Positions 1 through 64,000 of a stretch of DNA of 64,000 nt are shown piece after piece (the first letter of the stretch is position 1; each line of letters opens with the position of its first letter). The DNA comes from Macrostomum hystrix (taxonomy: Eukaryota; Animalia; Platyhelminthes): NCBI GenBank assembly GCA_950097015.1, contig CATNEN010000039.1, positions 9,424,001 to 9,488,000 of the forward strand, written 5' to 3'. The position numbers and the translations under genes were made by a program. The notes under the pieces were generated by a model that saw only the letters and a list, made by a program, of their open reading frames with translations, was not told where the DNA came from and searched no databases.

Positions 1-206
1 CTTTTTTCTCTATCTTCCAAAATGTTTAACCAATCGCTATGAAAATCCAGAACACGGGCTAGATTTTTTCGGTCTATGCGATGAAACAACTTCCAGAATA
101 ACAAAACATCGGCATCGTCGAGATATTCAACGATTCTCTGGTCGGGGTGTATGTTGCAAAAGCCATTAATTTGGGCAGACTTTTTCGGCTCACCAAAGTT
201 CGTCAT
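1..206 (-). CDS. 5' part of an unannotated protein running off the window edge, possibly death-fold (death-domain-like)
   Basis: ATG at 206-204, preceded by an in-frame TAA and an AG 5 nt upstream. 68 open codons reach the edge: MTNFGEPKKSAQINGFCNIHPDQRIVEYLDDADVLLFWKLFHRIDRKNLARVLDFHSDWLNILEDREK. Absent from the ORF track because there is no stop in the window. Confidence 0.45.
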   Translation of the reverse strand, partial: MTNFGEPKKSAQINGFCNIHPDQRIVEYLDDADVLLFWKLFHRIDRKNLARVLDFHSDWLNILEDREK

Positions 207-1224
207 GTCGGCTATTGTTGTTGGTTATATTTTAATGATATTGTTTAGCTTGTATTATTACATTATTCTACAAATATGGCTTCGCCACATAGGTTCATGC
301 AGGGCATCCTTGTCCCCACCGTCCACCGGAACAACCCTTTATTCAACTATTTAAAATTGCACCTTCGACTTAGTGGGGCGAGCTGAATTTGCAATAGCTC
401 ACTTAAGGCTACCTTAAATGGTCTCGCTGGAGTTTCACTTTAACATTCGGGAGAAAGCGTTGCATCCCTTTAATCTCCTCCGAAGGAGGAGTTAAGGATA
501 GTTTCTCGTTAAAAAAACAGTCAGCCTTAGATAGGAGTTAAGAGCCCAGTAACAAGAAGAAGAATGAGCTTTAACAGCACAAGAAAGCCTTAAAGCTGGC
601 TGCAGTCATTTCACAATAACAAACTGAAATAGTTTTCTAGCAGCTAAAAGCCAAGTTTGAATAATAAAAAGGCTGGGCAATGAAATAAAGAATTTCGAAT
701 GAATGAGAGTAATTAAGGCTCGGAGGTTGATTTATAATAGAGAAAATCTGCGAAGATTAGACCATCGAGAAAAAATATGCACCTGGCTGGTCCAAGCAGG
801 TAGAGTCTTCTCATTTAGTAACTAGACTAGAAGAAGAGTAGAAAGATAGAAATTCTTCACGCTTCGTAGAGACTTAAATAGTATTTTGAAGACGCAGAAA
901 AATAACTCGAGAATGAAAACTATTTTTCTAACTACCGAGTTCAGTCTCTGTGCTTAATATACCCCTGTTTGCAACTCATCGCACTACTTATGAGTAGTCA
1001 TAATGCACACGACAAAACGTTTAACGATAGTAAGACAAAAGACCGTTCGAATTTTTTTAACCTTTGCAAGAGTTTTACACTTAAGCAGCAGTTTTAAAGA
1101 TTGAAGTTAGGCAGCTATAACCATATTGAACAATATTATTGAATACGAGCATCTACTCGAAGCATCTACTTATATCTACTAACGCACAGAACTTATTAGA
1201 CTGAATTTTTTCTATAAAATAATG

Positions 1225-1545
1225 ACTGAATACAGGCTAAGGGTCAAATACAGCCTCTCTAATGGCCAAATACAGTCTTTCAAATGACTGAACGCAGCCT
1301 ATCTAATGGCCAAATGTAGCCTTTCTAATGACCAAAGATAGTCTCTCTAATTAATAAATGCAGCCTATCTAATTGTCAAATAGAGTTTCTCAAATGGCTA
1401 AATCCAATCTCACTTAACACAGCCTCTCTAATGGCCAAATACAGTCTACCTAATGACCAAATGTAGCCACTCTAATGACCAAATACAGTCTCTCAACAGC
1501 CTTTCTAAAATACAGCCTCTCTAATCCTAAAATAAAGTTTCTCCA
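1225..1545. repeat. Degenerate minisatellite (~22-23 bp, AAATACAGCCTCTCTAATGGCC-like)
   Basis: Recurrent caaatacagcctctctaatg variants. Confidence 0.7.
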
Positions 1546-2469
1546 ACATTCTCACTAGTAGGTGTGAGTGTAATAAAATAGATTTCAGAACTATCAGAAC
1601 TTTAAGAACTTTTCAGAACTCACAGCAAGTCGGTAACTGACAACTCTTGGAGACAATCTGACAATTCGTTTGACCGCCACTAGAAAGCAAGAGTACAAAA
1701 TAATGATTAAGAGACACGCTAGCAGCAGTGCACCGGGCCATAGCACATGTACTTCTCGCGTGAATGGACTCGACATTGGGACAGGAGCTATATTATAAGA
1801 AACTAATCCTGCGTGTCCGCTTCATTTTAGATCACCTCGATCTAACGGAAACTGAGTTTTCTTCCTGTTTTGAATCTCATCAATAATTAGCTCTAAATAT
1901 AAACTACGTATATTCATATATGAATGTATACGCTCGTATTTTATAAACAGCGACCGCCATTTGGCAAGCGGGAAAGGAAAGGATAATATAATCTGGGGCT
2001 GCACAGTTGGTCCTGTACAGTTCAAGTGTGCGCTGTTAGTCGTACGCAGGTTTTTAGCCAAAAATTCTACGTATGAAAATTTCAGTCTAGTAGCTATATA
2101 GGAGAAGCAGAGGCACGCCTACAAGGCAGGAAATGACTCCTCAGAAAGATCAGGCGGCTTATAACACGCGGCAGAAGCCCTTATCTAGCGCACTTTCTCG
2201 CTGTCTCTTTACATACTCGTCCCTCGTCCCTAAAAGCAGCAATGAGCTGTGTCGACAATTCTTTCAAAATAGCCTAGTTGGGACAGAACAGTGAAAAAAA
2301 TGTTTATTAGTCTAAATAACTTTTACAAAACACATATATGAGCAGCTATCAATTGCACACTCAGAAAGGACTGAGGCTATTTTGAGTTGTACAGCTAGGA
2401 GCACACAGAAAAAGACAAGTCGGTCGTTTTAGCAATGCTTTTAACGGGAGTTCCTATGGCTAGCCTATG

Positions 2470-2855
2470 TGTAACTCATTGGTTAGTGACTTTGGGCTTC
2501 TGTTCAAGAGGTCAGGAGTTCGAATCGTTTAAGTTGCAACCCATTGGTTAGTGACTTTGGGTTTCTGTTCAAGAGGTCAGGAGTTCGAATCGCTTAAGTT
2601 GCAACCCATTGGTTAGTGACTTTGGGCTTCTGTTCAAGAGGTCAGGAGTTCGAATCGCTTAAGTTGCAACCCATTGGTTAGTGACTTTGGGCTTCTGTTC
2701 AAGAGGTCAGGAGTTCGAATCGTTTAAGTTGCAACCCATTGGTTAGTGACTTTGGGTTTCTGATCGAGAGATCAGGAGTTCGAATCTCTTAAGATGAGAC
2801 CCATTGGTTAGTCACTTCGGACTTCTGATAGAGAGCTTAGGAGTTCGAATCTCTT
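2470..2855 (+). repeat. Tandem array (~6 x 65 bp) of a tRNA-like SINE head
   Basis: Unit ccattggttagtgactttgggcttctgttcaagaggtcaggagttcgaatcg(t/c)ttaagttgcaac carries A-box-like TGGTTAG and B-box GTTCGAATC. It is followed by a SINE-B-like tail at ~2905-2975. Confidence 0.85.
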
Positions 2856-3875
2856 GGGGTTTCCGAGCTGAGAAGTTGATACCGGCATTTGTTTGAGTAG
2901 AAATTTGATTGGGTATGCGTCGACCTCTACAGTCCACGGACTGAACAGCTGTACACAGCCTTTGAATGCGGCAGCTAGTCAGCCTACACCTGTAGATTCT
3001 AAATCTCTCCAGATTCTAAATCTAGAGCACTTCTCTGGCTGAATGGAAATCGATATTTAGAAAATTAAAAGGCAAAATGCTAGTTGCTGACCCTGTGGCC
3101 AAGTACGCCATCTCCAGCAGCCTCTGGCTCGCCTCCCTACCACGCCAGGCCTCCCCAGGAAGTGCGGAGTGAAAAACCCGAAGCAGTCAATAGTGGACAA
3201 ATTAAAACAATTAGAACAAGGACTGGCTAATGTACCAGCCCAGATTCCACTAAAATCTAAACAGACAGAGGTAAATGTACACTAATTAAATATATGAGTC
3301 AGCATAAAACTTTTCTTATTTCTAGCATTTTGCATATTTTTCAACTGAAAGGGCATACTAGTTGTACCTTAGAAAAGTAAAAAATATACCTTACATTTCT
3401 CTTATTTCTAATTTCTTAATCAAACGATATTATCAAATTACACTACTTACGCTCGCACAGTAGCAAGTTATTATTCCGCCCGTCGATTTCAACGCAAGCG
3501 GTAAAAAAATTCTAAATAAACAAAAAGTTCCATTCAGAGAAATAATTACAACTAATTTTCTATGACTTCTGGTAGTCACAATTCCTGGCGTTTATAACTA
3601 GCAGCTCGAGCCGACCCATTAGCATTCCAGTCAGATTTGGCAACAAATATCATCGACAAAGTGCCGTCAATGAATTAGCATAACTTACGAGCGTAAAAGT
3701 GCATAAGTACAGTGACATCACGTGACACCAAATTATAAATAGCATATTAAACGTGAGACCTATCGGAATGGATTGATCTGCTAATTTATGTCAATAAAAA
3801 TTTTATCAGGGACAACTAAATAGTTACTGTCATTAAATGTTGAGTTTCATTATCTCTTTTGCAATTAATCTTTCC

Positions 3876-4927
3876 GGCGTCTCATCTCTGCCGTGTCTCA
3901 TCTCTGCCCTGTCTCATCTCTGCCGTGTCTCATCTCTGCTGCGTCTCATCTCTGCCGTGTCTCATCTCTGCCCTGTCTCATCTCTGCCGTGTCTCATCTC
4001 TGCTGCGTCTCATCTCTGCCGTGTCTCATCTCTGCCGTGTCTCATCTCTGCTGCGTCTCATCTCTGCCGTGTCTCATCTCTGCCGTGTCTCATCTCTGCT
4101 GCGTCTCATCTCTGCCGTGTCTCATCTCTGCTGCGTCTCATCTCTGCCGTGTCTCATCTCTGCTGCGTCTCATCTCTGCTGCGTCTCATCTCTGCCGTGT
4201 CTCATCTCTGCTGCGTCTCATCTCTGCCGTGTCTCATCTCTGCTGTGTCTCATCTCTGCCGTGTCTCATCTCTGCTGCGTCTCATCTCTGCCGTGTCTCA
4301 TCTCTGCTGCGTCTCATCTCTGCCGTGTCTCATCTCTGCTGCGTCTCATCTCTGCTGCGTCTCATCTCTGCCGTGTCTCATCTCTGCTGCGTCTCATCTC
4401 TGCCCTGTCTCATCTCTGCTGCGTCTCATCTCTGCCGTGTCTCATCTCTGCCCTGTCTCATCTCTCCCGTGTCTCATCTCTGCCGTGTCTCATCTCTGCC
4501 GTGTCTCATCTCTGCCGTGTCTCATCTCTGCCCTGTCTCATCTCTCCCGTGTCTCATCTCTGCCGTGTCTCATCTCTGCCGTGTCTCATCTCTGCCGTGT
4601 CTCATCTCTCCCTTGTCTCATCTCTGCCGTGTCTCATCTCTGCCGTGTCTCATCTCTGCCGTGTCTCATCTCTGCCGTGTCTCATCTCTGCCCTGTCTCA
4701 TCTCTGCCCTGTCTCATCTCTCCCGTGTCTCATCTCTGCCGTGTCTTATCTCTGCTGCGTCTCATCTCTGCCGTGTCTCATCTCTGCCGTGTCTCATCTC
4801 TGCCGTGTCTCATCTCTGCCCTGTCTCATCTCTGCCCTGTCTCATCTCTCCCGTGTCTCATCTCTGCCGTGTCTTATCTCTGCTGCGTCTCATCTCTGCC
4901 GTGTCTCATCTCTGCCGTGTCTCATCT
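3876..4927. repeat. 16-bp minisatellite (GTGTCTCATCTCTGCC)n
   Basis: About 65 visible units; produces spurious ORFs in all three + frames. Confidence 0.97.
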
Positions 4928-5575
4928 ACGCCCACGTCCTATCTCACTCTATGTCTTATCTCACCCGATGTCTCTTCTCACTGTCCTATTTGGCGGCTAA
5001 ACTACCAAATTAGAAATACACTCGTAAACTATTTGTATTCGATTCAGTCTAAAGTCTGAACCTTCTATACTACTAGCTATCTTATAAAACCTTACATAGT
5101 AAAGCAGTCTACACTCTACAGTAATGCACTTTAAGCCATTATTCTATTATTAGAGCTTTAGGAAATACAATATTTGTGGGAGAGAGAGGATGGCCGCGAG
5201 AAACGGAGAGAGATAGAGAATTCCCTGAAATGAGAGGCTGGACAGTGTGAGATAGGCAGGAATAGGCAGTTTGATTTCGCACTGAATGCTACTTAGGGCA
5301 AACTACGTATAATGCATTATGCGAGTACTAAGAATATAACTATACATCCGGTAGCTGCTACTAAGCTGTACAACTAGATTAATGTGCGTGTCCAACAGCC
5401 AATTAAATATTCGATCGATAATTCAAAAGTCAAACTGCGCGAAACTTTAAACAAAATCGTTATGGCATGAGTACAACATGCGACAAATATGCAACAGGAA
5501 TGAAATTTAAACTTTTACACTGAGCCTTATTTGCCTCCTTCTTTAAGCAAGATTTAGTTTTTTATTTATTTTCCT

Positions 5576-5580
5576 GTTGT

Positions 5581-5618
<38 letters not shown>

Positions 5619-5650
5619 GCTGTTGTTGTTGTTGTTGTTGTTGTTGTTGC

Positions 5651-5681
<31 letters not shown>

Positions 5682-5698
5682 GCTGTTGTTGTTGTTGC

Positions 5699-5729
<31 letters not shown>

Positions 5730-5762
5730 GCTGTTGTTGTTGCTGTTGTTGTTGTTGTTGTT
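5576..5762. repeat. (TTG)n microsatellite
   Basis: Direct inspection; occasional CTG interruptions. Confidence 0.97.
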
Positions 5763-6072
5763 TTAGTTTTTTCATTGTTGATATTATTAATAATATCGTT
5801 ATTGTTCCTGTTCTTGCTGTTGACATACCCTTTCAGGCATTAATAGCATTTAAAAATTAAATCACAGTGTCGAAAGTAATCATAAATAATTACTTTTTAT
5901 TCGTTTTTTATCGTTTAAAAAAACAAAATTATAGCGCGCACATTACCCATATCTTAAACGAAATCAAATTAAACGAAAATTTCCAATCACCTGTCTGGTT
6001 AATTTTAATTTGAAATAAATCAATCAATCAATAGTATTATAAGCTTATCGTGTAAACTAAACGTAAACTTAC

Positions 6073-9000
6073 TCCTCCGATATTCGCCGACCGGCGCTGA
6101 ATTCTAACGCGCTATGGAATAAAAACATGGAATAAAACAGTGACATCCATGACATTGTACAACATTCATGTTGGATTCAGTCTCATTAATATTTACAGGA
6201 GGGCTGTGGTGGAGGCACTGCTACATATTTTGGTGACAGTAGGAGGTAATTCTGTACATCTGCCCTGACTTTCTCATCGTCAGGCAGTGTACACTCTCAC
6301 TGTGCTTTGGAGGTTGGCCCTCAAGGGCGTAAATTGCACGACAAGCCCCCAAGCCTTCTCTCCGCGGCTGCGCCCAAGTTAATATGGCTTCGCCGCGGAA
6401 TCGAGCTTTGGGACCTTGGTGCGAGGGGCAAACGCGCTAGACCGCTCTGGCACTCATTATGGTAAAAATACGACAAAAATAGGAGGGTGTCGTTGCTTAA
6501 CGAGGATATAATTTAAAATTCCAATATAAAATTAAAATACTTTATTGGTTTCCTTATGTAAGATACAATAGAGTAATGCAACAGGCAGAGTTACAACAGA
6601 AACACATAATCTATTTTTATTGTACAAAAATATAAATTTAAAGAGATGATAACGTGTGAATTGATTAGTCTAAGTAAGGAAAATACTAAGATAGAAAAGA
6701 AAACGGATTGCCACAGAAATGTAGAAATTGAAGACAGCCAAACTTTACTTAGCAAATCATATTTTGAAGGCCCATTTAAATAAAATTGCAGTGCCTTAGT
6801 TCAGTAATTGAACTAGCAATTGCGAGGGCACTAAATAGACACTGGGGGACAGTCAACACACTGAGACGATTCTGCCCGTTACGCTGGCCTAGCCGCGGAT
6901 TCGAGCCCAGGTACTCTAGTAAGAGAGTCTATTCGTCACCCAAAGCCCAGGCTTGTTTTGTATAAAAAATACGTTAATGAAAATCTATCACACAAATTCA
7001 AGGTTTACCGGACTATCAGCGTTGTGAATCTCAATACCGCGAACAACCTGTCATTTTTTGTGCAGCAAAAATCGTCAATTAATTATTCTATTTTCTTTAT
7101 AAAATCTTTTTGTGGAACTTTTTAATGTCGCTTCTTTTGTAACAATCCAATTTTACATACCTGATAGTGCAGAATAATCACCCACACTAATCCTAGTGTG
7201 AGTTTGGGATTTCCGTCCACAATGTCATCCGGTCGAATGTTGACAATGCGAGCCTGCGGTGTCATATAGGGACATATAGTAAAACTCCTGAGTGATAGAA
7301 AATAGAGCGAATTCAACACAAGTTAACAATTCATACCCCATCGAATTGAAGAAACTGGAGGCCGATTTCAACATTTTGCAGGTGATGAAATCGTAACTGG
7401 CCACGCTCGATCGGCAGCACGTGGCCCGACAGAATCTCCAACAGGGAGATAAGGACGGAGCCGCAGCGCAGATCTTGGAATAGATCCGCCACTCTGATGG
7501 ATTTCTGTAAATGTTGCATTGTGTTGGTTTCATTGCGCGGCGCATTCAAAAGCTATGTTCAACCTGTTCAGTCCATGGACCGGGGAGGGGATGGGCAAAA
7601 GCATCAGCTGGGATAATTGAGGGTGGGTGTGGCGTCCCCACCAGTCCATAGACGGAACAGCCGTGCCGTCTATTTGGCTGTGCTGTCGGCTGCACATCTG
7701 GCCCGACTGGGGCAGGTGTAATCAATTAGCATTATTTATTTATTTTTACAAAGAAAAAACCGATTTAAAACTAAACTAAATTTGAACTATGCTTACATTT
7801 TTCTCTAGACTAGAAATAGGAACAAGAAATGGATACACACAGGCAGCAAGCTTGGCCCAGATTAAAACGGGTCACTTACTCGTCTGAGCTGCTGATTCAC
7901 CCATTTGGTAAAAGTTCGCTTCTGAATATTGTCGCGAGCATCTGAAAAATTAAGAGCAAACTCAATGAAGACTGAATTGCAATCAAAGAGATGTATCTGT
8001 TATATATAATTATGCGGGCAATGATAGTTAGACTATCGATTTGAAATCGCATTGAAATACGTTATTCTCGGTAAAAAAACGGATAAACACTCGATGCACA
8101 AGTGAGAACACAATATAAAGCAACAGTTTGTCTTTTAAAATTTTATTGCGAAACGAAATCGAATTTATTGTTATGTTAACACATTTGTCATTGGGCAGGT
8201 TAATTATTGAACTGTGATGGACCAAAATGGTCATTAAGAACTTCTCAAACAATACAATCAATAATAAACAATCACTTATTGGTGTTGAAAGAAGTTAAGA
8301 AAAAAGACATGTGCATTATGCGTTCTGAAATTATGCATTGTTATTGTGGCACTTTAAAGTTTATAATAATTAATTCTCAAAAATTAGTTAGAACACTGAT
8401 ATAACCCACATAAATATGTACTTAAATAAGAGAATGCAACACTTTAACTGTGATGGACACCGGCCTACGAATTTCTTATTAGCCCATAAGAGTTGACTTG
8501 TAGCTACGAGTATTTATAGAAAATATCTAGCCTTCAAGTTTGACGATAGGGTCAGAGTTTTTGTATTTATAGAAAAGCCTGCATGGGACGAGCGTGGCGT
8601 GACTAAACAGCCAATTAAATTTCCACGGCAGGATGGAGTTGCTACTATTTTTAGAAAAGCCTGCAGGGGACGAGCGTGGCGTGACTAAACAGCCAATTAA
8701 ATTTCCACGGCAGGATGGAGTTTTACTATTTTTAGAAAAGCCTGCAGGGACGAGCGTGGCGTGACTGACTAAACAGCCAATTAAATTTCCACGGCAGGAT
8801 GGAGTTTTTACTATTTATAGAAAAGCCTGCAGGGAACGAGCGTGGCGTGACTGACTAAACAGCCAATTAAATTTCCACGGCAGGATGGAGTTTTTACTAT
8901 TTATAGAAAAGCCTGCAGGGACGAGCGTGGCGTGACTGACTAAACAGCCAATTAAATTTCCACGGCAGGATGGATTTGTTACTATTTTTAGAAAAGCCCG

Positions 9001-10448
9001 CAGGGGACGAGCGTGACTAACTAAACAGCCAATAAAATTTCGACTTGCACCTGACCTTACAACCTACAACATAAGGCTCACATACACTACCTTGCTGCGT
9101 TGCATTCTCCTAATACGTTAGACTAGGTGATACAATGTATTATTAATTATTAAGAGCTAATTCTTCTATCTGGAAACCATAACAAAGTCCGCATTTTTTA
9201 TTAAGAAAAAATTAGCAAATACAAACACCAGATGTTAGGAAAGTGTACTAGACTGGCCAGAGATAACTCCGCTAAACCAACAGTCGACGGACTTTTCCTA
9301 TTTTAGTAGCTGGCGGTCTCACCTTCTTAGCCAGACTCGCCCGGAGCCGAATTTCGGCATTGGTTGAAACTGCTTAGAACATATTTAATTGCGATAGTAT
9401 CTAGTTAGCAATGACAATAAATCTTTTTTCTTATGATCATTTGTAAATCGAAATTTGTCGCAAAGTCGATACACTGGAAGGTCAAATTTGTCCGTTTAAA
9501 AGGCTTGTGGCACGGAAGCAAACAAAAATTGATTTCATAAACATAACAGAACTTAATTTCAGAGGATAGTTTACAATATGATTTGTTTTTGTGTCAAAGC
9601 TAACTACTAAATTTTTTTTTCAATAAAGTAAAGTCTCTGTAATATAAAAACCTGGATAGAGAACGGATAGAGGGAATTAGAGAGTGGATAGAGAATGGAT
9701 AGAGGGAATTAGAGAGTGGATAGAGAATGGTTAGAGGGAATTAGAGAGTGGATAGAGAATGGATAGAGGGAATTAGAGAGTGGATAGAGAATGGTTAGAG
9801 GGAATTAGAGAGTGGATAGAGAATGGATAGAGGGAATTAGAGAGTGGATAGAGAATGGATAGAGGGGATTAGAGAGTGGATAGAGAATGGATAGAGGGAA
9901 TTAGAGAGTGGATAGAGAATGGATAGAGGGAAGTAGAGAGTGGATAGAGAACGGATAGAGGGAAGTAGAGAGTGGATAGAGAACGGATAGAGGGAAGTAG
10001 AGAGTGGATAGACAACGAATAGAGAGAAGTAGGGAGTCGATAGAGAACGGACAGAGGGAAGTAGAGGACGGATAAAAGGGCGAATAGAGAGTAGACGGGT
10101 GCGAATAGAGGGTAAGTAGAGGGCGGATGGAGGGCGGATGGAGGGCGGATGGAGGGCGGATGGAGGGTGGATGGAGGGCGGATGGAGGGTGGATGGAGGG
10201 TGGATAGAGGGTAAGTAGAGAGCGGATAGAGGTAATTAGGGGACAGATAAGAGAAAGCGCAGTAATAAATAGATATCATTAAACAATGTGAAGAAATCGG
10301 TAATAGGCACGAATTCCAGTGACTTACCGGCTACTCGAATGACAGCCCTGTCAGCCGCGTCCAACTGGAGCAGACTCAGGGCTGGCAGGTAGGAATCCAT
10401 CAATTCCGGACCCGCACCTTTGCGCCGGCCGAATAGAAAGGAATTCAT
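6073..10448 (-). CDS. Spectraplakin/plakin-family (Shot/MACF1/dystonin/plectin-like) N-terminal exons encoding calponin-homology domain CH1; incomplete
   Basis: GT-AG phase-consistent exons 10448-10328, 7941-7880, 7504-7337, 7253-7161 and a tentative exon 6111-6073. They give [31 protein letters not shown]...DLFQDLRCG...[10 protein letters not shown], matching the LDPADRAVLRIADERDRVQKKTFTKWVN signature of the family. Confidence 0.85.
6253..6455 (-). mobile_element. SINE family A copy (tRNA-derived)
   Basis: Reverse complement of the 30249-30560 element (cagagcggtctagcgcg...ctcgattccgcggcga...actgcctgacgatgagaaagtcagggcagatg). Confidence 0.85.
7530..7745. mobile_element. SINE family B fragments: one inverted (7530-7590) and one direct (7600-7745)
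   Basis: agctgggataattgagggtgggtgtggcgtcccc...ggggcaggtgtaatcaatta matches 30562-30858. The upstream piece is the reverse complement of its cagtccatggactgaacag segment. Confidence 0.75.
8560..9040. repeat. Tandem repeat, 81-86 bp x ~5.5, intronic
   Basis: agaaaagcc starts at 8571, 8653, 8734, 8819, 8905, 8990. Confidence 0.93.
9654..10225. repeat. Purine-rich 32-bp minisatellite grading into 11-bp (GGGCGGATGGA)n
   Basis: agagagtggatagagaatggatagagggaatt units, then gggcggatgga units. Confidence 0.92.
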
Positions 10449-11279
10449 TTCTGAATTGTTTTAATATTAGACAAGCTAACATACGATTGAATCGCAAGCC
10501 GACATGGCAATCGTTTCTCTTAGCAGTTGAACTGCTTGAATATCGATTTTAGAAGAAGGTAGAAAGACAATTTACAGTAGCCAGTGAGCACAAAAATAAA
10601 CTAGTGCTCCCGGAACTCAGGCAAGAGTTTAGTTGCAAAGCAGGCAGCTGGCAAAGTTAAGCTCACTGTGGTGCTGAAAGCTGAAAATGTTAACAGGAAA
10701 TAACAAATTACTAAAACTACTTGTCAATTGGACTGCTATTAAATTAAACCGAGAAAATAGGCAACACAAATATGTAGTCTCGCTTTTAAATCAAAAAGCT
10801 ATTCATGATTAGAGAGATCTATATTAAACCAATGAGACTTATTGGCTGAGCGAGGCAATCTAACATTTTAGCCAATGAGAATGAAGATTGAAAAGTACTC
10901 TAAAATGCAGATAAAACTCAGGTCACAGAATTAGAAAAAAACTTCTTATTTATTTGAATGATAGAGGAATTGGACCCCCTGGCTCTGTCTGTATTTTGGT
11001 CTTATCTATGCTATTTGAAAAAGCAGAAATCTAGTTACTCTTGCAGTGGCTTTTGTGGAGACACGAAAATTCACCTGGTGGCTAGTAGTTAAATTAGAAT
11101 TGCTCCGGTCATTTCAATCCTTGAAAGAAACTAGAATCTTACTAGATTAAAAACATTTCTATACACTAAAAGTTCCAAGCTAATAGTAGTTTTGCCGGGC
11201 TTTTGTCAGCAAGTCAGGAGAAGGTGATCACGAAAACTAAGTTAACTTAGCTTTTAAGTTAATAGTTCAAGTTTAAGTA

Positions 11280-11900
11280 GGCCAAGTGAAAATGGGTGTG
11301 TATACAGCGCAATTGAAGATGAAGCACTGCAAGTGACTCAAGCCTTTGTTGGTGATCTGGAAGCCAGAGGTACCCACTGCATTGACAGGGTCTTTGTCTC
11401 GGCGGTCACACTGTGCAGCCAGGTCAAGAAAGCCAGGCTTCCTCCTCATCATCCTGAAGGAGTTGTGTGCACAGCGGACATGCTCAGCTCGGTTGTTATC
11501 AGTGAGCAGGTGTGGCACCCACCTGGTGGATACATGCTTCAGCTGCTGATCATGCATCGGGATTGCATCAATCGTGGTCTTGGATATTCCAGTCTCTCAG
11601 GTGAGATACCTGAGGTGAGTGGCAGAGCGGTCTAACGCGTTTGCCACTCGCATCAAGGTTCCTGAGCTCGATTCCGCTGCGAGACCTCATTCTTTTGGGG
11701 CGCAACCGCGTAGAGAAGGCAATTAAAGCCCTTGAGGGTCAACCTCCAAGGGACAGTAACAGTGTGCACTGGACAGCAGAACTGCCTACTCGCTGGCCGT
11801 GGTTCTACTGTCCCCAATTGTTGTGCCAGTGCACAAAGACCAAAGATACAAAGAACTGCATGACCTACGGTCCATACAGTTGATTCCCAGTTCTGGCGAT
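11280..11900 (-). mobile_element. Decayed mariner (Tc1/mariner) transposase relic, interrupted by a SINE
   Basis: Translation LKHVSTRWVPHLLTDNNRAEHVRCA contains the mariner WVPHEL linker motif; frameshifted, boundaries approximate. Confidence 0.7.
11616..11775 (+). mobile_element. SINE family A copy (5' part) inserted in the mariner relic
   Basis: gagtggcagagcggtctaacgcgtttgccactcgcatcaaggttcctgagctcgattccgc. Confidence 0.8.
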
Positions 11901-14900
11901 CATCCAAGCCATCAGTGTTAGTGTTGTTTAAATATGTGGCAGACTTGACTTAGTGGCATTAGTGGCAGACAAAGCCTGATCCTGGTAAATTTCCTACAAG
12001 TGCTTTACCAACCCCAGGACTATTTTTCAGCTTTAAAGAAGTCAACAAAAACTTCTTTCTGGTTCACAACTTCTTAAGACTCATATCATAGAGGAGTTTC
12101 AGGGTATAAAAGTTAAAGTGAGCTGCATTTGCTCAAAACCAAGATTGCCAAAAACCATAGACTGTTAAATAGATAAGTTGCTTTTGTAGTCTAAGGTTGC
12201 ATTTGGGCTTGATACATGAACTGCTTCTCAAAAAAGCATCCATCCTTTTTAGACCAGACAGACCATGTATGCTGGCCTGTATTTTCCTTGTACCTTAACT
12301 TTATAAATAGCTCAATATTATTAGAATCAAATTTTACAATAGAATTAAGAGATATAAAAAAATACTTTATAAATATAAATATAAATAAATAAATATAAAT
12401 AAGATATAAGATATATATAAGATATAAATAAACCTCCAGAAACACCCAAACAAAAAATGGCGCAACAATGTAAATAAGCTATGGACATTAAAATATACTG
12501 CCTAAGCTGCATTTTGACAAACTTTCTGTTTAGATTTGCAATGAATTCTTGCTGGGTACCTAGAAAAGCAGTAATAGCAAAAATACAAAACAAAACATTT
12601 TCTGTGTCTATAGGTGATTCACTTTTTTTTGTAACAAGACAATGTGCCAGTGTGGCTAGAAGCAAATAAAGTTACAGTTGAGCAATAAGTTTTGAAATAT
12701 GTTTTTTGTTGAGTTGGTTATTTGAGCCTGTGACCTTCCAATCCAAGGAAATGCTCAGTTAAGACTAGTTCCAATAGAAGGGCTTGAGAGAGGCTTCTTT
12801 CATTTCATCAAGTAATATGCTACTGCAGAGAGAGAGAAAATTTGATATTTTAATGTCACAATATCAAAAGATTCACAATTATTTTTAAAAAAGCATACTC
12901 GTCTTGTACAAGCCTTTTTATAATTAAAAAACTTTTTTCATTAAAGAAACCCCTTAAAAATCAACAAAACATATAACAAAAAATTTCAATTAATTTTTAG
13001 GTTACTATCAAGCTAAAGACTTACCAAAAACTTTTTTGCAGCATCAGTGGAATAATTTTTAAGCAAAACTTTAGAACAATTTAAAAAAGATACTTGAGGC
13101 AAAAAACTAATTATTATTATACTAAATAATTCTAAATATTATCTATAATATTATAAATACACTATGCCAACACAACAGTAAAGCAAAAATTTCGCATTAC
13201 ACACATCTTTGAGCATGCACTCTGTGCCTTTTTTTAAAAACTCCACAAATCAGCACCCTTGCTAAGTTGCCTTGGATGCCTTCAGCTACTTTCAACTTTC
13301 CTAGAATATGTTCTAGGGCTTAGTTCAATTGTGGATTTATTGTTTGGATTTGCATCAACCAATGTATGGGCATTAAAAATTGAATCACTTATTTACAAGG
13401 CATTAAAGATTTAAGAAGCATATAAGCTATAGTCCAAGTAAATTGCTGATTTGATCTTTTGATGATGTTAAGTAAGACTTCAGCTAGCTAGAACTATTTA
13501 GCTTTCTGACTTGAGCGAAAATGTCTAGAAAACCCCAAGACCAACAAATTTAGTACTACATCCCAATTTAAAAAAAAACATCGAAGTGAAGTAAGGATGT
13601 TTCGAAGTGAAAAGAGATTAATTTTCTTTTTTACAACTTCTAATTTAAATTTTGCAATGGATTTCTCTGAAACTTTTTGATTACAAATTAAAATAATATA
13701 ACAAAGCATGATTAGGAAAGAAAATATCTCGTTTAGTTATGCAAAAAAAACGAAAAAAACTTATGATTATAAATCTGAAAGAGCCTAAAAAACAATCAAT
13801 CATTATTTTGTTTCATTCAAAGCCACTCGAAAATTTTAATTATCGTGGCGGCGGTTGCTGTAGCTTGGGCTTGATGTTCGAGTCGGGTCGAGACGAATAT
13901 ACTGAACATCTCTATTAGTTGTTGAATGGGCTGATATGGTGGAAGTAGACCTAGATTATTCCTATAGATATGGTAACTGACCATAGATGCAGACGTATGG
14001 GTCGTATCTAGAATTCATAACGCTATCAGTTTATAAATAATTTTGTGTTTGTATTATAGTCTATCTATTCTCTTGTCTTGCCCTGTGTTCTTATTGGGTT
14101 AGGCCTATTAAAGATTGCCCATTGCTGCCACTGTAGCTACATGTACAGTGCATAAAAAATTGTCTACTAGGCATAGGCCCTAATGAATACTTTTAATATT
14201 TGTCGACTAGTCATTGTATTTTTTGGTACCTCACTTCTGTGAAGATAGTAGGCCTAAAGAGCACAAATTTGAAAAAGTTAAATAACATACATTTGTTTTA
14301 TGTATTTTGGCCTATCTTATGTCATAGTATATCATCACATATATTATACATAGTCTCTTAAGGAGAGAATCTGAATAAGACCTAGCTATCTCAAAGTCTC
14401 AGATAGTAATCTTAGACAGTCCACTTTGGTACTAACAGCCACTTTAGTAGGCCTAACAACCATTTAGCAATGATCTGATCTGATCTGATCTAGTGATCTA
14501 GTATTTAATTAATTTATTTATTAATTAGTATTTAATTAAATTTCAAAAAGTTACATTTTGAAGTATTTTTAAATGCTTTCATTAAAAAATCTAGCTCTTG
14601 ACACATATTCACTTTTTTAGTATTGTATAATTGATTTGAGAGTAATAAGTTTGTGTACTGTTTATACAGATGTGTGCATAAAATTAAGTTTAAACAGTGA
14701 AAGACAAACGAAAACAAAATGCACAGAGTTATCCGTATATATTGTGTATGAAATATTACTTGATAGTTTTTAACTTGGATAGTATTCATTACTATAAGGG
14801 CCTAAAGTTATTACATTGTAACAATGAGTCATGATTATTATGACCAAAGCAGTTGTTACTGAAGTGGATTGTATTCTATTAGACATGTGCCTAGTAATGG

Positions 14901-15504
14901 TCTATGCTTTTTATTTAGATAAGCATGACTGGACAGTTTCTATTGTAGTATTGTGTTTTGTAGGTTGAAGGCTCATAGTGCAAATTTGTAGAGAGCTATC
15001 ATGGTATAGTATTGAAACTTATATTTATTTTTTAATTGTGTTTTCTACCTTTATACAATAATTATGGTACCATACCATGCCAAAATAGCTGATACAGAAT
15101 TCATATTGAAATATATTTTGTTAAGGCCCCTAAACTAATAATTATTAGCTGGCTTTTTTAGTTTATTAGCTATAGCCTATAGATCATAGTATGACTATTT
15201 CTAGTCCTACTAGTCTCTGCTAGTAGTCATTAGTCAGTCACAGATTTGTTAAGTATGCCAAGGCAATAATTCACTAATAATTTTAATTGCCACAGGCTCA
15301 GATAGTATGAAAGGTCAAAATTATATTTGTATTTAACTAAGTTAGCTATACTATATACTTTATACAGCATACAAGTTATTCAATACTTTTTTAGTTTTTA
15401 TTATCCCACAATGTCAGAAAAAACTGAAAAACTTTACTATAGCTCAACATTTTGATATAAAAGATTATTTATCCCACTGCAGCTATTTCTCCAGGACCAA
15501 TAGC

Positions 15505-18182
15505 ATGTCAGCTACTTGGGAACTGAATGGATTTCATCTAAGCCTCAAAGCTGAGTCAGATAAAGAGCCAATAACTGTGGAGTCTGAGCATGACCACTGG
15601 CTGGACACCCTTGCCAGCCTTGGCCTTCTGTGCGACCAGCCAGATCTGGCTGATCCCATCGGCTGCCCAAGGCCACAGCCAGACGATGGCAAGCTTTATC
15701 TCTCTCTGTCCAAATCTATTCGACTGCGTCGAGCCGTCGATTGTCTTGCTGAGCAGGTGTTTATGACTATTTTACTTTATGACATCGTGTTTACTTTTAC
15801 AGCTTGCGTAGCTTCTTGCCTAATCTATAAATTGGGTGGTCGGGAGTTTAGTTGCAGAGCAGTAGTGTGTCTGAGTCTGACAGCAAAGTCACTGAGCTCG
15901 AATTAATTGTGAGGTCACTTAATAGTAATAATAACTGCAGGGGGGCTGCGTGCAATGGTACATCATGTGTTGACACTAGACCCGCAGCCAGCGAGGAAGC
16001 AATGCGGCCCATTTCGCTGACTCCTGAGCACACATGCACACAGATACTGTACGCAGGCACACGCTGAAGCAGGTGTACTTTCACATCGCCAGGCAGTGTC
16101 CACTCTTACTGTGCATGACAAGCCCCCTAAGCCTTCTCCCTGTGGCTGCGCCCCAAATGAATATGGCCTCGCCGCGGAATCGAGCTCAGGGACCTTGGTG
16201 CGAGAGGGTAAATGCGTTAGACCGCTCTGCCGCACAGCTATAACCACACACCACACAACATAACTAATTGTCTGTGGCCTCGGTTGCTGAAAGCTCACGG
16301 AACAGCCTGTGTCTGTTGTCCAGTTAGATAAAACTGTCGATGTTGAAATTCGGTCTACAGGAATTCTCAATCTTTAAACTGACCGCTTAGGCCACCGAGC
16401 GCTGCCGTCAACTCGCGCGCCTTCTCGCTGATTTGGAGGCGCAGCGGGCGCGTACCGCGGCTCTGGACCGCGCCTTGCGCAGCCTCGGGCTCCGCCAGCC
16501 AGCTGAGCTGGACGGCGCCCTGGCCGACCTGCTGGCCATCTCCGACGCCTACGCCGCTGCTGTGCCAGTTTTGGACGCTGCTAAAGCGGCTGTCTTCGAC
16601 GACGAGGCCGACGTTGTGCAGGCTAATAATTTCAATGGCGCCATTAAGAACGGGCGAGTAGCGCCCCAGCAACAGCATAGCAACGCGGCACTGTTGGCCG
16701 AACTAGAACGCAGGCGCCGGCAGCGACGGAGGCAGCGACAGCGGCAGCAGCAGCAGCGAAGAAAGCGATCGGGCAGCGTTGGAGACAGCGTCGATGGCGC
16801 CCGCCGATGGCACGGCAGCTGCGAGTCTGCTTTGAGTGAGTTTTTTAAGTCCACTCAAGACTTTTTTAAGAGGTTGTAGCCTAGTGGTTAGGGCTTCGGA
16901 CTCATGACTTGAAGGTCGGGGGTTCGATTCCCGACTCTCATTGCTTCAGTTCACCCAGCTGTTAAATGGGTACCAGCATTAGCTGGGATAATTGAAGGTG
17001 GGTGTGGCGTCCCCCCAGTCCATGGACTGAAAAGCTGTACGCAGTCTTCAAATGCGCCGCGCAATAGCTGCGGCTGTGCTTTCGGCTGCACACCTGGCCC
17101 GATTGGGACAGGTGTAATCAATTATTATTATTATCATTATTTTTATTATTATTTATTATTATTTAGGTCCAAAATCCATTACATTAGTTTTTTCTATTTA
17201 ATTGTGTACTTTTTCAATACGAAAATTCATTCAAAGACGTCGCCTTAGCTCCACCCTGGGAGTCGACGATGTCGCCGGCTGAGGCTGGCGAATTCGCACG
17301 TCATTTCGCGCGCCTGTTCGTCGTGCCAACAGCGCTGCCAGCTTGCCACGCCCGGCTGAGCCTCCTGCACAGGCGGATCAGCGAATGTGACTCGCTCATG
17401 GGTGAGAATAGGGTCTAGCTCTGTGGTTACAAGGGTTCGAATCTCTGACCAATTGACTCGCTCATGGGTGAGAATAGGGTCTGGCTCTGTGGTTACACGG
17501 GTTCGAATCTCTGACCAATTGACTCGCCCATGGGTGAGAATATGGTCTAGCTGTCTCATCCTTTATCCCTCTCTGTTTATCCTATCCTTTCTCTTAATGT
17601 GTATCAATATTTTATCTCACTGCCTGTCTCTGTCACCTGCCATCCTCATTCATAAACACTGTTTAGGCTACCCTGAACAGGCACCTTTATTGCTAGGAAT
17701 ATATTCATAACGGTACCAGCCGATAGACTAGCCAAATAGGCCCATTTGCGTTAGAAGAATGGTTGCCTCGTTTGATAAATATTCAAACGCCTACATTAAA
17801 ATGCGTGTTCTGTGTGAAAATGTGTTATTCAGCTAATCTACGAGACATTCTGCGCCTACCTGGCGCTGCTTCGTCTCGCGCAGTCGTCGCCGCTGTCGAG
17901 CGCCTGGCGTCGGCGCGTCAAGCCGAAGCGCGCGACTGCCTAGCGGAGCTGCTCGGTCCAGACGAGGCGTCCGGCCTGGCCCGTCGGCTGGCCGAGTACG
18001 ACCGCTTCTTCGGCCAGTTCAACGGCCTGGTTGGCGACCTGCGAGCCGAGCTTGGCGTTGCCAGAATGTCGCACATTCTGCCCGCCGTCCGGGCCTGCGT
18101 CCAAGCTGCCCGCGCCAACGGCTGGGACGGAGGCAGTGACGACGGCGCCAGTGCTAAACGGGAAGTTTTAAATGCGAACTGA
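15505..18182 (+). CDS. CEP70: CEP70-like centrosomal coiled-coil protein (~348 aa, 3 exons)
   Basis: Exons 15505-15756, 16391-16835, 17833-18182 are phase-consistent. The C-terminus RLAEYDRFFGQFNGLVGDLRAELGVARMSHILPAVR resembles the CEP70 C-terminal motif (HEEFFPAF...DLLEILEIDDLDAIVPAVK, recalled from memory). The N-terminus is also reminiscent of CEP70. Confidence 0.6.
15933..16235 (-). mobile_element. SINE family A, near full length, in CEP70-like intron 1
   Basis: Reverse-complement match to 30249-30560 and 44073-44385. Confidence 0.85.
16872..17165 (+). mobile_element. SINE family B (CORE-like) with an internal deletion and (TTA)n tail
   Basis: tRNA head gtagcctagtggttagg...ggttcgattccc; body nearly identical to 30562-30858. 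Confidence 0.88.
17388..17552 (+). repeat. 66-bp tRNA-like tandem repeat x2.5
   Basis: tgactcgctcatgggtgagaatagggtct...gggttcgaatctctgaccaat repeated; contains B-box GGTTCGAATC. Confidence 0.8.
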
Positions 18183-18318
18183 AGGTGGATGGAGACGGGC
18201 TATTATTGGAGAGCAGCTAGTGCAGTGTGAATGCGTTCACCAAGTTGCACCGACATCAAAGGCTTAATGGATGATTCAACTCGACCAGATGATTCCCTTG
18301 GCCATTACTGTAAATGAA

Positions 18319-18790
18319 TTTTATCCCCTTATCCCATCCACTATCTATGTGATGTTATCCCCTTATCCCATACACTATCTATGTGATGTTATCCCCTTAT
18401 CCCATACACTATCCATGGGATATTATCCCCTTATCCCATCCACTATCCATGTAATGTTATCCCCTTATCCCATCCACTATCCATGGGCTGTTATCCCCTT
18501 ATCCCATACACTATCCATGGGCTGTTATCCCCTTATCCCATACACTATCTATGTGATGTTATCCCCTTATCCCATACACTAACCATGGGCTGTTATCCCC
18601 TTATCCCATACACTAACCATGGGCTGTTATCCCCTTATCCCATACACTAACCATGGGCTATTGTCCCCTTATCCCATACACTATCCATGGGCTGTTATCC
18701 CCTTATCCCATACACTATTTATATGATGTTATCCCCTTAATTATCCCATCCACTATCCATCGGCTGTAATCCCCTTATCCTTTACACTTC
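18319..18790. repeat. 34-bp minisatellite just 3' of the CEP70-like stop
   Basis: ttatccccttatcccatacactatccatgggctg units. Confidence 0.93.
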
Positions 18791-21264
18791 TGTTGATTTT
18801 CCCATTTTTAGTTGTTGTTTTTTTCAAGCTGTTTTTTAATCGTAAAAACTTGTTTGCCTCAATTGCAATTCTTTTGTTGTTTGTTTTTTGTTTTCTTGTT
18901 TTTCTTTAAAGTGCAATCAGTGATTACAGCAACTTCTTTAGGAGTTGCTCTTAACACAGAAACACATCAACACAAAATATAAATTTAATCGTTTCATAAC
19001 TTTATGAATTATGTGTGCCGGCTGGATCCATTGATAATAATGCGTTGCTGTTCTCTGCCTAGTTAGTGCATTTGCTTAGAGCCTAATTTGGCCACAATTG
19101 CCTCGATCCCTCTGATTAGATCTGTGAAAGCAATCGCCATTCTAACTGTAAGTATTCTCGTGTTCTTCTTTCATTTTTTAGTCTAGAGCTTCTTATTTTC
19201 GTGCTGTAGATTTTTGTGCAGTTAGTTTTCGAGTTGATGTTGTGGAACCTAGGGATGTTTAATTAAATATATCCGTGACAGTTTGCCAGTCAGTTTACAT
19301 GGCAAATCACAGTAATAATGTTTACCAATTTAACTAATTACGACTATAACGACATGGCAGACTTGTACATGTATGAGTTCGTTATTTTCATAAAAGTGAC
19401 TGTGCTTTGTTGCTTCAAAGTTTTACCTTGTAGTTTTGTCGTACATTCAAGGCCCGTTTTGCACCACATTGTATAATTGAATACGATACAGCTAGAACGG
19501 GATCAAGGAGCCTGGATGGGTTCATAAGCGAAATATGTATTAAGCCTCTGAAAATTTAATTAGTTAAGGTATATAAACTAGCTTATTTTACTTGTTCTAA
19601 AGCTTGACGACATGAGATTATGCTTATTGTACAATAAGAATCGTGTTAGGTAATGAAGTACTTTTAGCGAAAATGTAGGCACTAGCATAAAAGCATCATC
19701 ACGTTTCAAAAAGATTTGCGGTAAAACGCTAGATTGTGGGTGTCTTTCAGAGTTTCAGGATATAGTTCCGGTATGAGCTAATCATTCCAATTATGTGTAC
19801 ATGCCTATACTCAAGGTTTCCTCTCCGAGCGAGGCTTAAGAGAAAAATTCGAGCCTGCAAAAGGAGGGATAAAGAAAGAAATTACGTCGCTCGCTTATAT
19901 AGCTCAATCATAATATAGCTCGCTCGAGCTTTTAGCACACAACACTAAGTTTGTGTGGAATTGTCATTAAGTATGATGACAAGTATATTACTAAATTGCC
20001 ATAGCACCAACGACTGCTAGACTACAGGTTGTAAGGAAGGTTTCCTTGTGATCCTTGCATTGTGGACAGCAATGCACAATTAACGCGCCTGTTGAGAGAA
20101 CTAATAAGCCGTTTTTTTCTTTTATTTTCATTTAGCCTCTTAGCTTAAAGGGTCTGAAGACATACCATGGAGGCGACTATTGCCCATATCACCAATTTAG
20201 CAATAAAACACTCTTGAGTCTCGAGATCTTGATCTAGTCTCTATATCCACTCAAACGAATTCGTTTCACATTCCGAAATTTAATTTATTTTTTTGTTCTA
20301 AAAAAGTAAAAAACCTGAGCTAGTAAACGATGGAAGTTCTGGTTACTATATATATGTGTACTTGTATGGATAAGAAGGTGCAAAGATTATAAAATAAATA
20401 AAACTTTTGTTTAAGTAGCTTTTCTTGTAAACCGTAAATCACGTTTTTTATTTTACATTCGTATGAGTAAACGATGTTCACAAATGCTTTCTTTTTCGTA
20501 CGACAACCACAAACCCCAGCTTTTGATCGGTGTACGTTTCTAACAACTGTGTGTGTGAATAAATGAAAACCATTATTTTTAATGATAGCCAGAAAACGAT
20601 GTCTTAAATAGTGATAGTATAAAATCGACAAATCTACAGGGCACTAACTAAGGCACTTACAGTACACTGTACACAGTCTCCTTTCTCCGCACTTCGTAGT
20701 CAGAGCTAGCTAGGAACACAGAGCTTTCTTGGAATCAAATATATCCCAAGTTTAAAAAGCAAAGTGACATTAGCTTTAAAAATATTTTTTAATATCCTTT
20801 TTTATATTAAGTTAAGCCTAGGCCTATTGGCAATTGCTTCTATATAGGCCTAGCCATAGGATCGGGCCTAGCCTAGGCTAGGCTAGACCTTAGCTTGTTA
20901 TTTTAGTTCTTAGGCCCTAATTTTAAGGCTAAGGGAAGGCCCATCGTTATTTTGATTCTGGCATAGGCCTATTTAAACTAATTACAGCCATACAGGTTCA
21001 GGCCAGGTATGCCTACAGATTCACAGATAAAGAGCATTGTGACTAGGCCCTATATATATATATGCATAGGACCCAGGCATAGGCCTATTGCTAATGTGGA
21101 TTTAGTTGGGTTAGTTACTAGTTAGCCCTCTATATATAGGCCTTCTATATTAGTTTTTTTAAGTTTTGATCATTTGCAGTTTGTTATGGTAGTGGTGTTT
21201 TTTGTTTACTCAGACCCTTGATAAGCTTTATGATTTTAGTTATGCCCAAACTATATGAACAAAT

Positions 21265-21958
21265 GGCAGAGCTTATTCCCACAGTCACAGTCCTGTGCCG
21301 ATAATTTCAATGTTATCCACATGGATCTGTGTCGATAATTTTCTGCTCATCCACATGGCAGCTTGTATGAATAGGTCTAAAACTCTTTATATAAATATGC
21401 CAGGCTGTTAATTTCAATTTTATCCACACAGTTCTGTTCTTTGAAATGAGGCCCTTTTGGGTTTGAATGTTTTGTTGAACCCTCAAGCCAATAGATCAAC
21501 AAAGTTGACAGTGCATTACGACAGTGTTCTACATTTCAACCTACACATTCATTAACCGACATTAATGTCATCCTTTTTAATTATTGTAATAACAACTTAC
21601 TAAATCTTTTGTCATCGTTACATATTTTCATTCTAAATTGTATTGACTTAAAAAGTAAGAAGTCCATCAAAGAAAATCATGAGTCAACCAGCAGAATTCT
21701 AGTCAGCACCAAACTCGTCACACATATTATACATCATTAACTATTATTTTACACTATGCATTGATAGTGTACACTATACACTAGGCCTATACTCTGAAGC
21801 AAAAGCCTTATGCTCAGAGAAGAATAGGTAGGGACTTGAAAGTAGACCTATTCATACAAGCTGCTGTGTGGAATGTGGATAAGCAGAATATTATCAGCAT
21901 GGATCCGTGTGGATAAAATTGAAATTATTGGCACTGGACCGTGGGAATAAGCACTTCC
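21265..21958. mobile_element. Non-autonomous Mutator-like MITE with ~110-bp TIRs and a 9-bp TSD
   Basis: 21265-21380 (gg..gcttattcccac...gcagcttgtatgaataggtcta) is the reverse complement of 21842-21958. Flanked by tgaacaaat (21256-64) and ttaacaaat (21959-67). Confidence 0.75.
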
Positions 21959-22149
21959 TTAACAAATAGTTAGTAGTAGTAGCCAATGAGCTGCTTGCAG
22001 TTGCCTAGCCTAGGCCTAGTCTTGTTCTTGTATAATTTCTTTTAATCCTAAATTGGGTTGGTGCTAGTGGCAAAACAGTTAACACATTTGCCTCTTGTAC
22101 TAATGACAATGTCTCTAGGCTTGATTCTATAGCAAAGCCATATTTATTC

Positions 22150-22385
22150 AGGGTGTAGCTGTGGAAAGGCTTGGGGACTTGTTGTACAATTAAGGCCTTT
22201 GATGACTAGTGCCTAATTCACATTAGAATGTTCACTTCCTGACAATGAGAAAGTCTGGGCAGATGTACATAGGCCTACCTATGTTAGCATAATGCTATGT
22301 ACAGTATATGTATGTGTGTATAGGAGCCTTGCTGATGTGGGTCTAGTGTCACCAAATGATGTGGTATTTCTCACTGCCCATGCAA
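22150..22385 (+). mobile_element. SINE family A copy, heavily CpG-decayed
   Basis: gggtgtagctgtggaaaggcttgggg...cctgacaatgagaaagtctgggcagatgtac...ggtctagtgtcaccaaatgatgtg. Confidence 0.75.
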
Positions 22386-23148
22386 TTAGGCCTATTATTA
22401 TGAAATTAATATTATTAGTCCTCTTTCTTTATACTTTCTTTTTTCATATTTAAAGACAACTTTGTAGTTTACTTTAATAAAGTATAGCTTTTTATACAGC
22501 ATTAAAAATGGCATTGTCTATACTTATTGTTTATAAATAGTATGCTTGTGATGGTAAGATTATTAGTCAACATAGCTAGCTATAGCCTATAACCTTTAAA
22601 TCTTTGGCATATTTAGACTTTTGTTAGAAAACTATTAATAGCAATTAGCAATTGTCTCTTAACATTGATTATCAAAGTTAAATAGAAAATCTTAAAAAGG
22701 TAATATATATGTCCTAATCTATATGCAAAATTTAAACAAACATATAATCAGTGGCTAGGATTATAGGTATTATACTTAAGAATTTGGGTTTTTATTAGAA
22801 AAAACTAAATTAAACTTTAGCATTATGTAGAAATTTTATATGGAAGGAAGCACGTTTTCATGATTGACTATTTTTGTCTGGTATTTTTTATAATAAGTTC
22901 TATAGAATCCTAGTATCCTAATCTAAATATATTCGGAAGCCAACACTTGTATTTTTTTTAATATGTTAAGCTTGTCATTGTTGGAATTCAGATTGTAAAA
23001 CTTTAGCTGGGCTAATTATATTGCACCCTACTGGACCTGGTTAACTTAATGTTATTATCTAAATTTGGTCTTCTTTTTGTTCACAGTGCTTTTGGCTGCT
23101 ACTAAATTTATATCAGAAACAATTTCTATTGATTTCAGTGGCGTCACA

Positions 23149-24461
23149 ATGAGGCAAACTGTATTGAGTGTTCTGCTTGTCTTGCAATTCGTTTTATTGC
23201 TGCAAATCGCAGCAGAAGTTAACCAAGCTAATCTTGCAGGCTTGGATGACAATCTTGATAATAAAATGGATCTAATTAGCAGGCAATCAGAGTTAACTGA
23301 GGGTGCATCAACAGAAACTAGCCAATCAGTGCCAAGTAGCAGCGAGACTTTCATTGTTACTAGCGAATCAGCTAGCGTGACCGATAATTCTGTATTAGAT
23401 AAACCATCGTTAGATTCTAGCCAATCAGATTCAATTGATGATAATAAATTAAACACCAGCCAATCAGTAAACAGCAGTCAGCCACAGTCGGCCATGGCAT
23501 TGTCGGCAAGATCAAAGCGCCGTTTTAATTGTTCGCATCGGTCAGTTGCCGCCAATCAGTCGGAGGCGTCGATGGCGACTGTGACGCTGATTAGCACATC
23601 GGATTTTGCTGAACTGCGCGAGGCCTTAATGCCACCGTCTGCGGCACTTGTAGACAGCAACAGCAGCAGCAGCAGCAATGCGACTGGCGCGGCTTCTAAC
23701 CAATCGCAATGCGTTGTGCTTCTATACTACCTTACCTATTGTCCATACTCTATGGCTTTGGCACCGCATTTCAATGCCCTGTCAAGGTGAGGGACATTGT
23801 GGAGGTGCTATCAGTTTCTCCTGAACCTATTGTTAAGCCACTGCCTTCATATCAGAACGTTAAGTGTGATTAATCACTTTTAATTCTCAAATCCTGTAGT
23901 TTGGCCGCTTCCAATCCCTCAGGTCCTGAAGCTTGTCCGCTTCCAATCCCTCAGGTTCCTCAGATTCATATCCTTGCCAATCAATTATTTAAGCAGGCAT
24001 GAACATTGTGACCCAACCCTTTCGCCACCAACTCCAGAGCATTTCCTGGCTTGCAATTCTTCGCAGCCGAGGCTGATAAAGTTAGCCCATTCTACGCCAA
24101 CTATACAACTAGCTTGGCACCGCACATTCGCATCTATCGCGATCGAGACTTCATTGGAGTCAATATCAGTGTGCGTTCACTGGACTCGCTACTAGCAGAA
24201 CTGGCTAACATCACCGGACATCGCCCATTGCCTAACGTCACCGTCACCGATGCGGATTTTCAGGGGCCCGTGCCAACCGTTCTAACGCAGCCGTTCGACT
24301 ATTGGCTGCTATTGTCCTTTCTTTATTTAGTATTTTTCCTGGTGCCCTGGCTAGCGACAAAATCGCCACGTTTGCGCATCGTTTTGACTCAATTTGGCGC
24401 CAATATGGCGCGTCTTTTTTCCACTGGCGGCGGCGGCGCCGCGCATCCTCACGCTGACTAA
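23149..24461 (+). CDS. TXNDC15: Thioredoxin domain-containing protein 15 (~353 aa, 2 exons)
   Basis: Exons 23149-23786 and 24038-24461 (phase 2). Signal peptide, then CVVLLYYLTYCPYSMALAPHFNALSRAFPGLQF...VTDADFQGPVP...DYWLLLSFLYLVFF, matching the TXNDC15 CxxS thioredoxin domain plus C-terminal TM. Confidence 0.92.
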
Positions 24462-24557
24462 GAATTGGAATCGGATGCCCCTATTTCGGAGATCTCCGAA
24501 ATCGATTTCCTTGTGTATTACAAGTTTTATTTTATAGTGCAATACTTACATGCCCCT

Positions 24558-26022
24558 TGTTGTACTTGGGATTTCCTGTGTTGTACTGGGATTTCCTGTG
24601 TTGTACTGGGATTTCCTGTGTTGTACTGGGATTTCCTGTGTTTTACCTGGGATTTCCTGTGTTGTACTGGGATTTCCTGTGTTTTACTTGGGATTTCCAG
24701 TGTTGTACTGGGATTTCCTGTGTTGTACTGGGATTTCCTGTGTTGTACTGGGATTTCCTGTGTTGTACAGGGGTTTCCTGTGTTTTACTTGGGATTTCCA
24801 GTGTTGTACTGTGATTTCCTGTGATGTACTGGGATTTCCTGTGTTGTACTGGGATTTCCTGTGTTGTACTGGGATTTCCTGTGTTGTACTGGGATTTCCT
24901 GTGTTGTACTGGGATTTCCAGTGTTGTACTGGGATTTCCTGTGTTGTACTGGGATTTCCTGTGTTTTAGCTGGGATTTCCTGTGTTGTACTGGGATTTCC
25001 TGTGTTTTACTTGGGATTTCCAGTGTTGTACTGTGATTTCCTGTGTTGTACTGGGATTTCCTGTGTTGTACTGGGATTTCCTGTGTTGTACTGGGATTTC
25101 CTGTGTTGTACTGGGATTTCCTGTGTTTTAGCTGGGATTTCCTGTGTTGTACTGGGATTTCCAGTGTTGTACTGGGATTTCCTGTGTTGTACTGGGATTT
25201 CCAGTGTTGTACTGGAATTTCCTGTGTTGTACTGGGATTTCCTGTGTTTTAGCTGGGATTTCCTGTGTTGTACTGGGATTTCCTGTGTTTTACTTGGGAT
25301 TTCCAGTGTTGTACTGTGATTTCCTGTGTTGTACTGGGATTTCCTGTGTTGTACTGGGATTTCCAGTGTTGTACTGGGATTTCCTGTGTTGTACTGGGAT
25401 TTCCTGTGTTTTAGCTGGGATTTCCTGTGTTGTACTGGGATTTCCAGTGTTGTACTGGGATTTCCTGTGTTGTATTGGGATTTCCTGTGTTTTACCTGGG
25501 ATTTCCTGTGTTGTACTGGGATTTCCTCTGTTTTACCTGGGATTTCCTGTGTTTTACTTGGGATTTCCTGTGTTGTACTGGGATTTCCTCTGTTTTACCT
25601 GGGATTTCCTGTGTTGTACTGGGATTTCCTGTGTTTTACTTGGGATTTCCAGTGTTGTACTGGGATTTCCAGTGTTGTACTGTGATTTCCTGTGTTGTAC
25701 TGTGATTTCCTGTGTTGTACTGGGAATTCCAGTGTTGTACCGGGATATCCTGTGTTGTACTGGGATTTCCTGTGTTTTACTTGGGATTTCCAGTGTTGTA
25801 CTGTGATTTCCTGTGTTGTACCGGGATATCCTGTGTTGTACTGGGATTTCCTGTGTTTTACTTGGGATTTCCAGTGCTGTACTGGGATTTCCTGTGTTTT
25901 ACTTGGGATTTCCAGTGTTGTACTGGGATTTCCTGTGTTGTACTGGGATTTCCTGTGTTGTACTGGGATTTCCTGTGTTGTACTGGGATTTCCTGTGTTT
26001 TAGCTGGGATTTCCTGTGTTGT
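24558..26022. repeat. 20/21-bp minisatellite (TGTTGTACTGGGATTTCCTG)n
   Basis: About 70 units with variant units ttttacttggg and ttttagctggg. Confidence 0.97.
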
Positions 26023-26456
26023 AATGAAATTTCCTATGCTATGCTTGGATTTGATAGTTGATTACTGTGAAATCTCGTTATAGCACTGTGATTTCTGCCA
26101 CTGAAGTAGCCAATAACTGGTAAAACAATATTCATACCAAAGGGATTACGAATTGCCTCAAGAAATGTTTAAGCTTTTGAATTCTTGTAAATGTCATACT
26201 TATCTGTCATACTTGTACAAGTACGCATGTATCTGATTACCTGCATATGAATTATATTCGCTTACAAATAGCAGAGTCTTGTTTCTTTGATGATCAATTT
26301 TTTATTTCCGTCTTGTCGTTTTTTATAACTTTTTCGTTTCTTTGCAGCATTTAAATGTCTTCAAATTCTTTTGTACAAGATCAATTGTCGCTTATTTTTA
26401 ATTCGTAGAAAATATCATCCCCTAGTTTCAGCTGATTTCTCTCTGACAACTAAAGC

Positions 26457-27507
26457 ATGGCAACAGCCCAGCACAAGCAAGATCAGCAGCAACAGCAAGA
26501 GCAGCAGCAACAGCAGCAGCAGACCTGCTGGTGGTCCTACACCTGGCCTCACAGTCGGGGTCCTCAGACGAAGGCCTCAGCTGTCGGTCCCGGCCGGCCG
26601 CCGTCAGTCCTGGCGCTTGGCGTCCGGCCGTTGAAGCGAACGGGCAGCAGCGGCAGCGGCGGCTCCGGAGGCGGCAAAAAGCGGCTGCAGCAGCAACTGC
26701 CGCCACAGCAGCAGCAGCAGCAGCAGAGTCAGCGCATTGTCACTCTGACAATCAAAGCCGGCTCTGGCGGCTCGGCCGGCTTTGACGAAAAGTTTCAGCG
26801 CTCAGCCTCGCCGCAGTTGCAATCCTCAGTCCTAGCTAGACGCCAGCCACATCTGATGCAACAGCAGCAGCAGCAGCAGCAGCCGCATCTGCTGCACCAG
26901 CCTGAGGACAAGCAGCTGTCTGTGTGCCTCCAATGCGCAGCCTGGGTTGAATGCCAGTCGGCGCACAGGCAGGCCACGGGTCACGTGACCTACCAGCCCG
27001 TGTCGGCGGCGACGGCCGCCTACTACAAGTGCCTGGAGTGCTACCAGCGCATGGTCAATCAGAGACAGGTAGGAGCCGACTGCTTCTGGAAGCGAATAGA
27101 TAACGTTCGTTTTTTATTTATTTAGACTTTTTCGCTACATATCGCCCACCTGCAAACCTGCCAAGGTCTCCGAGCACATGCACCGGGCCAAGCACGTTAA
27201 CTACGTGCGTCTCGGACTGAACGGCTGCGGCTCTGCTCTCCTAGGCAATGGCCTCGCAGCTCCCACTGCCGGCTCCGTTGGCACCGACAACACCGGCGAG
27301 TTCTTTGATGCTGCCGCCGCTTTTGTCGCGTCTTCTTCATCGTCCTCGTCGCCACCGCCTCCGCCGCCGCCCTCTTCAACAGAAACGTTTAGCATCATCA
27401 GCCCGACGACTGTCGACTCCTCGGCCACGGTGCTAGCCGCGTTGAACTTCGCCGACTGCGACCGCCTCCTGGATCCATTCGCGATGTTCGACGATTCGTT
27501 TTCCTGA
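26457..27507 (+). CDS. Q-rich protein with two atypical C2H2 zinc fingers and an acidic C-terminus (~317 aa, 2 exons)
   Basis: Exon 26457-27068 joined to 27166-27507 gives CLQC-x9-H-x5-HVTY and CLEC-x12-H-x5-HVNY. The acceptor choice is inferred from finger geometry. Confidence 0.65.
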
Positions 27508-28176
27508 CTTTAGCATAGTTTTTTCTGTGCAAAAGGAATCCGGTAATTTGCTTTTCTATCTACTTACTATCAGACGGTAAGTAGGTTGGACGCGCATTTT
27601 CCTATTTTTGGTGACATTTGTTTGAAGTAAAATTTATCACCGGGCTTGCGAGGGCGCGGCAGTTTCGCTCCTCGTCGGCTTGCAATGATTTTATAGTCTT
27701 CAAGTTTCAGTTCTTTTGCTTGTTTTACTTTGAATTTGTTCAGGAATACTTGGTCTCTGCTGAACTCTGAGCTGTGTTACCTGTCCACTGGGTGGTCTGG
27801 GGCAGGTAAAAAGCTACTGCTGTTCGATCAATCTATTCTGATAATTTTGTGCAGTTACATTTTTGTTAACAGCTTTAATTTTCAATGTGATTTCGCTGGA
27901 CCGTTCTTTCTGACCCCACCCTACAAGATACAGGTTTTTTAGCAAAGCCAAATAAATGCTTCTTCTGTCGGACGTGTTAAACTTATTTTTATTTTCTTAT
28001 AAAGAATCTTGCTCTTGTTGCCCGTACTTGAAAATTAAGGCTACATATATTTTTATATGCATTGTTGTATCTGAATGTTTCTAACTGTAATTTGCGGTTG
28101 TCTGTCTTGATTTTGAATATTTGTTCGTTGCTTGTCACCCTGGCCCCATTGCATGTTGGACATCGATACAGGAGTA

Positions 28177-28605
28177 TGGAACACTTGTCAGCTACTGGGA
28201 ACACTTGTCAGCTACTGAAAACACCTTTCAGCTACTGGGAACATTGTCAGCTACTGAAAACACTTGTCAGCTACTGGGAACACTTGTCAGCTACTGGGAA
28301 CACTTGTCAGCTACTGAAAACACTTGTCAGCTACTGGGAACACTTGTCAGCTACTGGGAACACTTGTCAGCTACTGAAAACACTTGTCAGCTACTGGGAA
28401 CACTTGTCAGCTACTGGGAACACTTGTCAGCTACTGGGAACACTTGTCAGCTACTGGGAACACTTTTCTTCTATTGGGAACACTTGTCAGCTACTGGGAA
28501 CACTTGTCTTCTATTGCGAACACTTGTCAGCTACTGGGAACGCTGTCAGCTACTGGGAACACTTGTCAGCTACTGGGAACGCTGTCAGCTATAGGGAATA
28601 CTTGT
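28177..28605. repeat. 20-bp minisatellite (GGAACACTTGTCAGCTACTG)n
   Basis: About 21 units. Confidence 0.95.
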
Positions 28606-29685
28606 CCGCAGAATAGTACAGTAGCCACTGATTCCCAAATTCTCACAAATTGCTCACTTAATAAAGGCATCTTCCAATAGAACATTTTTCTCGTCTTGTC
28701 AGTTCATATTTGCAGAGCTGGAATATGTTAACAAATAATCTGTGTGGCAATGCTTGCCTATTATGTGCCTATTTACTATCTAGTGCATCGTTTAACATAC
28801 ACATGCGCAACATGCTTCTTCTCAGTAGAAATAGCTGAATATTAGTTTGCTAATGATTTAGAAAGTATAGAATTTTCCTAAGTGATGGCTTAATAAGGTT
28901 TAAATTATAACTGATCTAAAGTATTTTGCAGCTTACTTTGGGCTTATATATCTGTTTGGGGTCGGCAATGTTCCAATTGATTTCTTTCCGACCGTTTTTT
29001 CTTCTTGTGACTTGTTCTCAGTTCCCAATAAAAGTTATTCGAATAAAATGCTTTGGAACCAAGAATTTATTTACATTTTATATATTCGCCGCTTTGTATA
29101 AAGATTCATTCATTCATTCATATTGACATTACTTATAAGCCCACAATACTTGCTCTTGATTCGGTTTAAGAGGCTGAAAGCAGTTAATTGTGCAATCTAT
29201 ATGAATTCCGCTTGTGCTTGTGAATGCTCTGCTTCGTAAAGAAATCTGGCAAATATAATTGCAGTTACTCCTAAAAGACACCGCTGACTTGTTTCTTAAG
29301 AAATAATCCTAACATGCAGTGCTTTTCGGCTAATAAGTTCCCTCATTTAAATATGGGCTGGTGCTAATTTTCTTAACATAGTTTAATTATATATATTCGC
29401 AGTGGCTATTTTTACTTTAGACCCTCAGCCAGTGAGTAGGCTTTTTTGTCCATTCCGCTGACGCCTGAGCACATATTATCACACAGGCACACAAAGCTGT
29501 GTACATGTGTGCTAACTGTCTCATCGTCATCGGCAGTGTGCATTCGGGTTGGCCCTAAATTAGCGTACATTGCATTGCACAAACAAGTCCGTGAATTTGC
29601 TCACTAATTAATGTGCATTTTAGTGCCATGTTGACAATATGTACTGAGCACTACGTAACGGCCTAAAATTCACCGAGTGTTCTGT

Positions 29686-29708
29686 GTTATAAAAGGCGAT
29701 TATATATA
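29686..29708 (+). promoter_or_regulatory. Candidate TATA box of TNFR-like gene 1
   Basis: TATAAAA at ~29688 and TATATATA at ~29701, about 150 bp upstream of ATG 29852. Confidence 0.35.
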
Positions 29709-29851
29709 CTCTGAGTTTATTAGCTACTACTTGCTTGCTTGTATAACAGAGAAAACGGAGAGTTATATAACCTGTTGCTTTAGCACTACATGAAGCGCTT
29801 TATTTATTGAGTACCTACCTATGTCGGATCATCGCACTGCACCAACTCATT

Positions 29852-31356
29852 ATGACAAGGTATTTGTTGAGATTATGGCCAGCAGCTGTTCTCATTGTGC
29901 TTTTGAAGTCGGGCGCCTCAGCTGCGCCGGCTGCCATCGAAGAAGATGGCCGCCAGAGACCTGACTCGGGAGCTAATTACCTGCATCCTGAGGCCTGCGG
30001 GCTAGACGAGTTTGTCAACGCCATAGGAGAGTGCATCAGCTGCTCCTGGTGCTACAACATCGAAAGATCGGGATCGCCTAGCCAGATTGCTCAGCGAATC
30101 TTGCACCGGGACTCCATCTGCAGGTGTGCCTAGCGTGTATGACCTATAAGCATTTCCCTGGCTAACTCAGTCAATATCGGATGATAATGATGTTCGAGTA
30201 CATTTACGTAACTTACTAACTTTATGAGTGTATGCTACTACTACAATAGGTCAGTGGCAGAGTGGTTAACGCCGTTGACTCTCGCACCAAGGTCCCTGAG
30301 CTCGATTCCGCGGCGAGGCCGCATTCATTTGGGGCGCAGCCGCGGAGAGAAGGCTTGCGGGGCTTGCCGTGCAATTTACACCTTTGAGGGCCAACCTCCA
30401 AGGCACAGTGAGTAGTGTACACTGCCTGACGATGAGAAAGTTAGGGCAGATGTGTGAGCGTTTGCCTTTGTGAGTGTGTGCTCAGGAGTCAGCGAGATTA
30501 GCAGAATTGCCTCCTCGCTGGCTGCGGGTCACCTGTCATTAAATAATGTGCCATTGCCCACAGTGGTAGTGGTGAGGGCGTCGGACTCACGACTTGAAGG
30601 TCGGGGGTTCGATTCCCGACTCCTTTGTGTCCTTTAGCAAGACACTTAACTCTGCATTGCTTCAGTTCACCCAGCTGTTAAATGGGTACCAGCATTAGCT
30701 GGGATAATTGAAGGTGGGTGTGGCGTCCCCCCAGTCCATGGACTGAACAGCCGTACGCAGCCTTCAGATGCGCCGCGCAATAGCTGCGGCTGTGCTGTCG
30801 GCTGCACATCTGGCCCAATTGGGGCAGGTGTAATCAATTATTATTATTATTATTATTAATTAGCGCATGCTTAAGCAACTATCACAAAAAAGTGCTGAGG
30901 CAGAATCCTCCATGTCTCTAATCTTACAGGCGCCTCGCTCGAAGCTGCAGTCATCCTGAGCGTGGAAGCACGTCAGCTGCTTCGCCAAAGGCCAGCACCT
31001 CGACTCAGACTTCGTCAGATGCGAAATCGACAAGAGTTCCAGAAAAATTGCATGAAGCTCTTGACAAAGTGACTTCTGCATTAACGGTAGAAGTCGAGAG
31101 CAGCACCGACGGTATCCACACGGCTTCCAGTGCGTCCGTACCCGTCTGGGCATGGTGTGTCGGGGCTGTCAGCATTTTGGTGCTTATAATGGCAGCGATT
31201 GCAGGTTTTACTGCTCGCCTGGTCCGACGGAAGCGAGCGGCCAAATCGATTAGCAAGACCGAGGAGGACGAGGACGCTCACATGATGGCTTCGGCTTCGG
31301 TCATCTCAGTCGATGCTGCTTGCAAGGCGATGAAAGTGAGAGACAGAGCTCACTAA
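29852..31356 (+). CDS. TNF-receptor-like type I membrane protein 1 (single CRD, ~232 aa, 2 exons)
   Basis: Exons 29852-30123 and 30930-31356 (phase 2). Signal peptide, CGLDEFVNAIGECISCSWC...ICRRLARSC, S/T stalk, TM (WAWCVGAVSILVLIMAAIAGF), basic stop-transfer RRKR. The Cys pattern resembles BCMA/TACI/Grindelwald CRDs. Confidence 0.7.
30249..30560 (+). mobile_element. SINE family A, full length, in the TNFR-like 1 intron
   Basis: tRNA head gtcagtggcagagtggttaacg...ctcgattcc; at least 8 related copies in the window. Confidence 0.9.
30562..30858 (+). mobile_element. SINE family B (CORE-SINE-like), full length, (TTA)n tail, abutting SINE-A
   Basis: tRNA head, then tgtgtcctttagcaagacacttaactctgcattgcttcagttcacccagctgttaaatggg, which resembles the MIR CORE domain. 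Confidence 0.85.
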
Positions 31357-31715
31357 CAATTGACTTTCACTTTGTGTCTACCTTGAAATTCTAAATGATT
31401 TATAATATTCAGATTTTTGCATGCGAAAGAAACACCATCATACCTTCTGTCTAAGATTTATATTTTCTCTATAAATGTTATCATTGTATAATTTCATTAA
31501 TTATGTGCACGGATTGCCTTTCGAAAAGCAACTACGAGTTCTTTGTCCTAGAATCTAGAAAATTAAAGAAGTCTCCACAGGCTCATAAGTTTTGGCAATG
31601 TCGCTTCCAAATCCGGTAACTCACTTTTTCCAAGACAAGGGAATATTTTTCTGTATTCTGCTTTCTGTAAAAAAATTTACGGTTGCTTTCGTGTCCAATC
31701 GGCCAATTGGGTATA

Positions 31716-31806
31716 AACACCCACCCCAGACACCCACCCCAGACACCCACCCCAGACACCCACCCCAGACACCCACCCCAGACACCCACCCCAGACACCC
31801 ACCCCC
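31716..31806. repeat. 13-bp minisatellite (ACACCCACCCCAG)n
   Basis: About 7 units; G-rich on the minus strand. Confidence 0.92.
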
Positions 31807-31929
31807 GCCGCTGTGCCCAGATTGTCTCTCGCGCTGCGTGGTGTAATTTTTTTTCATATTTAGTGCATTCATATTCCGTGCAAAAATTGCTAAATATATC
31901 CTGCCTGGGCCATAGACAGTCCCCATTAC

Positions 31930-32344
31930 GGGGTGCTTTCACAAGCTCGAAATTTCACAACACCGAAAAGCAATTTTTTTCATGAGGTCGAAACTTCATA
32001 AGCTCGAAATTTCACAACGTCGAAACTTCACAACGTCGAAAACTAAAATAGCAGCTATGAAATCTCTTGCTAAAGCTTTCGACGTTGTGAAGTTTCGAGC
32101 TTATGAACTTTCGACCTAGTGAAGGTAGCTGCTATTTTAGTTTTCGACGTTGTGAAGTTTCGACCTCATGAAAATTCGAGCTTATGCAGTCCCTTGCTTG
32201 AGTTTTCGACCTTATGAAGTTTCGACCTAATGAAGTTTCGACCTTATGAAATTAGCTGCTTTTGAGTTTTCGATGTTGTGAAATTTCGACCTTGTGAAGA
32301 AAGGTGCCTTCGACGTTGTGAAATTTCGAGTTTGTGAAACCCCC
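31930..32344. mobile_element. Foldback/MITE-like element with GGGG termini, internal sub-repeats and an ATTAC TSD
   Basis: Left end ggggtgctttcacaagctcgaaatttcacaac versus right end gttgtgaaatttcgagtttgtgaaaccccc; attac on both flanks. Confidence 0.75.
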
Positions 32345-32830
32345 ATTACGTGCTCGTTTTCTGCCACAGAAGCAATTTCTGTGTCTGCTTTCGTGCCTAA
32401 GGGGGTGGTGTTAAACTTGCAAGAACGTAAAATGCAGAATATAAAAATAGATATGACTAATTTAATTGTGCATACAGGTGGTGCGAATGAATAACTATTT
32501 TTACTAACTGTACGGTATTTGACGTCTTAATTCTAATCTTAGACTTGCGAATTTTAGTAAATTGGAATACAGCATTGGTACAGTTCATTATACGTCAATG
32601 CTGAATTGCTATTTTTCGATCGGGTGTACTTGAATGAATCACATTTCTGTGTCGTGGGTCACACGTTTTAACATTTACACGGCATTTCCACCAAGCACGC
32701 CCTGATTATATATGGCAAAAGGCTGATCGGTTCATCGCTAATTTTGCGGGAGCACTTAGGTAAAAGAAAACTGTATAGGCGTCGATCGCGAATTCATTAG
32801 ATAACTCATGAAACCATTCCCGTGGCACAC

Positions 32831-33586
32831 ATGGTCATCAGATCCAACGTAAGACCAAGAAGCATGGCCATTGATATCATGCTGAGTCCTATTGACTACC
32901 TAACCATCTTTCTGACTGTCGCGACTGCTGTTGCTGTCGCCTGTCAGCCGGACGAGTTTGCCGACTCGCTGGGCTTCTGCCAGAGCTGCGAATGGTGCCG
33001 ACCTCGGCCAGGCCACCAGCAGGCGGCCTCGCACGCTGCCAGTCTGCAGGCCCTGATGCACCGGCGGCTCATCTGCGACCAGCACGGCAGAGCTTGCTTC
33101 GCCGGGACCAGCGCCCAGCAGAACCAAGACCTGCCGACATCCGGAATAATTCAAGAGACAGCGCCGCCTGTCCTCACTACGGGACCACATCAGGTGGAGG
33201 GAAGTCCCGCGCAATCGAAATCCTGGACGCCGGAACCTCGAGTTCCAACTGCCGTGGCCGGTTCCGGAAGCATGACTCTAGCACTTATGATTGCCTGCAG
33301 CGTTGCAGTTTTTATCCTGGTTGCTATCGTTGCTGTTGTCTTCTCTCTGCTGCGGAGACGAACTTCGAATAACCGCGGCCCGGATGCTTCTAAGGAGTCA
33401 GGCGGCGCAGCAGCAGCCGAACCGCAGCGATTTTGGTCAGCTGCGCATGATGCAGGGCTTCGAGGATCTCAGATTTCCATCCTGAGGACTGCAGAGGCCA
33501 TTAGCGAGGCCCAGACCAGCCTTCAACGGTCCGTTGAAGTCGAGGCTGAGGCGGGCGAGAGATTGCTGACCGGTTGCTGTGTCTGA
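32831..33586 (+). CDS. TNF-receptor-like type I membrane protein 2 (single CRD, intronless)
   Basis: Signal peptide (LTIFLTVATAVAVA), CQPDEFADSLGFCQSCEWC...LICDQHGRAC, P/T stalk, TM (LALMIACSVAVFILVAIVAVVFSLL), RRR. Same Cys spacing as gene 1. The start could be ATG 32831, 32864 or 32879. Confidence 0.75.
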   Translation: MVIRSNVRPRSMAIDIMLSPIDYLTIFLTVATAVAVACQPDEFADSLGFCQSCEWCRPRPGHQQAASHAASLQALMHRRLICDQHGRACFAGTSAQQNQDLPTSGIIQETAPPVLTTGPHQVEGSPAQSKSWTPEPRVPTAVAGSGSMTLALMIACSVAVFILVAIVAVVFSLLRRRTSNNRGPDASKESGGAAAAEPQRFWSAAHDAGLRGSQISILRTAEAISEAQTSLQRSVEVEAEAGERLLTGCCV

Positions 33587-33979
33587 AACTGCTGCCCACT
33601 TGTTGAAAACTGCTTTACTCACAAACCCAACTGGGACCGTCCCGAATTTCTGAAGCCTTTCGAATTTTCTATAGAAATATATTATACCGAAAAAAGCGTC
33701 CTTTTTTCTGTCAGTTTTGTTAAATAAAATTTCTTTTCGACGTGCGAAACGCGCATCGAAACTTTTATGAAACTTTTATGTTCATAATCCAAATAGTCAG
33801 GAAAAAATAATATTTTAGCGACGTTAAAAGTAGATAAAAAGACAAATAGTGATAAAAAACAAATTTCGGGAAAAAGTTTCACACAATAATAAAATTGAAA
33901 ATGATTTGAGGCACATGTTTTCTCTTCGTCATCAAGTGTTTCTGTTACTTCTCTATATTACGAAGTATTGCCCTATTGT

Positions 33980-34400
33980 ACGCGGTGTGTAAGTTTTTCG
34001 AAGTACAAGTCCATGTTTAAAAAAATAAAATTATCTTCTGTTCAGCAATTTCGCAAAATTCTGTATTTAAATGAGACACTAGGTGCACAGTTTCACTAAA
34101 GTTTTTCTCTCCTGTAGGTCGGCTCACAGTCTTCTAAAGGAGGTAATTCTATCCACTTCAATAACTCATGATCACCAGTAGATGAGTGCCAGACCGATCT
34201 AACTCATTTGTCACTCGCGCTAAGGGCCTACCCGAAAAACAATCTTCCGTATCGAGACGTATCGAAGACGTCCCTAATTCCAGGAACGGTATTTCGATGG
34301 TTCCGGCCACAACTTGGGGACGTCCACTGCTGGTTGCAAGGGGACATAAAATGTGCAATATTGTTGCATTGACTAAACATTAATAAAGTTTTTTGATTTG
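33980..34400 (-). mobile_element. Possible decayed Tc1/mariner relic
   Basis: Translation contains EDCFSGRP and SSGRP (GRP-like HTH linker); no intact ORF. Confidence 0.3.
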
Positions 34401-34649
34401 CCAGTAAATCATAACGAATTATTGTACAAATTATAGAGAAAATAAAAAAAAGCAAACAGTATACTGCTCAGGTAAAAATGAAGGCTTTTAGTTTAGTGAA
34501 AACCTGACTTGTGACTTCTTAGGTAAGCTAACATTCGTTTGAGGCGCAGCCGCAGGCAGTAGGCTGTAACCCATTATTATAATCCAAGAGCACACCCTCA
34601 CACGAATACTGAACCTTATGTGTACACACCTGTGCGTATTCTAAGGTAC

Positions 34650-34787
34650 TGAGAAAGTCAGGGTGTGCACTGCACACTCGCACTGTGCCTTGAGGGTTGG
34701 CCCACAATTTTATCTCCGCGGGTGCGTGTTAAATAATGCGGCCTCGCCGCGGATTCGAGCCAAGGACCTTGATTCGAAAGACGGACG
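34650..34787 (-). mobile_element. SINE family A fragment directly after the IAP-A stop codon
   Basis: aaggtccttggctcgaatccgcggcgaggccgc on the minus strand. Confidence 0.7.
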
Positions 34788-36812
34788 CTACACGAACTTT
34801 ACAGGCGCCTCCGCACGAACTCCTTTCCTGCAAATCGGACAGGTCTGCAAACTCACAGAACAGCGACTGCAGCAGCACAGGTGTCCGCAGTCCAGTAAGA
34901 GCACATTGATCTGCCGGTCCATGCACACTTTGCAGGTGCGCCAATCTGTTTCTGGCGACTCCTGTGGCTCACTACTGCAAACTGAACCTTGAAGCCTCAG
35001 TAGGTAGTTTTCTCGAAAGCTTTCCACATCCTCTGAGCGCCACGTCATCGTATCACGCTGGACAACCACGGCAGTCAGCAGCACCTCAGACGTCGCGAAG
35101 TCGTCGCCCGTGGTCATGAGTCGCAGCTCAATGGCGACGCGCACCTCCGCTGTGGAGAAGCCGAGCTGCACCACATTTTGTGCCGCCGGAGTGTCAGTCC
35201 GAGCGCGGAACTCTCGAGATTCCACGCGATATCGGATGCCCAGATTCGACGATAGACGAGCTCTGTGCAATGGCTGCTGTGGAGCCGACTGCGGATGCGG
35301 GCTCGAGCTTGAGAACTCCACGAAGCGAGCAATAAACTCTGCACCTCCGAACGCTCGAGCGCTTCTCACGAAAGAGGCGCCTCGCTCGCTCAGCAGGTGG
35401 CCGCACCTCGGTGACCACACTGCATGGGCTGTCCAGGCGTTGCCGAGCAGCTGAATTCCTGTCGCTGGAAGCCGAAGGTCACACCAGAAGCAGACCAGAT
35501 TCTGGATCGTCTCGGATTGGTCCGAGAAGAACCCAGCTGACGCAACTTGATCTGCCGGCTCGCCAAGCTCCACGCCCTCGAGTGTTTCGAGCCTGTCTCT
35601 CTGGCCGATGAAGTTCGGATGCTCTATCGGCAGTTGAGCCGCCACCCGCTCGAGCATTTCGAGTCCTTGGACTGCGCGGGACTCCATGACAGATCGCAAC
35701 GTCGATGCCCGTGGCAGTGACAGCGATGACGAAGATACCAACAGCTCCGAGGCGCTCGCTTGTCGTCTCTGTCGCCCCGACTGGTCCGACATAGCCAACG
35801 ATCGCAACTCTTGCTCCATCGAGTGCTCGGAGGCCGATGCTGAGGCCTGTGCTGTCGATTCTTCCGCCTCGCTGCACTGGGTCGAATGTTGAGCACGATC
35901 AGCTTCTTTATCGTCCATCGTCTCATTGCCAACGTCCATCCGGAGCACGAATGGGCAGGTTGAGAACTGGATGGCATGAGCCTGCATCACGGACACTCCG
36001 TCACTCACATTCCAGCTCAGCTTGCCTTGGCAGAATGCGCAGCGAACTTGTCCATCGGCAGTCAGGAATAGCCCGGCGGATGCCATCGACCTGGCCAACT
36101 CGACGGTCATCGAAGTGCCGAAGCTGCGAATCCTGGCCGCCTGTGACCTCATCTCCGCGACTGCACCAGCTCCGTCCCTGAAGCTCAGCTGCTGAGGAAC
36201 TCGACTGTCTCTCCGAGCTCCAATGTAGTAGCGGAGGGTCTTGCACAGCGCTGTCTGATCAGTAAAGGGTTTTACTGCCTGCTTTGCAGAATTTTGTATC
36301 TCGGAATAGAAAAACTGTATTGCTCGAGACAGCATCGGGTAGAAAGTTAAACTCATACCAGATTCTATTACTCGAACTTTAATATTGTCAATCATATCTT
36401 TCATTATTGTTATTACATTATTCATCTGTTTCAACATATGTTGACACTTGTTGAATGACTCAAGTAAAAGTTGTTGTAGCTGTCGCGCAAAGTAGTTGAG
36501 AAGGTCTTCAATTTGAGTAGGGCTGGTGTAGAAAATTTTATTGCTTTCTATCGGGCTCATTTGCACCTTGTGAGCACTGAATTCCAGCGGCGTGTTCATG
36601 CCAGGAGTCGTATTAGTCTTCAACGAGTCTGCAAGGCACGGATTGACGAATTGAATAATTGATTGTACCTTCCACTTGCACTGTTTCTGAGACTGCGACT
36701 TAGACTTTTGACTGGTTTTGTTTTTTGCCAACAATCTTTCGGGCTTTTCGCTCTCACTTATCGGTGCCTCATTTTCTACTAACAGTAAGCACTGGTGCAC
36801 ATAGCCGAACAT
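34788..36812 (-). CDS. Inhibitor-of-apoptosis protein A: N-terminal extension, BIR, BIR, UBA, RING (intronless)
   Basis: BIR1 VRCAFC...AHAIQFSTCPFV; BIR2 LVCFWC...AHAVWSPRCGHL; UBA-like VVQLGFS...TGDDFATSEVLL; canonical IAP RING CKVCMDRQINVLLLDCGHLCCCSRC...CPICR. First ATG at 36812 (the ORF track starts at TTG 36827). Confidence 0.9.
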   Translation of the reverse strand: MFGYVHQCLLLVENEAPISESEKPERLLAKNKTSQKSKSQSQKQCKWKVQSIIQFVNPCLADSLKTNTTPGMNTPLEFSAHKVQMSPIESNKIFYTSPTQIEDLLNYFARQLQQLLLESFNKCQHMLKQMNNVITIMKDMIDNIKVRVIESGMSLTFYPMLSRAIQFFYSEIQNSAKQAVKPFTDQTALCKTLRYYIGARRDSRVPQQLSFRDGAGAVAEMRSQAARIRSFGTSMTVELARSMASAGLFLTADGQVRCAFCQGKLSWNVSDGVSVMQAHAIQFSTCPFVLRMDVGNETMDDKEADRAQHSTQCSEAEESTAQASASASEHSMEQELRSLAMSDQSGRQRRQASASELLVSSSSLSLPRASTLRSVMESRAVQGLEMLERVAAQLPIEHPNFIGQRDRLETLEGVELGEPADQVASAGFFSDQSETIQNLVCFWCDLRLPATGIQLLGNAWTAHAVWSPRCGHLLSERGASFVRSARAFGGAEFIARFVEFSSSSPHPQSAPQQPLHRARLSSNLGIRYRVESREFRARTDTPAAQNVVQLGFSTAEVRVAIELRLMTTGDDFATSEVLLTAVVVQRDTMTWRSEDVESFRENYLLRLQGSVCSSEPQESPETDWRTCKVCMDRQINVLLLDCGHLCCCSRCSVSLQTCPICRKGVRAEAPVKFV

Positions 36813-39220
36813 ATTTAGATGGCTCAAGTGTTTAACAATATAGTTGTCGAATTATTCAACCATTCTCGTTGGGGTGTCGGGGGCAAGAGCCAACAATAAT
36901 GGCGTACCTTTTCAGCGCACAAGTCTCATGATGTAACCATATCGGCCATCATTGTTGACTATTTCGGACTTATTAAATTGTTCATTGATTCATTTTTAAC
37001 TAATATGGATTCGCCATAGGGTTTATAGAGAGCAATGCTAGTCTTACTTGCCACCTGCAGGGTCCCGACGATGCTGAGTCGGTCGGTTCATCGTAGACGG
37101 AGGCAGATTAAGATTCAGATGGTGGACTTTCGCGAAAAATTGGTCATTCTGGTTGGGAGCTATCGTGCAGTAGGCAGTGAGCATTTGAAATACCCCATGG
37201 TCTTTTCCCAAAGGTAAAATAGAGTGCTTTTTTCTATCTTTGAGTTGTTAAGAATGGACGATACGAATTTCCGACCTGCTAAAAAAGGAGGTAAAAACTT
37301 GATTGAAAAAATAATCTCACCTTTTTGGTGATCAGTCATTATGCATAAAACAATAAACAGAGTGGCAACTTTCATTTGCGCGCATTAGGCAGACATAGGG
37401 ATGTAGATTCTAGTAAGTTGTTTCTTTCGTTTCCTTTCGTTGCCTGTAACTTAAAAAAACGCTGCAGTAAAAGGAACTATGAAAGGTATACGCTAAAAAT
37501 ACGAAAATTTCCATGCCGCTCCGAGCGTAGAAGCTAGTTTTGTTCAGCTAAGCAAATTAAAAATGCTGTAAATGTAATGCAATGCAAAGGAATATAATTG
37601 GTTTGTCGAATACCAGCTTACAAAAATACAAGAATACATACTCATGGCCAATTGAGTGCAGCCAATGCGAGCCAGTTCTGCTAGTACCGTGTAGCAATGT
37701 CTTGCAATCTGTATGTACAATGGCCCTAGTATAAGCTTGTATATTACGAAAATCTCGCTGAGTACTAAATTTGCAAGTACATAAAATCAATTGAACTGCG
37801 CTTAAAATATTGTAAAGAAAATGTGCAAAATTTTAAAGCAAAAATGATAACATTTCATCACCACTGATGAGCGCAAGGCGTTAGCAGGCAACCCAATATA
37901 AAAAACCTTCAATCACAATTGATAGCCGTACAGTTTCTGGTACTTAAGAAAACCGCAAAAAATTCCCTGCGTTCTATGATGTAGAGAAAACTATAATTCC
38001 AGAGCGACATCACAGTACTTCCGAAACAAGAATCAAGTAATGACATTTCAAAATCAAACAGCGCTGTGCAAGACCCTCCGCTACTACATTGGAGCTCGGA
38101 GAGACAGTCGAGTTCCTCAGCAGCTGAGCTTCAGGGACGGAGCTGGTGCAGTCGCGAAGATGAGGTCACAGGCGGCCAGGATTCGCAGCTTCGGCACTTC
38201 GATGACCGTCGAGTTGGCCAGGTCGATGGCATCCGCCGGGCTATTCCTGACTGCCGATGGACAAGTTCGCTGCGCATTCTGCCAAGGCAAGCTGAGCTGG
38301 AATGTGAGTGACGGAGTGTCCGTGATGCAGGCTCATGCCATCCAGTTCTCAACCTGCCCATTCGTGCTCCGGATGGACGTTGGCAATGAGACGATGGACG
38401 ATAAAGAAGCTGATCGTGCTCAACATTCGACCCAGTGCAGCGAGGCGGAAGAATCGACAGCACAGGCCTCAGCATCGGCCTCCGAGCACTCGATGGAGCA
38501 AGAGTTGCGATCGTTGGCTATGTCGGACCAGTCGGGGCGACAGAGACGACAAGCGAGCGCCTCGGAGCTGTTGGTATCTTCGTCATCGCTGTCACTGCCA
38601 CGGGCATCGACGTTGCGATCTGTCATGGAGTCCCGCGCAGTCCAAGGACTCGAAATGCTCGAGCGGGTGGCGGCTCAACTGCCGATAGAGCATCCGAACT
38701 TCATCGGCCAGAGAGACAGGCTCGAAACACTCGAGGGCGTGGAGCTTGGCGAGCCGGCAGATCAAGTTGCGTCAGCTGGGTTCTTCTCGGACCAATCCGA
38801 GACGATCCAGAATCTGGTCTGCTTCTGGTGTGACCTTCGGCTTCCAGCGACAGGAATTCAGCTGCTCGGCAACGCCTGGACAGCCCATGCAGTGTGGTCA
38901 CCGAGGTGCGGCCACCTGCTGAGCGAGCGAGGCGCCTCTTTCGTGAGAAGCGCTCGAGCGTTCGGAGGTGCAGAGTTTATTGCTCGCTTCGTGGAGTTCT
39001 CGAGCTCGAGCCCGCATCCGCAGTCGGCTCCACAGCAGCCATTGCACAGAGCTCGTCTATCGTCGAATCTGGGCATCCGATATCGCGTGGAATCTCGAGA
39101 GTTCCGCGCTCGGACTGACACTCCGGCGGCACAAAATGTGGTGCAGCTCGGCTTCTCCACAGCGGAGGTGCGCGTCGCCATTGAGCTGCGACTCATGACC
39201 ACGGGCGACGACTTCGCGAC
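35092..39220. repeat. Long inverted repeat: arms 35092-36254 and 38058-39220 (1163 bp), spacer 1803 bp
   Basis: Paired coordinates sum to 74312. Only two differences were seen by eye: E/K at AVA(E/K)M and a synonymous TCA/TCG. Confidence 0.95.
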
Positions 39221-39551
39221 TTCTGGACTGCTTCTAGAAGCAGTGAATCGCCAGAGAGCTAAAATTTTAGATTCTAATATTGACTTGGATGAGTGCGGAG
39301 AAGATGGATTGAGACGCTTGATGCTTCCGAGTGGGTTTTTCCAGAACGTTTCGCTGCTGCGCTGCATTGTCTGCTTCTCGTCGATGCGCACTGCGCAGCT
39401 CGCACGGCCTGCTACTGCCGTGCCGAACATTTTTCTGCCGTGCGGGCATCAGCCCCGAGTGTGCTCAACCTGCGCCAGAAAGTGCAACAAGTGCCCTCAG
39501 TGTGGGACTGAGGTTTCTGGTTGTCTGTCCGTCAACTACTTGGACGAGTAG
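38040..39551 (+). CDS. Inhibitor-of-apoptosis protein B: BIR, BIR, UBA, divergent RING (503 aa, intronless)
   Basis: Same BIR-BIR-UBA block as IAP-A; RING CIVCFSSMRTAQLARPATAVPNIFLPCGHQPRVCSTCARKCNKCPQCG. Confidence 0.9.
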   Translation: MTFQNQTALCKTLRYYIGARRDSRVPQQLSFRDGAGAVAKMRSQAARIRSFGTSMTVELARSMASAGLFLTADGQVRCAFCQGKLSWNVSDGVSVMQAHAIQFSTCPFVLRMDVGNETMDDKEADRAQHSTQCSEAEESTAQASASASEHSMEQELRSLAMSDQSGRQRRQASASELLVSSSSLSLPRASTLRSVMESRAVQGLEMLERVAAQLPIEHPNFIGQRDRLETLEGVELGEPADQVASAGFFSDQSETIQNLVCFWCDLRLPATGIQLLGNAWTAHAVWSPRCGHLLSERGASFVRSARAFGGAEFIARFVEFSSSSPHPQSAPQQPLHRARLSSNLGIRYRVESREFRARTDTPAAQNVVQLGFSTAEVRVAIELRLMTTGDDFATSGLLLEAVNRQRAKILDSNIDLDECGEDGLRRLMLPSGFFQNVSLLRCIVCFSSMRTAQLARPATAVPNIFLPCGHQPRVCSTCARKCNKCPQCGTEVSGCLSVNYLDE

Positions 39552-42500
39552 TTGTTCGTTGCCTAGCGCACGTTCAGTTCGTTTCGGTTTCGGTTCGGTT
39601 CGGTTTCTAAATTTTCTGAATTTTCTATTCTGGGTGCGAAGTTGTTTTTCTATCCTAGTTTAATTTGCGCAAATTTTTTTCTAGCTTTTTTTATATTTTG
39701 CCACATTTTCGCAGTTTGTTTTGCATTTACTTTTCAAAAAACTATTTAAGTTCAAAATTCGAAAAATTCAAATTTTTTTTCTTGCTAAGCAACGAGTCTT
39801 AGCTTTGGTAATTTGTTTTGACATGCATTTTTGGCCACAAAAATAAATAGCTAACGATCAATAGTAAATATAGCGCTCCATAGGTAAAAGTAGGTACGCA
39901 AATTTTTCATGACCACGAGAAACTAAGGTTGATCGCGCTTCCTCTCTCTGTGCAAATTTCAGAAAGTCCAAACTGTGATCTTCCTTGAGTATATATATAA
40001 TATACATGATATCATATGTAGAGTAACATTATATACATTTTTAAAGTGTACTTAATTTGGATCAACTGATTTTGAGATCCGTAATTTTATTTACTAGGTG
40101 CAAAATAGTTGTGGAAGTATTTTTTCTTGGGCGTTTATGTACTCGTAATATGTAATTTGTATAGTTTCACTTCAATGCATGTGTAAATAAATCTGATTTG
40201 TATGCAAGCGGTAAAATGTGTGTAATAAATATATCTCACTTTTTCTTATGCAACAATTTCCAATGTATTTTATTTCCAATATGAGCTAACGTTTGAGAAT
40301 GATCCTCTGTTTTTCCAGTGCTTCTGACTTTCTTAAGTGTGATATAGCCTAAACTAAGCTATATTTAGCATGTGAGTTGTACACTATTGATGTACACTTG
40401 TACACGCACGCACTTACGCAGATGATCGTACTCTCGTATATTCTGTAGACTAATTTTAGCCGTGACGATTGGTTGGTTCCATGTTGGCATTCTAACTTTA
40501 GCAGTAAGCGCGCCTTCTAGGCCCGAACTGGCAAACATTGGAACACTATACTAAGTAGAGAATGGTATATGTTTTCAATTCTGCTTTGGCACGTTTGGTA
40601 CTTTGGTACTTTGGCACTTTGGTACGTTTTGGTGAGTAAACGTGCATTAAATTTAGTGACTTATGATTATTATCTTAGGAACATGCACATGAAAAATTTA
40701 ACAGGATCAAACTCTGTACTAGATTTATAGCAATTCGTTCGAACATTATTTTTCCTCTATGCAGTATGCACTTCAGCTATGATATATACTACTTTAAGGG
40801 AAATGTATGGAAACAAATCGCTAAATCTATTTTAGAGGCTCGTAGGTGTATTCACACACTGCGTGGCTCGTAGAATAACCAATTTAAGCCTAAAACGTTA
40901 TCTAATTCGTTATAAAAATCGATATCATAGAAATGCCAATGCGAGATTAAAGTGTATGCATGAGTTTATAGGAAAAATATGTCGTCTAAAATATTGCTTG
41001 CAATTAGTGATGAAAAAAAGCCATCTTTTGATAAAGTTTCGCTCTAACGACCCTTGTACGTCGGGATCGATTCTTCCTCCCGCGATACACTGGAACAATT
41101 TCGTCGACTGCGGAGAGAACCATAGGGCTGAACTCAAAGCTCATGCCACCGTTTACGCTGGGTGCAGCACCACCTAAAAGCAATTGTGTCACATGTGGGA
41201 GGGGTTTTCAATCGATCCTGCTGTAGGTAAGCTGAGACACACTATTCTGCGCTTATCATTGTATTGTTCGTTGCTAGAACGACTCGTGCTCACACAAATC
41301 AAGGACCCACTATAGTATAGCCATTCATTAGCTAGTCTAGTATAGAAGTACTTTATACAAAAAGAGTCCACCATCCACAGTATAGCGTTAACTTTAGCTG
41401 TATGTACATGCCTTATGGATGCGCCCATATCGCTCGGAAGCTGGCTGCTTCCAGTCAGCTATCGCGGTTTTGCCTCTCAGCTCGTGTCCCTTCAACGAGG
41501 GGTTTAGCGAAGACAAGTCGTGATAGGCTTTGCCTTAAATAATTACTAGTCAAATTGATTTAATCGAATCGCATCCAAATTTACAAGCACAATACGCGTG
41601 TACATTCATCCAAACTGTGTATAATCATCCCAAGGACCATTAGGAATAGACTCTTTTAAGTCTAGAGTCTACTCGTAGTAGTCGGTAGTCGGTCCAATTA
41701 TGGCTGGATTCATCATAAACAAATTATTTTTTATTTTTTAATAAGAAAGACGATGCAAATGTATTTTTAGTAAAAGCGATGTTACTATAAAGCTGCAGCT
41801 GAGACAGACAGACAAATTATCAAGTTCCGAGTTCCTATTTTTAGAAATGAAATAATGCTCACCGGTGTGATTATCCATTACACACACTTTGATGCCTAGG
41901 AACAACGTAAATTTATCAGAAATTTATGAAAAATCTGTTGTGCAAATACGCATTTTATTAAATGTATGAAAACAGTTTAAACCAGTTGTTTAATTTCTTG
42001 CGTAACCTTGAATCATTTCTTTTCGTTTCATACGTTACGTTTGAGATACCGCGGAGAGTACATGAAAATGTTGTTTACGTTCCTTCGCCGTTAAACTTAA
42101 AATGAAAAATCTCGTCAGTGTAGTACATAGCCAAATAGCTTAGGTTATAGGTTATAGTGCCTACTTATGCAGAGGAGCATGATTTTGAATTATTTATCCC
42201 CGCTTAATGCTTGTTATTTTAGCTAGCCTACCAATGCTAAGGCCTAGCATTGTGACCAATGTCCCATCAGAAATAAGTAGGTAGCTAAAGTAAGTTAGAA
42301 AGTGGTATGGTTTAAGGATAGGACTAGACTAGGCTCTTAGGACCTACTCTCTTCGTCTTAAAAAGCAGTGTCTTAATGAGTGTATGACTCTTAACTACTG
42401 GCCTATTCACATATGTCTTAAAAATGTACTTGTTTTTATGCAAAGATGCTAGGCCTTGCTTATGCTTTACCTACTTATACGTTATACTTAGGCCTATAGT

Positions 42501-44072
42501 ATTAGGCCAGTCTAATGTATAACTTTGACTCAGGTGTTAGACCTAGCTAGTTTCTAGCAAATGTTGTCAATAGTAGGCTGTTTAGGTCACTGATTTTTCA
42601 TGACAAATAGGCATTTTGTGACTTTTGTCATTCTTGGCTATTAGGCGGCTTAGGCCTAAGCCCTAATGGTCAGTTCACTTTTTGTGAAGTTTTTTTGTGG
42701 GAACCATAATTTTTTATGGTAGACTGCCTAAGCTAGGCCTATAGTAGGCCTAAAGTGTACATTTTCTAAGTAGCATTTGAATTAGGCCTACCATATTTGA
42801 TTCACATTCAAATAGCCTTGTAGTACGACTTGTACACGACTTGTCTTGTAGTTTATTTTTTTTCTCGATTTTAATTGAAACAAGGTTTGGTGATTTATTT
42901 ATGTTGTACTAAGAAAGGAGTAGATGACTTGCTTGCATTGAGCAATATATCGTTGAATTGAATTGAAGTCTGCTATGCACATTTTACCTATTTAAATCAA
43001 CCACACACACATGGGTGAGAAAAGCTGTGATGTAATAGATGTATAAATTCGCACTGACTGTCTTGTCAGTGGGGTTGACACAGCTATGTACATTTATCAC
43101 ATTGAAATTCTTATCAGTGTACTCACTTTTAACAAAACTGGCCCTGATGCAATCATTAAAATTGGCAGTCGTATACATGTTGACAAAACTGGCTCTGATT
43201 TTCAAACAGTTTTTTCGAATATTTAATCCCTTTAGCAATAAAGTTAAGCTTAATAAAAATATATGTATAATTGTCCCCATATTTGGCATCTTTTGGTGAA
43301 GACGAAGAGATGGTGAAAATGGTTGAGCCATTCGTGATAAAATAAATTTCATTTCACAATTTCACAAGCAAGCAACCATTTCATTTTTAGTATAGGGATT
43401 TTTGAGAAAATTGATCGCCCATATATATATATATAGATAGTTTTGAATTTTAGTATAGGGATTAGATATTTGCTAATTTATATAAAAACTTTAGGCAACC
43501 AGGGATTGCAGGGATTCATATTTGTATAAAATAGTGCATTCTGTAGTTAGCATTGTTCCAAGATGCTTTAGCTACACCTACAGCTACAAGTATTTATTTA
43601 GAGAGCTTCATAGTCAAACAAAAATTACTAATATGCTTTTTATAGTAAATTGCAATGATTTAAAATTAAATCTTTAAATAGAACAAGGACAGGCCTGATC
43701 AATTTCCATAGCATTAAGTTTTAAAGACTTGTGCATGTACAATTTAACTATATTTTGTTATTACTCAATATAGCAAATTGAATACAATTATTTATTTGTA
43801 ATTTTAGCAGATGACTTCGATGACTTGGAAATTTAGAGTTATCAGGTAAATTTTTTAAGATAAGTTCCAAATATTTTAAATCAAGGCCAACTAATATTGT
43901 GTGCTCAGAATATAAAAATCTAATTTTTTATCATTTAAATCTAATTATATTAATTAAGTTTTACTTTACATTTTCTAGCATTCACGTGATGTACTGTACA
44001 AAACATTTTTATCATAAAATATTTTGAGTTCTAAAAATATAATGCTGTGAAGGAGTTCAAATATGTTTAGGG

Positions 44073-44385
44073 GGTCAGTGGCAGAGCAGTGGCTAAGATT
44101 GATTTAGGCCAAATTAAATTGGGGTGCAGCCACAAAGAGAAGGCTTAGGGGCTTGTCATGCAATTTATGCCCTTGAGGGCAAACCTCCTAGGTCCAGTGA
44201 ACTGTACACTGCCTGACAATGAGAAAGTCAGGTCGGATTTACAAACCTGTGGTAGCATATGCATATGTACAGTATCTGTGTGCGTGTGTGCTCAGGAGTC
44301 AGAAAAATTGGCAGAATTGCCTCCTCGCTGGCTGTAGGTCTAGTGTCACCAAATGATGTGCCATTGCCCGCAGCCCTCCTTCAAT
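44073..44385 (+). mobile_element. SINE family A copy, CpG-decayed
   Basis: Alignable to 30249-30560 with many CG>TG/CA changes. Confidence 0.85.
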
Positions 44386-44768
44386 TATTATTTTCACTGT
44401 AATGTTCTATGTTCAATGTTGCTCTTCTATGTTTTATGTTCTAATCTAGCAGCTTTGTTCTTGTGCCCAGTTTAGCTGGGCACAAGAACTCGCAACCAAT
44501 CAGAATAAACTACTCGTTAAGCAGATATTCACCTCTTCAACTAGTCTAACGGCTTAGCATAAGTAAAACAAAATCTCCTTTCCATTGCCTGGGCTTTTTC
44601 AGGGTTGCAGCAACAACAGCAGCGCAGTAGTTACAGAATTGAATCGCCCGGAAGTGCTGCAGAGTGTTCTGAGCCTCCTCAGATCTTGTTTTCCATTTGC
44701 AATTTGAAGGCATTATGATTTATTCTTAGTTAAAAGGACAAAAGTATTAATAATAATATATTTCAACA

Positions 44769-47700
44769 ATGAATACATTCGCAAGCATTGATGTAACGGC
44801 CTGGCGCGGGGCTCGCGTGCTGTTTTATCACGAGCCATTTGGAGCCTATCTGCCCGGCCAGTTAGTTTCATTCACGCCTGGCAACCAGCGGGCCATTGTT
44901 GAAGTGGAGGAACGCCTGGCTAGCAGTCTAGGCCTGTCTGTCACCGACTATCGCTCGGTGAAGCTGAAACTCAAGAGCGCCAGCCTAGCTGCGGGCCCTG
45001 GCGACGGCGCTGATCGTCTAACTAGCCGACAGTTTCGCGTTCCAATCGAGGACGTGGTTAGTGACGGCGCGCCGCAGCTCACTCAGCTAGCCGAAGGTCA
45101 GCTCGCCTGCGCCCAGCTGCCGCAGGAACAGGAGCCGTACGTTGGCCTCTATCGCCCAGTCATCATTGAAGGCCTGTCGCCAGCTGCCCTGCCCATGGTT
45201 AGTGTTAAACTCGGCGACCAGATACTTTCGGTGCATCGATCCCAGCTCAGACTGCTCAGGCCACCGTGGCAGGACGAGCTAGACGCTTTGGCCGCTGCAG
45301 CCACTGCCGCAGCTGTGGCCGAGTCGACAGCCACCGCGACAACAGCCTCGGCTTCTGACACCGCTGACGATTTTTCGTCTCCGCCGCCAGGCTTGGATGA
45401 CGACGATGAGTCTGGTTAGTGAGGCCACATTCATTTTGGATGCAGCCGCGGAGGGAAGGCTTGGGGATTGTCGTGCAATTTAAGCACTTAAGGGCCAACC
45501 TCCAAAGCACAGTGAGAGTGTACACTGCCTGACGATGCCTGACGAAAGTCAGGGCAGATGTACACACCTACGTGAGTGTGTTCTCAGGAGTCAACGAAAT
45601 GGGCAGAATTGCCTCCTCGCTGGCTGCGGGTCTATTGTCAACAAATGATGTGTCATTGCCCGCAGCCCTCATGCAAATAATAAAGTAAATTTTATTATTA
45701 TTGTGCCTTGCTAATTGGCCCTTCTGGGGCGTAAATTGAACGACCTCTCCACAGTGGATTCGAGCTCGAGACCTTATTGCAAAATTGCCCTGCAAAATAA
45801 ATTCATAAAATACGTTCCTTAAAAAATACATTAGCTGGGACAGATACTAGGGTGGGAGTTTCGGCCTCGCCAGTCCACGGACTGAACAGCTGTACACAGC
45901 CATCGCTGCGACTGTGCCACTGGCTTTAAATTCGGCTTGGTCCAAATAGGTTCTCACAATCAAACAGCGGCATGAGAAAAATCCAACAGACTTGAAGAAG
46001 CTTCCATGAGATTAGATCGATGCCTTAACAAGCACACCTGCGCCTCCGGTTATCTTCAGGTGCTTGTCTGCAGTTATAATATTTTGCGGTTCTTTCAGTT
46101 TGCAAATCTTCTGTTTTCTTTTGGCTTTGAATCAAACGAAAAAAAAAATAATTAAAGGCACCAAATTGTATTTTTTTCTCTTGAAAAATAGGCTTTTATG
46201 ATTTCCCACAAACGCTTTGCTAGTTTATCACCATGCCTGCTCACTGCCTGCTCACAACCCTAGTATATGTTGCCTAGAAGAGATTAGTAAAAAAACTGGT
46301 GAGTTACGCTAGATTGCTTTTCAGTCGTTAAGATAGAAATTTATCCATTTTGTAGATGTTTTCGATTCGCTCTCTCTCATTCTATAGGTAGCTGTCCTCA
46401 AAGGTGCTGTTCGGGATTAAAGCAAATCAAATTTTATCGCAGGCAACCAAAATCCTAAAATCAATTACGCTCGTAAAAGACCAGGAAATGAAAAAATCTA
46501 TTGCGTTCCCCAAAATCATTAAAGTAATTAAAACACACGGATTCAATAAAGCGGTCGATATCCTCAAAATTACAAAGGCAGCCTATATTATAGAAATTCT
46601 AAGAAGCAATAAATTATCCTATATCAATCAATCGATGATCCCATAACAAGTTATCAATTATCCCATGACAAGCAATCAAATTATCCCAGCCAGTGACAAG
46701 CAATTAAATTATCCCAGCCAGTGACAAGCAATCAAATTATCCCAGCCAGTGACAAGCAATTAAATTATCCCAGCCAGTGACTAACAATCAAATTATCCCA
46801 GCCAGTGACAAACAATCAAATTATCCCAGCCAGTGACAAGCAATTAAATTATCCCAGCCAGTGACTAGCAATCAAATTATCCCAGCCAGTGACAAACAAT
46901 CAAATTATCCCAGCCAGTGACAAGCAATCAAATTATCCCAGCCAGTGACTAGCAATCAAATTATCCCAGCCAGTGACAAGCAATCAAATTATCCCAGCCA
47001 GTGACAAACAATCAAATTATCCCAGCCAGTGACAAGCAATTAAATTATCCCAGCCAGTGACAAGCAATTAAATTATCCCAGCCAGTGACAAGCAATCAAA
47101 TTATCCCAGCCAGTGACAAGCAATTAAATTATCCCAGCCAGTGACAAGCAATCAAATTATCCCAGCCAGTGACTAGCAATCAAATTATCCCAGCCAGTGA
47201 CAAGCAATCAAATTATCCCAGCCAGTGACAAGCAATCAAATTATCCCAGCCAGTGACAAGCAATTAAATTATCCCAGCCAGTGACAAGCAATCAAATTAT
47301 CCCAGCCAGTGACAAGCAATTAAATTATCCCAGCCAGTGACAAGCAATCAAATTATCCCAGCCAGTGACAAGCAATTAAATTATCCCAGCCAGTGACAAG
47401 CAATTAAATTATCCCAGCCAGTGACAAGCAATCAAATTATCCCAGCCAGTGACAAGCAATTAAATTATCCCAGCCAGTGACTAGCAATCAAATTATCCCA
47501 GCCAGTGACAAGCAATTAAATTATCCCAGCCAGTGACAAGCAATCAAATTATCCCAGCCAGTGACAAGCAATTAAATTATCCCAGCCAGTGACAAGCAAT
47601 TATATTATCTCAGCCAGTGACAAGCAATCTCCCTGTCTTGCCAGACTGCGATCCCCAGCAGGGTTCGAGCCGCGTCACCAAGGGCGCAGTGGTGTGGACT

Positions 47701-48884
47701 CCGGCCGGCGTTAAGAAGAAATTCAACGGCAAGCAGTGGCGCCGACTGTGCAGCGCGGACGGCTGTTCCAAGGAGAGCCAGCGCCGCGGCTTCTGCTCCA
47801 GGCACCTCAGCCAGAAGGGCAAGGCGAACAAGTAAGCGGTGTGTTGGCAGTTGTTCTGTCTGACTGATTTACTTCAGAAAACTCATTCTCATTCGCAGGT
47901 ACCAGCGTCCCCTAGAGCCTTGGGCGGCTGGTCTTACACCAAACTCCTCGAATTCAGCTGCCGCCGCCGCTACGACCGCCAGCACGTCTCCAGCCGCAGC
48001 TCCATTCACCACAGCTGCGCCACCCACGCAGTCTTTTGTCAACTTCATCGCTGCTTCAGTGTCGTCGATTTCAACTGGGCAGCTGCCGCTTATGCAGCAG
48101 CAGCAAGTGATTCTTCCTCCGTCTTGCACCAGTCTGCTTCCGATCCTGGAATCCGAACTCAGGCACGAGCCAAACCAGCAGCAGCAGATGCCTCCAACCC
48201 TGTCTATGGAGACTTTGGCAGCCGCAGCAGCTGTAGCCAGCGTTGACAATCAGCAGCCACTTCCCCATTTCGCTGCTCCTGAACCACCCAGTCTGGCGAA
48301 GATTTCTGAGGGCTCAACAGTTCCCGCAGATCCTCCCGCCGCTACAGAAGCTGCGGCGGATACAATTGAAGATGAAGACGACGTCTTCCAGCAGCCGGAG
48401 AAGCCGCGCGACTCTCACACCGGTGGCAAGTCTCAGCAACAGTCTGAGCACATTCGCAGGCCTATGAATGCTTTCATCCTGTTCAGCAAGCGCAACCGAG
48501 CCCGCGTACAGGAGGAAAACCCCGGCCTTGACAACCGGGCAGTGAGCAAAATCCTTGGCGAGCTGTGGTACAACCTGTCCAAAACAGATCGTGAGCAGTA
48601 CAACAATTTAGCTAGCCAGGTGAAATCTGAGCACTTCCGGCAGAATCCCAACTTCCGCTGGTCCTCGTCTGCTAAGGAGCGACGCCGATCCGAGTCCGCC
48701 TCGGCCGCTGTTTCAATTCAAGCCTCAGCAGGCGGCGGCGTCGGTGGTGCTAGCAACGGCAGCGATAACAATCTGCGCCTACTGGCCGACGCTGCCGTGG
48801 CTCAGGCTCACCAAAGTGCCTCATCGTCTAGAGGCACTCCGCCGCATCAGCCGCCGCCAAAGTTTCGACGAATGTCCGAGCACC

Positions 48885-48927
<43 letters not shown>

Positions 48928-50766
48928 CAGCTTCCAGCTCTACTCAAGCGGCTGCGGCGCCATCTTGGTTCCCACCACCGTGCAGCCCAGTCTTCTCAGC
49001 ATCACTGATCAGCATCATCATCAGCAGCATCAGCAGCCATCGCCTCTTGAGTCGCCGTCGGCGTTCACGCACTTTGTACTTCGCCGCAACCCGGCGCAGC
49101 CAGTGCAGCATCATCACAGCGACACTTCAACTGTGTCCTCATCAGGCTGCAATGACGAACAACTGGTATCTCGCAGCGGCGGCGGCGGTGGCGGCAGCAG
49201 CAGCAGCAGCACGCACAACAGCGGCGGCAACAACAGCAATAAGCGTCGCGAGAGACCTGCCCCGTTGCAGCTCTCACCGACCATTATTAGCGGCGTTAGC
49301 AACAGTGTCTCCGCCAATAACAATTCCATCTGTGCCCGCAACAATAATGAAACTTCCTCAGACTCGCAGCCCACCGAGGAGGCTAAAAGTACACCCGACG
49401 GAATCTTCAAGCGTCAATTAGATGTGACTACAAAATCAGTGCTCACTGAGGTGGACTTCGGTCGCAAATTCAGCCACCTGCCCGAGTTTCAACCTGGCGT
49501 TGCTCCAGTCTCCGCTTTGAGTCCGCGCAATTTTTTTCAACAGCACTGCCGCAGCGCTCCGCCAACTTCAGTTGACCCAACGTCCTTTTATGCCGCTGCC
49601 GCCGCTGCTGCCGCCGCAGTCGCCGCTGGTCCGGAGCGGCACTTCTTCTTTGGCCAGAATTTTTCACCAGAAGCGGCCGAAGAGTTGGCTAGATCCACAC
49701 TCCAGATGGCTGGCGACGACTTCATCATGGCCACACCAGGTGGCAGCGGTGCCAGCGGCTGCGGTCCTGGCACCCCGCGCAGCCCCGGCGGCAGCGCTAG
49801 GCGGGTTCTGGAGCAACGGCGCAGCCTGGTAACCATGCTGTTTCAGCAATGTGATAACTTCTTTCCAACCAGTGAGTCATCCTGTGCGCACATCCTGTGT
49901 GTGGATTTCTAATCACTCCCATCAAAATCCCCTAATCTTATCCCCTCATTTTATCCGCCCAGACGAACAGTTGGAGAACTTCCAACGCGAGCATTCGGAT
50001 GTGTTTCCTAGCAAGGCCATGCTTACGCTTAAAGTGCGCGAGGTCCGTCAAAAACTCAGGCAGACGGCCAGCCAGGCCTTGCCGAGCAGCCCTGGGACTG
50101 TCGGTGCTGCCAGGGATCATCGGGTCAGTCCTCTGCCTGATGCTCCCATCCTGATTGTATGTTCCCACTGCCTAATTTTCCCATCCTGATTGTCTGTTCC
50201 CACTGCCTGATGCTCCCATCCTGATTGTCTGTTCCCACTGCCTGAACTCATCCTGAGTGTCTTTTCCCACTGCCTAATTTTCCCATCCTGATTGTCTGTT
50301 CCCACTGCCTGATGCTCCCATCCTGATTGTCTGTTCCCACTGCCTGAACTCATCCTGAGTGTCTTTTCCCACTGCCTGAACTCATCCTGAGTGTCTGTTC
50401 CCACTGCCTGAACTCATCCTGAGTGTCTGTTCCCACTGCCTGAACTCATCCTGAGTGTCTGTTCCCACTGCCTGAACTCATCCTGAGTGTCTTTTCCCAC
50501 TGCCTGAACTCATCCTGAGTGTCTTTTCCCACTGCCTGAACTCATCCTGAGTGTCTTTTCCCACTGCCTGAACTCATCCTGAGTGTCTTTTCCCACTGCC
50601 TGAACTCATCCTGAGTGTCTTTTCCCACTGCCTGAACTCATCCTGAGTGTCTTTTCCCACTGCCTGAACTCATCCTGAGTGTCTGTTCTGACAGAACTGC
50701 ATTATTTTTGCACTATTTCAGACTGCGGACTCTACTTCTGCTGCTACGAAGAACACCTTAGATTGA
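44769..50766 (+). CDS. cic: Capicua transcriptional repressor, long-isoform type (~1003 aa, 5 exons)
   Basis: Exons 44769-45414, 47645-47831, 47899-49871, 49963-50123, 50722-50766 are phase-consistent. N1 motif [30 protein letters not shown]; HMG box [14 protein letters not shown]...[14 protein letters not shown]; [14 protein letters not shown]; C1 domain LEQRRSLV...FFPT...[10 protein letters not shown]. The last exon is less certain. Confidence 0.95.
45419..45670 (+). mobile_element. SINE family A copy (5'-truncated) immediately after the cic exon-1 donor
   Basis: gaggccacattcattttggatgcagccgcgg...gcagaattgcctcctcgctggctgcgggtc. Confidence 0.85.
46650..47630. repeat. 28-bp minisatellite in cic intron 1
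   Basis: gacaagcaat(c/t)aaattatcccagccagt x ~34. Confidence 0.97.
50130..50690. repeat. 32/33-bp minisatellite filling cic intron 4
   Basis: cccactgcctgaactcatcctgagtgtct(g/t)tt units. Confidence 0.95.
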
Positions 50767-51165
50767 GTGGCTGTTGTTGATAAATTTTTCAGGAAAAGAA
50801 TCACGCGGCGTTGTGACTTGATCGCTGGTTTTGTTTCGCAAGTTTTGTTTCGTCGCTTTCATTGTGCGCTGTTCTTGTTTGTATTTTATCGGCCGCTACA
50901 TCGATGTATTTTAAAGCTTATTCGAGGCTGTAGAAAGCTTAACAATAATTTTTATAGTTTGCGACACATTGCCGTTGTGTAAATACTTGTACTCATAACT
51001 GCGCCCTCTTTGGTTTATTGTTATTCCAATTGAAATATTTATTTTGTATCCCTTTTTGTGACAAGAAAGAGAGCTCAAATTCACCCGTTTTATTGTTTTC
51101 TCATTTTTTTTTTAAACTAAAAACTGGTTGGGCCTGATTTTATGTACCTCTGTGAGCGAAAAGCG

Positions 51166-51402
51166 CGCTGATTGGACGAGAGCATAAAAACTTAAAATGT
51201 GGGGTTGATTAAATATCGATCGCTGATTGGACGAGAGCATAAACACTAAAAATATAGGATTGATTAAACATCGATCGCTGATTGGACGAGAACATAAACA
51301 CTAAAAATGTGGGGTTGATTAAACATCGATCGCTGATTGGACGAGAGCATAAACACCTAAAATGTGGGGTTGATTGAACATCGCTCGCTGATTGGACGAG
51401 AG
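51166..51402. repeat. 55-bp tandem repeat x4.3, each unit with CTGATTGG (CCAAT box)
   Basis: cgctgattggacgag at 51166, 51221, 51276, 51331, 51386. Confidence 0.92.
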
Positions 51403-51967
51403 CCAATGCAGTTGTTGAAAAATAGTGTGCTGATTGGTCAAGAGTTAAGATCGATTGAGCTCCACCAGTTTATTGCTCTGCTCACTGCGCCCTTGCCCCC
51501 CCCCCAGTCCGAGCTGCGGCTGCCTAATTATGATGCTCTGTGATCCTTGTTTTATATCGATTTCCAACTTTTAGCAAGCCATGGCTGCTCCGGGTCAGTT
51601 TTGTTGCTAAGGGGAAGCAAAGCCTGACTTTTTATTGACGAAGTGCGCCCATTGAGATTTATTTTGAGACTTGTTTCAAATTCTCATGATTATTTTGTTA
51701 TTCATATTCCTTTTTTTCGGATTTTGTATTCCCGATCATGTAGAATTTTGCGCAAACGTGTTTACTTTATTTAATATTTTAAGACAAAAAGTATTACTAG
51801 CCAATAACTCATCCATTGTGTTCGCTGTTCAGTCGCTTGCTTTGTATCCGAAACAGAAATATCATAAACAGAATAATTGTTATGCCATCTAAACAATAGG
51901 ATTTCGTACTTTTTCTCAATCTCAACGGGATATTTTTATCTAAGAAATTATTAATAATCCTTTAAAT

Positions 51968-53245
51968 TGGATATTGTCCAGCAATCCTCAAAATGGGATA
52001 TTGTCCAGCAATCCTCGAAATAAGATATGGTCCAGCAATCCTCAAAATGGGATATTGTCCAGAAATCCTCAAAATGGGATATTGTCCAGCAATCCTCAAA
52101 ATGGGATATTGTCCAGAAATCCTCAAAATAGGATATTGTCCAGCAATCCTCAAAATGGGATATTGTCCAGAAATCCTCAAACTGATATTGTCCAGAAATC
52201 TTCAAAATGGGATATTGTCCAGCAATCCTCAAAATGGGATATTGTCCAGCAATCCTCAAAATGGGATATTGTCCAGCAATCCTCAAAATGGGATATTGTC
52301 CAGCAATCCTCAAAATGGGACATTGTCCAGCAATCCTCAAACTGATATTGTCCAGAAATCCTCAAAATGGGATATTGTCCAGAAATCCTCAAAAAATGGG
52401 ATATTGTCCAGAAATCCTCAAAATGGGACATTGTCCAGCAATCCTCAAACTGATATTGTCCAGCAATCCTCAAAATGGGATATTGTCCAGCAATCCTCAA
52501 ACTGATATTGTCCAGCAATCCTCAAAATGGGATATTATCCAGCAATCCTCAAACTGATATTGTCCAGCAATCCTCAAAATGGGATATTGTCCAGAAATCC
52601 TCAAAATGGGATATTGTCCAGAAATCCTCAAAATAGGATATTGTCCAGAAATCCTCAAAATGGGATATTGTCCAGAAATCCTCAAAATGGGATATTGTCC
52701 AGAAATCCTCAAAATGGGATATTGTCCAGAAATCCTCAAAATGGGATATTATCCAGCAATCCTCAAACTGATATTGTCCAGCAATCCTCAAAATGGGATA
52801 TTGTCCAGCAATCCTCAAAATGGGATATTGTCCAGCAATCCTCAAAATGGGATATTGTCCAGAAATCCTCAAAATGGGATATTGTCCAGAAATCCTCAAA
52901 ATGGGATATTGTCCAGCAATCCTCAAAATGGGATATTGTCCAGCAATCCTCAAACTGACATTGTCCAGCAATCCTCAAACTGATATTGTCCAGAAATCTT
53001 CAAAATGGGATATTGTCCAGAAATCCTCAAAATGGGATATTGTCCAGAAATCCTCAAAATGGGATATTGTCCAGCAATCCTCAAAATGGGATATTGTCCA
53101 GCAATCCTCAAACTGATATTGTCCAGCAATCCTCAAACTGATATTGTCCAGCAATCTTCAAAATGGGATATTGTCCAGCAATCCTCAAAATGGGATATTG
53201 TCCAGCAATCCTCAAAATGGGATATTGTCCAGCAATCCTCAAATT
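51968..53245. repeat. 27/25-bp minisatellite
   Basis: gggatattgtccag(c/a)aatcctcaaaat and tgatattgtccagcaatcctcaaac units. Confidence 0.97.
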
Positions 53246-53783
53246 GAACATCGTCTTACCAATCCTGAAAAGGGGTATTTTCCAGTAATCGTCAAATCAT
53301 TGGATATTAGTGGTTAAAAAAATGATTAAGTCCTGAAGACCTTATTGGTGGCTATAATAAAGATTATAAGATAAAGATTCGTCGTAAATAATGTAATCAT
53401 TTTATTGATATTGTCAATTAAAATCCTATGTTTGATTCGTGGTATCTTGTGAAATCTCATTCTAAAATATTCAAGCAGGCCTGTGATTTATGTACAACGC
53501 GTGTTCTTGCTTTGGTTCTTCATATCCTTACAATTTTATTTTTTCTTAAATTCTTTCTTCTTATATCTAAAACCTTACGTTTTCGTAATGCAGCCAAACT
53601 TTTTTAAACAAAGTTTGACAATGGCTAGTATTCCAAGTTTAATGAACTTCAAGGTGTGTATGTACATTGTCGACCGCTAATTGGTTTCTGATGTTGTACA
53701 GCCCTCAGCCATGTGCAATTCAAGATTTTACTGTTTGGCTTTTTGTGGAATCTTTTGTGTATAAGAAAATACAACATTCTCAT

Positions 53784-54452
53784 CCATCTGGGATATCCTT
53801 ATCTATCTGAGATTACTGGGATATCCTTATCCATCTGGGATAACTGGGATATCCTTATCTATCTGGGATAACTGGAATATCCTTATCGATCTGGGATAAC
53901 TGGGATATCCTAATCTATCTGGGATAACTGGGATATCCTTACCTATCTGGGATAACTGGAATATCCTTATCTATCTGGGATAACTGGAATATCATTATCT
54001 ATCTGGAATATCCTTATCTATCTGGGATAACTGGAATATCATTATCTATCTGGGATAACTGGGATTTCCTTACCTATTTTGGATAACTGGAATATCCTTA
54101 CCTATTTGGGATAACTGGGATATCCTTACCTATTTGGGATAACTGGGATATCCTTATCCATCTGGGATAACTGGGATATCCTTATCTATCTGTGATAACT
54201 GGGATATCCTTATCTATCTGGGATAACTGGGATATCCTTACCTATCTGGGATAACTGGAATATCCTTACCTATTTGGGATAACTGGAATATCCTTACCTA
54301 TCTGGGATAACTGGGATATCCTAATCTATCTGGGATAACTGGGATATCCTTATCTATCTGGGATAACTGGAATATCCTTATCTATCTGGGATAACTGGGA
54401 TATCCTTATCTATCTGGGATAACTGGGATATCCTTATCCATCTCGGATAACT
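53784..54452. repeat. 28-bp minisatellite
   Basis: atctgggataactgggatatccttatct units. Confidence 0.95.
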
Positions 54453-55069
54453 GTCTGTATTAACTTATATCTAATCTAAATCTCCAAATATCGATCACAG
54501 TGCGCAATTGTTTTGTCTTTTTTAAAGTATAATAAACTGTTTATATATTGTCTTTCTCATCTCTACCTCCATTTATTCAGCTTAAGCGAAACTCGCTCTA
54601 ACGTGAAATCACGCTAACCATCAGTCTAAGGCGCGCCTAATTATTATCAACAGATTTGCTAAATTCGCTTTCTAGACTCAAACGCTATCGTTTGTTGTCA
54701 AGTTTTGCAGATTATAGACAGGTGTTTAATGTAGAAAATTGGCTTTGCCATATCCTGAGCAGATTTTTATTCTTGTGTTTTTTTCTCTGTCTTTAATTAG
54801 GTATTCATAAATATTCAATAATTCTTGTGCTCTTCTGCTGCGTGTAAACTTTATCCATTTCCGAGGCCGTTGTCGTGTTTTGCCAGAATCTTTCGCTTTG
54901 AAAAACATGTTATAATCTCTCGTCTGTCAGCTCGTGCTCAGGTCATTGTTCCGCTCCGTGCTCCGCTCCCAGGAATCGTTTTTACCAGCTTCATTCAAAC
55001 TGACCTGCTTCAAGCTTCTTCTCATGTTCTTCTCATGCTTTTCCCATAGTTTCACACTCTTCCTCAATC

Positions 55070-56435
55070 TTCTCACACTCTTCCCCTATCATCTTACACT
55101 CTTCCCCTATCATCTTACACTCTTCCCCTATCATCTCACACTCTTCCCCTATCATCTCACACTCTTCCCCTATCATCTTACACTCTTCCCCTATCATCTC
55201 ACACTCTTCCCCTATCATCTCACACTATTCCCCTATTATCTCACACTCTTCCCCTATCATCTTACACTCTTCCCCTATCATCTCACACTCTTCCCCTATC
55301 ATCTCACACTCTTCCCCTATCATCTTACACTCTTCCCCTATCATCTCACACTCTTCCCCTATCATCTCACACTATTCCCCTATTATCTCACACTCTTCCC
55401 CTATCATCTCACACTCTTCCCCTATCATCTTACACTCTTCCCCTATCATCTCACACTCTTCCCCTATCATCTCACACTCTTCCCCTATCATCTCACACTC
55501 TTCCCCTATCATCTTACACTCTTCCCCTATCATCTCACACTCTTCCCCTATCATCTTACACTCTTCCCCTATCATCTCACACTCTTCCCCTATCATCTCA
55601 CACTATTCCCCTATTATCTCACACTCTTCCCCTATCATCTCACACTCTTCCCCTATCATCTTACACTCTTCCCCTATCATCTCACACTCTTCCCCTATCA
55701 TCTCACACTCTTCCCCTATCATCTTACACTCTTCCCCTATCATCTCACACTCTTCCCCTATCATCTCACACTATTCCCCTATTATCTCACACTCTTCCCC
55801 TATCATCTTACACTCTTCCCCTATCATCTCACACTCTTCCCCTATCATCTCACACTCTTCCCCTATCATCTTACACTCTTCCCCTATCATCTTACACTCT
55901 TCCCCTATCATCTTACACTCTTCCCCTATCATCTCACACTCTTCCCCTATCATCTCACACTCTTCCCCTATCATCTTACACTCTTCCCCTATCATCTCAC
56001 ACTCTTCCCCTATCATCTCACACTCTTCCCCTATCATCTTACACTCTTCCCCTATCATCTCACACTATTCCCCTATTATCTCACACTCTTCCCCTATCAT
56101 CTTACACTCTTCCCCTATCATCTCACACTCTTCCCCTATCATCTTACACTCTTCCCACCTTCTCACACTCTTCCTATATTCTCACACTCTTCTCATCATC
56201 TCACACTCTTCTCATCATCTCACACTCTTCCTATATCATCTCACACTCTTCCCCTATCATCTCACACTCTTCCCCTATCATCTTACACTCTTCCCACCTT
56301 CTCACACTCTTCCTATATTCTCACACTCTTCTCATCATCTCACACTCTTCTCATCATCTCACACTCTTCTCATCATCTCACACTCTTCTCATCATCTTAC
56401 ACTCTTCCCACCTTCTCACACTCTTCCTATATTCT
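55070..56435. repeat. 21-bp pyrimidine-rich minisatellite
   Basis: cacactcttcccctatcatct x ~55, degenerating at the 3' end. Confidence 0.97.
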
Positions 56436-57296
56436 CATGTTCTCATTTTTCCCATTTTCTGATGATCCTCACATCTTCTCAAGCCATCCGACTCAGTAGG
56501 TGTCAATTATGAAGCAAAGTTACCCCCCACCCTGGCGAGCCCTCTTAGACTTTTGCACCGTGTATCTCGCACTGTCTTTCTCACCGCTTGTTGACGCGAA
56601 GTCGCTTTCTTAAAGATATTTTTCTCACTTGTGTTTGTTTTACTTCTTGCATGCTTTTTTTTTGTTTTCGCCATTTTAAGTGAGCTAAATTTCGTTAAAA
56701 TATATTTTTAGATTTCTATTGATCGATATTTGAATGTATTAGTAATTATAGTGTGGCTAATTGTGTCAACTATTTATTGATCTGTGCGCGAAGTTTGTCA
56801 TTGGCTTTCATTGTGATTGTTGATTGTGTACATCAAAATAATTCTGCTATAGAATGAATCCAGTTACTTTATAGATGCGCTTTGGGACAAAACTAACTAA
56901 AATAAACGATTTTATTTTCTGTGTGCCATGAGAAATTGTTCTGTTTAAAAAAATAAATTTATTTTTCTGTCCCGACTTTCGTTCACTTTTTTTTCTTATG
57001 CTGATTCAATGACCGTTTCTTCTGATTTCATTTCTGAGATTGTTATTAGACTTCACATCGCTTTCAAAGGGATTAACTAAGATGAGATGAAAAAGGCTAT
57101 TTGATGATTTGAACTGGAGTAAGAGAGCCGAGATTTCAGTTTCAGGTGGAACTTTGATATCACATCGTTTGTGATCGCGGCTTCATTTTCAAAAGTCCGA
57201 ATAAACACGACCAAGAGAGGTCGCTAATGACGCAAATTGTGTATTTTAATCAAAGAGATTTGACACATTTTAGATAAAAACATCCCATTGCCTATT

Positions 57297-58068
57297 TAGT
57301 TACCTAGCTGTTAGACAGTTGTATTACCCTAGTTACCTAGCTGTTAGACAGTTGTGTTGCCCTAATTACCTAGCTGTTAGACAGTTGTGTTGCCCTAGTT
57401 ACCTAGCTGTTAGACAGTTGTGTTGCCCTAGTTACCTAGCTGTTAGACAGTTGTGTTGCCCTAGTTACCTAGCTGTTAGACAGTTGTGTTGCCCTAGTTA
57501 CCTAGCTGTTAGACAGTTGTGTTGCCCTAGTTACCTAGCTGTTAGACAGTTGTGTTGCCCTAATTACCTAGCTGTTAGACAGTTGTGTTGCCCTAGTTAC
57601 CTAGCTGTTAGACAGTTGTGTTGCCCTAGTTACCTAGCTGTTAGACAGTTGTGTTGCCCTAGTTACCTAGCTGTTAGACAGTTGTATTACCCTAGTTACC
57701 TAGCTGTTAGACAGTTGTGTTGCCCTAGTTAACTAGCTGTTAGACAGTTGTGTTGCCCTAATTACCTAGCTGTTAGACAGTTGTGTTGCCCTAGTTACCT
57801 AGCTGTTAGACAGTTGTGTTGCCCTAGTTACCTAGCTGTTAGACAGTTGTGTTGCCCTAATTACCTAGCTGTTAGACAGTTGTGTTGCCCTAGTTACCTA
57901 GCTGTTAGACAGTTGTGTTGCCCTAGTTACCTAGCTGTTAGACAGTTGTGTTGCCCTAGTTAACTAGCTGTTAGACAGTTGTGTTGCCCTAGTTACCTAG
58001 CTGTTAGACAGTTGTATTACCCTAGTTGCCTAGCTGTTAGACAGTTGTATAGTTACCTAGCTGTTAGA
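57297..58068. repeat. 36-bp minisatellite
   Basis: tagttacctagctgttagacagttgtgttgccc-type units. Confidence 0.97.
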
Positions 58069-58273
58069 TATATTTACCCCATTCGCAGTATACAAAGCAA
58101 ATCACCTGACTAGTACGCAATCATTGGTCTCTAATTTTGAAACAGTTTCTGCGTCATCGCTCACTATTAGCAGGCTAATGTCTTGAAGAATTTACATCAA
58201 TGACGCACCTGAAAAAAATTACGCAAAACATACTACTCGAACTATACTGAACAGTAGTATTTAAGGTGTGTAG

Positions 58274-59789
58274 CTACTCAGCAATGTACACATAATAGAC
58301 CCAGTAGCCGAGGTTGAACAGCGCGAACGACACTGGAAATGCGGTTCTGGACACTTTGTCGATCATCTCGGCACTGCTGGAGGCGAAATCTTCTCGATCC
58401 TCCTCGTGATCGCTCACGCTCATGTTCGGCAACCGACAATGTTCCGCCGGCGCCTGCTGGTTTGGCCAGTGACTCTGCAGCTCCGACTGCGCCAGCAGGC
58501 GATGCCGAAGGCTGGGACTGTCACCGGGGACTGGACTCGACGAGGCGTATCGACGGCTGCGCGCACTGATGACGCCAGATCCTGATGGCACGGTCGAAGA
58601 GGCGGCGCGACGGTTCACGAAGGTCATTGGCACGGAGTCCGACGGCTGGACAGGTGTGAAAGAAAGACGTGGCTTTTTCGAATGCGGGAGGAAACGAGGA
58701 AACTGGATGATGGGAGAAGGGTGTAGGTGCAGGGAGAAGGGGTGGGTGCAGCGAGAAGGGGTGGTTGTCAGGGAGAAGGGGTGGGTGCAGGGAGAAGGGG
58801 TGGTTGTCAGGGAGAAGGGGTGGTTGCAGGGAGTTGGGGTGGTTGTCAGGGAGAAGGGGTGGTTGCAGGGAGTAGATGCTAGGAGTAGCAGCTGTTTCAA
58901 AGACTACTCAAGTAAACTAGTGGACCATGTGCTGTGTGTGCTCACGATCTCAGTGACGGTGATCCCATTTGAGCCGGCCTCTCCCGTGTGGTCCAGAGAC
59001 TGCTGAATGCTGCCCCAATGCTCCAAGGTGTTCTGGCGCCTGGCCAGCACATTGGCGATGGCGTATTCTATCAGGGCTCCAAACACGAACACCAGGCAGG
59101 TGGACATCCACACATCAATTGCCTGAAATTGTTTGCGGTGTCAGTTTGAGTTGTAGTGAATAAGTGACTGGGATTATCGGAAATTATGTCTCACAACTTT
59201 CCAACGTTTGAGCCGTGGGGGACAATGGGATATTGATTCAACCGTCTCTAAAGTTTAGTGAACTCTTACATTTTGAGATCCTTCCGGCAAAGTTCCCCAA
59301 GGCACTTTGATATCTGTGCCGCGCTGATAATATTTAAGTCGACAAGCTGTTCTCATGTCGGCCCTGTTCCTATAGCTGATGCAAATTTTATGAGCACAGT
59401 TGCCAATGGTTTGACAGGGACCTCAACCTGCCTGCCGGCGTTGAAATGGCCTTTCACTGAACAAAGGTTTGAACTTTAAAATGCTGCTTGCAGGGTTTAG
59501 TGGCTTTAGGGGCGCCTGAGATCTACGCGTAGTTGTTAGACTACTACTACTGCTACTACTACTACTACTGCTACTACTACTACTGCTACTACTACTACTA
59601 CTACTACTGCTACTACTACTGCTACTACTACTACTACTGCTACTACTACTACTACTGCTACTACTACTGCTACTACTACTACTACTGCTACTACTACTAC
59701 TGCTACTACTACTACTACTACTACTGCTACTACTACTACTGCTACTACTACTACTACTGCTACTACTACTACTACTGCTACTACTACTG

Positions 59790-59845
<56 letters not shown>

Positions 59846-59879
59846 GCTACTACTACTACAACTGCTACTACTACTACTG

Positions 59880-59911
<32 letters not shown>

Positions 59912-59942
59912 GCTACTACTACTACTACTGCTACTACTACTG

Positions 59943-60010
<68 letters not shown>

Positions 60011-60160
60011 GCTACTACTACTACACTACTACTACTACTACTACTACTGCTACTACTACTACTACTACTACTACTACACTACTACTACTACTACACTACT
60101 ACTACTGCTACTACTACTACACTACTACTACTGCTACTACTACTACTACTACTACTACTA

Positions 60161-60191
<31 letters not shown>

Positions 60192-62055
60192 GCTACTACT
60201 ACTACTACTACTACTACTACACTACTACTACTACTACACTACTACTACTGCTACTACTACTACTACTACTACTACTACACTACTACTACTACTACACTAC
60301 TACTACTGCTACTACTACTACACTACTACTACTGCTACTACTTGCCTTGATGTAGGACACCCTTGGCAGCTGTCCTAGCGCACCAGAGCTCTGAGTAGTC
60401 ATGCTGAGCACAGTCAACAGGCCCAGACTGATTCTGGCCGGCACTGCTCGAACGTCAATCCAGAAGGACACCCAGCTGAGGATCACGATCAGAAAGCTGG
60501 GGATGTACGTCTGGATGAGGTAGAAGCCCGACTTGCGGTTCAAGTGAAACGTTGCGATCAGGTAGGAGTAGGAGCCTGCGGTTTCAGAGGAGCGACCTGA
60601 CTGACTGACTGACTGACTGACTGACTGACTGACTGACTGACTGACTGACTGACTGACTGACTGACTGACTGACTGACTGACTGACTGACTGACTGACTGA
60701 CTGACTGACTGACTGACTGACTGACTGACTGACTGACTGACTGACTGACTGACTGACTGACTGTCAGAATGTCAGATGCTGTCAGTCGAATGTCAGGTAT
60801 TGTATTTCAAACGTCAGACTCACGAGTTACAGTCAATCTGGGCGTCTCTCACCTGTGAGGTAGTCTACCACGCAGGTCTCAGTGGTGATATTCGGCGGGG
60901 TGACAAACTCAGGCAGCTGAAGGTCGGCACTGAATTGGACCCGGTCCTCCGGACTGCTGACCCACTCGAACATCAGCTCCTTGGTTGTGTAGCCGTCTGC
61001 CAGAAGAAAATTGTTAGCTCTGTATGGCATCACATACGAGATTTTAACAAGTTTCGATTTCACTTTTTCAAAGACGATTTGCTTATCATGATTCTCGCAT
61101 TTAATCTATTCTGGGTCGACCCGTGCAGCCAAGCAAGATAGCGGCTACCCATTTGAATTGCTAATTAGACAGAGAAAGAATACCATTTCAAATTGTTTTC
61201 GCTTTCCAATTCCATGAGTGAGTGAGTGAGTGAGTGAGTGAGTGAGTGAGTGAGTGAGTGAGTGAGTGAGTGAGTGAGTGAGTGAGTGAGTGAGTGAGTC
61301 AGTGAGTGAGTGAGTGAGTGAGTGAGTGAGTGAGTGAGTGAGTGAGTGAGTGAGTGAGTGAGTGAGTGAGTGAATGAATGAGTGAGTGCGTGTGTGTGTG
61401 AGTGAGTGAGTGAGTGAGTGAGTGAGTAAGTGAGTGAATGAGTGAATGAACGAGTGAGTGAGTGAATGAATGAATGAGTGAGTGAGTGAGTGAGTGAGTG
61501 AGTGAATGAATGAATGAGTGAGTGAGTGAGTGAGTGAGTGAGTGAGTGAGTGAGTGAGTCATCGCAACTCACAGCTTTCCATCTTGACGTGGCATTTCTG
61601 CTGGTCCATGGGAAACTTCTTCAAGTCCATGTTGCAGGAGAGCTTCACAGTTAATCTAGAAGGTCGAATGTTGCTCTTTCGCAGTACTGATGGACAAAAT
61701 GGCTCGGGTTAATTAAGAAGGTGCAGATTTAAGTCGCCCAGTGTTGTCCTTAATCCACTGGGGGGGAGAGGGGGATTATCGGCCCGTGCAGGTAATGAGA
61801 AGTGTAGGGATTAGTGGGGGCAGCGCCTCACTTCTGACTGAAGGTGACCTCCCCGAGTGGACTGACTCGCAGCAGCAGATTAGGCGTGGTGATCTCGTGG
61901 AAGGAGCCCTCCTTCTCGTTGATGAAGTAAAGGTCCGGCACCCACAGGTCGGCCTTCTTAGAGTTCAGCGTCAGGGACTGGTTGTAGCCCCGGTGACCGA
62001 AGGCCAGTCGCGAGTCGTTCCAAAACTGGCGGAGGAACATGTTGATGGAGTAGTC
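58274..62055 (-). CDS. Anion-selective Cys-loop ligand-gated ion channel subunit (glycine receptor/GluCl-like); 5' exons not found in the window
   Basis: Exons 62055-61832, 61655-61573, 60996-60853, 60575-60346, 59122-58946, 58702-58274. Motifs: [22 protein letters not shown], Cys-loop [16 protein letters not shown]1 [13 protein letters not shown]2, M3 [22 protein letters not shown]4 [10 protein letters not shown]. Confidence 0.95.
58712..58872. repeat. G-rich 19-20-bp minisatellite in the channel's last intron
   Basis: gggagaaggggtgg(t/g)tg(t)ca units. Confidence 0.85.
59539..60341. repeat. (CTA)n microsatellite with CTG/ACA variants
   Basis: About 800 bp, intronic. Confidence 0.97.
60597..60762. 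repeat. (CTGA)n microsatellite
   Basis: Direct inspection; intronic. Confidence 0.97.
61214..61560. repeat. (GAGT)n microsatellite
   Basis: Direct inspection; intronic. Confidence 0.97.
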
Positions 62056-62151
62056 CTGCGGGAAGGCGGCCGGACTGTGAGGTTGTTTGGTGCTGAGCAC
62101 AGATTTGAGAATGTTAGGATTGAGTTTACATTTAGATACTTTGAGAGATGC

Positions 62152-62470
62152 TGGGACATTGGGGTAATCGTGGGACATTGGGATAATTTGGGACATTAGG
62201 ATAATTTAAGGCATTGTGATAATTTGGGACATTGGGATAATTTGGGACATTTGGGATAATTTGGGACATTTGGGATAATTTGGGACATTTGGGATAATTT
62301 GGGACATTGGGATAATTTGGGACATTGGGATAGTTTGGGACATTTGGGATAATTTGGGACATTTGGGATAATTTGGGACATTTGGGATAATTTGGGACAT
62401 TGGGATAATTTGGGACATTGGGATAGTTTAAGGCATTAGGATAATTTGAGAATTTTGGATGATTTGAGGC
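62152..62470. repeat. 18/19-bp minisatellite (TTGGGACATTGGGATAAT)n
   Basis: Direct inspection. Confidence 0.93.
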
Positions 62471-63087
62471 ATAATAAACTTGTGACAGTATCTACGATAA
62501 GAAATAATAATAAAAACTTGGATCGAAATTAATTCAAGAGCATGCAAGCAAGAAAAAGGTGCATGACTTTAAGCGAACAAAAGAATAGGTAAAATTTAGC
62601 GAATGAAGTCTAGACAATGCTAGCACTAATCCTAAAGAATTAGAGCCCATTGGTTTGAGTGTCATCCGAGTGTTAAGAACTGCCTTTTGTCGTCCATTTT
62701 ATCGGCCCTCGCAGCGGCTCGAATCCTTTTTTGCCTGCTCGCTCTTTTGGCGTAGAAAGTTGAAGAAAACTTTGGTCTCTCACACAGAAGCTTCTTATCT
62801 AAAGTGTCCGGCACTTTTATTTGGAGGAAGAGGATGGGGGTGGTAAGACTACGTGCCAAGGTTGAGCAATCCGCGCTAATGACTTGCCTGTCTCCAACCG
62901 ATTCGCCCCGGCAAGACTATATATGATGGTAGGCTGTGCCTTACGGCGTTAAGATGGGATGTGGAGGTTAAGAGTACAGGACTAGCCACTCCAGATTCGC
63001 ACTCACAGAATTTTCAATAGCAGGTCAGGGGACTGTGACGAAGTGTTTGGCTGCAACTTCGGGTCGAGGTTGGGCCATGGAAAACAC

Positions 63088-64000
63088 AAGTAACCACACT
63101 TAAATCTTGGTAGCTTAGCAACTGAGATTTCCCTAGTAACCACACTTAAATCTTGGTAGCTTAGCAACTGAGATTTCCCTAGTAACCACACTTAAATCTT
63201 GGTAGCTTAGCAACTGAGATTATTTACCTAGTAACCACACTTAAATCTTGGTAGCTTAGCAACTGAGATTTCCCTAGTAACCACACTTAAATCTTGGTAG
63301 CTTAGCAACTGAGATTTCCCTAGTAACCACACTTAAATCTTGGTAGCTTAGCAACTGAGATTTCCCTAGTAACCACACTTAAATCTTGGTAGCTTAGCAA
63401 CTGAGATTATTTACCTAGTAACCACACTTAAATCTTGGTAGCTTAGCAACTGAGATTTCCCTAGTAACCACACTTAAATCTTGGTAGCTTAGCAACTGAG
63501 ATTATTTCCCTAGTAACCACACTTAAATCTTGGTAGCTTAGCAACTGAGATTTCCCTAGTAACCACACTTAAATCTTGGTAGCTTAGCAACTGAGATTAT
63601 TTCCCTAGTAACCACACTTAAATCTTGGTAGCTTAGCAATTGAGATTTCCCTAGTAACGACACTGAATTCTTGGTAGCTTAGCAACTGAGATTTCCCTAG
63701 TAACCACACTTAAATCTTGGTAGCTTAGCAACTGAGATTATTTACCTAGTAACCACACTTAAATCTTGGTAGCTTAGCAACTGAGATTTCCCTAGAAACC
63801 ACACTTAAATCTTGGTAGCTTAGCAACTGAGATTATTTACCTAGTAACCACACTTAAATCTTGGTAGCTTAGCAACTGAGATTTCCCTAGTAACGACACT
63901 GAATTCTTGGTAGCTTAGCAACTGAGATTTCCCTAGTAACGACACTTAAATCTTGGTAGCTTAGCAACTGAGATTATTTACCTAGTAACCACACTTAAAT
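63088..64000. repeat. 46/50-bp minisatellite running off the right edge
   Basis: tagtaaccacacttaaatcttggtagcttagcaactgagatttccc units. Confidence 0.97.

Follow-up and report, generated by a model that had tools for sequence, protein, structure and literature searches.

Concerted evolution of inverted gene pairs by interlocus gene conversion is known from Drosophila (Hsp70Aa/Ab and Amy) and from Caenorhabditis elegans (hsp-16). Human Y palindromes show both arm-to-arm conversion and inversion of the spacer. Programmed inversion is represented by the bacterial Hin and Fim invertons, the R64 shufflon (PilV C-termini), FLP on the yeast 2-micron plasmid, and the isomers of the plastid inverted repeat. 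That spacers become inverted through crossover between palindrome arms is well established; in primate X palindromes, the orientation of the spacer differs between species in around half of cases, and 18% of chromosomes carry one human spacer in inverted form (PMC8327919).

Here, we describe a divergent pair of IAP genes in the flatworm Macrostomum hystrix, designated A and B, which appears to be a read-supported example of a gene pair that evolves only partly in concert: the BIR-BIR-UBA-like module of the two genes is near-identical, whereas their N-termini and RING ends differ. The reading that we favour, and hold with good though not full confidence, is that this core was homogenised by non-allelic (interlocus) gene conversion between diverged inverted paralogues.

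Structure of the locus

The window, by which we mean the whole 64,000-nt stretch analysed, contains a single inverted repeat, placed by repeat search at 35051–36276 and 38036–39261. A base-by-base register check delimits its near-perfect part to 35092–36259 against 38053–39220. The features of the locus and the evidence that defines them are as follows.

34788–36628, minus strand: gene A exon 2, coding as far as its stop codon, 34788–34790 (ORF; splice acceptor AG at 36630–36629)
34788–35091, minus strand: tail A, in which a linker separates the last part of the UBA-like helix from a canonical IAP-type RING (Pfam, PDB match, alignment)
35092–36259, minus strand: arm A, the near-identical core of gene A (repeat search, register check)
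36260–38052, no strand: spacer between the arms, 1,793 nt (register check, sequence, contigs)
36629–37320, minus strand: gene A intron, 692 nt, GT..AG, phase 1 (joint 36628/37321 in X2 and X4)
36846–37237, no strand: unclassified dispersed repeat fragment in the gene A intron (copies on many contigs)
37321–37607, minus strand: gene A exon 1, minimum extent (contigs of X2, to 37607, and X4, to 37581)
37608–37772, no strand: gap between the observed 5′ ends, a presumed shared bidirectional promoter (contig ends, sequence)
37773–38039, plus strand: gene B 5′ UTR, minimum extent, which contains five short uORFs (X2 contig 37773–38087)
38040–39551, plus strand: gene B coding sequence, 503 aa, unspliced here (ORF; X2 contigs)
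38053–39220, plus strand: arm B, the near-identical core of gene B (repeat search, register check)
39221–39551, plus strand: tail B, a divergent linker and an atypical RING (alignment, Pfam, PDB matches)

The initial annotation had recognised the near-identity of the arms but put it at 1,163 bp with around two differences; the corrected figures are 1,168 nt and three, located at 35310, 36155, and 36255 in arm A and at 39002, 38157, and 38057, respectively, in arm B. Two of these are synonymous (TCA/TCG and CAG/CAA) and one changes the protein (E/K), and the perfectly identical stretch between arm-specific differences measures 844 nt. At either end of the tract, only a few bases separate near-identity from background similarity, and both ORFs (34788–36827 on the minus strand and 38040–39551 on the plus strand) are open across both boundaries, so that the abrupt edges inside the reading frames described previously are borne out. 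The arms, at 60% G+C, stand out from the neighbouring stretches (39%–52%) and have no further copies in the 220-Mb assembly. Arm A corresponds to ORF residues 190–579, comprising the pre-BIR linker, BIR1, BIR2, and most of a UBA-like segment. The spacer contains the N-terminal coding part, intron, and exon 1 of gene A, followed by the promoter gap and the 5′ UTR and first four codons of gene B; its two halves, when compared, showed no mutual similarity and no internal symmetry.

Pfam detects BIR domains (PF00653; E 3.6e-11 in A and 1.7e-10 in B) in two stretches of each ORF, and the ligands of the zinc signature CX2C-X16-18-H-X6-C are present in both BIRs of both ORFs, which match solved BIR domains collinearly. 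The UBA-like segment matches PF21290 (UBA_BIRC2-3) weakly (E 0.079; 13.5 bits against a cut-off of 27.2) and is collinear with the cIAP1 UBA in 3T6P (12.4–14.6 bits; independent E 0.25–0.45). Of the BIR-BIR-UBA arms proposed earlier, the two BIRs thus stand, albeit the arms do not hold a whole UBA, as the outer boundary cuts the UBA-like segment.

A C-terminal IAP-type RING (C3HC4) is clear in gene A, where tail A scores 46.9 bits with PF13920 (cut-off 27) and 45.7 bits with the cIAP1 RING stretch of 3T6P. It is borderline in gene B, as tail B reaches only 21.5 bits against the same cut-off; all eight zinc ligands are nevertheless kept, with an 11-residue insertion in the first loop, and the best PDB matches of tail B are the RINGs of cIAP1, cIAP2, and XIAP (E 8.5e-8 to 2e-3). 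For both genes, the E3 ligase activity and the caspase or IBM-motif binding of IAP proteins are putative. A search of the literature on Macrostomum IAPs found nothing relevant.

Gene models and putative promoter region

Transcript contigs demonstrate expression of both genes. The gene A mRNA extends beyond the stop codon to around 34444, and a contig of X4 joins 34500–36628 to 37321–37581. The ATG at 36812, the apparent start of the raw ORF, sits in the intron and is therefore absent from the mRNA; the N-terminus of around 186 aa claimed in the initial annotation is accordingly a partly intronic ORF, with transcript contigs splicing 36628 to 37321 (GT..AG, minus strand). The 5′ UTR in exon 1 carries short upstream ORFs. 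From the in-frame ATGs at 37375 and 37339, the frame is open to the splice donor, which gives an N-terminal extension of around 113–141 aa by choice of start codon (the exons were translated and searched separately, and the frame across the intron was derived from codon phase). The repeat fragment within the intron has at least 40 copies in the assembly at 66%–85% identity and no Rfam match, and contig depth is very high at 37034–37214 in all four runs.

Contigs of X2 cover gene B at 37773–38087, 38058–39220, and 39191–39900+, and its mRNA runs past 39900. Gene B lacks an N-terminal extension, and no remnant of that of gene A was found upstream of it. The observed 5′ ends of the two genes are no more than 165 bp apart, and they probably share a bidirectional promoter region. 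The gap contains CCAAT pentamers at 37648 and 37662 (present, but not statistically significant), TATAAG at 37730, and TATATT at 37740, around 33 nt upstream of the gene B contig start; a search of the spacer for RNA families found none. The gene models are thereby corrected to include the intron, the true first exon, and a putative compact bidirectional promoter.

Read support for the inverted repeat

Long-read fold-back chimeras can yield near-perfect inverted repeats, and the repeat could in principle be a false inverted duplication, or a pair of more divergent copies polished to identity. In X1, the probable source DNA run, arm contig depth is 2.6 times flank depth instead of the expected 2, which would be in keeping with such an artefact; coverage bias from the 60% G+C arms may be the cause. 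All four arm/flank junctions are, however, backed by read-derived contigs, with four distinct junction contigs in the read graph of X1, and contigs from three studies support the repeat. Contigs of X4, which is RNA-like and comes from a separate study of 2020, match arm A without a single difference, including its three arm-specific letters, and the X1 and X2 contigs of 1,163 nt likewise match arm B without differences. The flanks, moreover, carry different, open, and expressed coding tails. Arms that are more divergent in the reads, the doubt raised in the initial annotation, are not seen: X4 and X2 reproduce the arms exactly. Given these exact matches and the junction contigs, assembly collapse or a polishing artefact is very unlikely; we rejected it on the contigs of three studies and regard it as close to refuted.

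Discordance between core and tail

The cores of A and B are 99% identical, whereas their RING tails share 28% identity. This reverses the pattern seen elsewhere in the family, in which the tail is the better conserved part: identity to A is 69% in the tail and 60% in the core for the Macrostomum lignano orthologue, and 37%–45% and 32%–37%, respectively, for nine M. hystrix paralogues. Every other family member has a tail that is closer to the A tail (37%–69%) than the B tail is. By sequence comparison, gene A is orthologous over its whole length to the M. lignano protein, which combines a long N-terminus with an A-type RING, and is the conserved member of the pair. The core-to-tail identity ratio against A is 0.87 for this orthologue and 0.82–0.86 for the other paralogues; as these are equivalent, the shared core is of A type.

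Past the outer boundary, the two tails are homologous in register. Twelve of the first 34 residues are identical, a figure reached in none of 100,000 shuffles (anchored, ungapped), and over the same codons, position 2 matches at 18 of 34 whereas position 3 matches at 10 of 34, which is random. Tail B retains the linker residues conserved in the family and the RING spacing, and a family-tail profile scores it above all 2,000 shuffles. With an unanchored profile, the pre-RING linker of B is marginal (48 of 2,000 shuffles as good), the anchored test being the informative one.

These observations bear on whether gene B was ever an IAP paralogue. Were the pair the product of a one-off recent chimeric duplication, in which the A core was copied in inverted orientation beside an unrelated sequence or RING gene and fell in frame by chance, it would never have been one. 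Several findings suit such an origin. Tail B has no relatives elsewhere in the M. hystrix genome, a single weak match (E 5e-5) among 1.84 billion representative proteins, and none in a set of 5.8 billion proteins; BLASTP between tails A and B alone gives a weak match confined to the RING (E 0.012); and homology simply ends at the inner side. The anchored identities and the codon pattern, which is that of old purifying selection, speak against it, as do the family-conserved linker residues and RING spacing, the ranking by the family-tail profile, and the fact that IAP RINGs are the best matches to the B RING among solved structures. We therefore consider a chimeric origin decidedly improbable.

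Protein-level selection was also considered as a cause of arm identity and was rejected: synonymous sites are identical too, with only three differences in 1,168 nt, two of them synonymous. No signature of GC-biased conversion was found, GC3 being 0.66 in the arms and 0.66–0.72 in the cores of unconverted paralogues.

Probable gene conversion between inverted paralogues

The pair displays the features by which gene conversion is recognised, namely a near-identical tract that includes synonymous sites and ends abruptly, diverged homology beyond it (on the outer side), and phylogenetic discordance between core and tail. That old paralogues were homogenised by conversion, rather than freshly duplicated, had been proposed at the outset, and is supported by the 99% core against the 28% tail, the in-register tails, and the saturated third positions. 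The accompanying claim that similarity fades outside the tract applies to the outer (tail) edge, where it is significant; at the inner edge, similarity continues for only around 17–25 nt before homology ends.

Under the favoured reading, gene B would be an inverted copy that is truncated at its 5′ end and whose RING tail is an orphan that has diverged strongly, and the 1,168-bp BIR1-BIR2-UBA-like core would have been recently homogenised by conversion between the inverted copies, either in one recent event or in the latest of repeated events. The core of B was most likely overwritten by A-type sequence, which would make B the recipient; identity ratios within the family, rather than an outgroup locus, are the basis for this direction (A to B). 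At its outer end, the tract would have a true conversion boundary with old homology beyond it. Its inner end would lie around 17–25 nt from the end of homology, a point that probably marks where the original duplication broke off. Two proteins would result that have the same predicted substrate-binding core but differ in N-terminus and in E3 (RING) end, and that may divide labour between them.

Conversion needs pre-existing homology, and a first event would be hard to start if the core of B had been as diverged as its tail. It follows that homogenisation has been continuous since the duplication, or that a replication-type patch event was involved. Neither a gene B orthologue nor a B-type tail was found in other organisms, and the age of gene B is therefore read only from the saturated codon positions and the fast-evolving tail.

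Orientation of the spacer

The initial annotation had further proposed that crossover between the arms flips the 1.8-kb spacer, exchanging promoters and N-termini between RING-A and RING-B. After a flip, the promoter, exon 1, and N-terminus of A would lead into the RING-B tail, and the promoter of B into the RING-A tail; the geometry of four in-frame N-terminus/RING combinations is formally correct, as the ORFs are in frame across both boundaries. Such variants could be inherited, as an inversion polymorphism, or could arise through a switch that is somatic or programmed.

The 844 nt of perfect identity would offer a substrate for crossover, recent conversion means that the arms do interact, and arm crossover is known to invert palindrome spacers (PMC8327919). 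The read data consist of k=31 contigs. In these, a single contig represents both arms, and because the arms are identical, a flip would leave every junction unchanged. Contigs of X4 lie on the B tail (depth 3–4) and none on the B 5′ UTR, which is compatible with a minority of flipped templates and, equally, with low-depth drop-out. In X2, by contrast, depths pair as in the reference: 10.7 for the 5′ part of A with 9.4 for its tail, and 16.7 for the B 5′ UTR with 18.9 for the B tail. The abundant 5′ part and the abundant tail in X4 are both those of A, which is compatible with the reference pairing, the hole at the B 5′ UTR allowing no inference. The M. lignano orthologue also pairs its long N-terminus with an A-type RING.

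Of the components of a programmed switch, flanking inverted repeats are present, but the window shows no sign of a dedicated recombinase or of short, specific sites for one: none of its eight other ORFs of at least 200 aa matches a recombinase or transposase family, a search in which spliced genes could be missed. The sequenced line is highly inbred (F ~0.998; PMC10468722), and a standing orientation polymorphism within it is thus unlikely. An invertible cassette is accordingly an unlikely account of the locus, and the occurrence of both spacer orientations in natural populations or somatically, with four in-frame IAP combinations, is unlikelier still. Were the spacer to flip, it would be a rare instance of inversion-mediated domain swapping in an animal gene, and a eukaryotic, recombinase-independent counterpart of the shufflon with an E3 ligase of apoptosis or immunity as its target.

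Comparison with known systems

In common with cIAP1, cIAP2, and XIAP (BIRC2/3/4), genes A and B possess the BIR zinc site CX2C...H...C, a weakly matching, cIAP1-collinear UBA-like segment, and a C-terminal IAP-type RING; they differ in having two BIRs instead of three and no CARD. Gene A adds a lineage-specific N-terminal extension, and the RING of B is atypical in its 11-residue loop insertion, its changed C-terminal end, and its score below the Pfam cut-off.

The locus resembles programmed inversion systems in that inverted repeats flank a promoter and coding ends, making alternative proteins possible in principle. Hin, Fim, the shufflon, and FLP rely on a dedicated site-specific recombinase and short sites, and organelles on very high recombination, and both orientations are readily seen in these systems; the IAP window, in contrast, shows no recombinase among its ORFs of at least 200 aa and no evident defined sites, and k=31 contigs cannot tell its orientations apart. 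Primate X palindromes likewise have inverted arms of >99% identity that are maintained by conversion around a unique spacer (PMC8327919). The arms of sex-chromosome palindromes nevertheless span tens to hundreds of kb with whole genes inside, such that a flip leaves coding sequence unrecombined, whereas the IAP arms, 1.17 kb in length, are intragenic, so that inversion of their spacer would exchange protein ends, and the locus is known in one assembled orientation.

A second head-to-head IAP pair, on contig C38 (a cluster examined in partial sequence only), has a 1,060-nt inverted repeat of 99% identity and unrelated N-terminal parts; conversion between inverted IAP copies thus recurs in the genome, and gene families of M. 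hystrix appear commonly to evolve by inverted duplication with subsequent conversion. As a natural "same reader, different effector" pair, genes A and B could be used to probe the contributions of the RING and the N-terminal extension.

Inverted duplication with gene conversion is a well-known process, of which the IAP pair is a clean but ordinary case. As in the Hsp70Aa/Ab, Amy, and hsp-16 pairs, the paralogues are inverted, near-identical in coding sequence including synonymous sites, and sharply bounded by diverged flanks. The IAP pair differs from these in being homogenised in the middle of the coding sequence only, with unrelated 5′ parts and anciently diverged 3′ RINGs, so that its products differ at both ends.

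The inverted arms and their recovery in reads

A repeat search of the window returned a single long inverted repeat (35051-36276 and 38036-39261), hosted by two divergent IAP genes, A and B. The initial annotation had given its arms as 1163 bp with about two differences; the near-identical inverted arms stand, and comparing them base by base in the register p + q = 74312 gave 1,168 nt with three mismatches. The ORFs and arms are as follows:

34788-36827, minus strand: raw ORF of gene A
38040-39551, plus strand: ORF of gene B
35092-36259: arm A, near-perfect part
38053-39220: arm B, near-perfect part

The mismatches lie at 35310, 36155, and 36255 in arm A; two are synonymous (TCA/TCG, serine; CAG/CAA, glutamine) and one exchanges E and K. 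Identity drops to background level a few bases beyond either end of the repeat, and both ORFs are open across both boundaries, as had been claimed. No further copies of the arms were found elsewhere in the assembly (220,453,370 bases in 42 contigs), whose source was a pool of inbred-line worms (F about 0.998; PMC10468722).

Sequencing runs were compared as k=31 contigs. At all four arm/flank junctions in X1, the probable source DNA run, separate contigs (34500-35121, 36225-38087, 38058-39220, and 39191-39900) end some 30 nt inside. The collapsed arm contig (38058-39220) has a depth of 207.6 against 74-86 in single-copy flanks, a ratio of 2.6 where 2 would be expected. The arms are richer in G+C (60%) than the spacer (39%) and the tail/3′ UTR stretches (43%-52%), and thus, the excess could stem from coverage bias; it could also reflect extra copies in the pooled worms. 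In X4, an RNA-like run from a different study (2020), a single 2,446-nt contig matches 34500-36628 with zero differences and carries all three letters specific to arm A, while a 1,163-nt contig of the RNA-like run X2 is identical to arm B. Because the contigs of these three runs match, both the near-identity of the arms and the few letters that tell them apart recur outside the assembly, and the assembly artefact against which the initial annotation had cautioned is very unlikely.

Gene structure and the 5′ region between the genes

X2 and X4 are RNA-like in that their contigs sum to 42-54 million letters and leave the promoter gap bare; over the gene A intron, their contigs lie only on its dispersed repeat. 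Both runs contain a splice joint from 36628 to 37321, which skips 692 nt (GT..AG, minus strand) and thereby gives gene A a first exon and an intron:

37321 to at least 37607, minus strand: gene A exon 1
36629-37320, minus strand: gene A intron

The ATG at 36812, the apparent start of the raw ORF, is therefore intronic, and so is part of the N-terminus of about 186 aa formerly assigned to A. With each exon translated by itself, the intron falls in phase 1. The frame is open up to the donor site from ATGs at 37375 and 37339, the next in-frame one being at 36599 in exon 2, and this gives an N-terminal extension of about 113-141 aa ahead of the repeat. Within the intron, 36846-37237 is an unclassified dispersed repeat fragment with at least 40 genome copies at 66%-85% identity and no Rfam match; contig depth at its centre (about 37136-37210) reaches about 150 times single-copy.

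The gene B transcript begins no further downstream than 37773, and no intron interrupts it through the tail. The observed 5′ ends of A and B are at most 165 bp apart, and the gap between them contains two CCAAT pentamers, as well as TATA-like hexamers that precede the contig start of B by about 33 nt. The short gap and its motifs suggest a candidate bidirectional promoter. Short upstream ORFs occur in the 5′ UTR of gene A (37321-37607; ATGs at 37514, 37396, 37385, and 37346) and in that of gene B (37773-38039; five upstream ATGs, ORFs of 1-8 codons), a hint of either translational control or trans-splicing that replaces the 5′ ends.

Domains of the two proteins

Pfam recognises two BIR stretches in each ORF. 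The RING of A is canonical (PF13920, 46.9 bits), and against solved structures, A is collinear with cIAP1 (3T6P) over a BIR, a UBA-like stretch, and the RING. The description of the arms as BIR-BIR-UBA is borne out for the two BIRs but less so for the UBA: the UBA-like stretch matches PF21290 weakly (13.5 bits against a cut-off of 27.2), and the outer boundary, on the tail side of the arm, cuts this segment directly past the family-conserved GDDFATS motif. The tail of B scores 21.5 bits against PF13920, under the cut-off; its RING retains all eight zinc ligands, with 11 residues inserted into the first loop, and its best solved relatives are IAP RINGs. The closest public protein is P0001, a hypothetical protein of Macrostomum lignano.

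Probable gene conversion between old paralogues

At least nine further IAP paralogues are present in the genome (seven or more clustered on contig C38, others on C33, C7, and C11). These were aligned with A, B, and P0001, the M. lignano orthologue of A, and identity to A was scored separately for the RING-bearing tail and the core within the arm.

Table. Identity to A in tail and core.
Sequence: tail; core
M. lignano P0001: 69%; 60%
Nine paralogues in the genome: 37%-45%; 32%-37%
B: 28%; 99%

The tail is better conserved than the core in every aligned sequence except B, which has the family's most divergent tail and yet the core most similar to A; a single duplication date cannot account for both. 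When the tails of A and B are aligned without gaps, in the register that the boundary sets, they share 12 of their first 34 residues, a value that none of 100,000 shuffles attained. Codons over this stretch match at 18/34 second positions and at 10/34 third positions, the latter being random, and the tail of B outscores all 2,000 shuffles against a family-tail profile. Judged by these comparisons, the two tails are homologous. The discordance of 99% and 28% across tails homologous in register supports the earlier reading of gene conversion between old paralogues over a fresh duplication, and the tail pattern supports B as an old paralogue whose middle was lately overwritten, of which it would be the signature.

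The ratio of core to tail identity is 0.87 for P0001 and 0.82-0.86 for the other paralogues, and this agreement indicates that the common core is of A type. A-type sequence was thus probably copied onto B, with B as the recipient; homogenisation that has been continuous since the duplication fits equally well. Relatives of the B-type tail were found neither in the M. hystrix genome nor in public protein sets, and hence, orthology cannot date B.

Similarity had been said to fade on just outside the tract. This holds on the outer side; at the inner end, toward the N-termini, there is weak similarity over only about 17-25 nt (FTDQ versus FQNQ), past which neither DNA nor translated comparison found homology. 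The start codon of B is located at this inner edge, which is probably the original breakpoint of a 5′-truncated inverted duplicate rather than a conversion boundary within older homology.

The proposed spacer flip

When the arms of a palindrome cross over, the spacer between them is inverted, an event common in primate X palindromes (PMC8327919). The initial annotation had accordingly proposed a recombinational switch, and going by the reading frames, a flip here would indeed keep both genes in frame and swap their RING tails. Because inversion through identical arms leaves the set of junctions unchanged, k=31 contigs cannot show it; the X4 contig spanning arm A is one path through the graph and carries no read-level linkage. 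Depths in X2 pair as assembled (5′ part of A 10.7 and its tail 9.4; 5′ UTR of B 16.7 and its tail 18.9), and in X4, it is gene A whose 5′ part and tail are abundant. The M. lignano orthologue also joins a homologous N-terminal extension (E 1e-4) to an A-type RING. The X2 depth pairs and the orthologue architecture fit the assembled orientation, with X4 compatible, and a scan of ORFs of at least 200 aa found nothing recombinase-like within the window.

Only one observation would also follow from a flipped orientation in a minority of templates: in X4, low-depth contigs cover the tail/3′ UTR of B (39369-39900) and none cover its 5′ UTR (37773-38039). Drop-out at a depth of 3-4 is the simplest account of this, and holes in contig coverage prove nothing. 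An inversion polymorphism that could be detected is considered unlikely and a programmed switch more improbable still; the recombinational switch is unsupported.

Surrounding sequence

Long minisatellite arrays (units of 8-65 nt, dozens of copies each) are unusually abundant across 2405-63993, for example at 3740-5000, 24466-25800, 46526-47700, 54896-56500, and 57132-58190, and several give rise to long spurious ORFs. A 203-nt direct repeat occurs in two copies (16939-17141 and 30655-30857) that are 96% identical and 13.7 kb apart. Neighbouring ORFs are as follows:

32822-33586, plus strand: directly downstream of the 3′ end of gene A; cysteine-rich spacing plus a hydrophobic stretch; Pfam yields nothing at E 0.01
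44769-45419, plus strand: DUF4819 domain, E 4e-10
48059-49912, plus strand: HMG box, E 1.8e-19
58274-58900, minus strand: weak match to the transmembrane region of a neurotransmitter-gated channel

A second head-to-head IAP pair

Contig C38 of the same assembly (G000) carries a second head-to-head IAP pair at about 31,196,088-31,203,516, where at least seven IAP paralogues cluster inside about 140 kb. Its inverted repeat is 1,060 nt at 99% (1088-2147 and 7457-8516 of stretch L036), with 5.3 kb between the arms, a 597-nt tail block at 96%, and unrelated N-terminal parts. Both pairs combine a 99% inverted core with unrelated N-terminal parts, and the A/B locus is one more case of a recurrent and well-understood pattern, that of converted inverted pairs; what is particular to A and B is that the shared part comprises the binding module only.
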